Shown here: positions 1 to 64,000 of the stretch, piece by piece | Layout of the letters: every line of letters begins with the position of its first letter | Numbering within the stretch: position 1 is the first letter of the stretch | Source of the DNA: Sulfuritalea sp. | GTDB lineage: Bacteria; Pseudomonadota; Gammaproteobacteria; Burkholderiales; Rhodocyclaceae | Direction: 5' to 3' | NCBI GenBank assembly: GCA_016710465.1 | Contig: JADJVS010000001.1 | Span: 15,255 to 79,254, forward strand | Length of the DNA: 64,000 nucleotides | Notes under the pieces: generated by a model | Told to the model about the DNA's origin: nothing | Database searches by the model: none | Seen by the model: the letters and a program-made list of their open reading frames with translations, nothing else | Position numbers and translations under genes: made by a program

Positions 1-185
1 AATCCGACGATTTGCGTTTAAGCAAGCAAGTCTTTGATTTGTGTAACACATAATCAAATGGGCATTGAGGTTTCCGGGTTGCGTTTATATAAACAGCCCT
101 CTTTGAAAATGAGTGCTTGAAAAAACCGCGGTTCAAACCGATAATCCGTCCCATAGTTTTCGGATTGGGGATTCCCGGTCGGTAG

Positions 186-223
186 CAGGCCTCGGTGGAA
201 GCACCGGGGCCTGTTGCTTTTGG
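186..223 (+). terminator. GC-rich hairpin plus T-rich tail (plus-strand orientation)
   Basis: CAGGCCTCGGTG / GAAG loop / CACCGGGGCCTG (11 of 12 pairs) followed by TTGCTTTTGG. It lies 13 nt beyond the stop of the last minus-strand R-M operon gene. Confidence 0.4.
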
Positions 224-235
224 CGAGCCGATTCT

Positions 236-979
236 TCACGGGAAACACTTGAGCCCCCATCCGTTCGGCTTCCTGGCCTCGCTCGCATAGAACTTGGGCC
301 GCAGCACGTCAAAGGCCCGGTTCTGCTGGTCTGGCCGCAAAACGCTCATGCCGACTGGGCGCGCCACCAAGTCCGCCAACTGCAAGCCCGCCGAATTGCT
401 CTTCTTGTCGACGAAGGCGATATCGAAGGGAAGCTGTTCCTTCCTGTAATTGCCGCCATCGCATACCCGCCGGAACTCCAATTCCAGTTCGGCGTCCTCA
501 CGCTTGCCGCGCTTCTCGACCATGACGTGGGTTCGTGCGGCAACCGTGCCCTTGTCGCGCAGGAAGTAGAAGACACGTTCCAGACCAAAGCCAAGCGCGA
601 TGTGATATGGATTGTCGGGCGCAACATAGCGCGAACGCAGGTGATCCTTGCGAATGACCGAACAGATCAGCGTGAACGGTGTGGCGGCGACGATATCGGT
701 CAGTTCGCCGAGGAACGCTTCCTTCTTTTCACGCGTCTTCAAGAACGCAAAGTCTCCCTGGTCCTTGCGTATCTCGCGCTCATGGAGAATCACGTCGTCG
801 TGCCCGAAGTGCCGCATCTTGAAGCGCTGGATCGCCGGCGAAAGCTGGGTGACGTAGTCCTCCTTGCGGACGACGCACAACGCCAGGACGAATATCGGGT
901 AGCCCGCATCGATCACATCCAGGCCATGGTCGCCGCTCTCGTCGACGAAGACCAGGTAGTCGCTGAAAGCGGCGGTCAT
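236..979 (-). CDS. DUF3800-like protein of unknown function (247 aa)
   Basis: N-terminus 'YLVFVDESGDHG' is typical of DUF3800. Start taken at the internal ATG (MTAAFSDY), which overlaps the hsdS TGA (ATGA at 976-979). Confidence 0.6.
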   Translation of the reverse strand: MTAAFSDYLVFVDESGDHGLDVIDAGYPIFVLALCVVRKEDYVTQLSPAIQRFKMRHFGHDDVILHEREIRKDQGDFAFLKTREKKEAFLGELTDIVAATPFTLICSVIRKDHLRSRYVAPDNPYHIALGFGLERVFYFLRDKGTVAARTHVMVEKRGKREDAELELEFRRVCDGGNYRKEQLPFDIAFVDKKSNSAGLQLADLVARPVGMSVLRPDQQNRAFDVLRPKFYASEARKPNGWGLKCFP

Positions 980-2292
980 GCGACGGCCTCCAGTTCTGGA
1001 ATCGACAGATCGCCGCAAAGCAATCGTGGAAGAAGTGTGTCACGCATGGCAGTCAGTTCATTTTCTTCGAGTCGGCAACTGACTAGCTTTGAAATCAGCG
1101 GGCCAATGATCGGCTCCATTGAAGACATCAATTTCTCGTCGGGGCAGAGCACCTTGGCATCCGTCAGGTGTTTGCGCTGGATGTGTCCCATCGTCGTTGC
1201 CTTGTTGGCGGCAATGTCCCGAAATTCTTGCAGGTGGTGGCGTGTCCAAAGGAAATAGAACCACTTTGGATAGTCGGCCGAGGTGACCTTGAATAGGTGC
1301 TGATTTAGCGCACCCTGACCACCACACCAAATTTCGACCTCCAGACTCCCGGACCAAGAGAACAAGACGTCGCCATTCTCGACGACATACGCTGGCGGGA
1401 TCTCGGTATTTGCCCGATCCGCACTAAGGGTATGCCCTGCGCGCAGCTGCGCGATCTTGATGACGGGCAGCCATTCATCTCCGGTCGCCGGGTACTTCTG
1501 TAGTGCCAAACCGTTGAGGAAGTCCGCGATGCTATCCAGGCAGCGGACGGTCCACCCCGCCGGAATTTCCCCAATCTCGGAATCCTGGAAACTGTCGGGG
1601 AACAGCGCGAGAACGTCCGGCGTCAGGCCAAGACGGCGGCAGATGGATTCAGGGGGCTCGCCGCTGGCCTTGGCACGGACGGGATCGAAGTCGACGAACC
1701 AGGAGTTGAAGATCGCCCGCGCCATCGCCTCCAGGGTTTCGTTCATGCGTCGGTTCAGTTCGATCTTGTCGTCGAGCGTACCGAGGATGTGGGCGATGGC
1801 ACGTTGTTCTCCGACACTTGGAAAGGGCAGCCGGAATTGTTTGATCTGCGCGGCACTAAGGTTTTGCTGCGCTGCCCCCGTCGAAAGCGACTTGATTTGA
1901 GATCGCTGGGAAAGCAATAGGTAGTAGAGATAGCGGAAGTGCGATTTCGATTCATCAGCAATCAGCGCGCAAGAAGCCTGATTACAAGTCATTGGACGCC
2001 TAGTAATACCAAGCTGACCAACGGTGGCGCCATACATGGCCAACAGTACCGTATTGGGGGGGAGAACTTTCGCTGATGACTCTTTAATCGCTTCGTCAGT
2101 AATGTGCTCTTCGGTATCGTCGATCCAGCAATCATTTAATTCTTGAGTCTTAACCCAAGGCCAAGAACCCTCTTCAAAGTAGGCGGATGTCTTTCGGCTA
2201 GGCGTGCCACCACTGGTGATCCGCTGGCACACATCGGCAATTGACTGTACTTGCCACTCATCAGGCGCTTGACGACAAATCTCAAACTCCAT
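976..2292 (-). CDS. hsdS: Type I restriction-modification specificity subunit HsdS
   Basis: Two target-recognition halves, each followed by a conserved helix ('FPSVGEQRAIAHILGTLDDKIELNRRMNETLE', 'LVSCRLEENELTAMRDTLLPRLL'). Lies in an operon with hsdM. Confidence 0.85.
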   Translation of the reverse strand: MEFEICRQAPDEWQVQSIADVCQRITSGGTPSRKTSAYFEEGSWPWVKTQELNDCWIDDTEEHITDEAIKESSAKVLPPNTVLLAMYGATVGQLGITRRPMTCNQASCALIADESKSHFRYLYYLLLSQRSQIKSLSTGAAQQNLSAAQIKQFRLPFPSVGEQRAIAHILGTLDDKIELNRRMNETLEAMARAIFNSWFVDFDPVRAKASGEPPESICRRLGLTPDVLALFPDSFQDSEIGEIPAGWTVRCLDSIADFLNGLALQKYPATGDEWLPVIKIAQLRAGHTLSADRANTEIPPAYVVENGDVLFSWSGSLEVEIWCGGQGALNQHLFKVTSADYPKWFYFLWTRHHLQEFRDIAANKATTMGHIQRKHLTDAKVLCPDEKLMSSMEPIIGPLISKLVSCRLEENELTAMRDTLLPRLLCGDLSIPELEAVA

Positions 2293-3412
2293 CCCCGCCC
2301 CCCAACTCCTCCACCGCCTTATGCAGGAAGGCCGCGATCTCCTCCTTGCCCGGCAGTTGCACCTGGTAGCGCGAGACGAACAGGGTGTTGCTCATGCCGG
2401 CCAGGGCGTACTCGACCAGTTCCTCGTTCTTGCGCGTGCATAACAGGATACCGACGGGCGGCTGGTCGCCTTCGGCCATTTCGTTCTTGGCGTAGTAACC
2501 GACATAGCTGTTGAGCTGGCCCAGGTGTTCGTGCATGAATGCGTCGTTCTTCAGCTCGATCAGCACATGGCATTTGAGGATGCGGTGGTAGAAGACCAGG
2601 TCGACGAAGAAGTGTTCGCCGCCGATCAGCAAACGCTTTTGCCGGGCCTCGAAGCAGAAGCCGTGGCCGAGTTCGAGCAGGAAGTCTTGCAACTTGTCAA
2701 GCAGGGCATCTTCCAGGTGACTCTCGCCCATCACCTCCTGCGGCTTGAGGCCGAGGAATTCGAATACGTAGGGATCGCGGATCACCTGGCGGCTGGTGGC
2801 GGGCTCGGCGCCGGCGTGGGCGAGCTTGGCCAGGGCTTCCTTGTCGGTGGAGAGACCGCTGCGCTGGAAATACTGGCTGGCGATCTGGCGCTTGAGTTCG
2901 CGCACCGACCAGTTGCCGCGCAGGGCTTCGACTTCGTAGAAGCGGCGCTGGAGCGGGTCTTGCATCTCCACCAGTTGCTCGAAGTGGCTGTAGGAAAGGC
3001 GGCCGATGAGGGTTTCCGGGTCTGGCGTGGGAGCGGTCGGCGATTGTGCGGACAGTGTCCGCACTTTTTCTTCCAGCAACGGGCGGGATACCACTTGGGC
3101 AGATAGTGCGGACGCTGTCCGCACTATCTGGGGATAGGCGCGGTAGAAGGCCAGGTAGCCGTAGAGCTGGCGCCGGCCGCTGTTGCTGACGGACTGGTCG
3201 CGCAGGGCCTTGGATAGTTCGGGCAGCAGTTTGTCGCCGTAGGTGGCGCGGTCGGCGCCTTGCAGTTCGAATTCCGCGATGTAGTAGCCGATAAACCAGT
3301 TGCGCAGGGTAAGGCTGACGTTGACGGCGCGGCTGGCCTGCTCGGCCAGGGCCGCATCCGCCTCCCGGATGGCGGTGACGAGGCCGGCGAAATCGAGGGC
3401 TTTGGAACTCAT
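2282..3412 (-). CDS. DUF1016 / YhcG-like PD-(D/E)xK nuclease-fold protein
   Basis: N-terminal 'VNVSLTLRNWFIGYYI' and C-terminal 'FFVDLVFYHRILKCHVLIELK' nuclease-like motif. Sits between hsdM and hsdS. ATG at 3412 preferred over the TTG at 3454. Confidence 0.7.
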   Translation of the reverse strand: MSSKALDFAGLVTAIREADAALAEQASRAVNVSLTLRNWFIGYYIAEFELQGADRATYGDKLLPELSKALRDQSVSNSGRRQLYGYLAFYRAYPQIVRTASALSAQVVSRPLLEEKVRTLSAQSPTAPTPDPETLIGRLSYSHFEQLVEMQDPLQRRFYEVEALRGNWSVRELKRQIASQYFQRSGLSTDKEALAKLAHAGAEPATSRQVIRDPYVFEFLGLKPQEVMGESHLEDALLDKLQDFLLELGHGFCFEARQKRLLIGGEHFFVDLVFYHRILKCHVLIELKNDAFMHEHLGQLNSYVGYYAKNEMAEGDQPPVGILLCTRKNEELVEYALAGMSNTLFVSRYQVQLPGKEEIAAFLHKAVEELGGGDGV

Positions 3413-3463
3413 GGCCGGAACCGCGTGGAGCTTGTGCAAGGGGTCATTGCACAAGTGCGGGCA

Positions 3464-5125
3464 TCAAAGCTCATAGCCCAGCCCAGACAGGTTCTTGCGG
3501 ATTTCGGCCTCCAGCCGGGCGCTGTCGGCGAACTGGTCGCGCAGCGTGGCGGTGAGCCGGGCCATCTTGTCTTCGAAGGCTTCGCCGTCCGCCACTTGCG
3601 CGGCGGCGCCGACGTAGCGGCCGGGGGTGAGGACGTAGTCGCTCTTGCGGATGTCGATGAGTTCGGCGGCCTTGCAGAAGCCGGGGATGTCTTGATATGC
3701 CACTGGATTCCCGCTTTCGCGGGAATGACGTGCGGACTTCCAGGCGTGGAAGGTATCGGCAACTTTGGCGATGTCCTCGGGTTTGAAGTCGCGCAGGACG
3801 CGGTCTTTCATGTAGCCGAGATTGCGGGCGTCGATGAACAGGGTTTCGCCACGGCGAGCGCGCACTCCATTGCGTTCGGCCTTGCTGCGGGTTAGGAACC
3901 AGATGCAGGCGGGTATCTGGGTATTGGTGAAAAGCTGACCCGGCAGGGCGACCATGCATTCGACCAGGTCGGCTTCGATCAGGGCCTTGCGGATTTCGCC
4001 TTCGTTGTTGGTATTGCTGCTCATCGAGCCATTGGCCAACAGCAGCGCCATGCTGCCGTGGGGCGCCAGGTGGTGGATCATGTGCTGCATCCAGGCGAAG
4101 TTGGCGTTATTGGGCGGCGGTACGCCGTACTTCCAGCGCACGTCGTCGTCCTTCACGCCTTCATTCCATTCCTTCATGTTGAAGGGCGGATTGGCCATGA
4201 TGAAGTCGGCGCGCAAATCCGGGTGCTGGGGCTTGTTGTAGGTGCTGGCCGGCTCCTTGCCGAAGTCGAAGTCCATGCCGCGGATGGCCATGTTCATCGA
4301 GGCCAGGCGCCAGGTGGTAGGGTTGGCTTCCTGGCCGTAGATGGAAAGCTGGCCGATGCGCCCACCGTGCTCCAGCACGAAGCGCTCGCTCTGCACGAAG
4401 AATCCGCCGGAGCCGCAGCAGGGGTCGTACACGCGACCTTGAAAGGGTTCAAGCATTTCGACGATCAGGCCGACGATGCTCTTGGGCGTGTAGAACTCGC
4501 CGCCGCGCTTGCCGGCGGCAATGGAAAACTCGCCGAGGAAGTATTCGTAGACGTGGCCGAGGATGTCCTTGGCGTGCAGGCTTTCGTGCTTGAAGGGCAC
4601 GGTGGCCAGCAGGTCGATCAGGCCGGGCAGCGCCGCGTCGATGCGCCAGCGGGCATAGCTCTTGTCGAGCACGTTCTTGAGCCTGGGGTTTTCCTTCTCG
4701 ACGGCTTCGAGGGCGTCGTCGAGCAGGCGGCCGATGCCGGTGAATTTGTATTCGAAGGTCTTGCCATTCCTGACTTCGAGCTTCGTGCCGATGGCGACCT
4801 TGGCGCTGGCCTTGAGGAAATCCCAGCGGGCCAGGGACGGCACCCAGAACACGTTCTTCTCGGTGTAGTAGTCGCGGGCTTCGAGTTCCTGCTCGATCAG
4901 CTCGGCGCCGTCTTCGCCGAGGTAGTAATCGTTGGCTGGATCGACGAAGGCGGCATTCAGTTCTTCGCGGCGTTCCTTGAAGGCGTCGGAGACGTACTTG
5001 AGGAAGACCAGGCCGAGGACGACGTGCATGTAGTCGCTCGGGTTGAGGTTGGCCCGCAGCTTGTCGGCGGCGGTCCACAGGCGCTTGTCGAGGTCGTTGA
5101 GGAATTGCTGTTCTTCGCTGTTCAT
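3464..5125 (-). CDS. hsdM: Type I restriction-modification DNA methyltransferase HsdM
   Basis: HsdM N-domain 'LWTAADKLRANL', AdoMet motif 'VYDPCCGSGGF', catalytic 'ANPPFNMKEW'. Confidence 0.92.
   Translation of the reverse strand: MNSEEQQFLNDLDKRLWTAADKLRANLNPSDYMHVVLGLVFLKYVSDAFKERREELNAAFVDPANDYYLGEDGAELIEQELEARDYYTEKNVFWVPSLARWDFLKASAKVAIGTKLEVRNGKTFEYKFTGIGRLLDDALEAVEKENPRLKNVLDKSYARWRIDAALPGLIDLLATVPFKHESLHAKDILGHVYEYFLGEFSIAAGKRGGEFYTPKSIVGLIVEMLEPFQGRVYDPCCGSGGFFVQSERFVLEHGGRIGQLSIYGQEANPTTWRLASMNMAIRGMDFDFGKEPASTYNKPQHPDLRADFIMANPPFNMKEWNEGVKDDDVRWKYGVPPPNNANFAWMQHMIHHLAPHGSMALLLANGSMSSNTNNEGEIRKALIEADLVECMVALPGQLFTNTQIPACIWFLTRSKAERNGVRARRGETLFIDARNLGYMKDRVLRDFKPEDIAKVADTFHAWKSARHSRESGNPVAYQDIPGFCKAAELIDIRKSDYVLTPGRYVGAAAQVADGEAFEDKMARLTATLRDQFADSARLEAEIRKNLSGLGYEL
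3707..3726. repeat. REP-like perfect palindrome inside hsdM (ATTCCCGC-TTTC-GCGGGAAT)
   Basis: 8-bp arms with a 4-nt loop. Translates as '...HSRESGNP...' in the hsdM frame and 'IPAFAGMT' on the other strand. Confidence 0.6.
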
Positions 5126-5283
5126 GGTGTGAGATTCGAATGAGAGGGCAAATCGCGACAGCGACGCCGTACCTTGTGGAATGCCGTTCGACTAGAGGCG
5201 AATCTTCGCATAGATTGAACGTCTGCGTGCCGTCGCGGCGGCGACTGACTTATCATCGGTGAACGTTTGGCCCAGGCACCTCC

Positions 5284-5640
5284 ATGCTCCCCGCCCTCAC
5301 TCTGCTCCTCACCTACCAACTGGTCGGTGAAGTCATCGCCCAGTTCTTCGCCCTGCCGGTGCCCGGGCCAGTGATCGGCATGGCGCTGCTGTTCGCCACG
5401 CTGGCGCTGCGCGGCGCGGTGTCGGAAGAGTTGCGCGGCACCGCCAACGGACTGCTGCAGCACCTGTCGCTGCTGTTCGTGCCGGCGGGCACCGGGGTGA
5501 TGCTGCATTTCGGCCGGCTGGCGGACGAGTGGCTGGCGCTGCTGGCCTCGCTGCTGGTGAGCACGGCGGTCACCATTGCCGTGAGCGCGCTGCTCATGCG
5601 GATGCTGATGCGACGTCGCGAGGCGGAGGACAAAGCATGA
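5284..5640 (+). CDS. CidA/LrgA family holin-like membrane protein
   Basis: 118 aa, four hydrophobic segments, 'LLLTYQLVGEVIAQFFALPVPGPVIGM'. Stop overlaps the next start (ATGA). Confidence 0.8.
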   Translation: MLPALTLLLTYQLVGEVIAQFFALPVPGPVIGMALLFATLALRGAVSEELRGTANGLLQHLSLLFVPAGTGVMLHFGRLADEWLALLASLLVSTAVTIAVSALLMRMLMRRREAEDKA

Positions 5641-6359
5641 CGCCGCGCCTGGGCGAAATCTGGGTTTATCTCTCGGCGTCGCCGCTGCTGGGCCTGAGCT
5701 TGACCCTGCTGGCCTACCAGGCGGCCTTCTGGCTGCACAAGCGCTGCAACGGCCACCCGGCCGCCAACCCGGTGCTGCTTTCGGTGCTGGCGCTGGTGGC
5801 GATCCTGTGGGCGACGGGCACGTCCTATGCCACGTATTTCGAGGGTGCGCAGTTCGTGCATTTCCTGCTCGGCCCGGCCACGGTGGCCCTCGCCATTCCG
5901 CTCTATGCCCAGTTCGCGCGTCTCAAGCGCCTTGCCCTGCCGCTGTTGGCAACGCTGGTGGCGGGCTCGATCACCGCGGCGCTGTCGGCGGTGGCGGTGG
6001 CGGCGGCCCTGGGCGGCAGCCGGGTGACGCAATTGTCATTGGCGCCGAAGTCGGTGACGACGCCGATCGCCATGGGCATTGCCGAGCGCGTCGGCGGCCT
6101 GCCCTCGCTCACTGCCGTGCTGGTGATCATGACCGGCATCCTCGGCGCCATCGGCGCGCGCTACGTGTATCGCCTGCTGGCGGTGAAGGACGAGGCGGTG
6201 CGCGGCTTTGCGTTGGGCCTGGCCTCGCACGGCATCGGCACGGCGCGCGCCTTCCAGGAAAGCGAACAGGCCGGCGCCTTCGCCGCGCTGGCGATGGGCC
6301 TCAACGGCCTGGCCACGGCGCTGCTGGTGCCTCTGTTGCTGCCGCTGCTGGCCGGCTGA
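5637..6359 (+). CDS. LrgB/CidB family membrane protein
   Basis: Polytopic membrane protein with 'SLAPKSVTTPIAMGIAE' typical of LrgB. Start taken at the internal ATG coupled to lrgA. Confidence 0.8.
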   Translation: MTPRLGEIWVYLSASPLLGLSLTLLAYQAAFWLHKRCNGHPAANPVLLSVLALVAILWATGTSYATYFEGAQFVHFLLGPATVALAIPLYAQFARLKRLALPLLATLVAGSITAALSAVAVAAALGGSRVTQLSLAPKSVTTPIAMGIAERVGGLPSLTAVLVIMTGILGAIGARYVYRLLAVKDEAVRGFALGLASHGIGTARAFQESEQAGAFAALAMGLNGLATALLVPLLLPLLAG

Positions 6360-6370
6360 GCCGCGCCGCC

Positions 6371-6793
6371 CTAAGCGCCGGCAAGCGGCCCGCTCTGCTC
6401 GCCCAGGCGAACCTTGAGTTCGCGCACCGTCAACGGCCGCAGCGCGGCGCGCCTTGCGATGCAATCCGGATTGCTCCGCCTGCCGCAGATCGCGCAGATG
6501 TTCAGCCCGTCGAAGAAATGGGTCAGGCGGTCGGAGCACCCTTGCAGGTGCACCGATCCGGCGCGCTCGCGGGCTTTCAGTATGACGCCGATGCCCCAGC
6601 GGGTGACGCTGGCGCAATCGCTCAGATCGATCACCAGCGCGTTATTGTTCCGCTTCGCGATATCGCAGGCGCTCCGAACCAGCTTCCAGTCGGCGTGACC
6701 CAGTTCGCCTTGCACAACGACCCTGGTTTCGGTCGGCGAAACCCGTAGTGTCGCTGCGGTTGCTGACGACGTTGCTTCTTCCAAAGCCTTCAT
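6371..6793 (-). CDS. STAS-domain (anti-sigma antagonist-like) protein with Cys-rich tail
   Basis: 'VVVQGELGHADWKLV...LVIDLSDCASVTRWGIGVIL...VHLQGCSDRLTHFFDGLN' resembles the SpoIIAA/STAS fold. AAGGAA sits upstream of the ATG at 6793. Confidence 0.45.
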   Translation of the reverse strand: MKALEEATSSATAATLRVSPTETRVVVQGELGHADWKLVRSACDIAKRNNNALVIDLSDCASVTRWGIGVILKARERAGSVHLQGCSDRLTHFFDGLNICAICGRRSNPDCIARRAALRPLTVRELKVRLGEQSGPLAGA

Positions 6794-7092
6794 TTCCTTG
6801 CCCCTTTGGCGCGCCGGGCAGACAGGGATCGCGGTCCCCGACGACCACCCACGGCATTCATGTAGCATGGTGTAGTGTGGGCCGTGTGGCATTTTTTTGC
6901 AATTGCACCAAGGATATAGCGCGAACGTACTAGGTCGCGCACCACCGTCGCCACGAGGACCCGACGACGCCAACGAAAACCCCGTGCCGACCGCGTTGAA
7001 ACGGGTGAGAATCAGGCGGCACCGCAAGGCCGCCGCACCGCGTTGATCCCACGGTTCAGGACGGCACCCCAGGCCAATCGAAAGGAATCCGC

Positions 7093-8088
7093 ATGCAAGC
7101 CTGTTACATCGAACGTTACGGCGACGCCGACGTGGTCAAGGTCGGCGTGTTGCCAGCGCCGACTCCCGGCCCCGGCGAGCTGGTGTTTCGCATGGAAGCG
7201 GCGAGCATCAACCCGGTGGATTTCAAAATCCGCGGCGGCATGCTGCGGGCGCTGCAGTCCTACCGCATGCCAGCGATCCTGGGCAACGACGCAGCCGGCG
7301 TGGTCACGGCGCTAGGCGCCGGAACGGCGGGCTTCAGCGTCGGCGACCGCGTCGCGGCGCGGCTGGACAAGGCGCGCATGGGCGGCTTTGCCGAGCGGGT
7401 GCTGGCGCGACCGGAACACCTGGCGCGGATACCCGAGGGCGTCGGATTTGCCGAGGCGGCGGCGGTGGCACTGGCCGGGCTGACGGCCTGGCAATGCCTG
7501 ACGGAGGTGCTGAAAGTCGGCCCCGGCGAGCGCGTGCTGATCCACGCCGGCGCCGGTGGCGTCGGCCATCTGGCGATCCAGTTGGCGAAGGAACTGGGCG
7601 CGCAGGTTACGACCACGGCGTCGGCTGCCAGCCACGACTGGCTGCGCGGCCTGGGCGCCGACGACTGCGTGGATTACCGCCAGGCCGACTTTACGCGCGA
7701 ATGCGCGCCCTTCGACGCCGTGCTCGACACCCTGGGCGGCGAGACGCTGCTGCGCTCGATCGCCCACACGCGGCGCGGCGGGCGCGTGGTCAGCGTCGGC
7801 GACCTGCCGACGCCGGAAGTCGCCCGCGAACTCGGCAAACCCTGGCTGGTGCCGGTGTTCTGGCTGCTTTCGCGCAAACCCCGTGCGCTGGCGCGCGCCC
7901 ACGGCGTGGCCTATCGCTACTGGTTCATGCGCGAGGACGGCGCGCAACTGGCACAACTGCTGGAACGGATCGGGCGCGGCGACCTTAAGGTGAAAATCGA
8001 GCAGGAGTTTCCGCTGGCGCGGGCGCCCGAGGCGCTGCGCCTTTCCGAAGTCGGCCGGGTGCACGGCAAGCTGGTGATTCGGCCCTGA
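7093..8088 (+). CDS. Zinc-type alcohol dehydrogenase / NADPH:quinone oxidoreductase family protein
   Basis: MDR-family layout with 'VLIHAGAGGVGHLAIQLAK' Rossmann motif. Confidence 0.8.
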   Translation: MQACYIERYGDADVVKVGVLPAPTPGPGELVFRMEAASINPVDFKIRGGMLRALQSYRMPAILGNDAAGVVTALGAGTAGFSVGDRVAARLDKARMGGFAERVLARPEHLARIPEGVGFAEAAAVALAGLTAWQCLTEVLKVGPGERVLIHAGAGGVGHLAIQLAKELGAQVTTTASAASHDWLRGLGADDCVDYRQADFTRECAPFDAVLDTLGGETLLRSIAHTRRGGRVVSVGDLPTPEVARELGKPWLVPVFWLLSRKPRALARAHGVAYRYWFMREDGAQLAQLLERIGRGDLKVKIEQEFPLARAPEALRLSEVGRVHGKLVIRP

Positions 8089-8104
8089 GCGGGGTACCGC
8101 CGAT

Positions 8105-8362
8105 TCAGTGATCCCTGCCGGTCAGCCGCCGCAGGTAGGCGGCGTGCTCCTCGGCCTCGCGCTGGCGGATTTCCTCGCGCGACTGACTCCATGGAAACAC
8201 CAGGAACATCAGCGGCAGCATCACCAGCAAAACCAGAAAGCCCGCTTCCAGGCCGCAACCGAGGCCAACCACGATGGGCGTGACGGCGACGCCGGTCATC
8301 ACGAAATCGACGATGTCGTCGGGTTTGGAATAACCGCAGGCGGCGAGGAATTTGGCGAGCAT
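8105..8362 (-). CDS. Small membrane protein, unknown function (85 aa)
   Basis: Two hydrophobic helices. GGGAGA precedes the ATG at 8362. Confidence 0.4.
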   Translation of the reverse strand: MLAKFLAACGYSKPDDIVDFVMTGVAVTPIVVGLGCGLEAGFLVLLVMLPLMFLVFPWSQSREEIRQREAEEHAAYLRRLTGRDH

Positions 8363-8479
8363 GGCAATCTCCCTGACGGGGTGGGCAGACTGACCGGCCA
8401 TCCCGGCGGCCGCCCTATTGACCGTGCTAACGGCACCCAAGCGGCCAGGCTTGAGCACTACTTCACGCTTGGCACCCAG

Positions 8480-8782
8480 TCAGTCGGCAAAGGCGTACTC
8501 GGCACTTTTCACGGCGCCGGCGACCAGGGTCACCTTGCAGGTGTGGCGGCCATAACTCTTCGGTTCGGCCAGCACCACCACGCCGGACTCGGGGACTGTG
8601 GCGCGGAACTTCCATTCCTCGATGAAGGCGCCAAGCTTCGCGGCACTCATGCCCGGTGTCACCTGGCGACATACGGACTTGATGCGATCCTCGCCGGTGG
8701 CGTTGAAATAGGTAAAGAAAATGGCGGCGAGAACGACGGGCGCACCGAACAGCAGGCCGAGGCCTTTGGCAAGTGGTGTCAT
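8480..8782 (-). CDS. Membrane-anchored small protein, unknown function (100 aa)
   Basis: N-terminal TM 'GLGLLFGAPVVLAAIFFTYF'. Start taken at the internal ATG. Confidence 0.35.
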   Translation of the reverse strand: MTPLAKGLGLLFGAPVVLAAIFFTYFNATGEDRIKSVCRQVTPGMSAAKLGAFIEEWKFRATVPESGVVVLAEPKSYGRHTCKVTLVAGAVKSAEYAFAD

Positions 8783-9037
8783 GGCGCTTGGGTGGAGAGG
8801 GATGCCGCATTCTGACCGAAACCGGCGCCCCCCGCCCGCCCGGCGCATATACAACCGACCGGTCGCGATTGACAGGCCGGGGCAAATCCCGATTCAGCCG
8901 GAAATTGCCCGGATGCCGGCCACTGGAAGGCGTTTCACCTTCCGTGCGGACGAGCTATCGGCGGGCTCATGCTAAGATGCCCTACGCCCATGCCGAGGGC
9001 AGACCGGCGGGCCGGGCAGGCCTGGAGAACGCGGAAA

Positions 9038-9667
9038 ATGGCCAGGACACGATCCCAGGATTACGATTCCATCAAGCAGGCCATCCTGCAGGCCGCGGCC
9101 AAGCTGTTCGCCGACAAGAGCTTCGAGGCCACCTCGATCAACGAGATCGCCGAGGCGGCGGGCCTCTCCAAGGCCGGCATCTACCACTACTTCGAATCCA
9201 AGACCGAGATCCTGCGCGTGATGCTCACCGAGCACCTCGAGTCGGTGACCGAGATCGTGGACACGGCGCTGAACACCTCGGATGCCCCGCGCGACAAGTT
9301 CCTGACCCTGACACGCCTCCTGATCGAGAACTACACGCAGCCGAGTTCGCGCAACCAGCACAGCGTGCTGGTCAATGACATCGGCGCCCTTTCGCCCAAG
9401 GACCGCGAGTTCATCGTCGCCACCGAGCGCCGCATCATTCGCGCCACCGAGCGCCTGCTGCAAAGCCTGTTTCCGCAACTGAACAAGCACCCGGACGTGC
9501 TGCAGCCGATCACCATGCTGTATTTCGGCATGATCAACTGGACCGATACCTGGTTCTCCGATAAGGGGCGCCTCAGCCCGCCGCAACTGGCGACGCTGGC
9601 CGCCGAACTGATCCTCAACGGCATCGCCCATACCGACTACGCGACGCTTCGCCAGGCCTCGAAGTAG
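9038..9667 (+). CDS. TetR/AcrR family transcriptional regulator
   Basis: HTH 'FEATSINEIAEAAGLSKAGIYHYFESK'. Confidence 0.85.
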   Translation: MARTRSQDYDSIKQAILQAAAKLFADKSFEATSINEIAEAAGLSKAGIYHYFESKTEILRVMLTEHLESVTEIVDTALNTSDAPRDKFLTLTRLLIENYTQPSSRNQHSVLVNDIGALSPKDREFIVATERRIIRATERLLQSLFPQLNKHPDVLQPITMLYFGMINWTDTWFSDKGRLSPPQLATLAAELILNGIAHTDYATLRQASK

Positions 9668-9678
9668 ACCGATCGGTT
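9667..9678. promoter_or_regulatory. Palindromic operator-like site GACCGATCGGTT
   Basis: Same GACCG-NN-CGGT core as the sites at 9787 and 12337. Confidence 0.35.
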
Positions 9679-9784
9679 AAACAATTCGCTGTAGCCCAGC
9701 GTCACCCGCACTGCCGGTCGTTATCGCCAAACCCATCCCAGATGGCAATGGCAACCGCCAGCGGCACTCCGTCTGCCGAATAAG

Positions 9785-9813
9785 TTGACCGCTCGGTCGG
9801 CCTATGTTAGCGT
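9785..9813 (+). promoter_or_regulatory. Putative promoter with embedded palindromic operator (upstream of the ligase)
   Basis: TTGACC - 17 nt - TAGCGT. Palindrome GACCGCTCGGTC spans 9787-9798. 26 of 31 nt match the element at 12334-12364. Confidence 0.5.
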
Positions 9814-9881
9814 GCCCGCATTGCCATCCGGGAGGCCGCCTCCCGGCAAATACACCACCGTTGCGCAATGGAGGAGACGAG

Positions 9882-11219
9882 ATGGGAACTATCACATTCG
9901 AGCATCCCGAGATCGAAAGCCTGGACCGCGACGGCATCGTGGCGATCCAGCGGGCCAAGCTGAAGAAGCTGGCCGAGCGCCTGCAGGGCTCGCCGGACTG
10001 GACCAAGCGCTTCAAGGCCGCCGGCATGGAGCCGCGCGACCTCGGCGATTTCGACAATCTGCATGCCATGCCGACGCTGGAAAAGTCCGACCTGCGCGCG
10101 CTCTATCCCTACCCTATGCTGACGGTGGACATTTCGCAGGTGCGCCGCTTCGTCGCCACCTCGGGTACCACCGGCCTGCCGGTGATGTTCGGCCTCACCG
10201 AGCGCGACCTCAACCACCTGCTTCCGTTCCAGATGTCGCGCCTGCTGCGCGCCGCCGGCATCCTGCCCGGCGACAAGGTGTACCAGGGCTACGGCTACGG
10301 CCTGTGGATCGGCGGCCTGGCCATGGACATCGGGCTTGCCGCCTACGGCGCTGTGAATTTCCCGATCGGCCCGGGGCGCAGCGACCTGATGCTGAAATGG
10401 CTGGGGGACCACGAATTCACCGCCTGTTCGTTGTCGCCTTTGTGGCTGATGACCCTGATTAACCAGGCCAAGGCGCAGGGCATCGATCCGCGCACGGCCT
10501 GGAAGCTGCGCGTGGGCGTGTTCGGCGGGCAGTCCATTTCGGCCGCCTTCCGCGACCAGCTCGAAGCCGAGATGCCGCCGGGATTCCGTGCGCAGAACAT
10601 CTACGGCACCACCGAGGCCGGCGGGCCCATCGTCAGCATTTCCTGCCCCTATTCGCACGACACGGACGAGATGCACCTGATCAATGAGGACACCCTCATC
10701 ACCGAGATCGTCGATCCGATGACGCTGCGCCCGGTGGGCCCCGGCGAGGTCGGCGAAGTGGTGATCACCTCGCTCGACCGCGAGGGCAGCCCGGTGGTGC
10801 GCTGGCGTACCCGCGACCTGGTCAGGCTTTCGGACAAACCCTACGACTGCCCCTGCGGCCGCCACGGCATGCCCAAGATCGGCCGCATCATCGGCCGCAG
10901 CGACGACATGCTGAAGATTCGCGGCGTGATGGTCTTCCCCAGCCAGGTCGAGGACATCATCGCCGACACCGAGGGCACGGTGAAGGAGGCTTGGCACATC
11001 TACATCGACAGCGACCCGATGCTGATGGAGGAAATCACCGTCGCCGTCGAGAAGGCCGGGGCCAGCGGCCGCGCCGCGCAGGACATCGAGCACGACCTCG
11101 GCCACGCCATCCATTCCCGCCTCGGCGTGCGCGTCAAGGTGGAATGCCTGGCCGAAGGCTCGCTGCCGCGCTACGAAGCCAAGGCGGTGCGCGTGCACCG
11201 TCGCGACAAGAAGGACTGA
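9882..11219 (+). CDS. PaaK-like (phenylacetate-CoA ligase / F390 synthetase family) acyl-CoA ligase
   Basis: 'VATSGTTGLPVMF' AMP motif, 'YGTTEAGGP', C-terminal 'KAVRVHRRD'. GGAGGAGA RBS precedes the ATG at 9882. Confidence 0.8.
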   Translation: MGTITFEHPEIESLDRDGIVAIQRAKLKKLAERLQGSPDWTKRFKAAGMEPRDLGDFDNLHAMPTLEKSDLRALYPYPMLTVDISQVRRFVATSGTTGLPVMFGLTERDLNHLLPFQMSRLLRAAGILPGDKVYQGYGYGLWIGGLAMDIGLAAYGAVNFPIGPGRSDLMLKWLGDHEFTACSLSPLWLMTLINQAKAQGIDPRTAWKLRVGVFGGQSISAAFRDQLEAEMPPGFRAQNIYGTTEAGGPIVSISCPYSHDTDEMHLINEDTLITEIVDPMTLRPVGPGEVGEVVITSLDREGSPVVRWRTRDLVRLSDKPYDCPCGRHGMPKIGRIIGRSDDMLKIRGVMVFPSQVEDIIADTEGTVKEAWHIYIDSDPMLMEEITVAVEKAGASGRAAQDIEHDLGHAIHSRLGVRVKVECLAEGSLPRYEAKAVRVHRRDKKD

Positions 11220-11250
11220 ACCCGGGAGTCGGCGCTGGCGGGACGGCGAT

Positions 11251-12210
11251 TCAGGTCCCGACGCGCTCCAGCATCTTCTCCGCCAGCGCGTAGGGATCGG
11301 TTTCGCGCGCGATCACCGGGTCGAGCAGCTCGTCCAGCCACTGGCCGTCCTCGGCGCGCATGCGGCGGTCGAGCAGGTCGCGCAGGATTTCGCCGACGCG
11401 AAAGCGCATGCGCGTGCGGACGCGCGTGCGGGCGGCATCGGAACCGTCGGCGTGGTCGGCAAAACAGCGGTCGATGTGCGCGGCAAGGTCGGCCACGCCA
11501 TCCCCGGTCGTTGCCTGGGTCTTCACCACCGGCGGGCGCCATCCGCGCTCGCTGTGCAGCCGCTGGCCGAGCGCGATCATCTCGGCGAGGGCCTGCACCG
11601 TGCGATCGGCCTCCTTGTGGTCGGCCTTGTTCACCACGAAGATGTCGCCGATCTCGTTGATGCCGGCCTTGGCGGCCTGCACGTCATCACCGCCCATGGG
11701 CGTTTGCAGCAGCACCACGACGGCGGCATGGCGCATGATGTCGGTCTCGTTCTGGCCGACGCCGACGGTCTCGATCAGCACCACGTCCCAGGGCATGGCG
11801 TCGAGCACGGTGAGCGCATCGCCCGTGGCGCGCGAGAGGCCGCCGAGGTGGCCGCGCGAGGCCATGCTGCGGATGAAGACACCGGCGTCGCCGCTGTGGT
11901 CCATCATGCGCAGGCGGTCGCCGAGCACGGCGCCGCCCGAGAAGGGGCTGGACGGATCGACCGCCAGCACCGCCACCTTGAGGCCGGCCTGGCGCCAGTG
12001 GCGCACCATGGCGTTGATCAGCGTGCTCTTGCCGGCGCCCGGCGGGCCGGTGACGCCGACCACCTTGCTGCGCCCGCCCCGGCGGTAGAGCGCCTGCAGC
12101 AGCGGCACCACGCCGGGCTCATCGCGCTCGACGCGGGTGATCAGGCGCGCCGCGCTGCGGATATGGCCGGCAGCCACGGCGTCGAGCAAACTGCGATCGG
12201 CTTCCTCCAC
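11251..12210 (-). CDS. meaB: MeaB/ArgK-type G-protein chaperone for B12-dependent mutases
   Basis: Walker A 'GPPGAGKST', 'ETVGVGQ', 'NKAD'. Confidence 0.88.
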   Translation of the reverse strand: MEEADRSLLDAVAAGHIRSAARLITRVERDEPGVVPLLQALYRRGGRSKVVGVTGPPGAGKSTLINAMVRHWRQAGLKVAVLAVDPSSPFSGGAVLGDRLRMMDHSGDAGVFIRSMASRGHLGGLSRATGDALTVLDAMPWDVVLIETVGVGQNETDIMRHAAVVVLLQTPMGGDDVQAAKAGINEIGDIFVVNKADHKEADRTVQALAEMIALGQRLHSERGWRPPVVKTQATTGDGVADLAAHIDRCFADHADGSDAARTRVRTRMRFRVGEILRDLLDRRMRAEDGQWLDELLDPVIARETDPYALAEKMLERVGT

Positions 12211-12334
12211 GTCCTTCTCCTTGCAAGCTGGTTAATTCGTCCTTTGGGTCGAATAATAACATTGGTCAAACCTAGGCGCTTTTAGTTCGCTACACGCTTC
12301 TGCTAAACCAATCCAGTAGCCGCCGCGTTAAACG

Positions 12335-12363
12335 TTGACCGGTCGGTCGGTTTTTGTTAGGAT
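12335..12363 (+). promoter_or_regulatory. Putative promoter with embedded palindromic operator (upstream of the mutase)
   Basis: TTGACC - 17 nt - TAGGAT. Palindrome GACCGGTCGGTC spans 12337-12348. Near-duplicate of 9785-9813. Confidence 0.55.
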
Positions 12364-12411
12364 GGCATCCGCCTGCGGCCCCCAGCGCCGCCAGCATGCA
12401 CAGGAGACGCA

Positions 12412-14031
12412 ATGAAGCGCGAGACGGATTACGGTTACGCCATCAAGCCGGTCTACACGCCTGCCGACGTGGCAGGCCTGGACTACGAGAAGGACCTTGG
12501 CCACCCCGGCAGCTTTCCCTACACCCGCGGCTACCACGAGAGCGGCTACCGCACGCGGATGTGGACCCAGCGCATGACGGCGGGCCTCGGCAGTTCGAAG
12601 CAGGCCAACGGCGTGCTCAAGAAATATCGCGAGATGGGGCAGCGCGGTGGCATGTGCGTGATCAGCGACCGCGTTTTCTCGCACTGCATCGACCCCGACC
12701 ACCCGCTGGGACGCAAGGAAGCCGGCGTCCTCGGCTGGCCCGGCTGCTCGCTGCTGGAGTTCGAGGAGCTGATGGACGGCATCCCGCTCACCGGGCAGTC
12801 GATCACCCTGCTCGGCTCATCGGCGCCGACGGTGATGCGCCTGGCCTACGTGGTGGCGCTGGCCCACAAGCGCGGCATCGATCCCAGCGAAATCCATGGC
12901 AGCGTCATGGAGTCGCCCTTCGAGAACTACTTCGGCCAGACCGACGTCCAGCCCTTCGACCTCAACCTCAAGCTCTGGCTCGACGCCTCGGAATACGTGG
13001 TGCGCAACAAGATCCGCATGCGCTCCAGCGTCATCAGCCAGCACTTCCAGGAGTCCGGCGGCAACAACGCGCAAGCCGTTGCCGTGGTGCTGTCGATGTA
13101 CAAGGAGCTGTGCGGCAAGCTGGTGCGCGAGCGCGGCCTGGACTTCGACGATGCCGCGCTGGTGCCCTACGAGCTGGTCAGCATCGGCACCCGCTTTTTC
13201 GAAGAGATCGCCAAAGTACGCGCCCTGCGCCGCATGTGGGCGCGCATCGCCAGGGACGAGTTCAAGGCGAAGACCGAGAAGGCCTGCCAGATGCTGATCG
13301 CGGTGCACACCTCGGGCCGCACCATGACCTACCAGCAGCCGCTCAACAACATCGCCCGCTGCGCCATCCAGTCGCTGGCCGGCGCCATGGTCGGCTGCAC
13401 GGCCATGGACAACGCCACCATGGACAACGCCTACGCCGAGCCCTCCGCGCTGGCGGCGCGCATGTCGCTCAACACCCAGCACATCGTGGCCCACGAGACC
13501 GGCGTCGCCGACGTGGTCGACCCGCTGGCCGGCTCCTACTTCGTCGAGGCCCTGACCAACGAGGTCGAGCAGGAGGCGACGAAGATCCTGAACAAGATCG
13601 ACGAGCTCGGCGGCCTCATCGCGGCGATCGACAAGGGCTACATCCAGGAGATGCTGCGCGACGAAGCCAACAAGAAGTTCATCGAGATGGACAAGAAGGA
13701 TCGCCTGATCGTCGGCGTGAACCACCTCGAAATCCCGCCCGAGGAGGATTTCGAGATCCCGATCCAGAAGCTGCACCCCGGCGATTCGGAAGCCATCGCC
13801 GAGCGCATGGCAAAGTGGAAACCGACCCGCGACCAGGACCTGCTCAAGGCCAGGATCCAGCAGCTTTACACCGATGCGCAGAAAGGCGACCGCTTCAACC
13901 TGATGCCGTCCATCGTCGAGGCGGTGGAAGCCTATGCCACCTCGGGCGAGGTGATCGGCACCATCCGCAAGGCACGCGGCTTGAACTACGACCCGTTCAA
14001 CGTCATCGAGTGCCCGTTCGCGCTGCACTGA
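12412..14031 (+). CDS. Coenzyme B12-dependent acyl-CoA mutase, large (substrate-binding) subunit, atypical
   Basis: Methylmalonyl-CoA mutase family TIM-barrel signatures: 'FPYTRG', 'WTQRMTAG', 'ISQHFQESGG', 'NNIARCAIQSLAG', 'DPLAGSYFVEALT'. Confidence 0.85.
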   Translation: MKRETDYGYAIKPVYTPADVAGLDYEKDLGHPGSFPYTRGYHESGYRTRMWTQRMTAGLGSSKQANGVLKKYREMGQRGGMCVISDRVFSHCIDPDHPLGRKEAGVLGWPGCSLLEFEELMDGIPLTGQSITLLGSSAPTVMRLAYVVALAHKRGIDPSEIHGSVMESPFENYFGQTDVQPFDLNLKLWLDASEYVVRNKIRMRSSVISQHFQESGGNNAQAVAVVLSMYKELCGKLVRERGLDFDDAALVPYELVSIGTRFFEEIAKVRALRRMWARIARDEFKAKTEKACQMLIAVHTSGRTMTYQQPLNNIARCAIQSLAGAMVGCTAMDNATMDNAYAEPSALAARMSLNTQHIVAHETGVADVVDPLAGSYFVEALTNEVEQEATKILNKIDELGGLIAAIDKGYIQEMLRDEANKKFIEMDKKDRLIVGVNHLEIPPEEDFEIPIQKLHPGDSEAIAERMAKWKPTRDQDLLKARIQQLYTDAQKGDRFNLMPSIVEAVEAYATSGEVIGTIRKARGLNYDPFNVIECPFALH

Positions 14032-14042
14032 AGGAGAGAACC

Positions 14043-14504
14043 ATGCAAGCTGGAAACGGAATCAAGGTCATCGTCACGATGATCGGGCTCGACGGGCATA
14101 CCACGGGCGGCGAGGTGGTGGCCATGATCCTGCGCGACGCCGGCTTCGAGGTGGTCTACCTCGGCGTGAACCAGACGCCGCGGATGATCATCGATGCCGC
14201 AATCCAGGAGGACGTCGATGTGATCGGAATCAGCTCGCATGCCTCGAACTACGGGCAGATCGAGGAACTGGTCGACCTGGCCAGGGCCAACGGGCTCGAC
14301 GACATGCTGATCGTGGTCGGCGGCAACATCCCGCGCGAGCCGGCACAGCACCTGCTGGCCAAAGGGGTGCACAAGATATTCCTGCCGGGCAGCAGCGGCG
14401 CGACGATCGTCGAGTACCTGTCCACCGAGGCGCGCGGCGCCCGAAAGTCGGCGCCGGCGACACGGCGATCCGGCGCCGGGAATGCGGATCAGGGGCGGAT
14501 GTAG
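14043..14504 (+). CDS. B12-binding small subunit of acyl-CoA mutase
   Basis: 'GLDGHTTGG' (DxHxxG), 'DVDVIGISS', 'VVGG'. The last ~24 codons run through a repeat/hairpin and overlap the convergent gene. Confidence 0.85.
   Translation: MQAGNGIKVIVTMIGLDGHTTGGEVVAMILRDAGFEVVYLGVNQTPRMIIDAAIQEDVDVIGISSHASNYGQIEELVDLARANGLDDMLIVVGGNIPREPAQHLLAKGVHKIFLPGSSGATIVEYLSTEARGARKSAPATRRSGAGNADQGRM
14443..14478. repeat. Short dispersed repeat / hairpin, copy 1
   Basis: GAAAGTCGGCGCCGGCGACACGGC is identical to 54504-54527, and 22 nt are identical to 34776-34797. CGGCGCCGG...CCGGCGCCG forms a 9-bp stem. Confidence 0.7.
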
Positions 14505-14920
14505 GCCCAGCCTTCGCGCTGCTTCTGCATCAGCTCGACGACGCCGGCCTTGACGTAGCCGACCTTGTCGATCATGTCCTCGCGCTTGATCTTCTGGTTG
14601 CTCATGGTGTTCTCGCAGGCGACCACCTTGACACCCGCCGCCATGGCATCGAGGACGCGGTTGGCGACGGTGGCGTCGGCCTTGAGCATGCCGATGCCGG
14701 GGCCATAGGCGACGATCTCGATTTCGGCATTGGTGACGCCGAGATCGGTCTGCACGTTCCTGGCGTTATTGAGCGCCAGATTCCACTTGGCGGGATCGGC
14801 GTCGCTGACCTGGAAGATGACGCGGGCCTTGCCCGGAGCATCGGCGGCCAGCGCCGGCAAGGGCGCGGCGAGGGCAAGCACGGCGACGAAAAGGCTGGCG
14901 CAGGCGGTGTGGCGAATCAT
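14489..14920 (-). CDS. Secreted DsrE/DsrF-like family protein (COG1416-type)
   Basis: Signal peptide '[14 protein letters not shown]'; 'IEIVAYGPGIGML', 'VVACENTM', C-terminal 'GWAYIRP'. Confidence 0.7.
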   Translation of the reverse strand: MIRHTACASLFVAVLALAAPLPALAADAPGKARVIFQVSDADPAKWNLALNNARNVQTDLGVTNAEIEIVAYGPGIGMLKADATVANRVLDAMAAGVKVVACENTMSNQKIKREDMIDKVGYVKAGVVELMQKQREGWAYIRP

Positions 14921-14966
14921 GGGATCTCCTCTGTGTTGTGGTCTGTCGGGGGCACTACAGCATCAT

Positions 14967-14992
14967 GACGCGTCGGGCGGCGGCTTTATTCC
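14967..14992 (-). promoter_or_regulatory. ECF-type promoter candidate for the DsrE-like gene
   Basis: Minus strand reads GGAATAAA - N14 - CGTC (17 nt between GGAAT and CGTC), 46 nt upstream of the ATG, with a GAGGAG RBS. Confidence 0.5.
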
Positions 14993-15017
14993 TTGTGCGC
15001 CGCCGCATCGACTCCCG

Positions 15018-15043
15018 GGAATAAACTTGCCTCATCCCGCGTC
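15018..15043 (+). promoter_or_regulatory. ECF-type promoter candidate for the sigma/anti-sigma operon
   Basis: GGAATAAA - N14 - CGTC with spacing identical to the divergent copy. Only 12 nt separate it from the ATG, so the leader would be very short. Confidence 0.45.
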
Positions 15044-15055
15044 CTACGCCTGTCC

Positions 15056-15601
15056 ATGGCCATCCTGTCCTTCCTCTTCCATAGCCGCCAATGGCGCGAC
15101 AGCCTCGAAGCGGCGCGCCCGGCGCTCTATCGCGTCGCCTACGCCTGGTGCCGCGACGCGGCGCTGGCCGATGACCTGGTGCAGGAGGCGACGACCAAGG
15201 CCCTGGAACGCGGTGACCAGTTGCGTGACCCAACCCGCTTCAAGGGCTGGCTGTTCGCCATTCTTTCACGCTGCTGGCACGACCACCTGCGCGCCCGCCA
15301 CCCGCACGAGGACATCGACGAGCTCGCCGACGAGTACCTGGCCGGCGGCAGCACGCCGCCCGAGGAAGCCGAGCGCCGCCAGACCATCGCGCGCGTGCGT
15401 GCCGCCGTAGCGCGGCTGCCGGTGGGCCAGCGTCAGGTGCTCACCCTGGTCGACCTCGAAGAGTTCGGCTATGCCGAGGTCGGCGACATCCTCGCCATAC
15501 CCATGGGCACGGTAATGAGTCGCCTGCACCGCGCCCGCCGCGCCCTGCGCGAGGACCTGCTGCGCGTCGAGTCCGCCGCGCCGCTGTGGAGGGTGAAATG
15601 A
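15056..15601 (+). CDS. ECF (sigma-70 family) RNA polymerase sigma factor
   Basis: Region 2 'DDLVQEATTKALER', region 4 'LPVGQRQVLTLVDLEEFGYAEVGDILAIPMGTVMSRLHRAR'. Confidence 0.85.
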   Translation: MAILSFLFHSRQWRDSLEAARPALYRVAYAWCRDAALADDLVQEATTKALERGDQLRDPTRFKGWLFAILSRCWHDHLRARHPHEDIDELADEYLAGGSTPPEEAERRQTIARVRAAVARLPVGQRQVLTLVDLEEFGYAEVGDILAIPMGTVMSRLHRARRALREDLLRVESAAPLWRVK

Positions 15602-16275
15602 AGCACGAGATATCCGACGAGCAACTGAATGCCTTTGTCGATGACGAACTCGATGCCACAGACCGCAACCGGGTACTGAGGGCGATGGCCGTCGACGGGG
15701 ATCTGGCGCAACGCGCCTGCACCCTGCGCCTGGTCAAGGAACAGGTACGCCACGCCTACGCCGAGCCGTCGGCAGCGCCGTCGCGGCAACGACCGGCTCG
15801 CCCCTGGCGCGCGCTGGCCATGGCACTGATGCTGGCGGGGGCCGCCGTGGGCGGCTGGATCGCCCGCGACCAGGTCGGCACGGGAAGCGACATGCTCGCG
15901 CGCAAGGCTGACACGGGGCACGTAATCCTGCACCTGGCGGCCTGGGACGAGCGACGGGCGCGCATCGCCCTCGACGACGCCGAGGGGCTGCTGCGCACCG
16001 CGCGCGAGGCCGGGCAGCCGATCGACGTGGAACTGGTGGCCAATCGCGGCGGGCTTGACTTGCTGCGCACCGGGGTTTCACCCCATGCGGATCGCATCGC
16101 GCGGCTGCGCGCCGAGCATCCGAACTTCGCCTTGATCGCCTGCGGCCAGACCGTGGAACACCTGCGCGAAAAGGGCCTGGCGGTACACCTGCTGCCCGGC
16201 ACCCGCGTCGCCAGCTCGGCGCTGGAGCAGATCGTCACGCGCATGAGCCAGGGCTGGTCCTACGTACGCGTCTGA
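15598..16275 (+). CDS. Anti-sigma factor with single TM and periplasmic DsrE-like domain
   Basis: ATGA-coupled to the sigma gene. N-terminal 'LNAFVDDELD', TM 'LAMALMLAGAAVGGWIA'. C-terminal 'VELVANRGGLDLL...LIACGQTV...GWSYVRV' aligns with the neighbouring DsrE-like protein. Confidence 0.7.
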   Translation: MKHEISDEQLNAFVDDELDATDRNRVLRAMAVDGDLAQRACTLRLVKEQVRHAYAEPSAAPSRQRPARPWRALAMALMLAGAAVGGWIARDQVGTGSDMLARKADTGHVILHLAAWDERRARIALDDAEGLLRTAREAGQPIDVELVANRGGLDLLRTGVSPHADRIARLRAEHPNFALIACGQTVEHLREKGLAVHLLPGTRVASSALEQIVTRMSQGWSYVRV

Positions 16276-16319
16276 AGGCGGCGCGGCGCCGTGCCGCCAG
16301 CGCCGACTCTCAGTATTGG

Positions 16320-17636
16320 CTACAGCTTCAGTGCGATCAGTGCAATCGAGGGCACGAAGACGATCAGCGCAATGCGCACAATATCGGACATCAGAAAGGG
16401 AATGATGCCGATGAAGGTTTCCTTCATCGAGGTGTCCTTGGCCATGCTGCTGATGATGAAGACGTTAAGACCGACGGGCGGCGTAATCAGGCCGATTTCA
16501 ACCACCATCAGCGAAAGGATGCCAAACCAGATCGCCTTGCCCTCGGGATCGAGGCCCCAGAAGTCCATGCCCATGATGATGGGGAAGAAGATCGGAATCG
16601 TCAGCATGATCATCGACAGGCTGTCCATGATGCAGCCGAGGATCAGGTAGATGATGATGATCACCAGCAGTACCAGCAGGGGCGACAGGCCGAGCCCCAC
16701 CACCCACTTGGCGAGTTCCGCCGGCATCTGCGTCAGCGCCAGGAAGACGTTCATGATGTCGGCGCCGAGCAGGATCAGGAAGATCATGGCCGTGGCCTGT
16801 GAAGTGCCATAGACGCATTCGAGGAAGCCGCGCTTGGACAGGCCACCCGAGCGCCAGGCGACGAAGGCCGTCGCCAGGGTACCGATCGAGGCGGCCTCGG
16901 TCGGCGTGAAAAAGCCGCCATAGATGCCGCCGATCACGGCGATGAATATCAGCATCACCGGCCAGGTATCGGCGATCGCCTTCAGTTTTTCGGCGATGCT
17001 GGCCTTTTCGCCACGCGGCGCGGCATTGGGATCAAGGCGGGCGATGATGCCGATCACAATCATGTAACCGACCATGGCGATGATGCCGGGAATCACGGCG
17101 GCCATGAACAGCTTGGCGATGTTCTGTTCGGTGAGGATGGCGTAGATCACCAGTGGCACCGAAGGCGGGATCAGGATGCCCAGCGTGCCGCCGGCGGCGA
17201 TCGCCGCCGTGGCGAGGCGCCCGGAATACTTGTGGTTGCGCAACTCGGGCAGGGCCACCTGGCCCATGGTGGCGGCGGTCGCCAGCGAGGAGCCGCAGAT
17301 CGCGCCGAAGCCGGCGCAGGCACCGACCGCAGCCATCGCCAGACCGCCGCGCCAGTGGCCGATCAGCGTGGCGCCGGCACGGAACAGGGCCTTGGACAAG
17401 CCGCCATGGGTGGCGAACTGGCCCATCAACAGGAACAGCGGCACCACCGAGAGATCGTAGATCGAATAGCGCGCCCAGGCGGCTGTCTTCATGTAACTGA
17501 GCAGCGGTGCCGGGCCGGCCATCCAGATGTAGCCGACCATGCCGGCGATCATCATGGCCATCGCGATATGTACGCGCAAGGCCATCAGGCCCAGCATCAG
17601 GACGCCGGCGACGGCGCCGGTTTCAATTCCGGTCAT
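16320..17636 (-). CDS. dctM: TRAP transporter large permease (DctM family)
   Basis: 438-aa polytopic protein with typical DctM motifs; overlaps dctQ by 4 nt. Confidence 0.88.
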   Translation of the reverse strand: MTGIETGAVAGVLMLGLMALRVHIAMAMMIAGMVGYIWMAGPAPLLSYMKTAAWARYSIYDLSVVPLFLLMGQFATHGGLSKALFRAGATLIGHWRGGLAMAAVGACAGFGAICGSSLATAATMGQVALPELRNHKYSGRLATAAIAAGGTLGILIPPSVPLVIYAILTEQNIAKLFMAAVIPGIIAMVGYMIVIGIIARLDPNAAPRGEKASIAEKLKAIADTWPVMLIFIAVIGGIYGGFFTPTEAASIGTLATAFVAWRSGGLSKRGFLECVYGTSQATAMIFLILLGADIMNVFLALTQMPAELAKWVVGLGLSPLLVLLVIIIIYLILGCIMDSLSMIMLTIPIFFPIIMGMDFWGLDPEGKAIWFGILSLMVVEIGLITPPVGLNVFIISSMAKDTSMKETFIGIIPFLMSDIVRIALIVFVPSIALIALKL

Positions 17637-18157
17637 GCTTCGGCTCCGGTAATGTCGATCCAGGCTGTATAGAGGGCCGCGCAGCCAAGAAGGAAGAAGG
17701 ATGGCACCATCGGCAGGTAGCCGTACCAGGTGGGCAGGTTAAGCAGCATCGAGGCATCGCCACTGTCGCGCAGATCGAGCATGCCCAGGGTGATGCGCCA
17801 GGCGAAGACGAAGCCGGCGACGGACAAGGCCAGGCTGGCGACGATATCGCAGGCGCGATTGAATTTCTTCGGCGCGTGGACGGTGAAGAAGTCTACGATG
17901 ATGTGGCCGCGGATCATCTGGCAGAAAGGCAACGCCATGGTCACGGCAACCGCCGACATCATCTGCACCAACTCGTAGTCGCCGAGGATCGGCGTGCTGA
18001 ACAGGCTGCGGCCGACAATGCTCGTCAAGGACATCAGGGACATCAGGATCAGCGTGATACCCGAGCCGACCGCGAAGGCGCGACAAACCTTGTTCAGCAC
18101 CCGGCCCACCAATGCGGTCGGCTCGGCATCCTTGTCGACATAGAGGGCGTCAGCCAT
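17633..18157 (-). CDS. dctQ: TRAP transporter small permease (DctQ family)
   Basis: Four TM segments. Start taken at the internal ATG (MADALYVD). Confidence 0.75.
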   Translation of the reverse strand: MADALYVDKDAEPTALVGRVLNKVCRAFAVGSGITLILMSLMSLTSIVGRSLFSTPILGDYELVQMMSAVAVTMALPFCQMIRGHIIVDFFTVHAPKKFNRACDIVASLALSVAGFVFAWRITLGMLDLRDSGDASMLLNLPTWYGYLPMVPSFFLLGCAALYTAWIDITGAEA

Positions 18158-18200
18158 CTTTTTCTCCTTGCGTTCCGTCCGCGACGCAGGTCGGGGACGG

Positions 18201-18238
18201 CAAAAAAACGCCGGGGCCGGCAGTGCCGGCACCCGGCG
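18201..18238 (-). terminator. Intra-operon intrinsic terminator/attenuator between dctP and dctQ
   Basis: Minus strand reads CCGCCGGGTGCCGGCACTGCCGGCCCCGGCG followed by TTTTTTT. Confidence 0.6.
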
Positions 18239-18252
18239 GTGCGTCGTGCTGC

Positions 18253-19284
18253 TTACTTGGTGTGCTTCTTGATCAGGTCCTGAGCCGCCTTGAACAGCTT
18301 GGGACCGTCGTGGCCGGCCTTGGTCATGTTGGCCATCCACTCGTCATCGAGCGCTCCGCTGGCCTTCTTCCATTTTTCAAGTTCCGAAGCCGGGATAACG
18401 TTGATGGTCATGCCCGCAGCCTTGCTCTTCTCGCGGCCGGGGCCGTCGTCGGCTTCCTGCACACGCCCGGCCATGGCCGAGAACTCGATGCCGGAGTTGT
18501 TGTCGATCACTTTCTTCAGGTCAGCCGGCAGGGAGTCGTACTTGGCCTTGTTCATGGCGATGGTGAACACCGTGGTATAGAGCGCCGGGAACTTCGGGTC
18601 CGTTTCCGCACCGAACTTGGCGATTTCATTGACCTTGATGCTCGGCACCACCTGATAGGGAATCACCGCACCTTCGATGACGCCCTTGGACAGCGCCTCG
18701 GGCACGGCCGGCACCGGCATGCCGACCGGCGTGGCGCCCATCGAGGCCAGCATCTTGTTGGTCAGGCGGGTCGGGGCGCGGAACTTCATGCCCTTGAAGT
18801 CTTCCATGGTCTTCATCTGCTTCTTGGTGGTGAACAGGTAGCCAGGGCCATGAACGTGGACGGCGAGCACCTTGACGTCCTTGAATTCGTGCGCGGCGTA
18901 CTGCTGGGTGAATTCCCAGGCGGCGCGGCTGGTGGCTTCCGCCTTGGTCATGGTGAAGGGCAGCTCGAAGACTTCCGACATCGGGAAGCGGTTGGCCGAG
19001 TAGCCGAGCACGGTCCACACCACGTCGGCGACGCCATCCTTGGCCTGGTCGTAGAGCTGCGGCGGCGTGCCACCGAGCTGCATGGCCGGATAGATCTGGC
19101 ACTTGATGCGGTTGTTGGAATCCTTGCCCAGCTTGGCACACCACGGCTCGAAGACGCCGGTATGGATGAAGGTCTGGGCCGAAAGGAAGTGATGCACCTT
19201 GAGGGTGACCTCCTGAGCCTGAACCGCGAAGGCGGTGCCGGCGATCGATGCGGCAATCAGGGTTTTTGCAAACAGCTTTTTCAT
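18253..19284 (-). CDS. dctP: TRAP transporter periplasmic solute-binding protein (DctP family)
   Basis: Signal peptide 'AASIAGTAFAVQAQE'; DctP-family body. Confidence 0.88.
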   Translation of the reverse strand: MKKLFAKTLIAASIAGTAFAVQAQEVTLKVHHFLSAQTFIHTGVFEPWCAKLGKDSNNRIKCQIYPAMQLGGTPPQLYDQAKDGVADVVWTVLGYSANRFPMSEVFELPFTMTKAEATSRAAWEFTQQYAAHEFKDVKVLAVHVHGPGYLFTTKKQMKTMEDFKGMKFRAPTRLTNKMLASMGATPVGMPVPAVPEALSKGVIEGAVIPYQVVPSIKVNEIAKFGAETDPKFPALYTTVFTIAMNKAKYDSLPADLKKVIDNNSGIEFSAMAGRVQEADDGPGREKSKAAGMTINVIPASELEKWKKASGALDDEWMANMTKAGHDGPKLFKAAQDLIKKHTK

Positions 19285-19505
19285 CTACGTCTCCTCTTTG
19301 ATGGCGGCGTCGCCGCCTTATTGAAATGACCGAACTCGCCCTAAAACCAGTGATACAAAAATCAATACACCTTATAGCATATCGAGAATTAATTCGCTAC
19401 AAAACAATCAGATAGATTGGATAGTGCAGTATAGTGCCTGTTACGATTTGCGATTTGAGCAAAATACTACACTAACCGCTCGGTGAATTGTTTGATTTCC
19501 AGCAA

Positions 19506-20825
19506 CTATTTCGGCCGCCGGTCGATCACCCGACGGGCCTTGCCGACGAGCGTCCGCTCGACCTTGTCGGTCTCGACTACATGCACCGTCGACGACACCC
19601 CGACCAGCACCTTGATCCGGTGCTCGACCTCACCTCCGATCTCCTTGCGCTGCTGTTCGGTGATCCTGTCCGACAGATCGGCGCGCACTTCGACATAGAC
19701 GTCGAGTTTGTCCAGATGGCCATCGCGGGTGACCTGCAGTTGGTACTGGGCGCATAGCTTCGGATGCTTGAGCAGGATCTCCTCGATCTGCGTCGGAAAC
19801 ACGTTCACGCCGCGGATGATCAGCATGTCGTCGCTGCGCCCGGTGATCTTTTCCATCCGCCGCATGGTGCGCGCCGTGCCGGGCAGCAGGCGCGTCAGGT
19901 CGCGGGTGCGGTAGCGGATGATGGGCAGCGCTTCCTTGGACAGCGAGGTGAACACCAGTTCGCCCATTTCGCCGTCGTCCAGCACCTTGCCGGTTTCGGG
20001 GTGGATGATTTCGGGGTAGAAATGGTCCTCCCAGATGGTTGGGCCGTCCTTGGTTTCGGCGCACTCGCAGGCCACGCCCGGGCCCATGACTTCGGAAAGG
20101 CCGTAGATATCCACAGCGTCGATGTTGAGGCGTTCCTCGATCTCGCGGCGCATTTCGTTGGTCCAGGGCTCGGCGCCAAAGAGGCCGACACGCAGGCTGG
20201 TTTCGCGCGGATTGATGCCGAGCTTGATCATTTCGTCGGCGATGGTCAGCACATACGACGGCGTGCAGCAGATCATGGTCGGCTTGAAGTCCTGGATCAA
20301 CTGAATCTGCTTTTCGGTCTGGCCGCCGGACATCGGGATCACCGTCGCCCCCAGGGCTTCGCCGCCGTAATGGGCGCCGAGGCCGCCGGTGAACAGGCCG
20401 TAACCGTAGGAATTGAGGATCATGTCATCGGCGCTGCCGCCGGCGGCACGCATCGAGCGCGCCATCAACTGGGCCCACATCGCGATGTCGTTCTTCGTGT
20501 AGCCGACCACCGTCGGCTTGCCCGTGGTGCCCGACGAGGCGTGGATGCGCACCACGTCGCGCATTGGCGCCGCAAACATGCCAAAGGGATAAGTATCACG
20601 CAGGTCGGCCTTGGTGGTGAAGGGAAACTTCGCCAGGTCCGAGATCTGTTTCAGGTCATCCGGGTGCACCCCGGCGGCGTCGTATTTCTTGCGGTAATGC
20701 GGCACGTTGTCGTAAGCGTGCCTGATCGACCACTTCATGCGTTCGAGTTGCACCGACCGCAGCTCGTCCTTGCTCGCCTTCTCGATGGCTTCCAGGCCCT
20801 TGCCCGGCGAATTCTTTGCGCTCAC
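19506..20825 (-). CDS. paaK: Phenylacetate-CoA ligase
   Basis: 'IHASSGTTGKPTVVGYT', 'YGLSEVMGPGV', 'RSDDMLIIRGVNVFP'. Context is the pad-like operon. Confidence 0.88.
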   Translation of the reverse strand: MSAKNSPGKGLEAIEKASKDELRSVQLERMKWSIRHAYDNVPHYRKKYDAAGVHPDDLKQISDLAKFPFTTKADLRDTYPFGMFAAPMRDVVRIHASSGTTGKPTVVGYTKNDIAMWAQLMARSMRAAGGSADDMILNSYGYGLFTGGLGAHYGGEALGATVIPMSGGQTEKQIQLIQDFKPTMICCTPSYVLTIADEMIKLGINPRETSLRVGLFGAEPWTNEMRREIEERLNIDAVDIYGLSEVMGPGVACECAETKDGPTIWEDHFYPEIIHPETGKVLDDGEMGELVFTSLSKEALPIIRYRTRDLTRLLPGTARTMRRMEKITGRSDDMLIIRGVNVFPTQIEEILLKHPKLCAQYQLQVTRDGHLDKLDVYVEVRADLSDRITEQQRKEIGGEVEHRIKVLVGVSSTVHVVETDKVERTLVGKARRVIDRRPK

Positions 20826-20842
20826 CCCTGCTCCCCCCTTGC

Positions 20843-22183
20843 TTAAGCCCTGTGGGCCATTTGTTTCACGAAATTGAGATTCTCCACGACCTTGCCCTGA
20901 ATGTGTGAAATCTGATCCTCGCTGAGATGGCGGAAGCGGCCCATGGCCTTCAGATAGTCGGTCACCGGCAGCGGCTCATCGACCGGCCGCGTGAAACGCA
21001 GGCCGCCGGCGCGGGTGTACTCCCAGAGCATGACGAAATTGGTTTCCACGGCCTTCCTCGCCACCTCCATGTTCTGGTCGGTCGGAAAGCGCCAGCCGGT
21101 GGTGCAAGGCGAATACACGTGCAGGTAGGCGAAACCGCGCTTGGAGGCCGCGATGGCCTTGTCCAGCTTGTCGTAGAGGTCCTCCATGTAGGCCGTGGAG
21201 GCCGTGGCGACATACTCGCAGCGGTGATTCACCATGATCAGCGGCAGGTTCTTGGCGTCCTGGGTCTTGCCCTGCGAAGGCAGGCCGCCGGAGCCGGTGC
21301 CCTGCCCCACCGGCGTGGTCGAAGTCCAGGCGCCGTAGGGCGTGCAGCTCGACCGCTGCATGCCGGTGTTCATGTAGCCCTCGTTGTCCACCACCATGAA
21401 CAGGATCTGCTCGTTGCGTTCGGCCGCGCCCGAGAGCGACTGGAAGCCGACATCCGACGCCCCGCCGTCACCGGCGATGGCCAGCGCCGTGACCTCGCGG
21501 CCGATGCGCTTGTAGTGGCGCTTGACCCCGGCCAGCATCGGCGCGGTATTGGTCAGCAGCGGATGGAAGACCGGCACCTTGGTCCCCGTGGTGCCGTTGA
21601 AACCCACCGAGCCCATGCCCGGCACGCAGCCGGGGGGCGTCGCCAGCACCGTATCCGGCCCGACCCGGCGCAGGGTGTGGCGCATCAGGAGTTCGGTGTT
21701 GCAACCCTGGCAGCCGGCCAGGCCCGGCGCGAACAGGTCTTCCCAGTCGCCGACCTCGTTGTAGATGCGCGAGGTGGTAACGAGCTTCAAGGCGTCGTGC
21801 GGGCAGGCGCTGACACAGGCTGGGCTTCCATCGCACATGTCGCACTTGGCGACACGGCCGCTGGCCTCGTCCAGGGCGATGCCGGCGTAGGCGCAGCCGA
21901 CGGTGCATAGCAGGCAATCGACGCACTTGTCGCCATTCCAGTCGATCACCCCGCTGGCGTAGTCCTTGCCCAGGGCGCCGGCCGGGCAGACCGTGACGCA
22001 TTTCGGATCGCCGCACTGGCGGCACAGCGCCAGCTCGAAACCTTCAGCCGCGTTGCCGGCGATCTGGAGGCGCGAGCGTGAAATCTCCGTAGTCCCGGTC
22101 TTGGCCGTGGCGCAGGCCGTCATGCAGTCGCCGCAGCCGTCGCACTTGTTGGCGTCGAAGGCGATGGTGTTGAATGCACCCAT
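20843..22183 (-). CDS. 2-oxoacid:acceptor oxidoreductase beta (ThDP) subunit with N-terminal poly-ferredoxin domain
   Basis: Four Cys clusters ('CDGCGDCMTAC', 'CRQCGDPKCVTVCP', 'CVDCLLCTVGC', 'CDMCDGSPACVSACP'), then the ThDP motif 'GDGGASDVGFQSL...DNEGYMNTG'. Confidence 0.85.
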   Translation of the reverse strand: MGAFNTIAFDANKCDGCGDCMTACATAKTGTTEISRSRLQIAGNAAEGFELALCRQCGDPKCVTVCPAGALGKDYASGVIDWNGDKCVDCLLCTVGCAYAGIALDEASGRVAKCDMCDGSPACVSACPHDALKLVTTSRIYNEVGDWEDLFAPGLAGCQGCNTELLMRHTLRRVGPDTVLATPPGCVPGMGSVGFNGTTGTKVPVFHPLLTNTAPMLAGVKRHYKRIGREVTALAIAGDGGASDVGFQSLSGAAERNEQILFMVVDNEGYMNTGMQRSSCTPYGAWTSTTPVGQGTGSGGLPSQGKTQDAKNLPLIMVNHRCEYVATASTAYMEDLYDKLDKAIAASKRGFAYLHVYSPCTTGWRFPTDQNMEVARKAVETNFVMLWEYTRAGGLRFTRPVDEPLPVTDYLKAMGRFRHLSEDQISHIQGKVVENLNFVKQMAHRA

Positions 22184-22185
22184 GT

Positions 22186-23457
22186 TTATCTCCAGGTCAG
22201 CGACATGATTTCCCGGGCCGATTTCATCGGCTCGGCGAGGAAGTGTTCCCTGACCGGGCTCAGGTCGATGCGACGCAGGATCAACTGACTCATCACGCCG
22301 GCGTCGAAGAACTCATTGACGCCGTAGATGCCGGTCAGTCGGCCCTCGTGGAAAATCACCTTGAGGTAGCGGCCGCTGGCTTCATCGAAACGGGTGACCA
22401 CCTCGCCGCCCTCGGGCACCTTGCTGGAGCCAACCGATATCGCGTGGCGACCGAAGAAGTGGTAGGTATTCACCGGAATCCCGCCGGGGTAGTCCTTGAT
22501 GCCGGGGTCGCCGGCCATGGCCATGCCGGCGATGCGACCCTGCTCGGCGGCGTCGGGCAGGATCGCGTTCATCACCTTGGTGTCGGAATAGAAGCTCTTC
22601 GCCTGGGCGCAGTCGCCGGCGGCAAAGACGTTGGGCACGCTGGTCTGCATGCGCTCGCCGACCAGGATGCCCTTGTCGCGCTCGACGGCAGCGCCCTCGC
22701 CGGTGAGGAAGTCCATGTTGGGCCGCACGCCTGTCGCCACCAGCAGCAGGTCGGCTTCCAGGGTGGCGCCGCTTTCCAGCGTGATCGTGGCGCCCGGGGT
22801 GGCAAACGCGGAAGATGGCGCCAGCTTGACCACCCGGCTGCCGGTGAGGATGGTGGCGCCGTTGTCGGTGAAGGCCTTTTCGATCAGGGCGGCGGCCGTG
22901 GCATCGAAATAACCGTCGGTCAGTTGCTTGGCCATCTCGACAATGGTGACTTTGGCCCCGGCTTTGACCAGGTTCTCGGCGGCATGCATGCCGACCAGGC
23001 CGGCGCCCATCACCACCGCCTGCTTCGAGGCTTTCATGGCGGCATTCAGTTTGGTGGCGTCGTCCAGCGTGCGCAGCACGTGGTAGCTGACCTGGGCTAT
23101 GCCCGGAATCGGCGGGATCGCGGGCGAGGCGCCGGTGGCGAGGAGGATTTTTTCATAGGCGATCTGGCTGCCGTCGGCCAGTTCCGCCGTGTTGCGCGCC
23201 GGATGCAATGCCTTCAATGCCGTGCCCCGCCTGAGGCTGATCTGGTGCCGGGCGAAGAATTTCTCGTCGCGCAGGAAGACCGTGTCCGGCGCGGAACGGC
23301 CCGAGACGACGTAGGGCAGCACGGTGGGCGAGTAGGGCAGGTGCGCATCGCGCGTGAGCATCGTCAGGCTGCCGTCCGTGTCGTGCATGCGGATCGCGGT
23401 GAGGGCTTCGAGCGCGGCGTGGCTGCTGCCGACGACCAGGTATTTCGTGGTTTCCAT
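22186..23457 (-). CDS. FAD-dependent pyridine nucleotide-disulfide oxidoreductase subunit
   Basis: 'YLVVGSSHAALEA' and 'AVVMGAGLVGMHAAE' dinucleotide folds; 'VFAAGDCA'. Start taken at the internal ATG (METTKY). Confidence 0.8.
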   Translation of the reverse strand: METTKYLVVGSSHAALEALTAIRMHDTDGSLTMLTRDAHLPYSPTVLPYVVSGRSAPDTVFLRDEKFFARHQISLRRGTALKALHPARNTAELADGSQIAYEKILLATGASPAIPPIPGIAQVSYHVLRTLDDATKLNAAMKASKQAVVMGAGLVGMHAAENLVKAGAKVTIVEMAKQLTDGYFDATAAALIEKAFTDNGATILTGSRVVKLAPSSAFATPGATITLESGATLEADLLLVATGVRPNMDFLTGEGAAVERDKGILVGERMQTSVPNVFAAGDCAQAKSFYSDTKVMNAILPDAAEQGRIAGMAMAGDPGIKDYPGGIPVNTYHFFGRHAISVGSSKVPEGGEVVTRFDEASGRYLKVIFHEGRLTGIYGVNEFFDAGVMSQLILRRIDLSPVREHFLAEPMKSAREIMSLTWR

Positions 23458-23459
23458 GC

Positions 23460-24722
23460 TCAGTCCTTCTCGTTGAGCCAGACCGGCTCGGTGCTCATCG
23501 TGGCGCCGCCGAGCAGGGCTTCGGTGGCGTCGATCACGCGATGGAAATGCGCCGTGGTGATGTCGGCGCCGGCCAGGCCGCCAATGAAGCTTTGCGCGGG
23601 GAGCATTTTTCCGGTCGCCTGCCCCAGGCGGTAGAGCGCGCCCAGGGTCTCCTGGTACATGGGCCCGCAGTTCCAGCGAAAGCCCACCGAGCGATCGACC
23701 ACGCCCAGGGCCTGGATGTTCTTCAGCGACTTGATCAGCGCCTCGACGGGGAAGGGGCTGAAGGTCTTGAGCTTGATCAGGCCGACCCGTTTGCCGGCGT
23801 CGCGCGCCTCGTCGATGGCGTCCTTGCCGGCGCCGCTCATGCTGCCCAGGGTCATGATCGCGAACTCGGCATCCTCCATGCGGTAGTCCTCGACCAGCGG
23901 CGCGTAGCGGCGGCCGAAGCGTACTGCCCATTCCTCATGCACGTCCTCGATCACCCGCAGCGAATTCTGCATGCCCTTGCACTGCCCCTTGCGGTAGCGC
24001 ACAAAGGTCGACGGTCCCTTGCCGGACGAACCGCCGGTCAGCGGATCGACCGCCATCGGCCGCAGTGGGTCCAGCGCCACGTGCCAGTTCACGTTCTTGT
24101 CGCCCATGAAGGCATCGACCTCGGCCTGGTCGGGCAGCTCGACGCGCGAGGTGCCGTAGGAAAGATAGTTGCCGTCAAGGCAGACATTCACCGGCAGCAT
24201 CACGTCGTGATGCTCGGCGATCTTGAAGGCCATGATGGTGGTGTCGAGCACTTCCTGCACGGTCTCGCAATACACCTGCACCCAGCCCACTTCGCGCACG
24301 GTCATCGCGTCCTGGTGGCCGCCCCAGACCGACTGCGGGGTGATGCCGTCGCGGGTGACGATGGACATGACGATCGGCAGGCGCATGCCCGAGGTGCGGA
24401 AGTAGGGCTCGAACATGAAGGCCAGGCCCGGGCCGCAGGTCGCGGTGTAGGTGCGCGCGCCGGCCAGCGCCCCGCCTTGCAGCACGGAGAGCACCGAGTG
24501 CTCGCCCTCGGCATCGACGATGTCGGCATCCATCTTACCGTCGGCGATCAGCTTGGCGACATGCTCGACCAGCGAGGACTGCGGCGTGATCGGATACACC
24601 GCGACCATGTCCGGGCGGGCCAGGGCCACGCCCAGTGCGGCGGCCTCGTTGCCTTCGACGAGGATGACTTTCTGTTTGGCAGGCGCCGAACTGGGCGGTT
24701 TTTCCAATGTGCTGGTGCTCAT
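23460..24722 (-). CDS. 2-oxoacid:acceptor oxidoreductase alpha subunit
   Basis: 'VAVYPITPQSSLVEH', 'TATCGPGLAFMFE'. Confidence 0.88.
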   Translation of the reverse strand: MSTSTLEKPPSSAPAKQKVILVEGNEAAALGVALARPDMVAVYPITPQSSLVEHVAKLIADGKMDADIVDAEGEHSVLSVLQGGALAGARTYTATCGPGLAFMFEPYFRTSGMRLPIVMSIVTRDGITPQSVWGGHQDAMTVREVGWVQVYCETVQEVLDTTIMAFKIAEHHDVMLPVNVCLDGNYLSYGTSRVELPDQAEVDAFMGDKNVNWHVALDPLRPMAVDPLTGGSSGKGPSTFVRYRKGQCKGMQNSLRVIEDVHEEWAVRFGRRYAPLVEDYRMEDAEFAIMTLGSMSGAGKDAIDEARDAGKRVGLIKLKTFSPFPVEALIKSLKNIQALGVVDRSVGFRWNCGPMYQETLGALYRLGQATGKMLPAQSFIGGLAGADITTAHFHRVIDATEALLGGATMSTEPVWLNEKD

Positions 24723-24884
24723 GCGGCCTCCGGAATTGAAGAGTCGGCGCTGGGGGACGGCGATTTGTCATCATGCCGCTGCCTCCGACATCTCGTGGGT
24801 AGTGTTCGTCGGCGCGTCGGCAGCGTGCAGCAATCGCGGACGCTACGCCCCCGCTCGCTTCGCTCACGGGTCCCCCTCCGCTGC

Positions 24885-25184
24885 TCATGCTGCCTCCGGG
24901 ATCATGGTGATCGCGCGCTGCGGGCATTCGTTGGCGCAGATGCCGCAGCCTTTGCAGGTCTTGAGGTTGAAGTCGAACCAGGCCGGCTTCTCTTCGACGC
25001 ACTGCACCGGGCAGTAGAGCCAGCACACGGCGCATTTGACGCACTTGTCGCGATCCACCACCGGCCGCATGCTGCGCCAGTCGCCGGGCAGCATCGGGCT
25101 CATGACGGTGGCCACGGGACTCAGGTCGTCGGGCACCTGGGCCTCGACGAGATTGAACATCGGATAGTGGGTGTGCCGACTCAT
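24885..25184 (-). CDS. 2-oxoacid:acceptor oxidoreductase delta (2x[4Fe-4S] ferredoxin) subunit
   Basis: 'CVKCAVCWLYCP' and 'CKGCGICANECP'. Start taken at the internal ATG, overlapping the gamma-subunit stop. Confidence 0.8.
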   Translation of the reverse strand: MSRHTHYPMFNLVEAQVPDDLSPVATVMSPMLPGDWRSMRPVVDRDKCVKCAVCWLYCPVQCVEEKPAWFDFNLKTCKGCGICANECPQRAITMIPEAA

Positions 25185-25753
25185 GCGGCCTCCTTTTGCG
25201 CAATGGCATGAACCACGGTCTCGTTGTAGCCGCGCTCCAGCGCGAGCAGGTTCTGTTTCAGGCCGGCGTCGCGGAAATCGGAATCCTCGAGCGAACGCTT
25301 GAGCGCTTCCAGCGACACCACGCCGGTGGTCCTGGCGAAGGCGCCCAGCATCAGGGTGTTGGTGATGGGCTTCTTGAAGATTTGCAGGGCGATGCCGATC
25401 GCGTCGCACAGCCCTACCGTCGCCACGTTGGGCGCGAGCGTGACCTCGGCCAGCGGCCGGTTGCTGGCCTGGACCAGGGTGCCGCCGGGCTTTAGGCCGG
25501 CAAAGATATCGACCGAGCGGGTCAGCGTCGGATCGACGCAGATCAGGCAGTCGGGGGCGTAGATGTTGGTCAATTGGCGGATCGGCTTGTCGCTGCAGCG
25601 CAGAAAGGAGACCACCGGCGCGCCACGTCGCTCGAAACCGAAGGACGGGATCGACACCGCGTACTTGCCCTCTTCGAGCAAAGCGGCCGCCAGCATCGCC
25701 GCCGCCGTGACGGCGCCCTGCCCGCCTCGTCCATGAAATCGCACTTCGTACAT
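25181..25753 (-). CDS. 2-oxoacid:acceptor oxidoreductase gamma subunit
   Basis: 'FHGRGGQGAVTAA', 'FGFERRGAPV'. Confidence 0.85.
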   Translation of the reverse strand: MYEVRFHGRGGQGAVTAAAMLAAALLEEGKYAVSIPSFGFERRGAPVVSFLRCSDKPIRQLTNIYAPDCLICVDPTLTRSVDIFAGLKPGGTLVQASNRPLAEVTLAPNVATVGLCDAIGIALQIFKKPITNTLMLGAFARTTGVVSLEALKRSLEDSDFRDAGLKQNLLALERGYNETVVHAIAQKEAA

Positions 25754-25814
25754 CGCCTCTCCTCCTGTCGACGGAACCTGTCGGTTCCGTCTCGTATGGT
25801 GCTAAAGCCTGCGC

Positions 25815-26735
25815 CTAACCGCGATTGCCGCCCGACATCATTTTCCATCCCGGCTTGGCCGCCGGACCGGACGGACCGCGCCCGCGCACGGGCAGATGAT
25901 CCACGGCCAAACCCTGCGTATATGCCGCTCGCCTAACCAGGGTGTATTTCATCACCCAACCGCTTGCGGCAACCAGCAAACCGGCCAGCAGCACCATCAG
26001 GGAGCGCCCCGGCAGGCCGACCAGCGCAGCGACCAGCACCACGGCCGGCAGACCGTGCCCGATGGTCTGGAAGCGCGGGCCGAAGGCATCGAGCACTTTC
26101 AGGGCCGCCAGGGGCGCGCCGCTCCGGGTCAGGCCGGCGAGGTAACGTCGCCAGCACCAGACGCGCACGGTCAGCAGGACCAGCAGCAGCACCAGCAGTT
26201 TCGTGTCCGGCCCTGCGCCGGCCAGTGCCGCGACACTTGCGGCAAATCCTGCCCCCTCTGCTAGGCCCGTGGACACCATCAACGGCACACTGGCTGGGTG
26301 ACGCCATGCCGGGATGCCCTTGTTCGCCGCCAGGATACGGGCCTGGCTGTAGAGGAAGGCGGCGCCGCAGGCGCCGGCGACCAGGGTCAGCACCACGGAA
26401 GCGGTGATGATCGCCAGTGCGCCTGTCGCAAATACGACCAGTGCAACCACGGCCTCCCGCGTCATCCAGGAGGTGGCGAAGTGGCGATAGACGTTCATCG
26501 CGCGCCAGGGCCTGCCGATCTCGAACCAGACGCAGGTCAGGCCGCAGCCGATCAGCGCCAGGCCCATCAGCAAGGCGGCACGCGTCGCGAAGGCGTCGAG
26601 GCCGGCAAAGGCCGCCACCAGCAACAGGCCACCGCCGGCGCCGCCACAGATGAAGTTGGCGGCGGCGCGCCAGTCCCAGTTGCGCTGCTGCTTGGGCGCG
26701 GCGAGTTCGACCGCGCGGGGGTTGAAGGGCTTCAT
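25815..26735 (-). CDS. padD: Membrane anchor subunit of Mo-oxidoreductase (DmsC/NrfD-like; PadD-like)
   Basis: About eight TM helices. ATGA-coupled to the Fe-S subunit. Confidence 0.65.
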   Translation of the reverse strand: MKPFNPRAVELAAPKQQRNWDWRAAANFICGGAGGGLLLVAAFAGLDAFATRAALLMGLALIGCGLTCVWFEIGRPWRAMNVYRHFATSWMTREAVVALVVFATGALAIITASVVLTLVAGACGAAFLYSQARILAANKGIPAWRHPASVPLMVSTGLAEGAGFAASVAALAGAGPDTKLLVLLLVLLTVRVWCWRRYLAGLTRSGAPLAALKVLDAFGPRFQTIGHGLPAVVLVAALVGLPGRSLMVLLAGLLVAASGWVMKYTLVRRAAYTQGLAVDHLPVRGRGPSGPAAKPGWKMMSGGNRG

Positions 26736-27379
26736 GATTTGTCCCACACGTAGTACACGCCAGGCTCGGTGCCGAGTTCCTCGTGCATGCGGAAATACTG
26801 GGTTTCCGCCAGCAAGGCATTGACGCCGCTGTTCGGATCGTCGATGTCGCCAAAGCCCATGGCGCCCGAGATGCAGGAATTGACGCAGGCCGGCGTCACT
26901 TCGGGGTCGACGCCGGGGACCAGACCCGTGCGTTCGGCGTGGTCGATGCGATCCTTGCAGAAGGTGCATTTCATCGAGACGCCGATACGCGCCGGATCGA
27001 AGCGCGCGGCTTCGGCGGCCGTCGGCGTATCGCCGTAAGCGAAACGCGGTTCATGGACGATGGAGCGCGCGTCGTAGGGACAGGCCATGACGCAGTTGGC
27101 GCAGCCGATGCACAAGTCGTAGTCGATGGCGACCAGGCCGTCGGCGCGCTTGGTGGTGGCCCGCGTCGGGCAGACGCTTTCACAAGGCGGGTCTCCGCAG
27201 TGCATGCAGGCCACCGGCAGGAAGGTGCGCCGCACGTCGGGAAACTCGCCGCTTTCAATATCCAGCACCCGCCGCCACTGGATCCCCGGCGGCGTGGCGT
27301 TGGCGCCCTTGCAGGCCGCCGTGCAGGTCTGGCAACCCACGCAGCGACGCAGGTCGATGGTCATTACGTAGCGGGTCAT
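26732..27379 (-). CDS. padC: 4x[4Fe-4S] ferredoxin subunit of Mo-oxidoreductase (DmsB-like; PadC-like)
   Basis: 'CVGCQTCTAAC', 'CMHCGDPPCESVCP', 'CIGCANCVMACP', 'CTFC'. Confidence 0.8.
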   Translation of the reverse strand: MTRYVMTIDLRRCVGCQTCTAACKGANATPPGIQWRRVLDIESGEFPDVRRTFLPVACMHCGDPPCESVCPTRATTKRADGLVAIDYDLCIGCANCVMACPYDARSIVHEPRFAYGDTPTAAEAARFDPARIGVSMKCTFCKDRIDHAERTGLVPGVDPEVTPACVNSCISGAMGFGDIDDPNSGVNALLAETQYFRMHEELGTEPGVYYVWDKS

Positions 27380-30138
27380 GCTGCGGCCCTCCCTTCCATG
27401 CGTCGTACGGCAACCCGCACGATGTCCGCGCCCGATCCCGTGGCATCGGTCAGATCCAGCGACATCGGCGCGATGCTGTTGAGGCTGGGCGCCTCCAGGG
27501 TCTTGGCGAAGGGCGTCGCCCAATGGTCGAACTGGCCGATGATGACCAGGGTATCGGGGCGTACACCCTGCACCAGCGCCGCCTTGCCATAGGTGGCGCC
27601 GATGTGCGAGCGCACTTCGATGCGGTCGCCCTCGGCGATGCCCAGGCCGGCCGCGGTCTTCGCGTTCATGATCACGCCCGCATGACCGCGCAGGTTCTGC
27701 GCCACTTCATGCATGACCTCGATCGCCGCATTGCCACCGGCGTGATACTGCATGCTCTTGGTGGTCAGCAGCCAGAAGGGGAAGTCTTCCGCCTTGGCGC
27801 CGGCTTTCTCGAGATTACGGATCCAGCGTCCCGGCACGTCATGCCATTCCGGAAGCGCGGCGTATTCGGAAAGCTGTTCGTCCCACCAGTTCATTTTTTT
27901 CTCATGCAGGCGGCGGCCCAGTTCGCGGCCGGCGCGCAGCAGGCGCTCCTGGTAGGGAAGCTCGTAGCGCAGGCCATGCTGCTCCATGGTCGGTGTCAGG
28001 TACCACTCCAGCCGCGACATCGGCACTGTGAAAAAGCCGTTCTGCTCGAACCACTTCAGGTCATGCTCTTCGCGGCCTTCCGACATGGTGCGCGTCGCCG
28101 CGCGGCAAACGGCATCCCAGACCTGTTCGGTGGTCGGCGGAGTGGCGGGATCGAGGCGGAAGTCGTAACCCTCGCCCTTCAGGGGCGAGACGCCGGATAT
28201 GCCCTTGTTGATCGCCTTGACGTAGGATTCGAGCAGGCCGGTGCGCATGGCCAGCTCGGTGGTGATCCAGGTGAAATCGCGCGCCTCGCCCTGGGGTTCG
28301 ACGGCCTTGGCGCGCAGCACCACGCCCTTGTGGTCCCAGAACTGCTCCATGTACTTGGTGCCGCCCATGCGGATCATCTGTGTCGACTCGAGGTCGGTGG
28401 CCTCGGGCAGCAGCACGTCGGCCATGTAGTTGGTCTCATCGACCGTGTAGGCGAAGCAGGCCATGAAAGGGAACTTCGCGGCGATCTCGGCCAGGTGGCG
28501 CGTGTCCCAGAAGGAGATCGAGGGGTTGGAGCGATACACCAGCCAGACCTCGGGCAGGGTCGGCATCGGCATGCTCCAGTCATCCGGGCGCTCGTTCTGG
28601 AACATCCAGGCCAGTTGCGTCGGACCCAGGGCCTGGCTCCAGGCGCCGTTGTGGCCGACGATGGGCACCAGCGTTTGATGCAGGTTGCGCGTCGAGGGGG
28701 CAACCTGCCATTCCTCCTTGGTGGTCGGGTTGAAGTACTGGACCATGAAGCCATCTTCGCCCGGCGCCACCGAAAGGTGACGGTTGTCGCGCGACTTGTT
28801 GAGGCGCACGGTGGTGCCCAGCAGGCCGCCCGGATTTTCCAGCGCACCGACCAGCGCCGCGAGCACGGTGCGTGCCCAACAACACTCATAGGCGCCCCAG
28901 CCATTGTTCACCGATTTGCCCAGCGTCACCGCGACCGGCCGCAAGGGCAGGGTCTTGCCGTCGATCTCGATGGTCTCGCCAATGCTGGCGGCCTCAAGGT
29001 ATTCGTTGGCGATGCGGCGGATGGTTGCCGCCTTGACGTCGCACACCGTCTCGGCCCATTCCGGTGTGTACTTCTCGATGTGCCGCGCCAGCATCTCGTA
29101 GGCGGTCGCCCCCTCGACGTCGCTGTACTCGCGACGCTCCTTGTCGGCATCGACCACCACGGCCCTGGCGACACGGTAGCTGCCGGCCACGGCCGGTTTG
29201 GCGCCGGGCGTGTCATGCACCACGGCGCCGGCCGTGTTCTCGTCCCACACCAGCGGTTTGCCGCTTTGCGGATCGCGCAGATACAGGCCATCCGGCGCCA
29301 CCAGATAGGGCGAGGCGGTGCGATCGCGGAGGAAGGGGATGTCCAGCTTTGCAAGCCCGTTCTCACGCACCAGCACATGGATCAGCGCAAACAGGAAGGC
29401 CGGATCGGTCTTCGGCCGGATCGGCACCCACTCGGCGGAACAGGCGCCCGTCGCCGAAAGATGCGGCTCGACCTGCACCCGCTTGTAGCCGCGCACGCGC
29501 GCGTCGGCGTGACGGGTCACGGCGCAGGGACCGCCGGTGACATCGACGTTGGCGCCCACCGCGATGTTGTATCGACAGTTTGGCGTATCGGCGGCCACGG
29601 TAAAGCCGCGATGCCAGAACTCGCCATAGAGATGCTCGGAATGCACGCACTTGACGCCCTGACCGGAGCCAAAGCTGAAATCGACCTCGCCCCAGGAGGC
29701 CAGGAAGGCCGGGAAGGTGCCCATGTAATTCGACGGCGTGCCGCCGTGGCCCAGGCTGACGGCGACGCGCGGCAGGCCGGCCTCGTCCACCAGGCCCTTG
29801 GCGCGCACCGCCTTGAGCTTTTCGGCGACGATGTCCAGCGCCTCATCCCAGGAGATCGGCACGAAGCCGGGATCCTCATTGCGCCCCTTCTTCGGATTGG
29901 TGCGCTTCATCGGTGTGCTGATGCGATTCGGGTTGTAGGTCTTCTGCACCAGGCCATAGGCCTTGACGCAGACCCGCCCCTTGGCCGGATGCACGTTGGC
30001 CGCGGCGAAGTTCGGCTCGATCTCGGTGGCGACGCCATCGACGACCTTGACATTCATCAGGTCGGGGCCGGAGACACAGTTGTAGCAGTAGCTCGGCACG
30101 TGCTTCACCGACTTGGACTGGGCAGATTCCATGCTCAT
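27376..30138 (-). CDS. padB: Molybdopterin (bis-MGD) oxidoreductase catalytic subunit; phenylacetyl-CoA:acceptor oxidoreductase PadB-like
   Basis: DMSO-reductase-family architecture over ~920 aa with no Tat signal. Start at MSMESAQ with GAGGAA 13 nt upstream. Operon context is pad-like. Confidence 0.75.
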   Translation of the reverse strand: MSMESAQSKSVKHVPSYCYNCVSGPDLMNVKVVDGVATEIEPNFAAANVHPAKGRVCVKAYGLVQKTYNPNRISTPMKRTNPKKGRNEDPGFVPISWDEALDIVAEKLKAVRAKGLVDEAGLPRVAVSLGHGGTPSNYMGTFPAFLASWGEVDFSFGSGQGVKCVHSEHLYGEFWHRGFTVAADTPNCRYNIAVGANVDVTGGPCAVTRHADARVRGYKRVQVEPHLSATGACSAEWVPIRPKTDPAFLFALIHVLVRENGLAKLDIPFLRDRTASPYLVAPDGLYLRDPQSGKPLVWDENTAGAVVHDTPGAKPAVAGSYRVARAVVVDADKERREYSDVEGATAYEMLARHIEKYTPEWAETVCDVKAATIRRIANEYLEAASIGETIEIDGKTLPLRPVAVTLGKSVNNGWGAYECCWARTVLAALVGALENPGGLLGTTVRLNKSRDNRHLSVAPGEDGFMVQYFNPTTKEEWQVAPSTRNLHQTLVPIVGHNGAWSQALGPTQLAWMFQNERPDDWSMPMPTLPEVWLVYRSNPSISFWDTRHLAEIAAKFPFMACFAYTVDETNYMADVLLPEATDLESTQMIRMGGTKYMEQFWDHKGVVLRAKAVEPQGEARDFTWITTELAMRTGLLESYVKAINKGISGVSPLKGEGYDFRLDPATPPTTEQVWDAVCRAATRTMSEGREEHDLKWFEQNGFFTVPMSRLEWYLTPTMEQHGLRYELPYQERLLRAGRELGRRLHEKKMNWWDEQLSEYAALPEWHDVPGRWIRNLEKAGAKAEDFPFWLLTTKSMQYHAGGNAAIEVMHEVAQNLRGHAGVIMNAKTAAGLGIAEGDRIEVRSHIGATYGKAALVQGVRPDTLVIIGQFDHWATPFAKTLEAPSLNSIAPMSLDLTDATGSGADIVRVAVRRMEGRAAA

Positions 30139-30155
30139 GTTCGTCACCAATTTCC

Positions 30156-31001
30156 TCAATGAATCCGTTGCGGATGCGAATACACGCAATGCCGCTCGCC
30201 ACGGGCGAAGCCGATCAAGGTCACGCCCGACTCGACCGCCACTCGCACGGCCATCCCGGTGGGCGCGGAAACGGCGGCGACCACGGCGATGCCGGCTGCC
30301 GCCGCTTTCTGCACGATCTCGTAGCTGGCGCGGCTGGTCATCAGCACGAAGCCCCCGTCGAAGCGTTGCCCGCGACGGGCCAGCGCGCCGACCATCTTGT
30401 CCAGCGCGTTATGGCGACCGACGTCTTCGCGCAGCAGTTCGATGCGGCCATCCGCTTCGCACCAGGCGGCGGCATGCACCGCGCCGGTGGCCCGAAACAG
30501 CGCCTGACTGGCCTGCAGGCCGGAAAGAGCGCGGGCTACCGCGCCCTCGGCGAGCACCGTTGAAGATTCGACCCGGGCGCTGCGGCGCGCCAGTTGATCC
30601 AGGCTTTCGGTGCCGCACAGCCCGCAGCCGGTGCGGCCGGCCAGGCTGCGCCGATGCCGCTTGAGCGCCTGCGCCCGCTCGGCCGTGATCTGCATCTGGA
30701 CTTCGATGCCGCTGCCGCCTTCGATGATTTCAAGATCGAGGACTTCCCCGGCGCGGCCGACGATGCATTCGCTGAGGCTGAAACCAATTGCAAAGTCTTC
30801 AAGGTCGGCCGGCGTAGCCAGCATCACGGCATGGGATATCCCGTTGTAGACCAGAGCCACCGGCACTTCCTCGGCGAGGATCTCGGCGCTGGATACCGCA
30901 TCGCCGCCCGTGCGCCGACTCGCCGGATAGATGCGGTGCGTCTCCTGATCCGTGCCAGTTGCGTGATGCATTGTGGCCTGCTCCTCCGAAAGGGCTTTCA
31001 C
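30156..31001 (-). CDS. fdhD: FdhD-type sulfurtransferase / Mo-enzyme maturation protein
   Basis: 'LVYNGISHAVMLATPADLEDFAIGF', 'GRTGCGLCG'. The start could instead be 30971. Confidence 0.85.
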   Translation of the reverse strand: MKALSEEQATMHHATGTDQETHRIYPASRRTGGDAVSSAEILAEEVPVALVYNGISHAVMLATPADLEDFAIGFSLSECIVGRAGEVLDLEIIEGGSGIEVQMQITAERAQALKRHRRSLAGRTGCGLCGTESLDQLARRSARVESSTVLAEGAVARALSGLQASQALFRATGAVHAAAWCEADGRIELLREDVGRHNALDKMVGALARRGQRFDGGFVLMTSRASYEIVQKAAAAGIAVVAAVSAPTGMAVRVAVESGVTLIGFARGERHCVYSHPQRIH

Positions 31002-31117
31002 CCGCTTTTCGTTACGATACAGAACGGTGATTCTAAAAGCAAGCGTTTTGTATCATATTAGAAGCGCCTAATGCGGCATACTGTATACATTCGCCCCGAA
31101 CAAGGCGCTCGCCTACA

Positions 31118-32131
31118 ATGCCGCCGGAAGGGCAGAACCCAGCCCCGAAACCCATGCCCCGCATCGGAAAACAATTGAAAAGCCGACACCTCAGCCAGTG
31201 GATCGCCAACTTCCTCGACCGGCATCCGACACGTGCCAATTCCCTGATCATCACGGTCTACGGCGATTTCATCGCGCCGCATGGCGGCACGGTCTGGCTC
31301 GGCAGCTTCATCCGCCTGATGGAGCCGCTGGGCCTCAACGAGCGCATGGTGCGCACCAGCGTCTATCGCCTCTCCCAGGAGAAATGGCTGGTCTCGGAAC
31401 AGATCGGGCGCCGCAGCTATTACAGCCTCACCACCTCGGGCCGGCGCCGCTTCGAGCAGGCCTATCGGCGCATCTATTTCGCCCCCCAGGACACCTGGGG
31501 CGGAGAATGGCAGTTGGTGCTGATTCCCGGCTCGCTGGCCGGGGCGCCGCGAGATCAACTGCGCAAGGAACTCGCCTGGGCCGGCTACGGCGCGCTGGCC
31601 TCTGGCATTCTGGCCCATCCCTCGGCGGATACCGAAGCCTTGCTGGACATCCTTCAGGAAACCGGCGCCCATGACAAGGTGGTCGCCATGCGCGCGGCCA
31701 ACATCAGCGCGCTGACCAGCAAACCGCTGCAGGAACTGGTCCATGAATGCTGGAATCTCGACGTGCTCGCCGCCAAGTACACCGACTTCATCGAATGCTT
31801 CCGGCCGGTGCTGCGCACGCTTCGCGCGGCCGGCGATCTCGATCCCGAACAGTGCTTTCTGGTCCAGACCCTGCTGATGCACGACTTTCGCCGCGCCTTG
31901 CTGCATGACCCGCAGTTGCCCGTGCAACTCTTGCCCGTCAATTGGAGCGGCGGGGTGGCACGGCAGCTTTGCCGCGACATCTATTCCATCACCTGGCCTC
32001 ATGCCCAACGCCACCTGCTGGCGGTCTGCGAAACCGCGAGCGGTCCATTGCCGCCTCCGGCGACGTATTTCCTGGAGCGCTTTGGCGGTCTGGCAGTCGC
32101 GGGGGCCAGCCCGGCGCTGGCAACCGCATAG
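31118..32131 (+). CDS. paaX: PaaX family phenylacetyl-CoA-responsive transcriptional repressor
   Basis: 'SLIITVYGDFIAPHGGTVWLGSFIRLMEPLGLNERMVRTSVYRLSQEKWL'. The start could instead be 31154. Confidence 0.85.
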   Translation: MPPEGQNPAPKPMPRIGKQLKSRHLSQWIANFLDRHPTRANSLIITVYGDFIAPHGGTVWLGSFIRLMEPLGLNERMVRTSVYRLSQEKWLVSEQIGRRSYYSLTTSGRRRFEQAYRRIYFAPQDTWGGEWQLVLIPGSLAGAPRDQLRKELAWAGYGALASGILAHPSADTEALLDILQETGAHDKVVAMRAANISALTSKPLQELVHECWNLDVLAAKYTDFIECFRPVLRTLRAAGDLDPEQCFLVQTLLMHDFRRALLHDPQLPVQLLPVNWSGGVARQLCRDIYSITWPHAQRHLLAVCETASGPLPPPATYFLERFGGLAVAGASPALATA

Positions 32132-32166
32132 GTTGACCGAGATCAAATGATACATTTTTGTCAGGT

Positions 32167-32181
32167 CTTGCGAATCATTTT
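32167..32181 (-). promoter_or_regulatory. PaaX-operator-like site
   Basis: Minus strand reads AAAATGATTCGCAAG, matching 12 of 15 positions of the published PaaX consensus WWTRTGATTCGYGWT (quoted from memory). Lies 65 nt upstream of the 32246 ATG. Confidence 0.45.
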
Positions 32182-32245
32182 GTATCTGATATAGTTCGCC
32201 CCTGAGGCAATCCGGCGTTCGCCCGGAACCTCCGGGGAGAACACC

Positions 32246-34336
32246 ATGAGCAAGACGTCAATCGCCACCAACGGCAATCCTGACCTGGTCCGGCTGGCCA
32301 CCAGCCTGTTCCGTCAAGCCGCCGCCACCGGCAGGCGGAGTCTCGAACCCTTTGAACTTGAATCACTGCTGACCGCGCTGGGCCTTGGCTTTGCGCCTGG
32401 CGCCAGCGAGCTGACGGACCTGCGCATCAGCCTCAACCGCACCCGCGAATTCGGCATGGTGCTGAGCGCCGGTTTGGGCGGGCTCGACGCCGAACTCGAC
32501 GAAGGCAACTTCCGCCGCGACCGCGCCTCGGTGTATGCCGCGGCGGAACTGACCGATGCCGACAACTTCCTCGCCCTGTTCAAGCGCACCATTGCCTGGC
32601 AGCGAATTGCGGCCCAGGCCGCTCGCGCGGGCAAGATGCCGCCCGAAGCGGCGCTGCGCGCCTGTTTCGATGGCCTGCTGGCACTGGCCGCCGGTCCATG
32701 GGGCGCCGATTCGGATGCACTGCTGCCGCAACATCTGGAACTGAATCCGGTATGCGCCACCGACACCATCGCCGTCGGCGCCGCGCGTTGCGAGTTCGCC
32801 CCGGCCCCGCCGCGGCGCCTGCCGCGCCCGACAGACAAGATCGCCAAGCTGATCCACCCGAAGTCGATAGGCATCATCGGCGTCTCCTCGACCAGCATGA
32901 ACTTCGGCCGCATCATCCTGAAGAACCTGATGGGCAGCGGCTATCCCAAGGATCAACTGTGCATCATTCGCCCCGGCGAAACCGAGATCGACGGCGTGCG
33001 CTGCGTCGAGGGGCTGAAGGCCCTCGACGGCAAGCTTGACCTTCTGATCGTCGCGGTGGCCGCCAGCGCGGTATATGAGCTGGTCGACGAGATCATCGAG
33101 ACCGATGCGGTCGAGTCCGTGATGCTGATTCCCGGCAGCCTGGGCGAAACGCGCGCCAGCCGCGAGCCCGCCGCCGCGCTCGCCGAACGCATCAATGCCG
33201 CGCACGGTAAGCCCGGCGGCGGGCCGATCTTCCTCGGTGCCAACTGCCTGGGCGTGGTTTCGCATCCGGGCAACTACGATTCCTGGTTCATTCCGCTCGA
33301 ACGCCTGCCCAAGCCGCCGAAAAAGGCCGAGCGCAATTCGGTGATGCTCTCCCAGAGCGGCGCCTTCATGATCACCCGCATCAGCCAGAATCCCTGGCTC
33401 GACCCGCGTTACATGCTGGCGCTGGGCAACCAGACCGACCTGACCCACGGCGACATGCTCGCCTATTTCGCCGAACTGCCGGAGATCGAGACCATCGGCA
33501 TTTACATCGAGGGCTTCAAGGATGGCGACGGGCTCGACTTTGCCCGCGCCGTGCGCAAGGCCGTGGCGAAGGGCAAGGACGTGGTGGTGTACAAGTCCGG
33601 CAAGACCGCGCCCGGCATGGGCGGCGTGATGGGACATACCGCCTCGATCGCCGGCGGCCCGATACTCTTCGAATCCGTGGTGAGGCACGCCGGCGCCATC
33701 GTCGCCGAAGATTTCAACGGCTTCGACGACCTGTTCTACGTCGCCGGCGCACTGCACGGCAAGACGATAAGCGGCAAGCGGCTGGGGGCCATCAGCGGCG
33801 CCGGCTTCGAGGCCGTGGGCATGGCCGATTCGATCGAGTCGGACAGCTTCGCCATGGAAATGGGCGCCCTGGAATCCGGCACGATCACCGCGCTGGAAGA
33901 CGTCCTCAAGGCCAAGAAGCTCGACGCCCTGGTCGAGGTGCGCAATCCGATCGACATCAACCCCGGCGCGGACGACGAGGCCCACCTGCAGATCGTCGAG
34001 GCCTTCCTGCGCGACCCGAACATCGACGCCGTGGTGGTCGGCCTCGACCCCACCGCGCCCTCGGTGCGCGCCCTGGAGTCGAGCAAGCTGCGCCCCGGCT
34101 TCGATATCAATGACCCGAAGAGCACGGTACATCTGATGCCGCCCATCGTCGAGCGCAACGCCAAGCCGATCATCGGCATTGTCGATGGCGGCAGCCTCTA
34201 CGACACAATGTCCGCGCGCCTGATGGACCAGGGCGTCTGCATTTTCCGCAACTGCGCGCGCGGCACCAGGGCGCTGGTGCGCTACGTCGAAGCCCGCCTC
34301 AATGCCGACGCCATCCGTCGGCGCCCGTCGAACTGA
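32246..34336 (+). CDS. ADP-forming acyl-CoA synthetase-like (CoA-binding / succinyl-CoA-synthetase-like) protein
   Basis: 'PKSIGIIGVSSTSMNFG' CoA-binding Rossmann fold, 'GANCLGV', 'SQSGAF', 'MGHTASIAG' phosphohistidine-loop-like motif. Confidence 0.7.
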   Translation: MSKTSIATNGNPDLVRLATSLFRQAAATGRRSLEPFELESLLTALGLGFAPGASELTDLRISLNRTREFGMVLSAGLGGLDAELDEGNFRRDRASVYAAAELTDADNFLALFKRTIAWQRIAAQAARAGKMPPEAALRACFDGLLALAAGPWGADSDALLPQHLELNPVCATDTIAVGAARCEFAPAPPRRLPRPTDKIAKLIHPKSIGIIGVSSTSMNFGRIILKNLMGSGYPKDQLCIIRPGETEIDGVRCVEGLKALDGKLDLLIVAVAASAVYELVDEIIETDAVESVMLIPGSLGETRASREPAAALAERINAAHGKPGGGPIFLGANCLGVVSHPGNYDSWFIPLERLPKPPKKAERNSVMLSQSGAFMITRISQNPWLDPRYMLALGNQTDLTHGDMLAYFAELPEIETIGIYIEGFKDGDGLDFARAVRKAVAKGKDVVVYKSGKTAPGMGGVMGHTASIAGGPILFESVVRHAGAIVAEDFNGFDDLFYVAGALHGKTISGKRLGAISGAGFEAVGMADSIESDSFAMEMGALESGTITALEDVLKAKKLDALVEVRNPIDINPGADDEAHLQIVEAFLRDPNIDAVVVGLDPTAPSVRALESSKLRPGFDINDPKSTVHLMPPIVERNAKPIIGIVDGGSLYDTMSARLMDQGVCIFRNCARGTRALVRYVEARLNADAIRRRPSN

Positions 34337-34362
34337 AACCAACACTCCAAGGAGGAATCACC

Positions 34363-34764
34363 ATGAGCGACACCCTCAAGCCCGGCCTTTCCGCCACCCG
34401 CCACGTCGACATCGACCGCGACAAGACCATCAGCTTCATGGGCGACGACTGCCGCGTGTATTCGACGCCGAACCTGCTCTACGACATCGAAATGGCCTGC
34501 CGCGACCTGCTGCTGCAGAACATCGAGCCCGGCAAGGATTCCGTCGGCACGCGCGTCGAACTAGACCACGTCGGCGCCACGCTGATGGGCATGTGGGTGG
34601 ATGTCACGGTGACGCTGACCGAGGTCAACGGGCCCGCCGTGAGCTTCGAATTCACGGCCCGCGACGCGGTCGAGGAAGTCGCCCGCGGCAAGCACAACCG
34701 CTTCATCGTCGGCATCGAGAAAACCGCCCAGCGCCTGCAGGCCAAGCGCGCCAAGGCCGGCTGA
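34363..34764 (+). CDS. Hotdog-fold acyl-CoA thioesterase (FlK-like)
   Basis: 133 aa. 'VYSTPNLLYDIEMACRDLL', 'VGTRVELDHVGATLMG'. Confidence 0.65.
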   Translation: MSDTLKPGLSATRHVDIDRDKTISFMGDDCRVYSTPNLLYDIEMACRDLLLQNIEPGKDSVGTRVELDHVGATLMGMWVDVTVTLTEVNGPAVSFEFTARDAVEEVARGKHNRFIVGIEKTAQRLQAKRAKAG

Positions 34765-34775
34765 AGCAGGACAAG

Positions 34776-34809
34776 AGTCGGCGCCGGCGACACGGCGCCG
34801 CTATTCTTC
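34776..34809 (+). terminator. Intrinsic terminator built from dispersed repeat copy 2
   Basis: CGGCGCCG - GCGACA - CGGCGCCG followed by CTATTCTTC, 12 nt after the thioesterase stop. 22 nt are identical to 14445-14466. Confidence 0.55.
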
Positions 34810-34869
34810 GGCGGTCCCCGGCAGGTTCAGTGCCTCGACGAAGCCGAAGCGCTTGAAGTCGCGCACCCG
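34801..34869 (-). pseudogene. Remnant of a peptide deformylase 3' end (last 22 codons plus stop)
   Basis: Minus strand translates 'RVRDFKRFGFVEALNLPGTAEE*'. The intact def nearby ends '[22 protein letters not shown]' (15 of 22 identical, same length to the stop). Confidence 0.7.
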
Positions 34870-34881
34870 CTGGGCGGCTGC

Positions 34882-35304
34882 CTAAATCGCTTCCACGCCC
34901 ATCTTCATCCGTTTCGCGTTTGCGGACATCACGCTGTCCAGCGTGGCAACAGATTGCGCGCCTATCTCCCTCGCCACGGCCAGGTGCAGCGCATCGCCTG
35001 CCCGCAGCCGGTGTGTGTGTTGCTTCGCCAGATCGGCGGCGCTTCTAAATGCCGTGCGGCTGACAGGAACGATGCGCAGTCCGCTCATCGTCAGCTTCTC
35101 GAATTCCTTCCGCACGATCTTGGCGTCGCTTTCCACCAGTTCCCCCGCTCTGAGCTTGATTGAAACCGCGCTATCGAACTCCGTCAGCAGCCAATCGCCA
35201 CTGACGGGGATTTCGTTCAAGCCGCCGAACCATGCCTTTACGTCAGCCGTCCTTGGCTCGGGCACCAACAGTGACACGGCGACACTGGTATCAAGGTAGA
35301 TCAT
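34882..35304 (-). CDS. vapC: PIN-domain toxin VapC
   Basis: 'MIYLDTSV', 'LLTEFDSA', 'GDALHLAVA', 'TLDSVM' acidic PIN residues. Start overlaps the antitoxin stop. Confidence 0.85.
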   Translation of the reverse strand: MIYLDTSVAVSLLVPEPRTADVKAWFGGLNEIPVSGDWLLTEFDSAVSIKLRAGELVESDAKIVRKEFEKLTMSGLRIVPVSRTAFRSAADLAKQHTHRLRAGDALHLAVAREIGAQSVATLDSVMSANAKRMKMGVEAI

Positions 35305-35551
35305 CAGTAGCGATCCTCTTGGCGCATCATCTCGACGGTAGTGGTCGTCATCGGCATTTTGGCGTGCAGCTTGCGCAATCGCTCCAAGAAGGCCGCCTTG
35401 TCGAATGTCTGTGTTGGCGTCAACTTGATCTCGCCCAATGCCGTCACTTCCGCATCAACCGTGTCGCCATCGCGCAACCGGCCGCGCGCGTGCACTCTAC
35501 CGGCAATCGAACCGCCAGGCTGTTACCCCACTTCGATAGTTGCAACCTCAT
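35304..35551 (-). pseudogene. vapB: AbrB/SpoVT-type antitoxin VapB, frameshifted
   Basis: The ATG at 35551 encodes 'MRLQLSKWGNSLAVRLPVECTRAAG', then stops after 35 codons. The rest ('LRDGDTVDAEVTALGEIKLTP...') continues in another frame (ORF 35304-35495). The shift lies near 35470-35480. Confidence 0.7.
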
Positions 35552-35662
35552 GACGTCCCCGATGTAGAAACACGTATAAACATAGTAGCACGAACTGAAA
35601 TGCGTGCAAGCACCTCACACGGTCTTGACGGGCAACCGTGAAGATGCCGGGACCGAAGCGCC

Positions 35663-36190
35663 CTATTCGTCCGCCACGCCGGGGATATTCAGGGCATCAG
35701 TGAACCCGAATAGGCGAAAGTCCCTGACTCGCATGGAGTAGAGGATGCCGTCGAGATGGTCGCATTCGTGCTGCACCACGCGCGCGTGGAAGCCTTCGAC
35801 ACGGCGTTCAAAGCGCCGCCCGGTTTCGTCGCAGCCCGCGTAATACAGGCGCTTCCAGCGCGGCACCCAGCCGCGCAGCCCGGGCACCGAGAGGCAACCC
35901 TCCCAGCCCTCTTCTTCCTCGTCGCCGAAGGGCGTCAGCTCGGGATTGATCAGCACGGTTTCCGGCACCGGCGGCGCCTCGGGATAGCGCGGAGTCGCCT
36001 GCATGCCGAAGATCACCACGCGCAGATCGACTCCGATCTGCGGCGCTGCCAGTCCAGCGCCGTCAAGATGCGCCATGGTGTCACGCATGTCGGCGAGCAA
36101 TTCGGCGAGTTCCGTGGTGCCGAACCCGGTCACCGGCTGCGCCACCCGCAGCAGTCGCGGGTCGCCCATGCGCAGGACTTCGCGGATCAT
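35663..36190 (-). CDS. def: Peptide deformylase
   Basis: Motifs 'GLAAPQIG', 'EGCLSVPG', 'QHECDHLDG'. Start taken at the internal ATG (MIREVL). Confidence 0.9.
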
Positions 36191-36281
36191 CGCCGCCTCA
36201 TGCCGCCGCCGGGCCGCCCCAAGGCGGAATACGCCCCCCTTGGGGGGGCAGCGAGCCGGGGTTGCGAGCGTGGGGGGGCAA

Positions 36282-37019
36282 TCATGCCTCGCACAGCCCT
36301 TCGATGATCCGGCGCACGCGCCCCATGGCTTCGTGCAACACGGCCTCCAGTTCGTCAAACCGGATTCCGTGCGCGGAGTCGGCCCGTCCGGCAGCCCAGT
36401 TCGCCACTACACAAAGCGCCGCATAGGGCAGGTCAAGCTCCCGTGCCAGCCCGGCCTCGGGCATGCCGGTCATGCCGACGATGTCGGCGCCATCGCGGTG
36501 CATGCGATCGATCTCGGCGGCGGTTTCCAGGCGCGGCCCCTGTGTCGTCGCATAGATGGCGCCGTCGAGCACCGTCTCGGCGACGCGCCGCGCGACATCC
36601 AGCAGCACCTGGCGCACGCCTTCATCATACGGCTCGGTGAAATCGACGTGCACCACCGGGCCGTCGCCCCCCGACTGGAAGGTCATTTCGCGGCCCCAGG
36701 TGTAGTCGATGATCTGGTGCGGAACGACCAGCACACCCGGCCCGAGGTCGCCACGAATTCCACCGACGGAGGCCACCGATACCACCCGGGAAGCGCCCAC
36801 GCTGTCCAGCGCATGCATGTTGGCCCGATAATTCACCAGATGCGGCGGTATCGTGTGTCCGTGGCCGTGGCGGGCAAGAAACACGACATCCTGGCAACCG
36901 ATGCGGCCGAAGGTCAACGGTCCGGAGGGCTCGCCATAGGGCGTGCGCACGACTTCGCGGTGCGAGACGTCGAGATTGGCGAGTTGCGTCAAGCCGCTGC
37001 CGCCGATGATGCCGAGCAT
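36282..37019 (-). CDS. 5'-methylthioadenosine / S-methyl-5'-thioinosine phosphorylase
   Basis: 'MLGIIGGSG', 'FLARHGHGH', 'VGGIR', 'GMTGMPEA'. Confidence 0.85.
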
Positions 37020-37108
37020 AAAAATCCCTTGAAAATTCAATCAGAACGAGCACAGGGGCGTGCTAGAATTCGCCCCTTTTTTCCGCATCGCAGCACGCCC
37101 CCACCCCT

Positions 37109-38929
<1,821 letters not shown>

Positions 38930-39184
38930 ACCTTCCGGACGTCATCGTCGGCCCATCGACGATAACCGCCGGCGCGGCCCACGCGGCCCCTTGAGCGGCC
39001 AGGCGCCACCGGGGTTTACGTGCGAGTCAACGCGATTCCGGGCGCCGCGCCATGCGATGCGCACAAGGGGTTTGGGCGCCATCCTGCGCTATGATAGGCT
39101 TTGACGCGCCCGGGCCAGCCGGCGGTATTTGCCCGGCGTCCGAGCGCGTTCCGTTTTCCGTTTCGATTTCACTGACGATTCGCC

Positions 39185-39673
39185 ATGAACGATACCGACG
39201 CAGGCTTGAGTTTCGATATTCCCGGAATCCAGAAATGCCAGCAGAATCGCTATCCGCTGCTGTTCGTCGACCGCATCACCGATCTCATACCGGGAAAGCG
39301 GGCGCGCGGCATCAAAACCTTCACCTATAACGAGTGGTTTTTCCCGGCGCACTTCGCGGACGAGCCCACGGTTCCCGGATTCATCATGGTCGAATGCCTG
39401 GTGCAGACCTTCATCATGATCTTTCTGTCCAGGCCGGAATACCAGGGCATGAAGACCGCGTTCTCGAATATCAGCGACTTTCAGTTCAAGCGCAAGATCG
39501 TGCCCGGCGAGTCCCTCGATATCCTGGCGATTCTGGATTCCTTCAATCGCGGCGTGGCGAAGGGCCGCGCGACGGGTCACGTGGCGGGAGAACTGGCCTG
39601 CGCCGGCGAGTTCGTGATCGCGGTGCCTGACGTCCTGAAACAGTTCACACCACGCCCCCCCACCTCGTCCTGA
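39185..39673 (+). CDS. FabZ/FabA-like hotdog dehydratase
   Basis: 'NRYPLLFVDRITDL', 'FFPAHFADEPTVPGFIMVECLVQ' (catalytic His and Glu positions retained). Confidence 0.75.
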   Translation: MNDTDAGLSFDIPGIQKCQQNRYPLLFVDRITDLIPGKRARGIKTFTYNEWFFPAHFADEPTVPGFIMVECLVQTFIMIFLSRPEYQGMKTAFSNISDFQFKRKIVPGESLDILAILDSFNRGVAKGRATGHVAGELACAGEFVIAVPDVLKQFTPRPPTSS

Positions 39674-39688
39674 GCTTTCCAGACGTCC

Positions 39689-41473
39689 ATGCCCAGGGTT
39701 GCCGACTATGTGATGGAAAGACTCCAGGCGCAAGGCGTGCGCCATGTCTTTCTGGTCAGCGGCCGGGGCGCCTTGTTCCTGACGGATGCCGTTGCCAGGC
39801 TCAAGACCATGTCGGCGGTATGCATGCACCACGAGCAATCCGCCGCCTTCGCCGCCGCTGCGTATGCCCAGCATTCGGGAGGCCCTGGCGTCTGTCTGGT
39901 GTCGACAGGCTGCGCCGCGACCAATACCCTGACGGGAGTTCTGTCGGCATGGCAGGACGGTCTGCCCTGCATCTTCATCTCCGGCCAAAACACCCTGGCC
40001 GAGACCACGCGATACACGGGAAAAGCCCTGCGTACCTTCGGCCAGCAAGAGGCAGACATCGTAAGCATCGTTGCGTCCATCACCAAATACGCGGTGATGA
40101 TCACCGATCCGGCAAGCATTGCCCATGAGCTCGACAAGGCACTGTTTCTGGCCATGTCGGGGAGACCCGGCCCGGTATGGATAGACATCCCTCTTGACAT
40201 CCAGAGCATGCGCGTTGTCCCCGAGGAACTCGCGCGCTTCGTACCTGATGCGAATTTGCCGGGCCAGCCCTCGGCCGAGGATGTGTGCCAGGTTGCCGCG
40301 GCGCTGCGCGACGCGAAGCGTCCGGTGCTGTTGCTGGGAAGCGGCATGCGCAGCGCGAAGGCGGTCGATGCGCTGCGGGACTTCCTCGCGAGCAATCCAG
40401 TTCCCGTCACCTACGCGGCCTCGGCACCCGACGTCATCGATGCTGGCGATCCGCTGCTGATCGGGTCGGTGGGAGCGATGGGCTGTTCCCGGGCGGGCAA
40501 TTTCGCTGTCCAGAACGCCGACCTGGTGCTGGTGGTGGGGTGCCGGCTCTCATCCATGGTGACCGGAACGGATTTCGCGAAGTTTGCACGGGCCGCCAGG
40601 ATCATCGTCGTCGACATCGATCCGGCGGAACATGCAAAGGACGGCGTGCGGATCGACAGGCTCGTCGTCGCCGACGCCAGGCAGTTTCTACTGGCGCTGA
40701 CGCAAGCCGCGGCCATCGGCGACACCAGCGCCTGGCGCCTGAAGTGCCAGCACTGGAAGACAGTTTTTCCACGCCACGAGGCACGTCAGGGAAGCACGGA
40801 GCGAGTCGACCTCCATCATCTCGCCGATTGCCTTTCCCGCGTGCTGCCCGCCGACGCCTCGCTGGTCACCGACTCTGGTTTTGCCGAAATCATCCTGCCG
40901 ACCAATGTCGGATTTTCCAGGGGGCAGCGCTGCATCCACCCGGTATCGCAAGGTGCCATGGGATTCGCGCTGCCGGCGATCGTTGGCGTACACTTTTCCG
41001 GCGACCACCCGATCGTCGCCGTCGTCGGTGACGGTTCGGTGATGATGAACCTGCAGGAGCTGCAGACCATACGGCATCACAATATTCCGGCGAAGATCCT
41101 GATCATCAGCAACAATGCCTACGGCATCATCCGCCGGCGCCAGACCGACCTGTTCCGCTCGCGCACCATAGGAACGGACTCGAGCAACGGCGTAAGCTGC
41201 CCGGATTTCCGCGAGGTGGCGAAGTCCTTCGCACTGCCCTATGCACGCATAGAGCGCGCCGAAGAGCTTGAGCCAAGGCTGCGAGATATCCTCATGGCGG
41301 ATGGGGCGATAATCTGCGAAATTCTTGGCCTGGAGAATCAGGACTACATCGAGACAAGCCTCGCCAGGAATTCGGCGGGCCGCCTGGTGCGCCGCCCCCT
41401 GGAAGATCAAGCTCCGTTTCTGGACCGGACGACATTCCTGGCCGAAATGATCGTCGAACCCATCGACCAATAG
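39689..41473 (+). CDS. Thiamine diphosphate-dependent enzyme (acetolactate synthase large-subunit-like)
   Basis: N-terminal Pyr domain 'HEQSAAFAAAAYA', C-terminal 'VVGDGSVMMNLQELQT...ISNNAYGI' ThDP motif. Confidence 0.8.
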   Translation: MPRVADYVMERLQAQGVRHVFLVSGRGALFLTDAVARLKTMSAVCMHHEQSAAFAAAAYAQHSGGPGVCLVSTGCAATNTLTGVLSAWQDGLPCIFISGQNTLAETTRYTGKALRTFGQQEADIVSIVASITKYAVMITDPASIAHELDKALFLAMSGRPGPVWIDIPLDIQSMRVVPEELARFVPDANLPGQPSAEDVCQVAAALRDAKRPVLLLGSGMRSAKAVDALRDFLASNPVPVTYAASAPDVIDAGDPLLIGSVGAMGCSRAGNFAVQNADLVLVVGCRLSSMVTGTDFAKFARAARIIVVDIDPAEHAKDGVRIDRLVVADARQFLLALTQAAAIGDTSAWRLKCQHWKTVFPRHEARQGSTERVDLHHLADCLSRVLPADASLVTDSGFAEIILPTNVGFSRGQRCIHPVSQGAMGFALPAIVGVHFSGDHPIVAVVGDGSVMMNLQELQTIRHHNIPAKILIISNNAYGIIRRRQTDLFRSRTIGTDSSNGVSCPDFREVAKSFALPYARIERAEELEPRLRDILMADGAIICEILGLENQDYIETSLARNSAGRLVRRPLEDQAPFLDRTTFLAEMIVEPIDQ

Positions 41474-41508
41474 ACCCACCGGCCCCACTACCAAGCGCAG
41501 GCAACGTC

Positions 41509-42543
41509 ATGGCCACCATCAAGTTACGCAACGGCATCGAGCTTTCCGATTTCGGCAAGCCCTATTTCGTTGCCGAGCTGAACACCAGCCATTTCGGTGA
41601 TCTCGAAACCGCCAGGCAAATGATCGTGCGGGCTAGGGAAGTCGGTTGCGATTGCGTGAAGTTCCAGTCGTGGTCCACGCAAAGCCTGTATTCCAAATCC
41701 TTCTACGACGCCAATCCCGTCGCCCGCCGCATGGTCGGCAAGTTCGCCCTGGCGGAGGACAGCCTGCGCGACCTGGCCCGGTTTGCCAAGTCGGCCGGAA
41801 TTGCGTTCGCATCGACGCCCTACTCGCGCGAGGAGGTCGAATTCCTGATCGAGCAGTGCGACGTCCCCTTCATCAAGGTCGCCTCGATGGAGTTGAACAA
41901 CCTCCCCTTCCTGGACTTCATTGCCCGCACGGGAACACCGATGGTGCTGTCCACCGGCATGGGTGAACTCGGCGAGATTCGCGCGGCTGTCGAAACCATT
42001 GCCAATGCGGGAAACCGGAATCTGTGCGTACTTCACTGCGTTTCGACCTATCCCGCCGCCGCCCCGGCGATCCGCCTCAATAATATCCTTGGCCTGCGCG
42101 ACGAATTTCCAGAGTATCCGATCGGCTATTCGGACCATTCTCTCGGTCTGGAGTGTGCCGCCGCGTCCGTCGCGCTTGGCGCCTGCCTGATCGAGAAGCA
42201 CTTCACCCTCGACCACAACAAGCTCGGCATGGACAACCAAATGGCAACCGAACCGGCGGAAATGATGGCCCTGGTCCAGGCGTGCCGGAATGTGCATGAG
42301 GCCATGGGCAGCCGCGAACGTATCCTTCCCCCGGAGGAATACGAGCAGCGATTGAAGATGCGACGCAGCATCATCGCCGCGCGCGAATTGAAACAGGGCA
42401 CCCGGATCACCCCGGCCGATCTGGACGCAAAGCGCCCCGGCTCGGGCCTGCCGCCAACCGCGATGGCGACATTGATCGGGAAGGTGGTTATTCGCGGCAT
42501 CGAAGCGGACACCCTGATCCGGGAGTGCGATGTTTCAGATTGA
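41509..42543 (+). CDS. NeuB-family (N-acetylneuraminate / nonulosonate synthase-like) PEP-condensing enzyme
   Basis: 'YFVAELNTSHFGDLETARQMI', 'DCVKFQ', 'IKVASMEL', 'GYSDHSLG', C-terminal SAF-like domain. Confidence 0.8.
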   Translation: MATIKLRNGIELSDFGKPYFVAELNTSHFGDLETARQMIVRAREVGCDCVKFQSWSTQSLYSKSFYDANPVARRMVGKFALAEDSLRDLARFAKSAGIAFASTPYSREEVEFLIEQCDVPFIKVASMELNNLPFLDFIARTGTPMVLSTGMGELGEIRAAVETIANAGNRNLCVLHCVSTYPAAAPAIRLNNILGLRDEFPEYPIGYSDHSLGLECAAASVALGACLIEKHFTLDHNKLGMDNQMATEPAEMMALVQACRNVHEAMGSRERILPPEEYEQRLKMRRSIIAARELKQGTRITPADLDAKRPGSGLPPTAMATLIGKVVIRGIEADTLIRECDVSD

Positions 42544-42624
42544 AGCGACGAGTGGCATCCCGCTAGCGAGAGAACCGAGCGCAACGCGGAAAACATGCCA
42601 GGTCCTGGATAGCGGAGCGCGCCC

Positions 42625-43284
42625 GTGAGTTCGCTGTTCGTCTACTGCGCCGGCGGCTATGGCAAGGAAGTGATCGAAGTCGCGCGGCGCTACAACTCGC
42701 TTCACGGGTGCTGGGAAGCCATCCATTTTCTCGATGACGTGTGCACCGAACCAGCCCGCCACGAGGCGAGGATCTTCGCCTTCGACGATGCCTGCGAGCA
42801 CATCGGGAAGCACGGCGGCGAAGTGGTGATCGCCTCGGGAGAGCCCAGCCTTCGCGCTACGCTGAGGATGAAATTGCAGCAACGCGGGCTGCGGCTCGGC
42901 CGCCTGGTCGACGCAACATCGATCGTCAGCCAGCCCGAAAGCCTGAGCGAAGGCGTCGTGATATCGCAGCATTGTTCGGTTTCGCGCGATGCCAGGCTGG
43001 GATGCAATGTTTCCGTCAATGCGATGTCCATCGTCGGCCATGATGTCGTGGTCGGCGATGATTCGGTCATCTCCTCGATGGTCAATATCGGCGGAAAAAC
43101 CGTGATCGGCCGCAGCACCTATATCGGGATGGGTGCCTTGATCAAGGACCAGGTGCGAATCGGCGAAGGCGTCATCGTCGGGATGGGCTCGGTGGTGTTC
43201 AACGACCTGCCGGACAACGTCATCGCCCTGGGCAATCCCGCAAGGCCGATGCGCCCCAACCTGGAACAACGAGTCTTTAAATGA
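42625..43284 (+). CDS. NeuD/PglD-type hexapeptide-repeat acyltransferase
   Basis: GTG start. N-terminal 'FVYCAGGYGKEVIEVAR' followed by a left-handed beta-helix repeat region. Confidence 0.75.
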   Translation: MSSLFVYCAGGYGKEVIEVARRYNSLHGCWEAIHFLDDVCTEPARHEARIFAFDDACEHIGKHGGEVVIASGEPSLRATLRMKLQQRGLRLGRLVDATSIVSQPESLSEGVVISQHCSVSRDARLGCNVSVNAMSIVGHDVVVGDDSVISSMVNIGGKTVIGRSTYIGMGALIKDQVRIGEGVIVGMGSVVFNDLPDNVIALGNPARPMRPNLEQRVFK

Positions 43285-43541
43285 ACGGAGGCAGCGTGAG
43301 CAACAAGGAAAAATATGACGATATCTTCATCGAGTGCTTCGGCCTTGCGCCCGACCAGCTCGGCGACAAGCTGGCCTACCGCAGCGTTCAGGCCTGGGAT
43401 TCGGCGGGGCACATGGGGATGATCGCGGCGATCGAGGAGGCCTTCGGCATCATGCTGGAAACCGACGACATCATCGAGTTCAGTTCCTACAACGTCGGCA
43501 TCGAGATACTGCGCAAATACGGGGTCGACCTGTCGACATGA
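43281..43541 (+). CDS. Acyl carrier protein
   Basis: 86 aa with 'WDSAGHMGMIAAIEEAFGI' (Ser attachment motif). ATGA-coupled on both sides. Confidence 0.7.
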   Translation: MNGGSVSNKEKYDDIFIECFGLAPDQLGDKLAYRSVQAWDSAGHMGMIAAIEEAFGIMLETDDIIEFSSYNVGIEILRKYGVDLST

Positions 43542-44962
43542 CGCTCCTCGGCGCAAGCGGGCCCGCTGGGCTGGCGGTCCTTCCGGAGGAAGGATGCTGC
43601 CTGTCGCACGGGGAACTCGGTGCCGAAGTCAGGGCACTGGCGGCGAAGTTCCCGCCGCCGGGCCTGCTGTTCTGCCTGTGCCACAACGACTTGCCAACGC
43701 TGCTTTGCTACCTTGCCTGCCTCGACCGCGCGGTGGTACCACTGCTGCTGCCCGGAGGCATCGACAAGGCAAGGCTCGCCGGCCTGCTGGAGGCCTATAG
43801 GCCCAACTATGTGTTTCATAAACGGGACGACCTCGCCGGGATTTCCGCCCAGACCATTCTGCATTGCGGCGAATACGGACTGTATCGAACGGGCGACGAC
43901 ATCCGGCACGTACTGCACCCGGATCTCGCGCTACTGCTGACCACCTCGGGATCGACCGGGTCGCGCAAGCTGGTTCGAATTTCCAGGCGAAACCTGCTGG
44001 CCAATGCCGATTCGATCATCGACTACCTGGGCATCGAGGCTGGCGAGCGAGCAATTACCACGCTCCCCATCCACTACTCCTACGGCTTGTCGGTCATCAA
44101 CAGCCACCTCAGGGGCGGCGCCGCATTGCTGCTCAGCGACCGATCGATCATGGAGCGCCAGCTTTGGGCCCAGATCCAGCGCGACGGGGCAACGAGTCTC
44201 GCCGGTGTTCCCTATACCTACGACATGCTGCTCAAGCTGGGTATCGAACGGCTCAAGATGCCTGCAATGAGAACCTTCACCCAGGCGGGCGGACGACTGG
44301 CCCCGGAACGGATCCGGCGCGTTGCCGAATCCTGTGGTGCGCGCGGCATGCGCTTCTATACGATGTATGGCCAGACCGAAGCCACGGCGCGGATCGCCTA
44401 TCTGCCCTGGCAGGAAACCCTCGCCCGGGCCGGCAGCATCGGTCGGCCCATTCCGGGCGGAGCGCTTTGGCTGGAAGACCCGCAGGGCCTGCGGATCACG
44501 CAAGCCGGATGCACCGGCGAACTGATCTATTCCGGCCCCAATGTGTGCCTTGGATATGCCACTTCGCACCGGAACCTCGCCCTCGGCGACCAGAACCATG
44601 GCATTTTGCGGACCGGCGACCTGGCGATCATCGATGACTACGGCTATTTCACGCTGGTAGGCCGTGCCAGCCGATTCGTGAAGATTTTCGGCAACCGGAT
44701 TGCTCTGGACGAAGTCGAATCCTTGCTCCACGAACAAGGTCTCAGCGCCACGGTCACCGGCACCGACGAGCGGCTCGACGTGCATCTTGAAGGGCAGCTC
44801 CCTGACTACGACCTGCAGACCCGCCTCGCCGCAACTCTGGGCGTCAATCCCACCGCAATCGCGGTCAGGGCCCTGCCCAGCATCCCCAGGCTGGAGAGCG
44901 GGAAGATCGATTATGCTTCCCTTGCCGGGATTTTGAGCCCACGCGATGTCGATGCGCACTGA
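43538..44962 (+). CDS. Acyl-AMP ligase (AMP-dependent synthetase) predicted to load the ACP
   Basis: 'LLLTTSGSTGSRKLV', 'YGQTEAT', 'LRTGDL'. Start taken at the internal ATG. Confidence 0.8.
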   Translation: MTLLGASGPAGLAVLPEEGCCLSHGELGAEVRALAAKFPPPGLLFCLCHNDLPTLLCYLACLDRAVVPLLLPGGIDKARLAGLLEAYRPNYVFHKRDDLAGISAQTILHCGEYGLYRTGDDIRHVLHPDLALLLTTSGSTGSRKLVRISRRNLLANADSIIDYLGIEAGERAITTLPIHYSYGLSVINSHLRGGAALLLSDRSIMERQLWAQIQRDGATSLAGVPYTYDMLLKLGIERLKMPAMRTFTQAGGRLAPERIRRVAESCGARGMRFYTMYGQTEATARIAYLPWQETLARAGSIGRPIPGGALWLEDPQGLRITQAGCTGELIYSGPNVCLGYATSHRNLALGDQNHGILRTGDLAIIDDYGYFTLVGRASRFVKIFGNRIALDEVESLLHEQGLSATVTGTDERLDVHLEGQLPDYDLQTRLAATLGVNPTAIAVRALPSIPRLESGKIDYASLAGILSPRDVDAH

Positions 44963-46058
44963 TCCTGTCGGCGATCCCTCGCCGCGTTCTCTACCCAGTC
45001 CTGGACATCCCTACGCCCTGCACCGCGCGGCCAAACAAGAGGCGCTGGTTCCCGAACTGAATCGCCTGACCCGGCTGCACTACGCCGGCTGCGCCGAGTA
45101 TCGCCGCCTGGTCGACGTGCTCCACGGCGGCCCGCGCCAGGTCGATCGTTGCGAAGACTTTCCCTACCTGCCGGTACGCCTGTTCAAGCACTATGAGCTG
45201 CGCAGCGTGCCTGAAGCGGACCTGGTCAGGACGCTGAGTTCTTCCGGCACCTCGGGACAGGCGGTTTCACGCATCCACCTCGACAAGGATACGGCGGCCA
45301 GACAGACCCGCGCATTGACCGAGATCGCGGGAAGTTTCATCGGCAGCCGGCGCCTGCCCATGCTGATCGTCGACTGCCCGGCGACGCTTGCCAACCGTGC
45401 CGGCTTTTCGGCGCGGACCGCCGGCATCCTCGGCTTTTCGATCTTCGGACGCAATCCCACCCATGCCCTCGACGACGACATGCAGATCGACTCCGGGGCG
45501 ATCGAAGCCTTCCTCGCCCGCCACGGCGAGGGGCCAGTTCTGGTTTTTGGCTTTACCGCAGTCGTCTGGCAGCATTTCGTGCTTGCCCTTGCAGCACGCG
45601 GAGCCAGCCTTTCGATTCCCGGCGGCATCCTGATTCACGGTGGTGGCTGGAAGAAGCTCGCTTCCGCCGCGGTATCGCCAGACGAATTCAAATCGCGCCT
45701 GCGGCGGTTGACCGGGATCGCCAGGGTCCACAATTACTACGGCATGGTCGAGCAGACCGGATCCATCTTCATGGAATGCGAACACGGCTTTCTCCACGCC
45801 TCGGATTATTCCGAGGTGATCATCCGCGACCCGCTGGATTTCAAGGTCGTCGCTCCCGGCGTGCCGGGCCTGATTCAACTGCTGTCGGTACTACCGCACA
45901 GCTATCCGGGGCATTCGATATTGACGGAGGACACTGGAACAATGGTCGGCGTGGACGACTGCCCATGCGGCCGCCAGGGAGCACGCTTTCAGGTGCATGG
46001 GCGGCTCAAGGATGCCGAAACCCGGGGTTGCAGCGATGTCGATCACCATCCCGCCTGA
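44946..46058 (+). CDS. LuxE-family acyl-protein synthetase
   Basis: 'FPYLPVRLFKHYELRSVP', 'SSSGTSGQAVSRIHLD', 'HNYYGMVEQTG'. Confidence 0.75.
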   Translation: MSMRTDPVGDPSPRSLPSPGHPYALHRAAKQEALVPELNRLTRLHYAGCAEYRRLVDVLHGGPRQVDRCEDFPYLPVRLFKHYELRSVPEADLVRTLSSSGTSGQAVSRIHLDKDTAARQTRALTEIAGSFIGSRRLPMLIVDCPATLANRAGFSARTAGILGFSIFGRNPTHALDDDMQIDSGAIEAFLARHGEGPVLVFGFTAVVWQHFVLALAARGASLSIPGGILIHGGGWKKLASAAVSPDEFKSRLRRLTGIARVHNYYGMVEQTGSIFMECEHGFLHASDYSEVIIRDPLDFKVVAPGVPGLIQLLSVLPHSYPGHSILTEDTGTMVGVDDCPCGRQGARFQVHGRLKDAETRGCSDVDHHPA

Positions 46059-47253
46059 GCTTGCGCTTTCCATGCGCTTTCCGCTGGGAAGCGCGGACGA
46101 TATTGCGCCGGCGCCCGAGCCGGTGTTTTCGCCTTTGCGGGTCGAATTTCTCGCCGGCCTGTCAAAGGCCTTGTTCGCCGATGCCTCCGCCAAAAGCCAC
46201 CCCGATGTCGCCGCATTCGCTTTTTGGTGTCGTCGCGCGAACATCGAAACCTGGGCCTCCAGACATCGCCCGAGTGGCCTGCGCATCGGTCTGGGTCCGG
46301 TCTTCCACGTTGCCCCCGCCAATGTGCCGATCAATTTCGCCTACTCGCTGGCGTTCGCGTTTCTCGCCGGAAACACAAGCATCGTCCGCCTGCCCTCCCG
46401 GCATGGCGAGCAGATCGATCTCGTGATCCGGGCGTTGCAGGAAGTGCTCGCGGAGCCGCGGTTTGCCACGCTGCGTTCGGCCATTCATCTGCTTCGCTAC
46501 GAGCACGACGATCGCATCACCGAGTTCTGGCTGCAAAACACCCTGGGGCGGATCATCTGGGGTGGCGACGCCACGGTCGCGCACATGCGCGGCCTGAGGG
46601 CGCATCCGCGTTCCCGCGAGATCGCGTTTTCCGACCGATACTCGTTTTGTGTCGTGAATGCCGCCGCCATTCTGGCGGCCGACGCGGGTGCCTTGTCCGA
46701 TCTGTACCTCAGGTTCGCCAACGACATGTATCTGATGGACCAGCATGCCTGTTCCTCGCCCCACATGCTCGCCTGGATCGGCGAAGCAGGCGAAGTCGAC
46801 GATGCCAGGCGCCTGTTCTGGCCCGGCTTCGAGTTGCTGGCACAATCAAGATACGAACCGGAACCGATACAGGTCATGGACAAGTACGTGGACACCTGCC
46901 GCGAGATCATCGACTCGCCCACTGTCGATGCCGTCGTCTTGCGGCATCCCGCGCTCACGCGCATCCGCCTGTGCTCCCTGACCAACGACCTGTATCGGCG
47001 GCGCGGGTATTTCGGCACGCTGCACGAACTGTCCCTCCCCTCCCTTTCGAATATCGCGGCAGGCATAGACCCGCGCTGCCAGACGATGACCTATTTCGGT
47101 TTCGATGCCGAGGAACTGAGAAGCTTCGTTGTCGACCAGCGCCTGCTCGGCCTGGACAGAATCGTGCCGATCGGCAAGGCCCACGACATGGGCTATTCCT
47201 GGGATGGCTTCGATCTCATCGGCGCCCTGTCGCGCGTGGTCGAAATAAATTAG
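46036..47253 (+). CDS. LuxC-family acyl-CoA/acyl-protein reductase (aldehyde-forming)
   Basis: 'HVAPANVPINFAYSLAFAFLAGNTSIVRLPS', 'MDQHACSSP'. Overlaps luxE by 23 nt. Confidence 0.75.
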   Translation: MSITIPPELALSMRFPLGSADDIAPAPEPVFSPLRVEFLAGLSKALFADASAKSHPDVAAFAFWCRRANIETWASRHRPSGLRIGLGPVFHVAPANVPINFAYSLAFAFLAGNTSIVRLPSRHGEQIDLVIRALQEVLAEPRFATLRSAIHLLRYEHDDRITEFWLQNTLGRIIWGGDATVAHMRGLRAHPRSREIAFSDRYSFCVVNAAAILAADAGALSDLYLRFANDMYLMDQHACSSPHMLAWIGEAGEVDDARRLFWPGFELLAQSRYEPEPIQVMDKYVDTCREIIDSPTVDAVVLRHPALTRIRLCSLTNDLYRRRGYFGTLHELSLPSLSNIAAGIDPRCQTMTYFGFDAEELRSFVVDQRLLGLDRIVPIGKAHDMGYSWDGFDLIGALSRVVEIN

Positions 47254-47359
47254 CCCGGCGGTGCCACGAGGCACCGGCGATCAACGGCACCCGGGCCTCA
47301 ATCGGGCATCCGGCGCGAGGGCAAAGTCGGCGCCCGTGAGACGCCGAATCCGCGGGAGC

Positions 47360-47863
47360 TCAGCCAAGCGCCTTCAGCGCCGCGTCGTAATCCGGCTCCT
47401 GCGCGATCTCGGGCACCATCTGGCTGTGCACTACCTTGTCATTCTCGTCGAGCACGACCACCGCGCGCACGGTCAGGCCGACCATCGGCCCTTCGGCGAA
47501 GGCCACGCCCCAGTCCTTCATGAACTCGGGATGGCGGAAGGTCGAAAGGTGCGCGACGTTGGCCAGTCCCTCCATGTCGCAGAAGCGCTTGGCGGCAAAC
47601 GGCAGGTCGCCCGAAACACACAGCACCACGGTATTGGCCAGGCTGCCGGCGGCCTCGTTGAACTTGCGCGTGGATTTGGCGCAGGTCGGCGTGTCGATGC
47701 TGGGATAGATGTTGAGCACCTTGCGCTTGCCGGCAAAGTCCTTGAGACCAACATCGGCCAGCGTGCCGCTGGTCAAGGTCATAGCCGGGGCCTTGGCGCC
47801 GACACCGGGAAAATCGCCGTCGACGCGAACCGGATTGCCGCGCAGGGTGATGGTTGTACTCAT
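47360..47863 (-). CDS. tpx: Thiol peroxidase
   Basis: '[10 protein letters not shown]' peroxidatic Cys, '[16 protein letters not shown]'. Confidence 0.92.
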
Positions 47864-47905
47864 ATGTAGCTCCTCTCTGGGGTGGTGGTTGGGGGATACG
47901 GGAAA

Positions 47906-48679
47906 TCAGTGTAACCGAGCAAGACGCGGAAGTACCGCGTTGGCATTTGCCGAGGTAGCCGCGGCCAGATCCTCCACCGCCAAACCACGCAACGCCGCCA
48001 TGGCCAGCGCGATCCCCGGCAACTGGTCGGGTGAATTGCGCCCGCCGGCCAGCCAGGCCGGCGGGATGTCCGGCGCATCCGTCTCCAGCACGATGGCATC
48101 GAGCGGCAGGGTCGCGGCCAACTCACGGATGCGATTCGCGCGAGGAAAGCTCATGGCGCCGCCGAACCCCAGTTTGAAGCCCAGCTTGATGAATTCGTCG
48201 GCCTGCTGCCGGCTGCCGTTGAAGGCATGTGCAATGCCGCCGGGCACGGGGCACCGGCGCAGGTGCTTGAGCACCTGGTCGATGGCCCGCCGCACATGCA
48301 GCAGGACCGGCAGGCCGGCGTCGCGAGCGATTTCAAGTTGGGCACCGAACCAGAACTCCTGGCGCGCATCATCGCTCGCCTCGATGAAGCGATCGAGCCC
48401 GATTTCACCGACCGCCACGGGCTGTTCGCGTTGGATGATTTCACGCAGGACGTCGAGGTCCGGCTCGCGGGCGCGATCGACATACATCGGATGGATGCCG
48501 TAGGCCGGCCGGCAGCCAGCGAACTCCCGGCATACCGAAGCCACGGCGCCGAAATTCGCGCGCTCCACGGCCGGCACCACGATACGGCCGACACCGGCGG
48601 CCGCGGCCGCGTCTGCCACGGCATCCCGATCGGCATCAAACTCGGCCGCATCGAGATGGCAGTGGGTGTCAACCAGCAT
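47906..48679 (-). CDS. TatD-family metal-dependent hydrolase
   Basis: 'MLVDTHCHLD', 'GEIGLD', 'LHVR', 'ETDAP'. Confidence 0.88.
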   Translation of the reverse strand: MLVDTHCHLDAAEFDADRDAVADAAAAAGVGRIVVPAVERANFGAVASVCREFAGCRPAYGIHPMYVDRAREPDLDVLREIIQREQPVAVGEIGLDRFIEASDDARQEFWFGAQLEIARDAGLPVLLHVRRAIDQVLKHLRRCPVPGGIAHAFNGSRQQADEFIKLGFKLGFGGAMSFPRANRIRELAATLPLDAIVLETDAPDIPPAWLAGGRNSPDQLPGIALAMAALRGLAVEDLAAATSANANAVLPRLARLH

Positions 48680-48682
48680 GGC

Positions 48683-48877
48683 CTACCCGACTTCGTCGAT
48701 CCAGGCCTGCTGGATGGCTTCGAGCTTCTTCTCGCCGCAATGGCTTTCACTTTCCTCGAAGCCCGGAAGCTCCATGACCCAGGTCATCAGGTCGACGAAA
48801 TTGATGCGCGTCGGATCGACGTCAGGGTGCGCATCGGCAAGCTGAATCGCAATCTCCAGGGAGTCTGTCCACTTCAC
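48683..48877 (-). CDS. iscX: Fe-S assembly protein IscX
   Basis: GTG start overlapping the fdx stop. '(M)[21 protein letters not shown]...FVDL'. Confidence 0.8.
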   Translation of the reverse strand: MKWTDSLEIAIQLADAHPDVDPTRINFVDLMTWVMELPGFEESESHCGEKKLEAIQQAWIDEVG

Positions 48878-49221
48878 TTTTTCGAGTGCCCTTCCTTGAC
48901 CATGTTGATGGTGTATTTCGGAATCTCGATCACCAGCGGCGTCTGCCCGACCACGGCCTGGCACGAGAGGCGCGAACTTGGCTCAAGGCCCCATGCCTTG
49001 TCGAGCAAGTCTTCCTCGAGCTCCTCGGCCTCGCCCAGGGAATTGAATCCCTCGCGAATCACGACGTGGCAGGTGGTGCAGGCGCATGATTTCTCGCAGG
49101 CGTGCTCAATCTCGATGTCATTGGCGAGCAGCGCGTCGCAGATCGTGGTGCCCGGCGCGGCATCGAGCACGGCGCCGTCCGGACAAAGCTCGACATGGGG
49201 AAGGATGATGATCTGGGTCAT
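48874..49221 (-). CDS. fdx: ISC-type [2Fe-2S] ferredoxin
   Basis: '[12 protein letters not shown]' and 'SRLSCQ' cluster ligands. Confidence 0.92.
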
Positions 49222-51092
49222 GCGTCGAGTCCAATCTGGTCGATCTTCTTGCCGGCCAGCGCCTTGCTGACGTTCTTGTTCATGCGCCGTGCGGCAAACT
49301 CGTTGGTGCCCTTGCTCAGCGCATCCATGGCCTGATCGATGGCGCGCCGATCGTCGCCCATCACCGCCGCCTGCAGACGCACGATGGCGTTGTCGATATA
49401 ACTGCGTTCCTCGGCCGACAACAGTTCGGCATCGTCCTTGAGCGCCGAAGCCACCGCCTCTATCAGGCGCTGGGCTTCGACCTGGGCCTCGCGCAGGGCA
49501 CGACGGAAGGCGTCGTCCGAGGCATGGCTGAAGCTGTCCTTGAGCATGGCCGCGATTTCGTCGTCGGAAAGCCCGTAGGAGGGCTTGACCTCGATGCGGG
49601 CCTCATGACCGGTCGTCTGCTCGCGCGCCGTCACCGACAGCAGGCCGTCAGCATCGACCTGGAAGCTGACGCGTATCCGCGCCGCGCCGGCCACCATCGG
49701 CGGTATGCCGCGCAGTTCGAACCGCGCCAGGCTGCGGCAATCGGAAACCAGCTCGCGCTCGCCCTGTACCACGTGCACCGCGAGCGCGGTCTGGCCGTCC
49801 TTGTAGGTGGTGAACTCCTGGGCACGGGCGATCGGTATCGTGCTGTTGCGCGGAATCACCTTTTCCACCAGCCCGCCCATGGTTTCCAGTCCGAGCGACA
49901 GCGGGATCACGTCGAGCAGCAGCCAATCGTCACCGGCGGAGCGATTGCCCGCCAGCAGGTTGGCCTGGATCGCCGCGCCCAGCGCAACCACTTTGTCCGG
50001 GTCGAGGTTGTTGAGCGGCTCCTGGCGAAAGAACTCGCCGACGGCGTGCTGGATCTGCGGCATGCGCGTCGAGCCACCAACCATCACCACGCCCTTGATG
50101 TCTTCCGCCGCAAGGCCGGCGTCGCGCAAGGCCTTGCGCGTCGGTACCAGGGTCTTCTGCACCAGGGTGCGGGTGATCTCGGTGAAGATATCGGTGGTCA
50201 GGGTGACATCGACATACTCGCCGCTGCCGAGCTTGACCGTGATCGGCGCCTCGTCGTGCTGCGAGAGATATTCCTTGGCTTCACGCGCCCGCACCTGCAG
50301 CAGGCGCACATCGTGTGGCGACAGCGGCGCCAGGCCGGCCTGCTCGATGATCCAGCAGAAGACGCGGTGATCGAAATCATCGCCGCCCAGAGCCGAATCG
50401 CCGCCCGTCGCCATCACCTCGAAGACGCCCTTGGACAAGCGCAGGATGGAAACGTCAAACGTGCCGCCGCCGAGGTCGAATACCGCATAGACGCCCTCGG
50501 CGCCATTGTCGAGACCGTAGGCGATGGCGGCGGCCGTCGGCTCGTTGAGCAGGCGCAGCAAATTCAAGCCGGCGAGGCGTGCGGCGTCCTTGGTGGCCTG
50601 GCGTTGGGCGTCGTCAAAATAGGCGGGCACGGTGATCACCACGCCGGTCAACTCGCCGCCGAGCGAGGCCTCCGCCCGGTGGCGCAAGACCTTGAGCACT
50701 TCGGCCGAAACCTCCACCGGACTCTTGATCCCCTGCGCGGTTTTCAGCTTGACCATGCCTTCGGCGTCGATGAAATCGTAGGGCAGCATTTCGACGTGGG
50801 CGATGTCCTTGCGGCCTCGGCCCATGAAGCGTTTGGCCGAAACCACCGTATTGCGCGGATCGGACGCCTGATGGCTCTGTGCCACGTAACCGACTTCGAT
50901 CTCGCCGCCGGCGGCATAGCGCACGATCGACGGCAACAACGGCCGGCCGCGCTCGTCGTTGAGCACCACGCTCATGCCGCTGCGCACCGTGGCTACCAGT
51001 GAATTGGTGGTGCCCAGGTCGATGCCGACCGCAAGCCGATGTTCGTGGGGAGCCGCCGATTCTCCGGGCTCCGCGATTTGAAGGAGTGCCAT
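49218..51092 (-). CDS. hscA: Fe-S cluster assembly chaperone HscA (Hsp70)
   Basis: '[12 protein letters not shown]', '[10 protein letters not shown]'. Length 624 aa. Confidence 0.95.
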
Positions 51093-51142
51093 GTGCTGTA
51101 ATCAGTGGCGCCCTTGCAGGCGCTTCGGTCTATTCGTAAGTA

Positions 51143-51685
51143 TCAGGCCAGTACGGCCTCGAGCGCGTCATCGATCTCGTGCAACAGCTTTTCCTGAAAC
51201 ATTAGTTGGCGGACAAGCTCGGCTGCCACCGGGAAATCCTGCCGCGTGTCGATCAGCTCCTGCAGGCGCTGGTATTCCCCCTTCATCTCGGAGACCAGCG
51301 TGCGGCGCAAACCGTCAAGCGCCGTGTCGTCAGCGCCGACTCTTGCCTCAGCCACAGCCTCGCGCAACTCCATCTGCGCCACCAGGAATTCCATGGGCAT
51401 GGACGTATTGCTTTCGACCTGGGCATCGTGCCCCTGCAACTGCAGCAGGTAGCGCGCGCGGGCCAAAGGCGACTTCAGGGTCTGATAGGCCTCGTTAACC
51501 CTTGTCGCCCACTGCATGGCCAGACGCTGATTGGCCTCGGATCCCTGCGCGTGCTTGTCGGGATGCACCTGGGCCTGGATGTCACGGAAGCGTGTTTCCA
51601 GCGCCGCCGCATCGATGCCCTGTGCGCGCGCCAGGCCAAACAGGGCGAAGTAGTCGGCGGAAAAATCCAGCGGAAAGGTCGTCAC
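51143..51685 (-). CDS. hscB: Co-chaperone HscB (J-domain)
   Basis: 'YFALFGL...HPDK' J-domain plus C-terminal helical domain. Confidence 0.9.
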   Translation of the reverse strand: MTTFPLDFSADYFALFGLARAQGIDAAALETRFRDIQAQVHPDKHAQGSEANQRLAMQWATRVNEAYQTLKSPLARARYLLQLQGHDAQVESNTSMPMEFLVAQMELREAVAEARVGADDTALDGLRRTLVSEMKGEYQRLQELIDTRQDFPVAAELVRQLMFQEKLLHEIDDALEAVLA

Positions 51686-51698
51686 GACAACCCGAGGC

Positions 51699-52106
51699 TC
51701 AAACGTTGAAGGACTCGCCGCAGCCGCAGGCGTCCTTGACGTTCGGGTTGTTGAACTTGAAGCCCTCGTTGAGGCCTTCTCGCGCGTAGTCGAGCTCGGT
51801 GCCGGAAAGATAGGGCAGGCTCTTGGGATCGACCAGCACCTTCACCCCGTGACTGATGAACTCGATGTCCTCTGGATTCGGGCCGTCGGCGAATTCAAGC
51901 TTGTAGGCCATGCCCGAGCAACCGGAGGTACGCACACCAAGGCGGATGCCGATACCCTTGCCGCGCTTGGCGAGGAACTTGGCGATGTGATCGGCGGCCC
52001 GCGGCGACAGCGTTACCGGGCTGGCACGCTCGGCACCCTGCCATCCGGCGGGAACCGCCTGTGCTTGGGATGCGGCCTCGGGACTGGTCGTGGTACATGC
52101 GCTCAT
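51699..52106 (-). CDS. iscA: Iron-sulfur cluster insertion protein IscA (with ~29-aa N-terminal extension)
   Basis: '[16 protein letters not shown]', C-terminal 'CGCGESFNV'. Confidence 0.88.
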
Positions 52107-52108
52107 GG

Positions 52109-52492
52109 TCAGGCTCCGTGCTTCTTCTTGTAGTCGGCCACCGCCGCCTTGATCGCATCCTCGGCAAGGATGGAACAGTGGATCTTGACCGGCGGCAAGG
52201 CGAGTTCCTCGGCGATCTGGGTGTTCTTGATTTCCAGTGCCTGGTCGATGGTCTTGCCCTTGACCCATTCCGTCACCAGCGAGGAGGAGGCGATGGCCGA
52301 GCCGCAACCATAGGTCTTGAACTTGGCGTCCTCGATGACGCCGTCCTTGCCGACCTTGAGCTGGAGCTTCATCACGTCGCCGCAGGCCGGAGCGCCGACC
52401 ATGCCGGTGGCGACGCCTTCGTCGTCCTTGGCGAAGGAGCCGACGTTGCGCGGATTTTCGTAATGCTCGAGTACTTTTTCGCTATATGCCAT
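52109..52492 (-). CDS. iscU: Fe-S cluster scaffold IscU
   Basis: '[11 protein letters not shown]', '[12 protein letters not shown]', 'LPPVKIHCS'. Confidence 0.95.
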
Positions 52493-52502
52493 GATGGTTT
52501 CC

Positions 52503-53714
52503 TTAGTGAGCAGCCCATTGCACGGAGTTCAAATCAACGCCGTCCTTGTACATTTCCCACAGCGGCGACAGATCGCGCAGCTTGCCCAGCTTGTCGTGCA
52601 ACAGCTTGATCGTGAAATCGATTTCCTCTTCGGTAGTGAAGCGGCCGAGGGTGAAGCGGATCGAGCTGTGCGCCAGTTCGTCCGAACGTCCCAGCGAGCG
52701 CAGCACATAGGACGGCTCCAGGCTGGCCGAGGTGCAGGCCGAACCGGAGGACACCGCGATGTCCTTGATCGCCATGATCAGCGACTCGCCCTCGACGAAG
52801 TTGAAACTGACATTGAGGTTGTGCGGCACACGCTGCTCGATGTCGCCATTGACGTAGGTTTCCTCGATATCCATGAGGCCCCTGAGCAATTTGTCGCGCA
52901 GCATGCGGATGCGCTCATTCTCGGTAGCCATTTCCTCGCGCGCAAGACGGAAAGACTCGCCCATGCCGATGATCTGGTGCGTCGCCAGGGTGCCCGAACG
53001 CATGCCGCGCTCGTGGCCGCCGCCATGCATCTGAGCTTCCAGCCGGACGCGCGGTTTGCGCCTGACGTAGAGCGCGCCAATACCCTTGGGACCATAGGTC
53101 TTGTGCGCGCAGAAGGACATCAGGTCGACCTTCAGCTTGGACAGGTCGATCGGCATCTTGCCCGTGGCCTGCGCCGCATCGACGTGGAAGATCACGCCCT
53201 TTTCGCGACAGATCTCGCCGATTTCGGCGATCGGCTGGATCACGCCTATCTCGTTGTTCACTGCCATCACCGATGCCACGACGGTATCCGGGCGCAGCGC
53301 TGCCTTGAACTGCTCGACAGTGATCAGCCCGTTTTCCTGCGGCGTCAGGTAGGTCGCCTCGAAGCCCTGGCGTTCCAGTTCCTTGACCGTATCGAGCACG
53401 GCCTTGTGTTCGGTGGACACCGTGATGATGTGCTTGCCCTTGGTGCCGGCGTAGAAGTGCGCCGCACCCTTGATGGCGAGGTTGTTCGATTCGGTGGCGC
53501 CCGAGGTCCAGATGATTTCCTTGGCATCGGCGCCGACCAGCGCCGCGACCTGCTCGCGCGCCTCCTCGACGGCCTTCTCGGCGTCCCAGCCATAGACATG
53601 GGAGCGCGAGGCCGGGTTGCCGAAATGCTCGGTCAACCAGGGAATCATCTTCGCCGCCACGCGCGGATCAACCGGGGTGGTGGCCGAGTAGTCGAGATAC
53701 ACCGGCAGTTTCAT
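52503..53714 (-). CDS. iscS: Cysteine desulfurase IscS
   Basis: '[19 protein letters not shown]', PLP-Lys '[10 protein letters not shown]', active-site 'SSGSACTS'. Confidence 0.93.
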
Positions 53715-53742
53715 GCCTGAATCCATTGACGATTTCTCCAGT

Positions 53743-54900
53743 TCAGCGAACAAGGGCCGTCAGACCCCTGAGTTGCAGGATTGTAGTGTTCAAGGCGCCC
53801 AGAAAATCACGCACCTGAACAAGGGTATTGTCCGCACCAAGGCTGACGCGCACCGCGGCACGCGCCAGTTCCGGCGCCACGCCCATCGCCAGCAGCACAT
53901 GCGAGGGCTCTGGATTGGCGCTGGAACATGCGGCACCGGCGGCGACCGCGAAACCGGCACGGTCAAGCTTGCCGACCAGGGTTTCGCCGTCGACGCCATC
54001 GAAGGCAAAGTAGCAGGTATTCGGCAAACGCTCGGCACCGGCGGAAAAGATCGTCGCGCATTGCGCCAGCAGGCCGGATTCCAGTTCCGTCCGTAGCGCC
54101 GACAACTCGCTTATCCGCCGGTCGAGTCGCGATGCCGCGAGTTCGGCGGCGATCCCGAAACCAACGATCGCCGCGACATTCTCGGTACCGGAACGCATGC
54201 CGCGTTCATGCCCGCCCCCGGCGATCAGCGCTTGCAGCTCGACGCGCTTGTCAAGCACCAGCGCCCCGGCGCCCTTGGGCCCGCCCAGCTTGTGGGCCGA
54301 GAGCGTCATGGCATGCACGCCGGCGGCATTGAGCGCGCGGAAATCAAGCCTCATGCGACCGCAGGCCTGTACCGCATCGGTATGGAACCATGCCCGCGCC
54401 GAGGCGGCCCGCGCCGCCAGCCCGGCCACGTCCTGCACCGCGCCGGTTTCGTTATTGGCCAGCATCACCGATACCAGGGCCGGCTTGTCGGCAAGTGCTG
54501 CTTGAAAGTCGGCGCCGGCGACACGGCAATTGTCATCCACTTCGACTTCGCGCAGCCGCCAACCTGACTGTCGCAAAGCCTTTGCCGGCTCGCGCACGCA
54601 GGGGTGCTCAATGGCGGAGATCGCGATCGTGCCCGGCGACAGGCAGGCGGCCGCGCCCTTGATGAACAGGTTGTTGGCCTCCGAACCCCCGCTGGTGAAC
54701 ACCACCTCGGTGGGATGCGCTCCCACGGCGTGGGCCACGCGCTGCCTCGCCTCGTCGATCGCCCGCCGCGCCGCGCGCCCATAGTCGTGGCGGCTGGATG
54801 CGTTGCCGAACCTCGCATCGAGGTAGGGCAGCATCGCCTCACGCGCCCGCGCATCGAGGGGCGTGGTCGCGTTGTGATCGAAATAGACGGGGGCAAACAT
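53743..54900 (-). CDS. Second, NifS-like class V cysteine desulfurase
   Basis: '[12 protein letters not shown]', '[12 protein letters not shown]', 'AAGAACSS'. No IscS-type C-terminal tail. Confidence 0.8.
54504..54527. repeat. Dispersed 24-nt repeat copy 3 (inside the NifS-like CDS)
   Basis: GAAAGTCGGCGCCGGCGACACGGC is identical to 14443-14466. It encodes 'CRVAGADF' on the minus strand. Confidence 0.7.
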
Positions 54901-54918
54901 CGCGCTTCGCTTCGGCGT

Positions 54919-55410
54919 TCAGGCGGCGGCGAGTTCCTCGGCGGGCCGACGCGAACGACGCAGCGGCCGCTCGTCGTGCAATACCGCCGTCTGGCCGGTA
55001 CGCTCGCGTTGCTGGGCCACAAGCTCGGCCAGCGTGACCGAACTCAGATACTCGAACATCTTTTCGTTGAGGCTGGTCCACAGCTCGTGGGTCATGCAGG
55101 GGCGCTGGTCCTCGGCACAATTGCCCTTGCCGCCGCAGTTGGTGGCATCGAGGGTTTCATCCACGGCATGGATGATCTCGGCAACGGAAACACCCTCCAG
55201 CGGCTTGGCCAGGCAATATCCGCCGCCGGGACCGCGCACGCTGGATACGAGATGGCGGCGACGCAGCTTGCCGAAGAGCTGTTCCAGATAGGAAAGGGAA
55301 ATCTTCTGCCGCTCACTGATCCCGGCCAAGGTGACCGGGCCGGTGTGCTGACGCAGGGCAAGATCGATCATCGCGGTAACGGCAAAGCGGCCTTTGGTGG
55401 TCAGTCTCAT
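54919..55410 (-). CDS. iscR: Rrf2-family Fe-S regulator IscR
   Basis: 'MRLTTKGRFAVTAMIDLA', 'ISLSYLEQLF', Cys triad 'CGGKGNCAEDQRPC'. Confidence 0.9.
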   Translation of the reverse strand: MRLTTKGRFAVTAMIDLALRQHTGPVTLAGISERQKISLSYLEQLFGKLRRRHLVSSVRGPGGGYCLAKPLEGVSVAEIIHAVDETLDATNCGGKGNCAEDQRPCMTHELWTSLNEKMFEYLSSVTLAELVAQQRERTGQTAVLHDERPLRRSRRPAEELAAA

Positions 55411-55457
55411 GTGTACTCTCCGTAGGGTTATGCACTCGAAAACACATCGGGAAATCA

Positions 55458-55482
55458 ATACCCGAGCATTTCCATCAACTAT
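55458..55482 (-). promoter_or_regulatory. IscR type-1 box candidate
   Basis: Minus strand reads ATAGTTGATGGAAATGCTCGGGTAT, matching 21 of 25 positions of ATASYYGACTRWWWYAGTCRRSTAT (consensus from memory). Lies 48 nt upstream of the iscR ATG. Confidence 0.5.
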
Positions 55483-55499
55483 ATTTGGACTTGACCGTT

Positions 55500-56252
55500 T
55501 TAGTCAACTATTTTCGAGATTAATTTCGGATCGAAATTGTCGGCCGTGGCGACATCGTCCTCCAGCGCCACGCCGCAACGCTCCATGGTCTTGAGCAAGG
55601 CCTCGATGCGGCGGTCTGTTTCCACGGCATGGTCGAGCAAGCCATGGATCGCCATGGCCAGCGGATCGTCTTCGGCGCGCGTCACGGCGTAGGCCGAAAA
55701 TCCCATCTGCCCGGCCTTGACTTCACGATCGATCTCACTGCGGTCTTCGATGATCCTCGCCGGGATGCCCACCGCCGTCGCACCCGGCGGCACGTCACGC
55801 ACCACCACCGCGTTCGAACCGACCTTGGCGCCCGATCCGAGCGTGATCGGCCCCAGCACCTTGGCGCCCGCGCCGATCACCACGCCGCGCTGCAGCGTCG
55901 GATGCCGCTTGCCCTTGTTCCAGGACGTGCCGCCGAGCGTTACGCCGTGGTACAGGGTGCATTCATCCTCGATCACCGCCGTCTCGCCGATGACCACGCC
56001 CATGCCGTGGTCAATGAACACGCGACGGCCTATCGTTGCACCCGGATGGATTTCGATGCCGGTGAAGGCACGCGTAAGATGAGACAAGGCACGCGCCAGC
56101 CAGCGCATGCGGGCACCCCACAGCCAGTGGGAAACCCTGTGCAAGGTAAGGGCATGAAAACCCGGATAGCAGGTCACCACCTCCCAGGTCGAACGGGCCG
56201 CCGGATCGCGTTCGAAAACGCAAGCGATGTCTTCGCGCAAATGATCAAACAT
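55500..56252 (-). CDS. cysE: Serine O-acetyltransferase
   Basis: '[20 protein letters not shown]', '[28 protein letters not shown]'. Confidence 0.9.
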
Positions 56253-56330
56253 GGATGAATTTATTGAAATTTCAGCTACGGCAACTTGACGTCCTGCGAT
56301 GGTAAAAATCCCGATAGAAAAGGTCAAGTT

Positions 56331-57143
56331 TTATTTGGGCTTTTCCATACTATCTTCAGGGGATTGTGATTTCTCGTTTCGGCAAGGCGCACCGGGCAAA
56401 GGATTTTCCAGTGCGGCGATCATGCCGCGCAGGATGTTGATTTCCTCCTTTTCCGGCACGGCGCGCGCCAGCAGGCGGCGCATGCGCGGGATCAGGCGCT
56501 TGGGGCTGGCCGGATCGAGGAAGCCGCTACCGATCGCGGCACGTTCGATATGGGCGACCAGGCCTTCGACCTCTTCGTGGCTGGCGACCTGCCCGGCACC
56601 CGAGATTGCCGGTGGCGCACCGGGGTCCAGCGCCGCAAGCCGCAGTTCATAGCTCATCACCTGCACGGCCGCCGCCAGGTTCAGCGAACTGAATTCGGGC
56701 GCCACGGGTATCGTCGCCCAGCGCCGGCACAAACCCAGTTCCTCGTTGGAGAGGCCGGAGGTCTCGTTGCCGAACACCAGCGCCACCTCGCCGCCGGCGC
56801 TGGCGGCACAAACCGCTTCCATCGCCGCGTCGCGCGCCCATAGCGCCGGTGTCGCCAGCTCGCGGCGGCGCGCGGTGAGCGCCACCGCCAACACCGTTCC
56901 CTGCAAGGCCGCGGACATTGAATCGACCACCGCCGACTGCACCAACAGATCGGTCGCGCCGGCCGCCATGGCATCAGCCTGGGCATTGGGAAAATCCCTG
57001 GGCCTGACCAATACCAGGCGCGACAGACCCATGGTCTTCATCGCCCGCGCCGCCGCGCCGATGTTGCCGGGATGGCTGGTGTGCGACAGCACCACGCGAA
57101 TGCGTTCGAGGTTAATGGCGGCGGAAGCCTGCGCTGCGGTCAT
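56331..57143 (-). CDS. trmJ: tRNA (cytidine/uridine-2'-O-)-methyltransferase TrmJ (SpoU family)
   Basis: 'SHPGNIGAAARAMKTMG', 'LVFGNETSGLSNEEL', 'SLNLAAAVQV'. Confidence 0.88.
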   Translation of the reverse strand: MTAAQASAAINLERIRVVLSHTSHPGNIGAAARAMKTMGLSRLVLVRPRDFPNAQADAMAAGATDLLVQSAVVDSMSAALQGTVLAVALTARRRELATPALWARDAAMEAVCAASAGGEVALVFGNETSGLSNEELGLCRRWATIPVAPEFSSLNLAAAVQVMSYELRLAALDPGAPPAISGAGQVASHEEVEGLVAHIERAAIGSGFLDPASPKRLIPRMRRLLARAVPEKEEINILRGMIAALENPLPGAPCRNEKSQSPEDSMEKPK

Positions 57144-57238
57144 GCCATGTCCCGGATACCGTGGGCCGGGAAGGTATCCCGGGATAGAATTGCGGGCTCG
57201 CTCACCCTGTGTGACATACCGTCCGCCCCGCCCGAATC

Positions 57239-58045
57239 ATGCATCCCACGCTGAACATCGCCATCAAGGCCGCGCGTCGCGCCGGCCAGATCATCAACCG
57301 CGCCAGCCTCGACATCGAGAAGCTCAAGATCGAAGTCAAGCGGCAAAGCGATTTTGTCACCGAGGTGGATCGCGCGGCGGAAGCCGCCATCCTAGATGTG
57401 CTGCGCGAGGCCTATCCGAGCCATGGAATTTTAGCAGAGGAGTCTGGCCTCGCCGGGACCAATCCCGAGTCGGAGTACCAGTGGATCATCGATCCGCTCG
57501 ATGGCACCACCAACTTCATCCACGGCCTGCCGCAGTATGCGATCTCCATCGGACTGGCGCACAAGGGCGTGATGACCCAGGGCGTGGTCTATGACCCGAA
57601 CCGCAACGAGCTGTTCACCGCCACCCGCGGCGGCGGCGCCTTCCTCAACGACAAGCGCATTCGCGTCAGCAAGCGCATCAAGCTCGACGAAGCCCTGATC
57701 GGAACCGGCTTTCCCTACCGCATGTTCGACCACATCGAGGCCTACCTGGCAATATTCCGCGATGTCGCACAAAAGACCGCCGGCATGCGCCGCCCCGGCG
57801 CCGCCGCGCTCGACCTGGCCTGGGTCGCCTGCGGCCGCATGGACGGCTTCTGGGAACTCGGCCTCTCGCCGTGGGACATGGCGGCGGGCACCCTGCTGAT
57901 CACCGAGGCTGGCGGCCTGGTCGGCGACCTCTCGGGCGAAGCCAGTTACATGAAGACCGGCAACATCGTCGGCGGCAACCCAAAGGTGTTTGCCCAGTTG
58001 CTGCAACTCATCGCGCCGCATCGAACGGCGGCACTTTCCGCCTGA
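57239..58045 (+). CDS. suhB: Inositol monophosphatase family protein SuhB
   Basis: '[12 protein letters not shown]', '[18 protein letters not shown]'. Confidence 0.92.
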
Positions 58046-58055
58046 TCGCCCACGC

Positions 58056-60662
58056 ATGGCGGTCGCGCCGAGCGCCACGGAGCTGGCGGCCCATACCCCG
58101 GTGATGCAGCAGTGGCTGCGCCACAAGGCGCAGCATGAAGACAAGCTGCTGTTCTTCCGCATGGGGGATTTCTACGAGCTGTTCTACGAGGATGCCGAAC
58201 GTGCCGCGCGCCTGCTCGACATCACGCTGACCGCGCGTGGCCAGTCAGCCGGCAAGCCGATCGCCATGGCCGGCATCCCCTACCACGCGGTCGATGGCTA
58301 CCTGGCCAAGCTGGTCAAGCTCGGTGTTTCGGTGGCCATCTGCGAGCAGATCTCCGATCCGGCGCAGGCCAAGGGGCCGGTCGACCGCGCCGTGACACGC
58401 ATCGTCACGCCCGGCACCCTGACCGACGCCAACCTGCTCGACGACCGCAATGAGAGTCTGCTGTTGGCACTGGCCGTTGACCGCCAGCGCGCCGGCCTGG
58501 CCTGGCTCAACCTCGCCAACGGCGACCTGCGCCTGCTGGAAACCACGGCCGACGCCCTGCCCGCCCATTTTGAGCGCCTGCGCCCGGCCGAGCTGCTGCT
58601 GCCCGACGCCATGCGTGGCGAACTACCGGATACGCGCGCCGTGGTCCAGCATTTGCCGGACTGGCATTTCGACGAGCGCGCCGCGACGCATGCGCTGGCC
58701 GAACACTTCGGCACCCGCGACCTCGCCGGCTTCGGCGTCGGCAAGGAAACCCTGGCGCTGGCTGCCGCCGGCGCGCTGTATCGGTATGCCCAAGCCACGC
58801 AGTTCCAGTCACTCACCCACCTCACCCAATTGACCGTCGAGCACGAAGGCAGCTACCTCCGCCTGGATGCCGCGACCCGGCGCAACCTTGAAATCTCCGA
58901 AACCCTGCGCGGCGAGGCTTCGCCCACTCTGCTTTCGCTGTTCGACACCTGCGCCACCAGCATGGGCTCGCGCTGGCTGCGCCACTGCCTGCACCATCCC
59001 GCAACCGACCGCAACATCCCGCGCGCGCGCCACGACGCCGTGGCGGCCCTGATCGGCGAATCCGGCAATGGCCCGGCCGCCAATCTTGCCAAGGCGCTGA
59101 CCGGTTTTGCCGACATCGAGCGCATCGCCTCGCGCATCGCCCTGAAAAATGCCCGCCCGCGCGACCTCTCATCCCTGCGCAACAGCCTGGCGCGGCTCGA
59201 CGACATACGGTCGACAGTTCCCGCAGGGACGCACAGCGCTGGCGCTGGCGGTACGGCGACCCGGCTCGCCGAATTGGTTGCGGCGCTGGCAACACCCCAC
59301 GCATGCGTCGGCCTGCTCTCCGACGCCGTGGCGCCGGAGCCTTCCGCGCTGCTGCGCGAAGGCGGCGTAATCGCCCCGGGCTACAGCGCCGACCTCGACG
59401 AACTGCGCGCAATCCAGGACAACTGTGGCGCCTTCCTCGTCGAGCTCGAGGTCCGCGAACGCGAGCGCAGTGGCATCGCCAGCCTCAAGGTCGAGTTCAA
59501 CAAGGTGCACGGCTTCTACATCGAAGTCACCCATGCCAACGTCGACAAGATCCCCGACGACTACCGCCGCCGGCAGACGCTGAAAAATGCCGAGCGCTAC
59601 ATCACGCCGGAGCTCAAGGCCTTCGAGGACAAGGCACTGTCGGCCAACGAGCGGGCGCTGGCGCTGGAACGCCAGTTGTGGGACGAACTGCTCGGCGCAT
59701 TGGCCACGCACATCACGCCGCTGCAGAAGATCGCCCGCGCGATCGCCGAACTCGATGGCCTGGTCGCCTTCGCCAGCGCGGCCCAGCGTTACGACTATCG
59801 CGTCCCGGAATTCCGCGACGAGGCCTTGATCGAAATCGAGGCCGGGCGCCATCCGGTGGTCGAGCGCCAGCTTGATGGCCAGACGTTCATCGCCAACGAC
59901 ACGCGCCTCGGCGCCAACCGTCGCATGCTGCTGATCACCGGCCCCAACATGGGCGGCAAATCGACCTACATGCGCCAGGCCGCGCTGATCGTGCTACTGG
60001 CGCATTGCGGCAGCTTTGTCCCCGCCGTGCGCTGCCGGCTCGGGCCAATCGACGCCATCTACACCCGTATCGGCGCCTCGGACGACCTCGCCTCGGGACG
60101 TTCGACCTTCATGGTGGAAATGACGGAAGCCGCTGCCATCCTTAACGGCGCCACGGAGAAGTCACTGGTGTTGATGGACGAGATAGGGCGCGGCACCTCG
60201 ACCTTCGACGGTGTCGCCCTGGCCTTCGCCATCGCCCGCCACCTGCTGGAGAAGAACCGTGCCTGGACCCTGTTCTCGACCCACTACTTCGAGTTGACCC
60301 GCCTCGCGCAGGATTCACCGATCTGCGCCAACATCCACCTCGACGCCGTCGAGCACGGCCACAAGATCGTCTTCCTCCATGCCGTCGAGGAAGGCCCTGC
60401 CTCGCAAAGCTACGGCGTGCAGGTCGCGGCACTGGCCGGCATGCCGCCGGCGGTAGTGCGCGAGGCGCGGCGGCGCCTGGCCCTGTTGGAGAATCGCGAG
60501 GCGGGCACGCTGCAGCAGCCCGACCTCTTCGCCAGCGCGCCGCCCCTGCCGGAACCGCCGCATCCGGCGCTGGATGCCCTGCGCGACCTCAACCCGGACG
60601 AATTGAGCCCGCGCGAAGCCCTCGACCGGCTCTATCAACTCAATCGCCTGGCCAGGCAGTGA
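58056..60662 (+). CDS. mutS: DNA mismatch repair protein MutS
   Basis: '[11 protein letters not shown]', '[11 protein letters not shown]', Walker A 'GPNMGGKST', '[13 protein letters not shown]'. Confidence 0.95.
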
Positions 60663-61609
60663 AGCTCCTCGCGGCGCTGATCCTGGCAATGCTGATGGCA
60701 GCGCCGTCGCATGCCCAGCGCGTGTCGTTCGGGCTCTTCGGCGACACCCCCTACAACGCCTGGGAACGCCGGCACCTGCCCGAACTGATCGCCGAAATGG
60801 ACGGCGAGGACCTTGCCTTCGTAATCCACGACGGCGACATCAAGAGCGGGTCTAGCGAATGCAGCGACGCCGCGTTCCTCGACGTTCTGGGAGCCTTCCG
60901 CCAGTCCATGCATCCACTGATCTATGTCCCCGGCGACAACGAGTGGACCGACTGCCATCGCCGCAGCAACGGCGCATACGATCCATTGGAGCGCCTGGCG
61001 AAATTGCGTGAACTGTTCTTTGCCGACGCGCATGCCCTTGGCCGGCGCAAGCTTGTGCTGGAGCGGCAGAGCAATGATCCCGCTTTCACCGCCTACCGCG
61101 AGAACGTGCGCTGGGAAGCGGGCGGCGTGCTGTTCGTCGGACTCAACCTGCCCGGCAGCGCCAACAATTTCCATGGCGCCAAGGGCGGCGGCCCATCCGC
61201 CGACTACCTCGCGCGCGGCAAGGCCAATCACGCATGGCTGGCGCAGGCCTTCGCCCTGGCCGGGGATCGCCGCCTGGCCGGCCTGCTCTTGGTGATTCAG
61301 GCCAACCCCGGCTTCCACGCCGCAAATGCCGGCCGCCCGGCAACGGGATATGCCGATTTCCTGGATCAGTTGCGGCGGGAGACCATGAGGTTCGCCGGAC
61401 AGGTCGTGCTGGTCCATGGCGACACCCACCAGCATCGCATCGATCAGCCGATGGAAGATCCGGAGAGCGGAGCGCCGATCAAGAACTTCACTCGCGTCGA
61501 AACCTTCGGCTCCCCCTCCTTCGGCTGGATCAAGGCAAGCGTCGATCCCGCCAACCCGAGGCTGTTTCGCTTCGAGCCGCGAATTTTTGCCAAGCCTGTG
61601 TTTCAATAG
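60659..61609 (+). CDS. Secreted metallophosphoesterase-like protein
   Basis: GTG start overlapping the mutS stop. Signal peptide '[13 protein letters not shown]'; 'GDTPY', 'HDGDI', 'PGDNEW', 'HGDTH'. Confidence 0.65.
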
Positions 61610-61644
61610 GGTGCAGACGCATGCCTGACGGGACGCTCTGACGG

Positions 61645-62742
61645 ATGGATGCCGAATACATTGCGACGATCCTCGTGGTGGACGACCATCCGGTCAACCT
61701 TTTGCTGGTGGAGAAGTTGCTGCGGCCGCACTACCGCGTTCGCACCGCCAATTGCGGCGCCAAGGCCCTGGAAGAAGCCCAGTCCGCCTCGCCGCCGGAC
61801 CTGATTCTGCTCGACGTGATGATGCCGGACATGAGCGGCTATGAAGTCTGCACACGACTCAAGGCAAACCCCGCGACGCACGACATTCCGATCATTTTTG
61901 TCACGGCGATGTCCGAGATCGAAAGCGAGGAACAAGGGCTGTCCCTCGGTGCCGTCGACTACCTGGCCAAGCCGATCAGCACCCCCATCCTGCTGGCCCG
62001 CGTGAAAAACCACCTGGCCCTGCGACGCCAGGCAATGGAACTCGAAGAGTTGAACCGCTCCCTGGCACAGCGGGTCGCCGACGGGGTTGCCCAGGTCGAG
62101 CGTTTGAGCCGATTGCGCCGCTTCTTTTCACCCGCGGTCGCCGACATGCTGCTGACCGGGGATGCCGAAGACCCCCTGAAAACGCATCGCCGCGAGATCG
62201 TCGTGGTCTTCATCGATCTTCGCGGGTATACGTCATTTACCGAGGCATACGGCGCCGACGAAGTCATGCATGTGCTGGGCGAATTCCATACAGCCATGGG
62301 TGCTCTGATCATGGCCTATGGGGCAACCCTGGAACGATTCGCCGGCGACGGCATGATGATCTTCTTCAACGATCCGCTGGAAATGGATGACCCGGCGGGA
62401 TCCGCGGTGCGCATGGCGCTGGCCATGCAGCAGCGCTTCGCCGAGCTGCAGGTCCTGTGGCGAACGCGTGGCTACACGCTATCGATGGGCATCGGCATCG
62501 CCCAGGGCGTGGCGACCATAGGCGCCATCGGCTTCGAGGGTCGCCGCGACTACGGCGCGATCGGCAGCGTCACCAACCTCGCGGCGCGCTTGTGCGGCGA
62601 GGCGCGAGGCGGCCAGATCCTGATCTCCCGCCAGGCGGCAAACGACGCCGCCACATCCGTTCCAATGCATGCGCTCGGTGAAATCAGTCTCAAGGGCTTC
62701 GCGGCGCCGGTGGAAATATTCGAACCATCCGCCAATCCCTGA
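61645..62742 (+). CDS. Response-regulator receiver fused to class III adenylate/guanylate cyclase
   Basis: REC domain 'ILVVDDHP...LDVMMPDMSG...AKP'. Cyclase domain 'VVFIDLRGYTSF', 'RFAGDGMMIFF', 'YGAIGSVTNLAARL'. Confidence 0.85.
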   Translation: MDAEYIATILVVDDHPVNLLLVEKLLRPHYRVRTANCGAKALEEAQSASPPDLILLDVMMPDMSGYEVCTRLKANPATHDIPIIFVTAMSEIESEEQGLSLGAVDYLAKPISTPILLARVKNHLALRRQAMELEELNRSLAQRVADGVAQVERLSRLRRFFSPAVADMLLTGDAEDPLKTHRREIVVVFIDLRGYTSFTEAYGADEVMHVLGEFHTAMGALIMAYGATLERFAGDGMMIFFNDPLEMDDPAGSAVRMALAMQQRFAELQVLWRTRGYTLSMGIGIAQGVATIGAIGFEGRRDYGAIGSVTNLAARLCGEARGGQILISRQAANDAATSVPMHALGEISLKGFAAPVEIFEPSANP

Positions 62743-62773
62743 TTTTGCCGTCGCCGCGACGACGCGTCGCCGA

Positions 62774-63226
62774 TCAGTGAAACTCGTCCTCGTGGGGAAC
62801 GGGTGCCGGCAACACGAGAATTCCCTCTTCGAGCAGTTCCATGGTTTCATCCGCGCTCGCGATGCCCCGGATGCCGCGGGCTGGTGCCTCGTCATAATGG
62901 ATCCGGCGCGCCTCCTCGGGAAAGCGCTCGCCGACATTCTCGGCTTTCCGGGCGGCCAATGCCAGTGCCCGATACAAACCGGCCGCAACGGAATCCGGCA
63001 CGGCGGGCGTTGCGGCGGCTTCGGCTGTTTCGGCGGGTGGCTGGACCACGTTGCGCCGAACGTAGGGCGCAGAAGGCAGCAGGCTCACCGCCGCGGTCTG
63101 GCACTGTGGGCAGAGCACCAACTGCCGTTCGCACTGCTGGCGAAAAGCGTCGGACGAGGCAAACCAGCCCTCGAACCGATGGCCGGAATCGCACAGAATA
63201 TTCAGGACGATCACTGTCGAACGCAT
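62774..63226 (-). CDS. DUF1178 family protein
   Basis: 'LCDSGHRFEGWFASSDAF...CPQC' zinc-ribbon-like N-terminus typical of DUF1178. Confidence 0.6.
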   Translation of the reverse strand: MRSTVIVLNILCDSGHRFEGWFASSDAFRQQCERQLVLCPQCQTAAVSLLPSAPYVRRNVVQPPAETAEAAATPAVPDSVAAGLYRALALAARKAENVGERFPEEARRIHYDEAPARGIRGIASADETMELLEEGILVLPAPVPHEDEFH

Positions 63227-63404
63227 GCTTGAAAAGGCCGCGCAGGCAGCCGAAGCAGACATTGTAGCCGGCCAGCCCCGGCACCGTATTTTCCGCAGCC
63301 GGAGCGTAGTTTCCACAGGAGTCGACAGCCTTGCTTTCGACTATCCTGATCCGATCCGGCAGCGCGATTGTTCACGCGCGGGTTCGCGAACCAGGGAGCA
63401 CGTG

Positions 63405-64000
63405 ATGGCTCAGCAGCAAGCATTACCGCTACGCACCGCATCGCCGGGAGAAGTCATCTTCTCCGAAGGCGCCACGGGGCATCCCCTCATGTATGTGATC
63501 AAGGAGGGCTCGGTCGAGATATCCATCACCCGCGGCGAGCGCAAGGTCGTGTTGTCCACGCTGGGCCGCGGCCAGTTCTTCGGCGAAATGGCCCTGCTAT
63601 CCACCGAACCGCGCAGCGCCACGGCCAGGGCCCTCACTTACTGCGAATTCCAGGTCATCGAGCCCGACGCCCTGGAGCGGCTGATCGACAAATCCTCGCC
63701 CATCGTTCGCTACATGTTGCGCACGCTGATCGCGATGGTGAAGAAGAAGGACGAGTTTGTCGCGCGCCATGCCATGGGATTTTCCGTCGTCGTCGCCTAT
63801 GCCCAGTTGCTGGAGTTGATCGCTGCGCCGGAGGCGACGTCCGGCAGGCTGCGCCGCGAACGCGAAGCGGAGGTATCGCTGCCGATCGACGAGGTCACCG
63901 ACAAATGCATGCGCATCCTGCGCCATTCACGCCAGGAAGTGACTGCGACCCTGAAGCACATGTTCAAACTCGGCCTGATCTCCATCGAATCCGGACGGCC
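63405..64000 (+). CDS. Cyclic-nucleotide-binding domain protein (3' end truncated by window edge)
   Basis: Read manually; not in the ORF track because the ORF is open at the window edge. 'GEVIFSEGATGHPLMYVIKEGSVEI...GRGQFFGEMALLSTEPRSATARA'. GGGAG RBS. No stop through position 64000. Confidence 0.75.
   Translation, partial: MAQQQALPLRTASPGEVIFSEGATGHPLMYVIKEGSVEISITRGERKVVLSTLGRGQFFGEMALLSTEPRSATARALTYCEFQVIEPDALERLIDKSSPIVRYMLRTLIAMVKKKDEFVARHAMGFSVVVAYAQLLELIAAPEATSGRLRREREAEVSLPIDEVTDKCMRILRHSRQEVTATLKHMFKLGLISIESGR

Follow-up and report, generated by a model that had tools for sequence, protein, structure and literature searches.

The window analysed here, 64 kb of DNA from a Sulfuritalea-like betaproteobacterium, encodes a B12-dependent acyl-CoA mutase whose large subunit, as judged from its sequence, belongs to an isolated branch of this enzyme family that is widespread but has received no study, and the gene cassette to which it belongs probably rearranges a branched organic acid that has so far been assigned to no enzyme. 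To our knowledge, B12-dependent acyl-CoA mutases are the only route for the bacterial degradation of acids with tertiary or quaternary carbons, and such enzymes are of interest for the production or breakdown of branched chemicals.

Organization of the cassette

On balance, the genes listed in Table 1 appear to form a self-contained 'activate and isomerise' cassette, consisting of a repressor-controlled ligase, a two-subunit B12 mutase and a GTPase chaperone. The initial annotation had read a module of ligase, meaB and two mutase subunits from the DNA, and all four open reading frames lie where it placed them, encode intact proteins and have the corresponding domain matches. In profile searches, MeaB scores above the cut-off of TIGR00750 (320.7 versus 240.75 bits), with its P-loop (GPPGAGKST) and NKAD motif visible in the translation, and the large subunit lies above the cut-offs of both PF01642 (415.5 versus 22.1 bits) and TIGR00641 (349 versus 303.8 bits). 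The small subunit matches PF02310 (78.8 bits) and TIGR00640 (103.5 bits), and its translation bears the DxHxxG His-on motif (D17-G-H19-T-T-G22). With a substrate domain, a B12 domain and a MeaB partner, the cassette belongs to the AdoCbl-dependent acyl-CoA mutase superfamily. Flanking genes in the window encode a DsrE-like protein, an ECF sigma/anti-sigma pair, a TRAP transporter and pad-like functions, and a second ligase in the window (19506–20825) carries the canonical PaaK motifs.

Table 1. Genes and putative regulatory sites of the cassette (positions within the 64-kb window).
Feature	Position	Strand	Matches or pattern
TetR-family regulator, presumed cassette repressor	8969..9667	+	PF00440, PF17932
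PaaK-family acid-CoA ligase of 445 aa, distinct from true phenylacetate ligases	9882..11219	+	TIGR02155, PF00501, PF14535
MeaB-type G-protein chaperone for the mutase	11251..12210	-	TIGR00750 321 bits, PF03308 295 bits
Acyl-CoA mutase large (substrate-binding) subunit, 539 aa	12412..14031	+	PF01642 415 bits
B12-binding small subunit, 153 aa	14043..14504	+	PF02310 79 bits, TIGR00640 103 bits
Ligase promoter/operator box TTGACCGCTCGGTCGGCCTATGTTAG; palindrome GACCGctCGGTC overlaps the -35 hexamer	9785..9810	+	26-nt pattern
Mutase-gene promoter/operator box; palindrome GACCGgtCGGTC overlaps the -35 hexamer	12335..12363	+	TTGACC-17-TAGGAT, extended -10 TG
Operator-like palindrome upstream of the TetR gene	8853..8864	.	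1 mismatch to GACCGnnCGGTC
Operator-like palindrome immediately past the TetR stop codon	9667..9678	.	1 mismatch

The 26-nt box occurs exactly twice in the 64 kb, upstream of the ligase and of the mutase, against an expectation of 0, and it is also found in other genera: among the related loci, the ligase-upstream copy recurs in L001, L002, L004–L007, L010, L014 and L016, and the copy upstream of the large-subunit gene (mutL) is kept in L001–L003, L010, L011 and L014. We infer that the presumed TetR repressor would bind the palindrome GACCGnnCGGTC, a site that overlaps the -35 elements in both of the near-identical promoters. One-mismatch matches to the palindrome, a weak signal alone, number 8 in the window versus 6 expected, and four of the eight sit in the intergenic DNA of the cassette. 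The promoter also bears on the ligase start: since the ATG at 9804 falls within the box at 9785–9810 and GGAGGAG precedes 9882, the latter is the correct start.

Across 81 unique related loci, mutS adjoins mutL in 78 and some acid-CoA ligase is adjacent in 59 (38 of PaaK type, counted when within 9 kb of the mutase, 14 of FadD type and seven of a 650-aa AMP-binding type), while MeaB is adjacent to the mutase in 45 and a TetR gene adjoins it in at least 35. Genes that recur nearby encode transporters, ligases, a CoA-transferase, an MmgE/PrpD protein and enoyl-CoA hydratases, dehydrogenases and thiolases of generic type. In most of the loci the cassette stands by itself, and conserved downstream catabolic genes were not found beside it.

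We consider it very likely, from the predicted functions of the parts, that the cassette works by a general activate-and-isomerise mechanism. On induction, the PaaK-family ligase would use ATP to convert a free monocarboxylic acid into its CoA thioester, MeaB would load and protect adenosylcobalamin, and the split mutase, composed of the large subunit and the His-on B12-binding small subunit, would move the thioester carbon in a radical 1,2-shift. A branched acyl-CoA that is refractory to beta-oxidation would in this way become an ordinary isomer to be consumed by housekeeping pathways, which would account for the lack of conserved pathway-specific downstream enzymes beside the cassette.

An isolated branch of the mutase family

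The large subunit is only 30–34% identical to human MCM, HcmA and Xanthobacter Xaut_5043. Its orthologues (66–95% identity) span the Proteobacteria, Desulfobacterota and Firmicutes, the next relative is 44% identical, and all members of the clade bear generic names only ('methylmalonyl-CoA mutase family'). In a neighbour-joining tree of 134 representatives, the mutase falls outside every clade that holds a reference included in the analysis; Xaut_5043, 66th of 133 by distance from it, lies in a separate clade. Many of the hosts are anaerobic aromatic degraders (Syntrophorhabdus, Desulfomonilaceae, Desulfatiglandales), and the cassette is also carried by the cultured strains Magnetospirillum sp. 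15-1 and Paramagnetospirillum magnetotacticum MS-1.

With MCM (human 2XIJ; Propionibacterium 1REQ) the cassette mutase has in common the PF01642 + PF02310 fold family, His244 and the partnership with MeaB, but at 30% identity it has Tyr89, Arg207 and Tyr243 replaced and its subunits are split, not fused. Methylmalonyl-CoA mutase was rejected as an identification, since the NF006944 equivalog model gives 278 bits against a cut-off of 876 and only the His of the four pocket residues is kept.

The substrate pocket

The motifs WTQRMTAGL, YFGQTDV and SQHFQESGG, all present in the translation of the large subunit, were mapped by HMMER alignments to HcmA (4R3U) and human MCM (2XIJ) and by a MAFFT L-INS-i alignment of 134 mutases. 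Thr56 corresponds to MCM-Tyr89, Gln176 to Arg207 (HCM-Gln208), Gln210 to Tyr243 and His211 to His244, while Ile84 stands at the position of HCM-Asp117. In the HMMER alignment to human MCM, a one-residue gap places Gly175 rather than Gln176 opposite Arg207; whichever placement is taken, the segment ENYFGQTDVQP has no Arg or Lys, so that on alignment the carboxylate-binding arginine is absent from the pocket. T56, I84, Q176, Q210 and H211 are invariant across 20 diverse orthologues (73–88% identity), which indicates that they are traits of the family and not errors.

The Thr/Gln/Gln-His pattern, read by eye in the initial annotation, is thus confirmed by both kinds of alignment, and neither they nor the tree gave a canonical Tyr/Arg or Phe/Gln pair or a grouping with an included reference. 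It differs from Tyr/Arg/Tyr-His in MCM and from Phe or Ile/Gln/Tyr-His in the ICM/HCM-like representatives, and with Leu/Asn/Gln-His in Xaut_5043 it has only Gln-His in common. The further claim that the pocket matches no characterised specificity therefore stands, at the level of aligned residues, for MCM, the ICM/HCM-like enzymes and Xaut_5043, the comparison being one that leaves IaaG, RcmA and Ecm outside. As aligned, the changes Tyr89 to Thr, Tyr243 to Gln and HCM-Asp117 to Ile make the predicted pocket hydrophobic and enlarged, and the replacement of the carboxylate-binding Arg by Gln suggests a substrate without a free carboxylate. An uncharged branched acyl-CoA is accordingly a likely substrate.

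The ligase

The ligase scores 278 bits with the PaaK equivalog model TIGR02155, below the cut-off of 646, and is 35% identical to PaaK2 (2Y4O), 28% to HCL and 29% to Xaut_5040. It has Trp at the PaaK Phe position, lacks the PaaK motifs GLGAHYG and AEPWT, and has motifs of its own, YGYGLWIGGLAMDIG and FGGQSISA, which are mostly kept in 21 orthologues (57–93% identity); where they vary, it is chiefly in the distal portion of YGYGLWIGGLAMDIG. A true phenylacetate-CoA ligase was rejected on the grounds that these motifs replace FGYGLFTGGLGIHYG and FGAEPWT of PaaK2 and that the score is below the cut-off.

A PaaK-like ligase need not indicate an aromatic acid. HCM and the Xanthobacter mutase act on small aliphatic acids. 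The 2-HIBA ligase HCL is a member of the PaaK clade with Tyr164 and Ser239 as its pocket residues (PMC8388817), its gene travels with hcmAB/meaH (PMC7176365), and the Xanthobacter mutase cluster likewise holds a PaaK-like ligase, Xaut_5040. As HCL and Xaut_5040 are of PaaK type, such ligases are the usual partners of mutases for small tertiary aliphatic acids, and the earlier reading of an aryl-acid-type ligase as pointing to a bulky or aromatic substrate is not supported on that ground.

Candidate substrates

A specificity outside those for methylmalonyl-, ethylmalonyl-, isobutyryl-, 2-hydroxyisobutyryl-, pivalyl- and arylsuccinyl/alkylsuccinyl-CoA is quite conceivable, if somewhat short of an even chance; it could be for an uncharged acyl-CoA bearing an aryl or cycloalkyl group, for example 2-arylpropionyl-CoA.

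The leading specific candidate, put forward tentatively, is an acyl-CoA with a neo- or tert-alkyl group, of the pivalyl/isovaleryl type. The Xanthobacter autotrophicus Py2 plasmid cluster Xaut_5040–5045 has the same parts list as the cassette (TetR, small and large subunit, MeaB, PaaK-like ligase), adjoins an AMP-ligase/ABC transporter, as does the cassette in Magnetospirillum sp. 15-1, and encodes a large subunit, Xaut_5043, that likewise has Gln-His at Tyr243-His244. We take Xaut_5043/5044 to be the authentic PCM, the pivalyl-CoA/isovaleryl-CoA mutase. The F598A variant of IcmF reportedly gains pivalyl-CoA mutase activity; this substitution puts a small residue at the Tyr89 position while Gln is retained, which parallels the Thr/Gln of the cassette mutase. 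The known pivalate degraders are said to be members of the Rhodocyclales and Burkholderiales. However, the mutase shares only 34% identity with Xaut_5043, falls apart from it in the tree, and has Thr/Gln where Xaut_5043 has Leu/Asn at Tyr89/Arg207; gene order differs between the two clusters, their ligases are 29% identical, and no thioesterase gene lies in the Sulfuritalea window. The ligase is nearer true PaaK (35%) than Xaut_5040 or HCL (28–29%), leucine or isovalerate genes were not seen alongside the cassette, anaerobic aromatic degraders are numerous among the hosts, and in several genomes the binding proteins encoded in the operon or next to it are similar to binders of aromatic acids.

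These last observations belong to the main rival, in our view a rather doubtful one, in which the mutase converts an aryl-substituted, uncharged acyl-CoA, for example 2-phenylpropionyl-CoA to 3-phenylpropionyl-CoA, or atrolactyl- or tropoyl-CoA to an isomer open to beta-oxidation. In this scheme the ligase would act on the matching aryl-alkanoic acid, and the product would enter the benzoyl-CoA pathway. An aromatic substrate is kept alive by the in-operon binding proteins of other genomes, which are most similar to aromatic-acid binders. For the TRAP binding proteins by the deltaproteobacterial copies, the nearest structures are 4N6D, 4PGN and 4NAP, of which we take the last two to be indole-acid binders, and in L010 and L015 an orphan binding protein that lies between the ligase and mutL has the aromatic-binder set 3SG0/CouP as its best matches (127–138 bits). 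Indole acids are among the listed TRAP ligands (PMC5812351). In L004-type loci, the ABC binding protein by the cassette matches PDB 3SG0 with 360 bits and CouP (4JB0), a protein that binds ferulate and coumarate (PMC3610893), with 300 bits. The TRAP binding protein of the window itself shares 53% identity with 5IM2 and 44–48% with TarP and with binding proteins described as 'aromatic acid specific'; in the window the cassette borders on a phenylacetate (pad-like) island; the replacement of two bulky tyrosines by Thr and Gln, the nearness of the ligase to PaaK and the frequency of anaerobic aromatic degraders among the hosts also fit. Yet orthologues of the window's TRAP protein sit in mutase-free phenylacetate/benzoyl-CoA and hydroxybenzoate clusters, and its role in Sulfuritalea is probably tied to the pad genes next to it. 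The in-operon proteins are only distant relatives of aromatic binders, and the types vary by lineage, that of Magnetospirillum being uninformative. The ligase departs from PaaK in the residue and motifs described above, small aliphatic acids are also served by PaaK-type ligases (PMC8388817; Xanthobacter cluster), and no aryl-specific beta-oxidation genes are conserved nearby.

An isobutyryl-CoA-type variant, taking isobutyryl-CoA to butyryl-CoA or 2-methylbutyryl-CoA to valeryl-CoA and serving the butyrate/isobutyrate isomerisation of anaerobic communities, is improbable. The Gln at the Arg207 position is ICM-like, the clade occurs broadly in syntrophs and sulfate reducers, and downstream genes would be unnecessary, but Thr stands for the typical ICM Phe and Gln for Tyr243, and matches to the IcmF model NF045497 (104 bits; cut-off 1500) and to PDB IcmF (97 bits) are weak. 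A small residue at the Phe position reportedly abolishes ICM activity in IcmF. With IcmF (4XC6) the cassette mutase has in common the Gln and a predicted uncharged substrate, but it is without the fused G-protein.

Still less probable is that the enzyme is a diverged HCM/RCM-like 2-hydroxyisobutyryl-CoA mutase served by a dedicated 2-HIBA ligase. Among PDB sequences HcmA matches best (258 bits), and Gln aligns with HCM-Gln208; of the HCM residues Ile90, Asp117 and Gln208, whose roles are reportedly defined and which we mapped on 4R3U, however, only the Gln is kept. The Aquincola tertiaricarbonis hcl-hcmA-hcmB-meaH set (4R3U, 6HDW) has the same four functions clustered, a split mutase and an adjacent regulator, which matches the cassette as a parts list of ligase, mutase, chaperone and regulator (PMC7176365). 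Against this, the large subunit is 32% identical to HcmA (RcmA lying outside the comparison), Thr takes the place of Ile90 and Ile that of the hydroxyl-binding Asp117, and Gln, not Tyr, precedes the catalytic His. In the ligase, HCL Tyr164/Ser239 are Trp/Gly (aligned positions that assume an 11-residue tag offset in chain 6HDW_A), and the regulator is TetR, not GntR.

The ligase IaaB is PaaK-like. An arylsuccinyl-/benzylmalonyl-CoA mutase of the indoleacetate pathway, the analogy drawn by the initial annotation, is nevertheless hardly credible: Aromatoleum aromaticum IaaGH (phenylsuccinyl/benzylmalonyl-CoA mutase), likened here by description and not by sequence, is a B12 mutase paired with a CoA ligase, IaaB, in a denitrifying member of the Rhodocyclales (PMC8360864), as is the present host, but its substrate has a free carboxylate, for which the cassette pocket has no Arg, no IaaL-type CoA-transferase, IaaF-type acyl-CoA dehydrogenase or other iaa functions were found within ~10 kb, and most of the 81 loci hold the cassette alone.

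Implications

As the cassette is small, self-contained and present in cultured strains, the question of its substrate is directly testable. Assigning a substrate to the clade would correct many annotations, and could add either a new reaction or, if the pivalyl-type reading is true, a second, independent lineage of pivalyl-CoA mutase doing the job that we ascribe to the Xanthobacter PCM. It could also account for the removal of a class of branched acids by bacteria of groundwater, sediment and wastewater. If instead the specificity is new, the cassette would be a widespread dedicated route by which anaerobic and facultative bacteria bring alpha-branched acids into beta-oxidation.

Gene content and regulation of the cassette

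The cassette is of a known kind, the ligase-mutase-chaperone cassette, and represents a distinct variant of it that is widespread but unannotated; its gene content, motifs, linkage and shared regulatory box are seen directly. The ORFs and domains of the module recognized in the initial annotation are present as described there, and the three motifs that it quoted all occur in the translation of the mutase large subunit, the stop codon of which lies 11 nt from the small-subunit ORF. The spurious long ORFs that overlap the real genes are typical of DNA with 65% G+C.

Positions of features within the window
Feature	Position	Strand	Remarks
Type I restriction-modification system	976-5125		HsdS 976-2292, HsdM 3464-5125; YhcG/DUF1016 PDDEXK nuclease gene between
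TetR gene	8969-9667		Directly upstream of ligase
Box copy before ligase	9785-9810
Spurious ORF	9807-11198	-
PaaK-family adenylate-forming ligase	9882-11219	+	ORF listed as 9804/9882-11219; TIGR02155 278 bits, far below the 646-bit cut-off
MeaB	11251-12210	-	319 aa; 321 bits, above cut-off
Spurious ORF	11360-12088	+
Box copy before mutase	12335-12360		To 12363 with full promoter
Spurious ORF	12354-14504	+	716 aa; small-subunit frame, open upstream through the large-subunit gene
Acyl-CoA mutase large subunit	12412-14031		539 aa; PF01642 415 bits; TIGR00641 349 bits, above cut-off
Spurious ORF	12817-14028	-
Query residues 299 and 331-335 (Gln330/'HTN' replacements)	about 13306 and 13402-13416
B12-binding subunit	14043-14504		153 aa; DxHxxG motif (D17..H19..G22) in translation
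DsrE/DsrF-like ORF	14489-14920	-	Convergent; 3' end overlaps 3' end of small-subunit gene by 16 nt
ECF sigma factor and putative anti-sigma gene	within 14993-16275		After DsrE-like ORF
TRAP transporter	16320-19284	-	Binding protein adjoins pad island
Pad-like anaerobic phenylacetate island	19506-34336		Assigned from its domains and by comparison with known pad clusters
Canonical PaaK ligase	19506-20825	-	Pad-like island
2-oxoacid:ferredoxin-oxidoreductase-like subunits, ferredoxin and pyridine-nucleotide-disulphide reductase domains	20843-24722		Pad-like island
DmsC-like anchor	25815-26969		Pad-like island
Molybdopterin oxidoreductase	27376-30189		937 aa; pad-like island
FdhD			Pad-like island
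PaaX regulator	31118-32131		Pad-like island
ADP-forming acyl-CoA synthetase	32246-34336		Pad-like island
Acetolactate-synthase-like ThDP enzyme	39689-41473
NeuB-type sialic/nonulosonic acid synthase	41509-42543
LuxE-like acyl-protein ligase	44946-46058

The ligase and mutase genes are each preceded by a copy of the box TTGACCG[C/G]TCGGTCGGnnTnTGTTAG, which occurs exactly twice in the window, with zero occurrences expected by chance. The box contains a -35/-10 pair (TTGACC-17-TAGGAT, with an extended -10 TG) and a palindrome, GACCGnnCGGTC, that overlaps the -35 hexamer; weaker copies of the palindrome are found on both sides of the TetR gene. As the ATG at 9804 falls inside the promoter and GGAGGAG precedes 9882, the ligase start is at 9882. 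Among related loci carrying the mutase in other genomes, ten from several genera (L001, L002, L004-L007, L010, L011, L014 and L016) have a TTGACCGnnCGGTCGG..TGTTAG box 5' of the ligase gene, the mutase gene or both. That the box is shared by the two promoters and kept across genera is good evidence for co-regulation. It is a candidate TetR operator that would define a small regulon, with TetR as the presumed binder.

The module ligase shares 35% identity with PaaK2, 34% with the second ligase of the window, and 28-29% with HCL and Xaut_5040. At the positions of HCL Tyr164 and Ser239 it carries Trp and Gly, where PaaK has Phe and Gly. The motifs YGYGLWIGGLAMDIG and FGGQSISA are largely kept in 21 orthologues (57-93% identity) and diverge in three remoter ligases (39-41%), while the second ligase of the window, beside the pad genes, has canonical PaaK motifs. 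Judged by its sequence, the module ligase is its own kind within the PaaK family. The aromatic substrate that had been read from the ligase type is not supported as argued, since HCL and Xaut_5040 are PaaK-type too. HCL, a 2-hydroxyisobutyrate ligase, falls in the PaaK clade (PMC8388817), and its gene shares an operon with hcmAB/rcmAB and meaH (PMC7176365). With PaaK-type ligases in both the HCL and the Xanthobacter cassettes, such a ligase is expected in any cassette of this sort, and is no pointer to aromatics.

An isolated mutase clade with a non-canonical pocket

Among 5.8 billion proteins searched by word index, more than 120 clusters match the mutase at 73-95% identity, and every one is named generically, for instance as 'methylmalonyl-CoA mutase family protein'. 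When 1.84 billion representatives at 50% identity were searched exhaustively with HMMER, a single full-length representative (69%) stood for the whole family; the relatives that follow it are at 44%, 40%, and then 39% or less. BLASTP identities of the large subunit are 32% with HcmA, 34% with Xaut_5043 and 30% with human MCM; the match to IcmF reaches only 97 bits. In a neighbour-joining tree with HcmA, Xaut_5043 and human MCM as its only named anchors, the query, the 69% representative and the 44% sister fall into a group that comprises about 20-30 unnamed representatives. This group includes none of the anchors, which by distance rank 66th, 77th and 110th of 133. Literature searches on pivalyl-CoA mutase, on pivalate with Thauera and on new acyl-CoA mutases found nothing on this clade.

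Pocket residues were mapped using HMMER alignments to HcmA (PDB 4R3U, 258 bits) and human MCM (2XIJ, 226 bits) and a MAFFT L-INS-i alignment of 134 mutases. In these alignments Thr56 of the query takes the position of MCM-Tyr89, Gln176 that of Arg207 (HCM-Gln208), Gln210 that of Tyr243 and His211 that of His244; Ile84 corresponds to HCM-Asp117, as counted along the 4R3U chain with its 11-residue tag offset. In the human MCM alignment a one-residue gap is shifted, placing Gly175 opposite Arg207 instead. As this segment of the query contains no basic residue, the carboxylate-binding arginine is missing whichever gap placement is chosen. All five residues (T56, I84, Q176, Q210 and H211) are unchanged in 20 of 20 orthologues sharing 73-88% identity with the query. 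The alignments and this invariance bear out the residues originally read by eye, and the proposal that the pocket corresponds to no characterised specificity survives comparison with HcmA, human MCM, Xaut_5043 and IcmF. An odd pocket alone is not rare in the superfamily, since non-canonical residues occur in the pocket of many other unnamed representatives as well.

The query and some 20-30 unnamed representatives align with His (or Arg/Lys) at MCM-Gln330 and with 'D-x-x' at 'HTN', positions that we take to be near the adenosyl group in MCM. These replacements suggest a deep, unstudied subdivision of the mutase superfamily.

Conservation and distribution

Neighbours of the large-subunit gene were counted at 81 unique loci. 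The small subunit lies beside it in 78, MeaB in 45 and TetR in at least 35. A PaaK-type ligase (sharing at least 35% identity with that of the window) is adjacent in 38 loci, a FadD-type ligase in 14, and a 650-aa AMP-binding protein inside an ABC transporter operon in seven. No conserved downstream catabolic genes are found across the 81 loci, only transporters, alternative ligases and generic beta-oxidation genes; the other recurring neighbours are an MmgE/PrpD protein and a family III CoA-transferase. An MmgE/PrpD-family protein and a FadD-type ligase occur together in 13 loci, deltaproteobacterial and other (L023, L036, L038, L039, L043, L044 and L048 among them). Here the FadD-type ligase replaces the PaaK-type one, a TRAP transporter and often an enoyl-CoA hydratase are present, and the PrpD-like protein adjoins a mutase whose substrate is apparently uncharged.

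TypA of the window is 95-97% identical to that of Sulfuritalea genomes and about 80% to that of Thauera. Mutase orthologues (66-95%) are found in Rhodocyclales, Burkholderiales, Rhodospirillales, Xanthobacteraceae, Desulfomonilaceae, Syntrophorhabdus, Syntrophus, Desulfatiglandales, Anaeromyxobacter and Desulfosporosinus. All 78 genome-collection matches to the mutase are MAGs, although cultured carriers exist, namely Paramagnetospirillum magnetotacticum MS-1 (a cluster member) and Magnetospirillum sp. 15-1 (77% orthologue), and the same collection does yield isolates for TypA. Thus, an isolate's absence from these matches does not equate to absence of the gene.

Genomic surroundings

Upstream, the cassette is flanked by the restriction-modification system, LrgB and a quinone-oxidoreductase-like gene, and downstream, in order, by the DsrE-like gene, the ECF sigma/anti-sigma pair, the TRAP transporter and the pad-like island. 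The restriction-modification stretch, with a G+C content of 0.57 versus about 0.65, may be a horizontally acquired island that ends just before the cassette neighbourhood. Only the closest relatives, L001 and L002, retain the DsrE-like gene, so it is probably outside the cassette. The phenylacetate island presumably matches known pad clusters. Further downstream, gene content suggests a surface-polysaccharide or nonulosonic-acid biosynthesis cluster (39689-47253), unrelated to the mutase cassette.

With 53% identity to 5IM2 and 44-48% to TarP and to binding proteins described as 'aromatic acid specific', the TRAP binding protein is clearly an aromatic-acid binder by similarity; its AlphaFold model reaches a pLDDT of 92 when alignment-based versus 33 from the single sequence. 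As its orthologues (77% and 67%) belong to phenylacetate/benzoyl-CoA and hydroxybenzoate clusters that have no mutase, it is not counted as evidence on the mutase substrate. Most likely, the transporter works for the neighbouring pad genes rather than for the mutase.

Candidate substrates

Our leading, still tentative, candidate is a substrate of the pivalyl/isovaleryl type. On pXAUT01 of Xanthobacter autotrophicus Py2, genes for TetR (Xaut_5045), small subunit (5044), large subunit (5043), MeaB (5042), a thioesterase (5041) and a 'putative phenylacetate-CoA ligase' (5040) are followed by an AMP-ligase/ABC transporter. We take Xaut_5043/5044 to be the native pivalyl-CoA mutase reported by Kitanishi et al. 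2015. The parallel in gene content, and the Gln-His at Tyr243-His244 common to the query and Xaut_5043, are clues to a small neo- or tert-alkyl acid. The Thr/Gln pair of the query is another, as it resembles the IcmF F598A variant, which reportedly gains pivalyl-CoA mutase activity. The lack of conserved downstream genes fits a product like isovaleryl-CoA, handled by the leucine pathway. Identity with the Xanthobacter mutase itself is ruled out by sequence (34%).

An aryl-substituted acid is a somewhat less probable substrate. Smaller residues replace two pocket tyrosines, and loci of the L004 type have beside the cassette an ABC binding protein matching 3SG0 (360 bits) and CouP (4JB0, 300 bits), the latter a binder of ferulate and coumarate (PMC3610893). 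An orphan binding protein between ligase and mutase in L010 and L015 matches the same set of binders at 127-138 bits, and TRAP binding proteins beside the deltaproteobacterial copies are nearest to 4N6D, 4PGN and 4NAP. The Magnetospirillum-type binding protein is uninformative on the substrate.

An ICM-like substrate is unlikely and an HCM-like one slightly more so; identity with MCM, ICM or HCM is ruled out by the pocket residue pattern and by model score. Least probable is an iaa-like substrate: that pathway requires IaaL and IaaF among other functions, and its mutase acts on a dicarboxylate half-thioester (PMC8360864). The flanking genes on both sides rule out an iaa cluster, and the indoleacetate analogy drawn in the initial annotation finds no support among neighbours that comprise restriction-modification, LrgB, DsrE-like, ECF sigma, TRAP and pad-like genes. 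The remaining probability falls to some other substrate.

Proposed role of the cassette

In the mechanism that we propose, TetR would repress the two operator-bearing promoters, the ligase would form an acyl-CoA and MeaB would assist cofactor loading. The split mutase would then rearrange an uncharged, branched acyl-CoA through a radical 1,2-shift, where we infer both the absence of a carboxylate and the direction of flux, and the product would enter general metabolism. The cassette would already be known if the pivalate-induced mutase of Thauera humireducens PIV-1 is an orthologue of the one described here.

Follow-up and report, generated by a model that had tools for sequence, protein, structure and literature searches.

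[quoted passage not shown] The question is raised by a locus in a stretch of 64,000 nucleotides of Sulfuritalea DNA, hereafter called the window, in which genes for an ECF sigma factor and its anti-sigma factor lie back-to-back with a gene for a secreted DsrE-like protein (Table 1). Comparison with related loci suggests that this is probably an ECF26-like sigma/anti-sigma module that switches on periplasmic sulfur-handling genes.

Table 1 Features of the locus, in window coordinates
Feature	Coordinates	Strand	Basis
Secreted 143-aa DsrE-like (COG1416/MTH1491-type) protein	14489..14920	−	Pfam DsrE, 1L1S profile match
Predicted ECF-type promoter, DsrE-like gene: −35 GGAATAAA 14992–14985, −10 CGTC 14970–14967	14967..14992	−	Motif conservation
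Predicted autoregulatory ECF-type promoter, sigma/anti-sigma operon: −35 GGAATAAA 15018–15025, −10 CGTC 15040–15043	15018..15043	+	Motif conservation
ECF (group IV) sigma factor, 181 aa	15056..15601	+	Pfam/NCBIfam domains; ECF26-like
Anti-sigma factor, 225 aa, single-pass	15598..16275	+	
Cytoplasmic anti-sigma domain, residues 1–55, three helices, motif SDEQLNAFVDDELD	15598..15762	+	Profile matches, model
Single TM helix, residues 69–93	15802..15876	+	AlphaFold helix
Periplasmic DsrE-like (COG1416/MTH1491-type) domain, residues 104–225	15907..16272	+	Profile, Foldseek, hhalign

The two plus-strand genes are very probably a sigma/anti-sigma pair and are co-translated: the stop codon of the first and the start codon of the second share the sequence ATGA at 15598–15601. 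The sigma factor matches Sigma70_r2 (E = 7e-13) and Sigma70_r4_2 (E = 1e-14) in Pfam and scores 86 bits against NCBIfam TIGR02937 (cut-off 42.9), and its domain content of sigma-2 and sigma-4 only, at a length within the range of about 180–200 aa, is that of the ECF (group IV) class, as are the coupled anti-sigma factor and a putative promoter for autoregulation whose −35 element is of the AAC/AAT type and whose −10 element is of the CGT type. Across 80 species loci the anti-sigma gene lies directly downstream of the sigma gene in every one. The sigma factor is 38.8 % identical (E = 1e-25) to RpoE6 of S. meliloti, which is classed as ECF26 (PMC6180224), and in its nearest relatives on plasmids the genes are arranged as for RpoE6, with a serine protease encoded divergently; together, this identity and this arrangement suggest that it is ECF26-like. 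A tblastn search with the anti-sigma factor gave no match at the rpoE6-ecfR6 locus.

In the AlphaFold model of the anti-sigma factor, the transmembrane helix is followed by a low-confidence linker and then by a beta-alpha-beta domain (residues 108–224) with pLDDT above 90. The profile of the anti-sigma family finds MTH1491 (PDB 1L1S) with hmmsearch at E = 1.1e-12, and Foldseek matches the model to the same structure with a TM score of 0.89, an rmsd of 1.8 Å and E = 1e-8, followed by ST0148, YchN, DsrE/F-like proteins and DsrEFH (1JX7, 3MC3 and 2HY5 are among the fold matches). Sequence homology, the DsrE-like alpha/beta fold and a conserved cysteine ending strand 3 place the domain in the COG1416/MTH1491 subfamily, bearing out the original prediction that the C-terminus of the anti-sigma factor is structurally homologous to DsrE-like proteins. 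Seven periplasmic residues are invariant in the anti-sigma family, H112, G152, R166, A181, C182, W220 and Y222, with C182 (codon 16141–16143, motif ACGQT) unchanged across 107 diverse homologues, and the conserved site of the subfamily, made up of the strand-3-end cysteine, the arginine, the glycine loop and the C-terminal GW-Y motif, is kept. None of the anti-sigma C-terminal domain families in Pfam or NCBIfam is matched, and a literature search found no publication describing an anti-sigma factor with a DsrE-like periplasmic domain, in agreement with the claim that none had been characterised.

MTH1491 and ST0148 (PDB 2PD2) are COG1416 proteins from structural genomics that share fold and sequence homology with both DsrE-like domains of the window, as well as the conserved cysteine after strand 3 and a C-terminal GW-Y-(I/V)R motif, but they are free-standing, cytoplasmic and archaeal, whereas one of the window copies is secreted and the other is joined through a transmembrane helix to an anti-sigma domain. 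To our knowledge, COG1416/MTH1491 proteins have never been assigned a role, although structures have been available since 2002, and our literature search found no functional study of the subfamily. The general statement that DsrE-family proteins handle persulfide sulfur is well founded for DsrE and TusD, but not for COG1416. DsrEFH, TusBCD and YchN (PF02635) have the overall DsrE-like alpha/beta fold in common with the window domains at a remote 9–14 % identity, and Cys78 of TusD (GVALNIC78VAAALRRG) sits at the junction of strand 3 and helix 3, like the cysteine of the window domains. In TusD and DsrE this cysteine is a carrier of persulfide sulfur; the equivalence of Cys182 to it is topological only, drawn from the strand–Cys–helix order. 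DsrEFH and TusBCD are, moreover, cytoplasmic heterohexamers that hand sulfur to TusE or DsrC, with no signalling role and no membrane anchor. Membership of the DsrE/TusD sulfur relay was rejected for the window proteins, which are periplasmic, have only remote fold similarity to that group and gave no profile match to TusD when the window DsrE-like family was aligned with hhalign.

The secreted neighbour begins with a typical signal peptide (residues 1–25, ending in LPALA/AD, with cleavage between ALA and AD) and its gene is preceded by the Shine–Dalgarno sequence GAGGAG at 14926–14931 on the minus strand. The mature protein has a single cysteine, C102 (codon 14615–14617), within the motif ACENT that is invariant in its family. 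It matches Pfam DsrE with 29.4 bits (cut-off 22.7), and its family profile aligns with 1L1S over the full length (E = 9.5e-26). Pairwise BLASTP between the secreted protein and the anti-sigma domain is weak (21 % identity, E = 3e-4); hhalign of the two families gives 98.3 % probability and E = 1.9e-14 over 114 aligned columns. In this alignment, all seven invariant residues of the anti-sigma domain fall on positions that are invariant, or nearly so, in the secreted family (H112/Q37, G152/G75, R166/R88, A181/A101, C182/C102, W220/W138 and Y222/Y140), and the C182/C102 column is also cysteine in MTH1491 and ST0148. The check proposed at the outset, on conservation of the putative active-site cysteine, thus finds it in both proteins. 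The description of the two as paralogues is borne out as to homology and applies in a broad sense only, since an identity of about 18–21 % points to an old divergence and not to a local duplication.

Between the two divergent genes lie twin promoter-like elements, and here too the earlier reading holds. The motif GGAATAAA-N14-CGTC occurs exactly twice in the 64 kb, where shuffled sequences lead one to expect 0, and both copies are inside the 135-bp intergenic region, one per strand. The spacer from GGAATA to CGTC is 16 nt in the minus-strand promoter; the plus-strand promoter is 12 nt from the sigma ATG, which would leave a very short leader. Among 81 loci from different species, 63 carry the motif on both strands, back-to-back, and another 9 have it on the plus strand alone, giving 72 with a plus-strand motif upstream of the sigma gene and 64 with a minus-strand motif, while 8 lack it. 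The consensus is TGGAATAAA-N14-CGTCTT on the minus strand, ATGGAATAAa-N14-CGTCTTA on the plus strand and (A)TGGAATAAA-N14-CGTCTT across 128 sites, which contains the −35 GGAATA and −10 (C)GT(C) of ECF26 promoters. Of 136 motif instances, 124 have a 16-nt spacer, and flanking bases beyond the search pattern are conserved as well. Outside these intergenic regions there are only 12 strict matches in about 620 kb, two of which precede a DsrE-like gene (locus L045) and soxY (locus L047); L045 is a co-oriented locus, in which the motif is nevertheless found ahead of the DsrE-like gene. In sequence and spacing, the plus-strand promoter of the window agrees with the rpoE4 promoter of S. meliloti, whose TSS has been mapped: ATGGAATAAG-N13-CGTCT, with 16 nt between GGAATA and CGTC (PMC6180224). 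Motif and spacing are identical in the TSS-mapped promoters of RpoE4 (Sinorhizobium) and SnSigE (Starkeya), two ECF26 sigma factors that are responsive to sulfite (PMC6180224, PMC6527743, PMC3511301). One of these studies reported no GGAAT/CGTC consensus in the sulfite-oxidase clusters of Betaproteobacteria that it examined (PMC6527743). From this conserved context, we infer that the sigma factor autoregulates and drives the divergent gene.

The anti-sigma family comprises 543 clusters at 50 % identity with a uniform architecture, found in 327 species genomes. Its hosts are mostly chemolithotrophic Beta- and Gammaproteobacteria, largely named sulfur oxidisers such as Sulfuritalea, Sulfuricella, Thiobacillus, Thiohalophilus and Thiogranum. 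The divergent or co-operonic genes in other genomes are a DsrE-like gene together with an anion-type porin, soxYZ(A), and genes for SoxB-like and SoxC/SorA-like proteins and a YeeE-type transporter; Pfam confirms SoxY, SoxZ, SoxA, Porin_O_P-like, Sulf_transp (YeeE), Mo-oxidoreductase and SoxB-like neighbours. At least one gene of these classes adjoins the pair in about 63 of 80 loci, which are phylogenetically related so that the counts are not independent events, and about 13 loci have no recognisable sulfur gene near the pair. SoxY is encoded within 4 kb in 16 of the 80, in at least three different arrangements, and at two loci (L027 and L028) soxYZ begins 6 nt past the anti-sigma stop codon. 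In the 64-kb window itself, no sox, porin or other sulfur genes were found. The sulfur link, first proposed from the DsrE-like domains, thus gains independent support from other genomes, and the presence of sulfur-oxidation genes beside the pair makes it a good candidate for controlling sulfur oxidation in bacteria.

The divergent partner is most often the secreted DsrE-like gene, which is adjacent in about 49 of 76 evaluable loci, and at five loci (L024, L034, L048, L062 and L085) two secreted paralogues stand in tandem. About one-third of the loci lack an adjacent secreted paralogue and keep the sigma gene, the anti-sigma gene and the promoter pair; the divergent gene is then soxY, a SoxC/SorA-like gene, yeeE or a SoxB-like gene. 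The sigma/anti-sigma pair is thus constant and the third gene frequent, and the idea of a self-contained three-gene circuit finds no support in that form. As the same promoter type appears to drive other sulfur genes elsewhere, the conserved core consists of sigma factor, anti-sigma factor and promoter, with a variable output module.

The closest precedent, which the original prediction missed, is found in ECF26 sigma factors whose targets are sulfite dehydrogenase genes and whose signal is sulfite. The pairs RpoE4–EcfR4 and RpoE1–EcfR1 of S. meliloti, and SigE of Starkeya novella, control sulfite oxidation (PMC3511301, PMC6527743, PMC6180224) and are induced by compounds that give rise to sulfite, thiosulfate and taurine among them (PMC3511301, PMC6527743, PMC6180224). 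They have in common with the window family an ECF sigma factor paired with a single-pass anti-sigma factor (N-terminal domain, transmembrane helix, periplasmic domain), a small local regulon (predicted here), a −35 GGAATA and −10 CGTC separated by 16 nt, and outputs that are periplasmic sulfur-oxidising proteins, sorT and sorAB in the known pairs. The predicted outputs of the window family differ from sorT in being DsrE-like/porin and soxYZ(A) modules. The hosts of the known pairs are Alphaproteobacteria, as opposed to the mostly chemolithotrophic Beta- and Gammaproteobacteria described above, and their anti-sigma periplasmic domain is COG5662/RsiW-like (PMC3511301, PMC6180224), a domain that the window anti-sigma factor lacks, having instead the DsrE-like COG1416 domain with its invariant cysteine.

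Most likely, the module switches periplasmic sulfur-oxidation genes in response to a substrate or an intermediate. In the absence of a signal, the anti-sigma factor would keep the sigma factor at the membrane. Reduced inorganic sulfur in the periplasm (thiosulfate, sulfane sulfur/polysulfide or sulfite) would bind or covalently modify Cys182 and so inactivate the anti-sigma factor, through a conformational change or regulated proteolysis, and the freed sigma factor would amplify its own operon and induce the sulfur-handling output genes. That Cys182 may directly sense sulfur species is our inference. A more specific version, which we put forward tentatively, is that the anti-sigma factor senses sulfur covalently: Cys182 would take up a sulfane or thiosulfonate group, and it would be this relay step, as opposed to reversible binding, that signals across the membrane, frees the ECF sigma factor and so turns on sulfur oxidation in the chemolithotrophic Beta- and Gammaproteobacteria. 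The group could come straight from the substrate or be passed on by a carrier, for example SoxYZ or the secreted paralogue.

A less probable arrangement gives the secreted protein the leading part. DsrE-fold proteins form homo- and hetero-oligomers of paralogous subunits, and the oligomer-forming DsrEFH (2HY5) and YchN (1JX7) are among the fold matches, so that the anti-sigma domain might hetero-oligomerise with the secreted paralogue, as in DsrE/DsrF/DsrH or TusB/TusC/TusD, and sense no small molecule itself; the secreted protein would then be the true ligand or sulfur carrier that hands sulfur to, or titrates, the anti-sigma factor, in a relay or feedback loop. The homology of the two domains, their common conserved site, the frequency of the secreted gene as divergent partner and its tandem copies are all consistent with this. 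It has to contend, however, with the third of the loci that retain sigma factor, anti-sigma factor and promoter pair beside no such gene, and with the size of the secreted family (at least 7967 homologous clusters), which is about 50 times that of the anti-sigma family and mostly occurs without the latter. Competition for, or relay of, a shared ligand, as originally suggested, is speculative and, at loci where the paralogue is missing, cannot be the obligatory local mechanism.

It is improbable that the DsrE-like domain is a passive module, serving oligomerisation or protease recognition in a response to general envelope or redox stress, with the sulfur neighbours a matter of lineage-specific synteny. 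Many anti-sigma factors are governed by proteolysis and not by ligand binding, the literature search turned up no function for COG1416 proteins, the window has no sulfur-oxidation genes, and members of the secreted family also occur in non-sulfur contexts, near LarA-like genes or as a tandem DsrE gene beside an FAD oxidoreductase, with no obvious sulfur link. Yet the putative active-site cysteine, arginine and glycine loop are invariant in the 107 anti-sigma homologues and match those of the free-standing family, which is unlike what would be expected of a mere scaffold, and the sulfur genes come in at least three arrangements, each behind or co-transcribed from the same promoter type, which favours recruitment to a regulon over inherited synteny.

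A sulfur-responsive switch of this kind would differ in type from the characterised regulators with the same presumed task of switching sox and other sulfur-oxidation genes by reduced sulfur, namely the alphaproteobacterial SoxR (of ArsR type) and sHdrR (PMC10451225), a regulator of CsoR type from Thermus (PMC10318464) and Acidithiobacillus two-component systems (PMC6335251). All of these are either repressors in the cytoplasm or systems built on histidine kinases; no ECF sigma/anti-sigma pair is among them, nor any DsrE-like periplasmic domain. The characterised regulators are cytoplasmic repressors of other lineages; for sulfur sensing and sox switching in chemolithotrophic Beta- and Gammaproteobacteria such as Thiobacillus, Sulfuricella, Sulfuritalea and Thiohalophilus, the family offers a concrete, widespread candidate, for which a cis-element and a regulon are predicted and one residue is proposed as the sensor. 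It would also provide a first functional handle on COG1416/MTH1491 proteins and, if the proposal is right, add a sulfur-relay fold to the sensor domains of anti-sigma factors; the sigma/promoter pair might be of use as a sulfur-compound biosensor or orthogonal switch.

The cytoplasmic N-terminus of the anti-sigma factor resembles RseA/MucA-type anti-sigma domains. Its 55 residues are strongly conserved, with the classic helix-1 motif LNAFVDGELD, and are modelled as helices 7–14, 20–32 and 34–55 with pLDDT around 90; the family profile reaches MucA (6IN7, E = 0.006) and the RseA N-domain (8Z6G, E = 0.026) in the PDB, and sub-threshold matches to zf-HC2 and RseA_N occur in 50 and 31 of the 107 members (best E = 7e-5 and 2e-4, respectively). 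That the 225-aa protein is instead a membrane-anchored DsrE-like enzyme or carrier, a merely co-transcribed regulon member and no anti-sigma factor, is hardly credible: although every N-terminal family match is below its curated threshold, these PDB and family matches, the conserved helix-1 motif, the translational coupling, the unfailing adjacency to the sigma gene and the ECF26 anti-sigma architecture of an approximately 55-aa helical domain, a transmembrane helix and a periplasmic domain (PMC6180224) all speak against it. Zinc-binding (ZAS) membership was ruled out, as sequence and alignment show no HxxxCxxC (H-x3-C-x2-C) motif in the cytoplasmic part, whose sole cysteine, C41, is partly conserved. 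The Arg-rich stretch PSRQRPARPWR that precedes the transmembrane helix marks the cytoplasmic side, and near the outer end of the helix, the alignments show an invariant G86-W87 pair.

The locus comprises an ECF sigma factor gene, a coupled anti-sigma gene and a divergent gene for a secreted DsrE-like protein of the COG1416/MTH1491 type, all three open reading frames lying exactly where the original prediction had placed them. The sigma factor matches Sigma70_r2 (E 7e-13) and Sigma70_r4_2 (E 1e-14) in Pfam and exceeds the cut-off of TIGR02937 in NCBIfam. The proposed coupling is evident from the anti-sigma ATG (15598-15600), which overlaps the TGA stop of the sigma gene (15599-15601). The secreted protein begins with a positive charge, a hydrophobic stretch and then a cleavage motif (ALA-AD), and passes the Pfam DsrE cut-off (29.4 bits versus 22.7). 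The unit sits amid unrelated metabolic genes (9804-14504 and 16320-20825), and no sox, dsr, porin or further DsrE-like gene occurs within the 64-kb window. One flank encodes an AMP-forming ligase, a MeaB-like GTPase and the large subunit of a methylmalonyl-CoA-mutase-like enzyme, whose B12-binding subunit is encoded separately; the other encodes a TRAP transporter (DctPQM) and a phenylacetate-CoA-ligase-like protein.

Genes of the sigma/anti-sigma/DsrE-like unit in the window
Feature	Position	Strand	Product
ECF sigma	15056-15601	+	181 aa, sigma-2 and sigma-4 domains only
Anti-sigma	15598-16275	+	225 aa
Secreted DsrE-like	14489-14920	-	143 aa

The anti-sigma factor belongs to a family of 543 clusters at 50 % identity (exhaustive profile search, E < 1e-30); the clusters listed are full-length proteins of the same architecture with 221-277 aa, the sole exception being a 333-aa sequence. 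Precomputed Pfam domains are absent from all 154 close homologues in a family search, although the automatic name 'DsrE/DsrF family protein' appears in a few JGI records. An exact protein look-up returned no record of the window protein, whose nearest relatives are Sulfuritalea-like (82-90 % identity), and the plasmid collection holds no full-length homologue. An AlphaFold model from 107 sequences (mean pLDDT 84) consists of three confident N-terminal helices (residues 7-55), a single transmembrane helix (69-93), a linker of low confidence and a beta-alpha-beta domain (108-224, pLDDT > 90). Because an Arg-rich stretch precedes the transmembrane helix and the N-terminal domain must meet the sigma factor, the C-terminal domain is predicted to be periplasmic. 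The N-terminus contains the classic helix-1 motif SDEQLNAFVDDELD, with sub-threshold matches to zf-HC2 in 50 of 107 family members and to RseA_N in 31, and with weak but consistent PDB matches to the N-domains of MucA (E 0.006) and RseA (E 0.026). It lacks an HxxxCxxC motif and is therefore not of the zinc type.

That the C-terminal domain is DsrE-like, of the COG1416/MTH1491 type, is clear. The anti-sigma family profile matches PDB entry 1L1S across the entire domain (E 1.1e-12), and the model superposes on this structure with a TM score of 0.89 and an rmsd of 1.8 Å, ahead of ST0148, YchN, a DsrE/F-like protein and DsrEFH; the secreted family matches the same entry by profile with E 1e-25. 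By sequence and fold, the domain falls in the COG1416 branch of the DsrE/DsrF superfamily, and the system is no relay complex of the DsrEFH/TusBCD type. The claimed homology between the sensor domain and its secreted neighbour was assessed by profile and structure because pairwise BLASTP (21 % identity, E 3e-4) is too weak alone, and profile-profile comparison bears it out (98.3 % probability, E 1.9e-14, 114 columns). Judged from their sequences, the two domains diverged long ago and are not products of a recent duplication. Each of the seven invariant residues of the periplasmic anti-sigma domain pairs with a residue that is invariant or nearly so in the secreted family (H112/Q37, G152/G75, R166/R88, A181/A101, C182/C102, W220/W138 and Y222/Y140, anti-sigma residue first). 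The putative DsrE cysteine position, whose conservation the original prediction had left to be checked, is retained in both families as C182 and C102. This is the only periplasmic cysteine in each protein, and in the model it ends strand 3, with helix 3 beginning directly after. Escherichia coli TusD has Cys78 (GVALNIC78VAAALRRG) in the same strand-Cys-helix position; since hhalign of the secreted-family profile against TusD gave no meaningful alignment, we infer this equivalence from topology and do not count it as a result.

The intergenic region between the divergent genes, 135 bp long, contains GGAATAAA-N14-CGTC once per strand, as claimed; these are the only two instances in 64 kb, and shuffles of the window give an expectation of zero. 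A scan of the locus found no sigma-70-type promoter or terminator. Of 81 loci, 63 carry the relaxed motif GGAA(T/C)-N15-18-CGT(C/T) on both strands upstream of the sigma gene, 9 have it only on the plus strand and 1 only on the minus strand, and 8 lack it. Beyond these intergenic regions, the strict form GGAATA-N14-17-CGTC has only 12 matches in ~620 kb, one of them before a co-oriented DsrE-like gene (L045) and another before soxY (L047; L-numbers denote loci fetched from other genomes). In 124 of 136 instances, 16 nt separate GGAATA from CGTC. A T preceding GGAAT, AA directly behind GGAATA and TT behind CGTC are conserved though not imposed by the search, yielding the consensus (A)TGGAATAAA-N14-CGTCTT(A). 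Because the sequence around the motif varies freely between loci, the promoter pair constitutes a phylogenetic footprint. A third exact GGAATA-N16-CGTC match in the window (39197-39222, minus strand; GGAATATCGAAACTCAAGCCTGCGTC) departs from the consensus in having no AAA behind GGAAT. It lies antisense in the first codons of a hot-dog dehydratase (FabZ-like) open reading frame (39185-39673, plus strand), and no gene follows it on the minus strand; we rejected it as a regulon member, and it probably arose by chance.

A scan with one genome per species located relatives in 327 genomes, from which 80 loci were fetched; all counts over loci, those of the promoter motif included, are of non-independent events. 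The sigma gene lies directly upstream of the anti-sigma gene in all 80. A secreted DsrE-like gene is adjacent and divergent in only ~49 of the 76 loci with enough flank. A gene for a Porin_O_P-like outer-membrane protein (Pfam) comes after the divergent DsrE-like gene in 27 loci. soxY occurs within 4 kb in 16 loci and in at least three arrangements: soxYZA is the immediate divergent neighbour of the sigma gene in L043, L051 and L060; soxYZ(A) follows the anti-sigma gene directly in L027, L028, L034, L045-L048 and L072; and in L006, L011, L020, L054 and L071 the position is further upstream, beyond another gene. Only 6 nt separate the anti-sigma stop from the soxYZ(A) start in L027 and L028, implying a single operon. 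Other divergent partners identified with Pfam are a YeeE-type sulfur transporter (L006), a SoxC/SorA-type molybdoenzyme (L011, Cupriavidus sp. BIS7; L054, Pandoraea terrae), a SoxB-like metallophosphatase/5'-nucleotidase (L076) and a more divergent DsrE-like protein (L020). At least one gene of these kinds stands beside the sigma pair in ~63 of 80 loci. Named sulfur oxidisers dominate among the hosts (Sulfuritalea, Sulfuricella, Sulfurimicrobium, Thiobacillus, Thiohalophilus, Thiogranum and Thiohalobacter), together with some Burkholderiales.

The window motif agrees with promoters that have been mapped by experiment for ECF26, the sigma group that includes RpoE4, RpoE1 and RpoE6 of Sinorhizobium meliloti and SnSigE of Starkeya novella. 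Published elements are '-35 GGAAT, -10 CGTC' for S. meliloti sorT and rpoE4 and S. novella sorA (PMC6527743), and the cross-species consensus is '-35 GGAATA / -10 GT', the rpoE4 promoter TCATGGAATAAGCGAGGCAGCTCGCTCGTCTCT likewise having a 16-nt spacer (PMC6180224). The window sigma factor is 38.8 % identical to RpoE6 from pSymA (E 1e-25), a match whose identity as rpoE6 was verified by the presence, where expected, of both published RpoE6-dependent promoters. In the plasmid collection, the closest relatives of the window sigma factor show the RpoE6-type gene order, in which a serine-protease gene is divergent; one of them directs a GGAATAAA…CGTT motif towards that gene. Promoters of the form GGAATA…CGTT point towards the divergent S8 serine-protease gene in two RpoE6-type loci, on an Aminobacter plasmid (L082, 3934-3958, minus strand) and on pSymA (L084, 8909-8935, minus strand). 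A divergent target gene beside a sigma/anti-sigma operon, with their promoters back to back, therefore appears to be a design general to the ECF26 clade, the output gene being exchanged. The window-type system shares its promoter, its operon logic, a predicted small local regulon and predicted outputs that are periplasmic sulfur-oxidising proteins with the sulfite-responsive RpoE4-EcfR4, RpoE1-EcfR1 and SnSigE systems, whereas most ECF26 anti-sigma factors are reported to carry a COG5662/RsiW-like periplasmic domain in place of the DsrE-like one. The literature searched describes no anti-sigma factor whose periplasmic domain is DsrE-like (an ECF subgroup description may list a DsrE-like neighbour) and no ECF sigma factor controlling soxYZ in these lineages, and it yielded no functional work on COG1416/MTH1491. 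The module occurs widely, and through it sulfur sensing by chemolithotrophs can be tested directly.

Architecture, homology, the retained site, the conserved promoter pair and the recurrent sulfur-oxidation neighbours are established here; together with the ECF26 precedent, they suggest that the sigma factor activates its own operon as well as the output module lying divergently or downstream. The periplasmic DsrE-like domain may sense a reduced inorganic sulfur species, for which Cys182, assisted by Arg166, is a plausible site, the candidate modifications being a persulfide, a thiosulfonate or a sulfonate adduct; sensing would then free the sigma factor through regulated proteolysis or a conformational change. 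An anion-type porin and the SoxYZ carrier among the outputs are in keeping with the uptake and processing of an anionic sulfur substrate. The original prediction envisaged a relay or competition between the anti-sigma domain and its secreted paralogue, which is possible, as DsrE-fold proteins can build hetero-oligomers of paralogues, but cannot be the general mechanism because one third of loci lack an adjacent paralogue. Evidence against the sulfur reading comes from the window, which has no other sulfur gene, and from the secreted family, which has at least 8000 clusters and mostly occurs without the sigma pair, in surroundings lacking an evident sulfur link. No sulfur genes are evident near such genes in L089-L094, whose products are 65-74 % identical to the window protein. 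Some of these genes adjoin a LarA-like (Lar_N) gene; others stand in tandem with a second DsrE-like gene next to an FAD-dependent oxidoreductase.

In the stretch 15040-15058, the -10 box of the sigma promoter ends 12 nt ahead of the sigma ATG. If transcription starts 6-10 nt beyond CGTC, as at mapped ECF26 promoters, the sigma mRNA would be almost leaderless and without a Shine-Dalgarno sequence. The short leader recurs in the close relatives L001 and L002; elsewhere the motif mostly lies ~45 nt further upstream. In ~10 gammaproteobacterial loci (L026, L029, L032, L036, L037, L041, L052, L065, L075, L080), convergent groES-groEL genes lie just downstream of the anti-sigma gene, and in Sulfurimicrobium (L087) genes for a Crp-family regulator and DsrC come next; both neighbourhoods probably reflect lineage synteny. 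L085, a relative at 69 % identity that shares the upstream mutase genes, has two extra genes after the DsrE-like gene (L085 3970-4879), encoding a second secreted COG1416-like paralogue of 167 aa (EQCSVA…GYAYIRP) and a membrane protein of 100 aa. Both are absent from the window, where the DsrE-like stop codon and the convergent B12-binding-domain gene overlap by 16 bp (14489-14504), which suggests that the window lost the two genes by deletion.

Follow-up and report, generated by a model that had tools for sequence, protein, structure and literature searches.

How does one gene come to end twice on the same stretch of DNA? In the 64 kb from a wastewater Sulfuritalea strain analysed here (the window), the peptide deformylase gene def is read as a whole on the minus strand (35663-36190), and a second version of its last codons lies downstream on the same strand (34801-34869), with a vapBC toxin-antitoxin (TA) pair between the two. 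An earlier, sequence-only reading had proposed that a def-targeting element, now reduced to its TA module and without an integrase, was inserted here. That proposal is supported by relatives that carry an integrase at def, and the checks suggested with it all turned out in its favour. Below we set out which of the two ends is native, where the insert begins and ends, and how it may have reached its present form.

The two def ends and the genes between them

The sequence-only reading had described the second end as a diverged duplicate of the first, and this is borne out. The orphan piece (RVRDFKRFGFVEALNLPGTAEE, followed by a stop codon) shares 15 of 22 residues with the end of the intact gene at an equal distance to the stop codon, and the two are identical at 44 of 70 nt (63%). 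When the def 22-mer was matched without gaps against all six reading frames of the window, the runner-up reached only 8 of 22, so the resemblance of the two ends is not due to chance. The orphan begins 12 nt beyond the vapC stop, and upstream of it there are just that stop codon and four unrelated codons. On its other side lies a thioesterase gene of the FlK family (34363-34764, plus strand; Pfam PF22636), the native right-hand neighbour of def. A terminator scan placed a GC-rich hairpin at 34779-34800. Sites that lack the insert have the same sequence there, and in them the thioesterase gene and native def, which converge, both terminate at this hairpin; the T-rich tail of the hairpin runs into the stop codon of the orphan, the overlap that had been noted before.

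Nothing but vapC and vapB lies between the two def copies, as had also been stated. The vapC gene (34882-35304, minus strand) encodes a PIN-domain toxin of 140 aa (Pfam PF01850, E = 4e-13; NCBI MBK8758893.1) that appears intact, with D5, D37 and D123 invariant among 31 homologues and E42 and D104 nearly so. Translation and alignment with L002, L004 and L006, other contigs with the cassette, identify vapB (35304-35551, minus strand) as a MazE/AbrB-type antitoxin gene. The earlier description needs a correction here, for in the window vapB is frameshifted by a one-base loss (CC at 35478-35479 versus CCC in six other contigs of the cassette). This difference may be a real mutation or a homopolymer error of the assembly; homopolymer run lengths differ between the window and the near-identical contig L010 elsewhere too. 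Contigs L002-L005 have an intact VapB of 82 aa, the stop codon of which overlaps the vapC start, and PF04014 is recorded on the intact copies. Upstream of vapB, the promoter/operator region (35552-35617, minus strand) was delimited by its homology to the stretch between integrase stop codon and vapB in the relatives L018 and L107. It contains TTGCAC and TACTAT separated by 16 nt, which matched at 8 of 12 positions in an automatic promoter scan and thus fell under the threshold for a call.

Empty sites and the limits of the insert

Empty sites, which the sequence-only reading had expected among relatives, exist in ten contigs (L008-L017) from sibling Sulfuritalea strains that are otherwise near-identical. 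These lack vapBC; 36 nt separate def from the thioesterase gene in them, and def ends in the orphan's version. The empty site of L010 is identical save for 2 bases to the orphan 3' end (34801-34870, minus strand) up to 34870, and it is 100% identical to the native def body (35730-36190, minus strand; Pfam PF01327) down to 35738. Moreover, every native Sulfuritalea def variant ends KRFGFV[DE]A.NL.G..EE. Therefore, of the two roles that had been offered for the orphan, displaced or incoming, it is the displaced one, the native terminus, and def now ends in a terminus (35663-35729, minus strand) that arrived with the insert. The latter carries the 'RLFGF' signature of the element type and departs from the empty sites from 35729 onward. 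The insertion is polymorphic among sibling strains, and the native def end is the one that now stands apart from its gene.

These sites also bear on a further alternative, that a second, tandem def gene decayed here or that the contig was misassembled. The bare likeness of the two ends speaks for it and nothing else does, and the empty sites carry a single def ending in the orphan sequence. Decay of a paralogue is excluded because no relative has a second full def at this locus, and an assembly artefact is ruled out because 13 contigs, which stem from independent samples and different assemblers, all show the cassette together with the two def ends. We give this alternative a negligible probability.

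The true junctions lie between 35730 and 35729 and between 34868 and 34867, with GCG at each. They are placed there because the T at 35737 that yields Ser151 in def is a base change particular to this strain; other occupied contigs read ILYPM, as do the empty sites. An ungapped comparison with the empty sites and the other occupied contigs gives a net inserted segment of 862 nt (34868-35729, minus strand), one GCG copy included, which consists of the def 3' end, a 45-nt spacer, the promoter region, vapB and vapC. Its GC content is 58.9%, versus 64.2% for the window. At the left junction, the likely recombination core ATCCTCTACYCCATGCG (35730-35746, minus strand) covers the codons ILYPMR, and the switch from host to element falls within ATGCG. 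The core carries the dyad ACCCS-ATG-CGGGT, centred on the Met152 codon. In the integrase-bearing relative L018, def-like homology begins at ATTCTCTACC.

The right junction is of a different kind. Here GCAGCCGCCCA (given on the def-sense strand; 34871-34881, minus strand) forms the left arm of the vapBC terminator hairpin, and the blastn end points fall at 34873. The alignment has the complete hairpin ACCGCCGCC-TGACGGACTCAGGCAAA-GCGGCGGG in L018, L106 and L107, whereas in the window it is cut exactly at the orphan start, where homology to these relatives stops, and the loop and right arm are missing. The junction is not a canonical attR and looks like a secondary deletion. Of the att-like direct repeats that had been suggested for the two junctions, GCG is present at both; a long repeat common to both was not found, and the match goes no further than GCG or the imperfect CCCATGCG / CCCA-GCG.

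Two other classes of mobile unit were considered and rejected. A transposon or MITE is not indicated at the insert ends, 34868 and 35729, where no terminal inverted repeats were found, and there is no transposase. TA-bearing integron cassettes resemble the insert in being small promoter-bearing TA units that are present or absent among strains, but no attC-like imperfect palindrome is present at the cassette end, copies of a host gene end bracket the cassette, and a relative of the L018 tyrosine integrase is absent from the window.

Integrase-bearing relatives at def

What was the element from which such a cassette could derive? In Sulfuritalea sp. MAG2 (L018), a def fragment (ILYPMRVKDFRLFGF to its stop codon) of 'RLFGF' type is followed by four GCGGGTATC repeats, a 437-aa integrase with the domains Arm-DNA-bind_3, Phage_int_M and Phage_integrase, vapB and vapC. 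The VapC proteins of L018 and the window are 89% identical, and nucleotide identity is 85% for the vapBC block and 81% for the def end, which in L018 is the def fragment beside the integrase. Arm-like sites flank the core on both sides of the L018 junction, which may be an attP. L107 has the same kind of integrase with vapBC directly after it. As had been expected, integrase-bearing elements do occur at the def 3' end, and the same vapBC is found with such integrases: L018 and L107 share the vapBC, and L108-L114 show the site. In the latter (L108-L111 and L112-L114), typA-MTAP-def precedes a P4-like integrase, beyond which come a TA pair and phage genes. These integrases lie 172 nt downstream of an intact def in at least two further host lineages and share 92% and 77% identity with the L018 integrase. 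Mutual identity among the related P4-like, arm-binding-type integrases is 77-92%; the best matches among cultured phages are at most 38% identical. The TA pair after the def-linked integrases is HigBA or a RelE-like toxin with an HTH protein, and beyond it lie an O-like replication initiator, a DnaB-like helicase and a virion protein. A search with the 1806-aa protein encoded at L108's edge, aimed at the far junction of these elements, did not recover that exact protein. All integrase-adjacent def genes have the RLFGF end, with conserved arm repeats beside the intact def, and GCGGGTATC occurs four times beside the integrase gene in L108, just as in L018. The family is not confined to one target, for in L024 a tRNA-Leu gene is followed by a P4-like integrase and a vapBC of the window's family.

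In the window, the place of the arm-site repeats and integrase gene (~1.5 kb in relatives) is taken by the 45-nt spacer (35618-35662, minus strand), as comparison with L018 reveals. Blastn homology begins at 35617, which corresponds to L018 position 5684, the integrase stop codon, and similarity to L018 does not reach into the spacer. The spacer might hold a remnant of the integrase C-terminus (LPVKTV-stop versus ...VVPLKRNVAA-stop), a resemblance that is weak and suggestive only. The arm motif GCGGGTATC was not found in the cassette, and tblastn with the L018 integrase as query found no integrase in the 64-kb window.

Several relatives depart from the integrase-bearing order. In L105, from another species, def is followed by a short spacer and vapBC without an integrase. 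Since this unit, like that of the window, lacks the integrase, an integrase-less form may be older and travel as such. We also sought the element-type def end by a pattern scan with ATGCGNGTNARRGAYTTYCGNYTNTTYGGNTTY in viral and metagenome contigs. There was no match among the viral contigs and two among the metagenome contigs, one of which was already in our set; the other, L099, shows a complete def with an RLFGF-type end and no adjoining element, so the signature may be native in some lineage. Up to position 702, L106 is identical to the window type; from there on it is identical to the L107 type. Its def and spacer are those of the window, and vapC is followed by cargo. Because a block of 250 identical nt is common to both cassette types, the contig may be chimeric, and as a candidate for the missing intermediate it was set aside.

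Separately, L019 has an accumulation of TA pairs downstream of def. Orphan def ends were not found in this array at the nucleotide or the protein level.

Origin and fate of the cassette

We consider it probable, at roughly 0.78, that the cassette was left, as a grounded remnant, by a phage-like integrative element with a P4-like tyrosine integrase, the target of which is the last ~25 codons of def. Such an element would recombine at a short core near the ILYPMR codons and bring its own RLFGF-type def 3' end, pushing the native end to the far junction; def would remain intact because the element supplies its own copy of the gene's 3' end. The order in intact relatives is def, the new def end, arm-site repeats, integrase, TA pair, and phage replication and structural genes. 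That intact relatives also leave an orphan def end behind, we infer from L018 and the window. The window would then have kept the new def end, the spacer of 45 nt, the vapBC operon together with its promoter and, displaced, the native end. The integrase and the arm sites would have been lost, and so would whatever lay past the vapBC terminator's left arm, the right arm of the element included. With integrase, arm sites and right arm gone, the cassette should therefore not move by itself.

The window copy presumably descended from a full element by deletions. Most likely, vapBC was kept because selection acts against the loss of a TA pair but tolerates deletions on either side of it, which would make addiction the cause of its retention. 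The place and time of the reduction we likewise infer, and the reduction to vapBC need not date from the strain of the window. Besides L105 and L099, some further points stand against this origin as a remnant. No full-length element with both junctions was found in the Sulfuritalea species of the window; the passage from full element to window form takes two deletions, one on each side of vapBC; and a right-hand deletion that stops just a few bases from the core is tidy for a random event.

The tidiness of the ends invites an alternative in which a copy of a gene 3' end, a promoter and vapBC move as a unit, and the locus never held an integrase. The unit might enter as a small circle that uses, in trans, the integrase of a full-length element already resident, or through a single crossover of Campbell type across the short stretch of def homology, or it might loop out and come back in by recombination at the flanking repeats. 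The window junctions are at most 5 nt apart in def coordinates, the integrase-less def-vapBC unit occurs in a second species (L105), and a gene with a new 3' end, vapBC and an orphan copy recur together at unrelated genes, among them a LuxR-type regulator gene (L058; a 212-nt repeat, 92% identical) and another gene (L028; 51 nt with the stop codon). Flanking direct repeats were found in 8 of 62 vapBC loci versus 9 of 427 shifted controls (p = 4e-4). If true, this alternative would explain the bare architecture at def, at the LuxR-type regulator and at other genes, as well as the TA pile-up in L019. However, a tyrosine integrase of the P4-like, arm-binding type needs arm-type sites and a recognisable right-arm or core sequence at the right end, and the window cassette has neither. 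In addition, the right junction falls within a shortened terminator hairpin and has the appearance of damage, not design; the flanking repeats of different loci have no common motif; 3-8 bp of identity is too short for a RecA-driven crossover; and no circular form was seen. Movement as a small unit is thus an unlikely account of the window cassette.

Alternatively, DNA of a relative might have entered by homologous recombination anchored in the def body, with its far end joined illegitimately at GCG and with no integrase involved. The direct succession of def and vapBC without an integrase in L105 and L019, the RLFGF-type end without an adjoining element in L099, and junctions that have just three identical bases in common are all consistent with such a one-sided event. 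Nevertheless, it would need a chance joint at the very codon where the incoming sequence diverges, with no host base lost or duplicated. Integrase-bearing elements match the insert both in the RLFGF end and from the integrase stop codon onward, and the switch point is the centre of a dyad-symmetric site, as site-specific recombination predicts. We regard this route as very unlikely.

Read as a grounded remnant, the cassette has known counterparts. Among elements that integrate into protein-coding genes, ICESt1 and ICESt3 do so at fda. Replacement gene ends are carried by SGI1 at the 3' end of trmE, by GIsul2 at guaA and by dusA-specific islands (PMC8409611, PMC9376610). The def cassettes and their relatives resemble these islands in the tyrosine integrase by the junction, the target kept intact by a homologous end, the displaced end at the far junction and the TA pair, which is often near the integrase. 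In contrast, their target is def, the window copy is 862 nt long without an integrase, and the two def ends are 63% identical with a very short identity block. The integrase domain set of the relatives is that of P4-like tRNA islands (arm-type DNA-binding, DUF4102-type), as are the arm-site repeats between att core and integrase and the order in L024, although the def-linked clade targets a protein-coding gene. Elements of the P2/P4 type reportedly hold variable defence/TA slots beside the integrase (Rousset and colleagues, 2022); similarly, VapBC, HigBA or a RelE-like toxin with an HTH protein come right after the integrase in different relatives, but the def elements are not P4 satellites. 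Retention of TA modules is known from grounded or cryptic prophages and island remnants (PMC6379469), and vapBC lies at tRNA insertion remnants in Sulfolobus (PMC3718332). Here too an addiction module would have outlived a decayed element; the window cassette is more extreme, with just the TA pair and two ends of the target gene, and sibling strains are still empty.

The mechanism is the established one, and def as an attachment target is an addition to the known protein-coding targets, of modest general significance. In full-text searches on peptide deformylase together with integration, we found no description of def as an attachment site; with it, a gene of the essential type joins the protein-coding targets of P4-like integrases. 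The locus offers an example of island decay in which empty sibling sites, intact phage-like relatives elsewhere and an 862-nt remnant are all in public data, and it offers a marker for annotation, in that a short orphan gene end beside a lone TA pair can point to a former integration site. For the Sulfuritalea strain itself, it means that the last ~22 residues of a working def protein are of foreign origin.

The duplicated def terminus and its empty site

The peptide deformylase gene def (35663-36190, minus strand; Pfam Pep_deformylase) is accompanied on the same strand by vapB (35304-35551) and vapC (34882-35304; PIN domain), and just past the vapC stop lies a second def 3' end, the orphan (34801-34870). 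Translated, the minus strand across 34798-34899 reads GVEAI-stop-AAAQRVRDFKRFGFVEALNLPGTAEE-stop: vapC runs to its end, four codons of unrelated sequence come next, and the def terminus is then repeated over 22 codons, closed by a stop codon of its own. This duplication, first proposed in the sequence-only reading, is real: the two ends agree at 15 of 22 residue positions and at 44 of 70 base positions, while the runner-up ungapped match to the 22-mer in a six-frame translation of the entire window reaches 8/22. The gene positions likewise bear out that only vapB and vapC separate the two copies, and the thioesterase terminator, a hairpin with a T-rich tail (34779-34800), does overlap the orphan, at the orphan's stop codon.

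An exact-sequence look-up of the thioesterase retrieved ten long contigs of sibling Sulfuritalea strains (L008-L017) in which def lies 36 nt after the thioesterase gene, without vapBC; the empty site sought in close relatives is therefore present. Their def proteins are the same as that of the window up to ILYPM (Ser151 of the window reflects a base change specific to this strain; the other copies have ILYPM) and then end RVRDFKRFGFVDALNLPG(IV/TA)EE-stop, the orphan's version. Base by base, L010 and the window agree from the start of the thioesterase gene to 34870, with 2 mismatches, and from the def start down to 35738. This places the left junction at ...CCCATGCG/AGTCAGG (35730/35729), with the strain-specific change at 35737 set aside, and the right junction at ...GCAGCCGCCCAGCG/GGTGCGC (34868/34867), for a net gain at def of 862 nt, one GCG copy counted in. 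Because def at the empty sites ends in the orphan's version, the orphan, which had been called displaced or incoming, is the displaced native terminus and the terminus now in use the imported one. Native def variants in the protein cluster all end KRFGFV[DE]A.NL.G..EE. The insert has a GC content of 58.9%, versus 64.2% for the window. Of the suggested att-like repeats at the junctions, only GCG stands at both. No terminal inverted repeats were found at the insert ends, and the right side of the window copy has no recognisable recombination site. An assembly artefact was rejected, since 13 contigs, drawn from independent samples of wastewater and other sources, carry the occupied form at ~99.7% identity.

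On the other side of def, an 83-nt insertion (36204-36286) lies between the MTAP stop and def start codons, with the 7-nt direct repeat TCATGCC on both sides and a C6...G7 hairpin inside. It is found in the window, L010 and L017 and is missing from L008 and others, where the MTAP-def gap is 7 nt. It occurs once within the window and has the look of a small element of MITE or REP type.

Integrase-bearing relatives at def

A VapC-homologue profile was run against one genome per species, and when the loci it retrieved were searched for def, two matches proved informative. In L018 (Sulfuritalea sp. MAG2), whose VapC is 89% identical to that of the window, an orphan def fragment (ILYPMRVKDFRLFGFADVLSIHVDQEK-stop) comes first, then GCGGGTATC four times over, then an integrase of 437 aa with Arm-DNA-bind_3, Phage_int_M and Phage_integrase domains, and after it vapB and vapC. 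Window positions 35617-34873 align with L018 5684-6432 at 85%, a stretch that opens at the integrase stop codon and closes 9 nt beyond the vapC stop, and 35747-35680 align with the L018 def fragment at 81%; a 45-nt spacer in the window replaces ~1.5 kb of arm sites and integrase. Another relative, L107, has an integrase of the same kind and directly thereafter the vapBC of the window family. Integrase-linked copies of the same vapBC, which the sequence-only reading proposed to look for, thus exist, in L018 with a def fragment ahead.

With the L018 integrase as query, we fetched the contigs of two close matches (92% and 77% identical). In each of the two host lineages def is intact, stands in a typA-MTAP-def context and is followed after 172 nt by the integrase, so that integrase-bearing islands at the def 3' end do occur in other genomes. 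The slot directly after the integrase differs between relatives: one of these lineages has HigB/HTH there, the other a RelE-like toxin plus an HTH protein (L108 11391-11986; L112 12256-12982), and further relatives have VapBC. Past the TA pair stand more than 10 kb of genes, among them an O-like replication initiator, a DnaB-like helicase and a virion structural protein. Given that every def adjoining an integrase in these lineages has an RLFGF-type end (...[AT]DVL...), with the same arm-site repeats coming after it, there appears to be a clade of phage-like elements that target the def 3' end and carry an RLFGF-type replacement end. Among cultured phages, the top integrase matches reach no more than 38% identity.

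Entry into the end of a protein-coding gene with a replacement end is the established mechanism of SGI1 at trmE, GIsul2 at guaA and the dusA islands (PMC8409611, PMC9376610), and the def insert follows the same mechanism. Full-text literature searches, among them one that paired peptide deformylase with integration terms, found no description of def as an attachment site. The outcome seen here is like that described for grounded prophages and for island remnants keeping TA modules (PMC6379469, PMC3718332).

In a related organism, L099 (Ga0208511_101218) holds a full def (5589-6116) ending RLFGFTDVLNVPGIVDE-stop, the element-type signature; downstream lies a GGDEF gene, with no integrase, vapBC or orphan. 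Either that lineage has the signature natively and supplied the element's def arm, or the signature is the sole remainder of a lost element.

Probable decay of the window copy

The proposal of a def-targeting element reduced to its TA module is supported. The window lacks the integrase and its cassette lacks the arm sites that relatives at def have. L018, L107 and L106, the last a doubtful intermediate, have a complete hairpin after vapC (ACCGCCGCC-TGACGGACTCAGGCAAA-GCGGCGGG), of which the window keeps only the left arm, GCAGCCGCC, running directly into CAGCG/GGTGCGC of the orphan. Since def-like homology in L018 starts 12 nt further upstream (ATTCTCTACCCGATGCG), with an arm-like site, GCGGGTAAC, 65 nt to the left of that start, a canonical right junction would hold more core and a right arm, neither of which the window has. 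At the left junction, the switch from host to element sequence falls within ATGCG, the centre of the dyad ACCCS-ATG-CGGGT, which fits a tyrosine-recombinase crossover site. The left junction would then be the original integrase product and the right junction a later deletion ending in the core, possibly at a CGG microhomology or with one T lost from CCCATGCG, the integrase having presumably been lost through a separate deletion. The 45-nt spacer bears at best a weak trace of the integrase C-terminus. The reduced unit could also have originated elsewhere and arrived by ordinary homologous recombination.

Between window-type and L107-type cassettes (L004/L107/L106; cassette alignment A4, columns 225-473), ~250 nt covering the 3' two-thirds of vapB and the first 60 nt of vapC are 100% identical. 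As divergence on either side is 10-14%, this block shows that the grounded copy and active elements recombined recently; because it is common to both cassette types, L106 may be a chimeric contig.

In the window vapB is frameshifted, with CC at 35478-35479; in six other contigs the run is CCC and the gene codes for an intact 82-aa MazE/AbrB-type antitoxin. The one-base deletion splits it into 35-aa and 63-aa reading frames, and NCBI numbering (thioesterase MBK8758892.1, VapC MBK8758893.1, def MBK8758894.1), under a host annotated as Sulfuritalea sp. (MAG), leaves no number for a vapB product. Either vapB is truly inactivated or the long reads carry a homopolymer error here; several homopolymer lengths nearby differ between the window and L010. 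If real, the 63-aa product, starting at GTG, would retain the C-terminal half of the antitoxin. VapC looks intact, judging by residues invariant across homologues.

Repeats around vapBC across the family

Across the family we compared the two 600-nt flanks, one upstream of vapB and one downstream of vapC, and found direct repeats at 8 of 62 loci; shifted controls gave 9 of 427 (Fisher p = 4e-4). The positions of the repeats were the same every time. The architecture of the window recurs at other genes: L058 (4279-5503) has a LuxR-type regulator gene with an intact end, vapBC and a 67-codon orphan copy of that end (212 nt, 92% identical), and in L028 (1639-2529) a 17-codon gene end with its stop codon (51 nt) is duplicated around vapBC. 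Such recurrence would be expected if a bare unit of gene end plus vapBC moved by itself, but the missing recombination site on the window copy's right side and the absence of any motif common to repeats at different loci make this unlikely. In L023 and L024, too, P4-like integrases precede vapBC of this family; L024 has the order tRNA-Leu, integrase, vapBC.

In L019 (Betaproteobacteria bacterium NC_groundwater_918, JACQAO010000020.1; 4863-8000), a run of TA modules stands directly after def, comprising a second vapBC, the vapBC family of this study, an HI1420-type antidote pair and a HicB protein; neither an integrase nor an orphan def end is present. The run may have built up from what successive elements left behind at def.

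Type II TA pairs stabilise islands. Deletions removing vapBC would be counter-selected, and deletions to either side would be neutral, which may be why vapBC has persisted. The post-integrase position behaves like a variable cargo slot, and the simplest reading of the family-wide pattern is repeated decay of islands that carry a TA pair beside the integrase.
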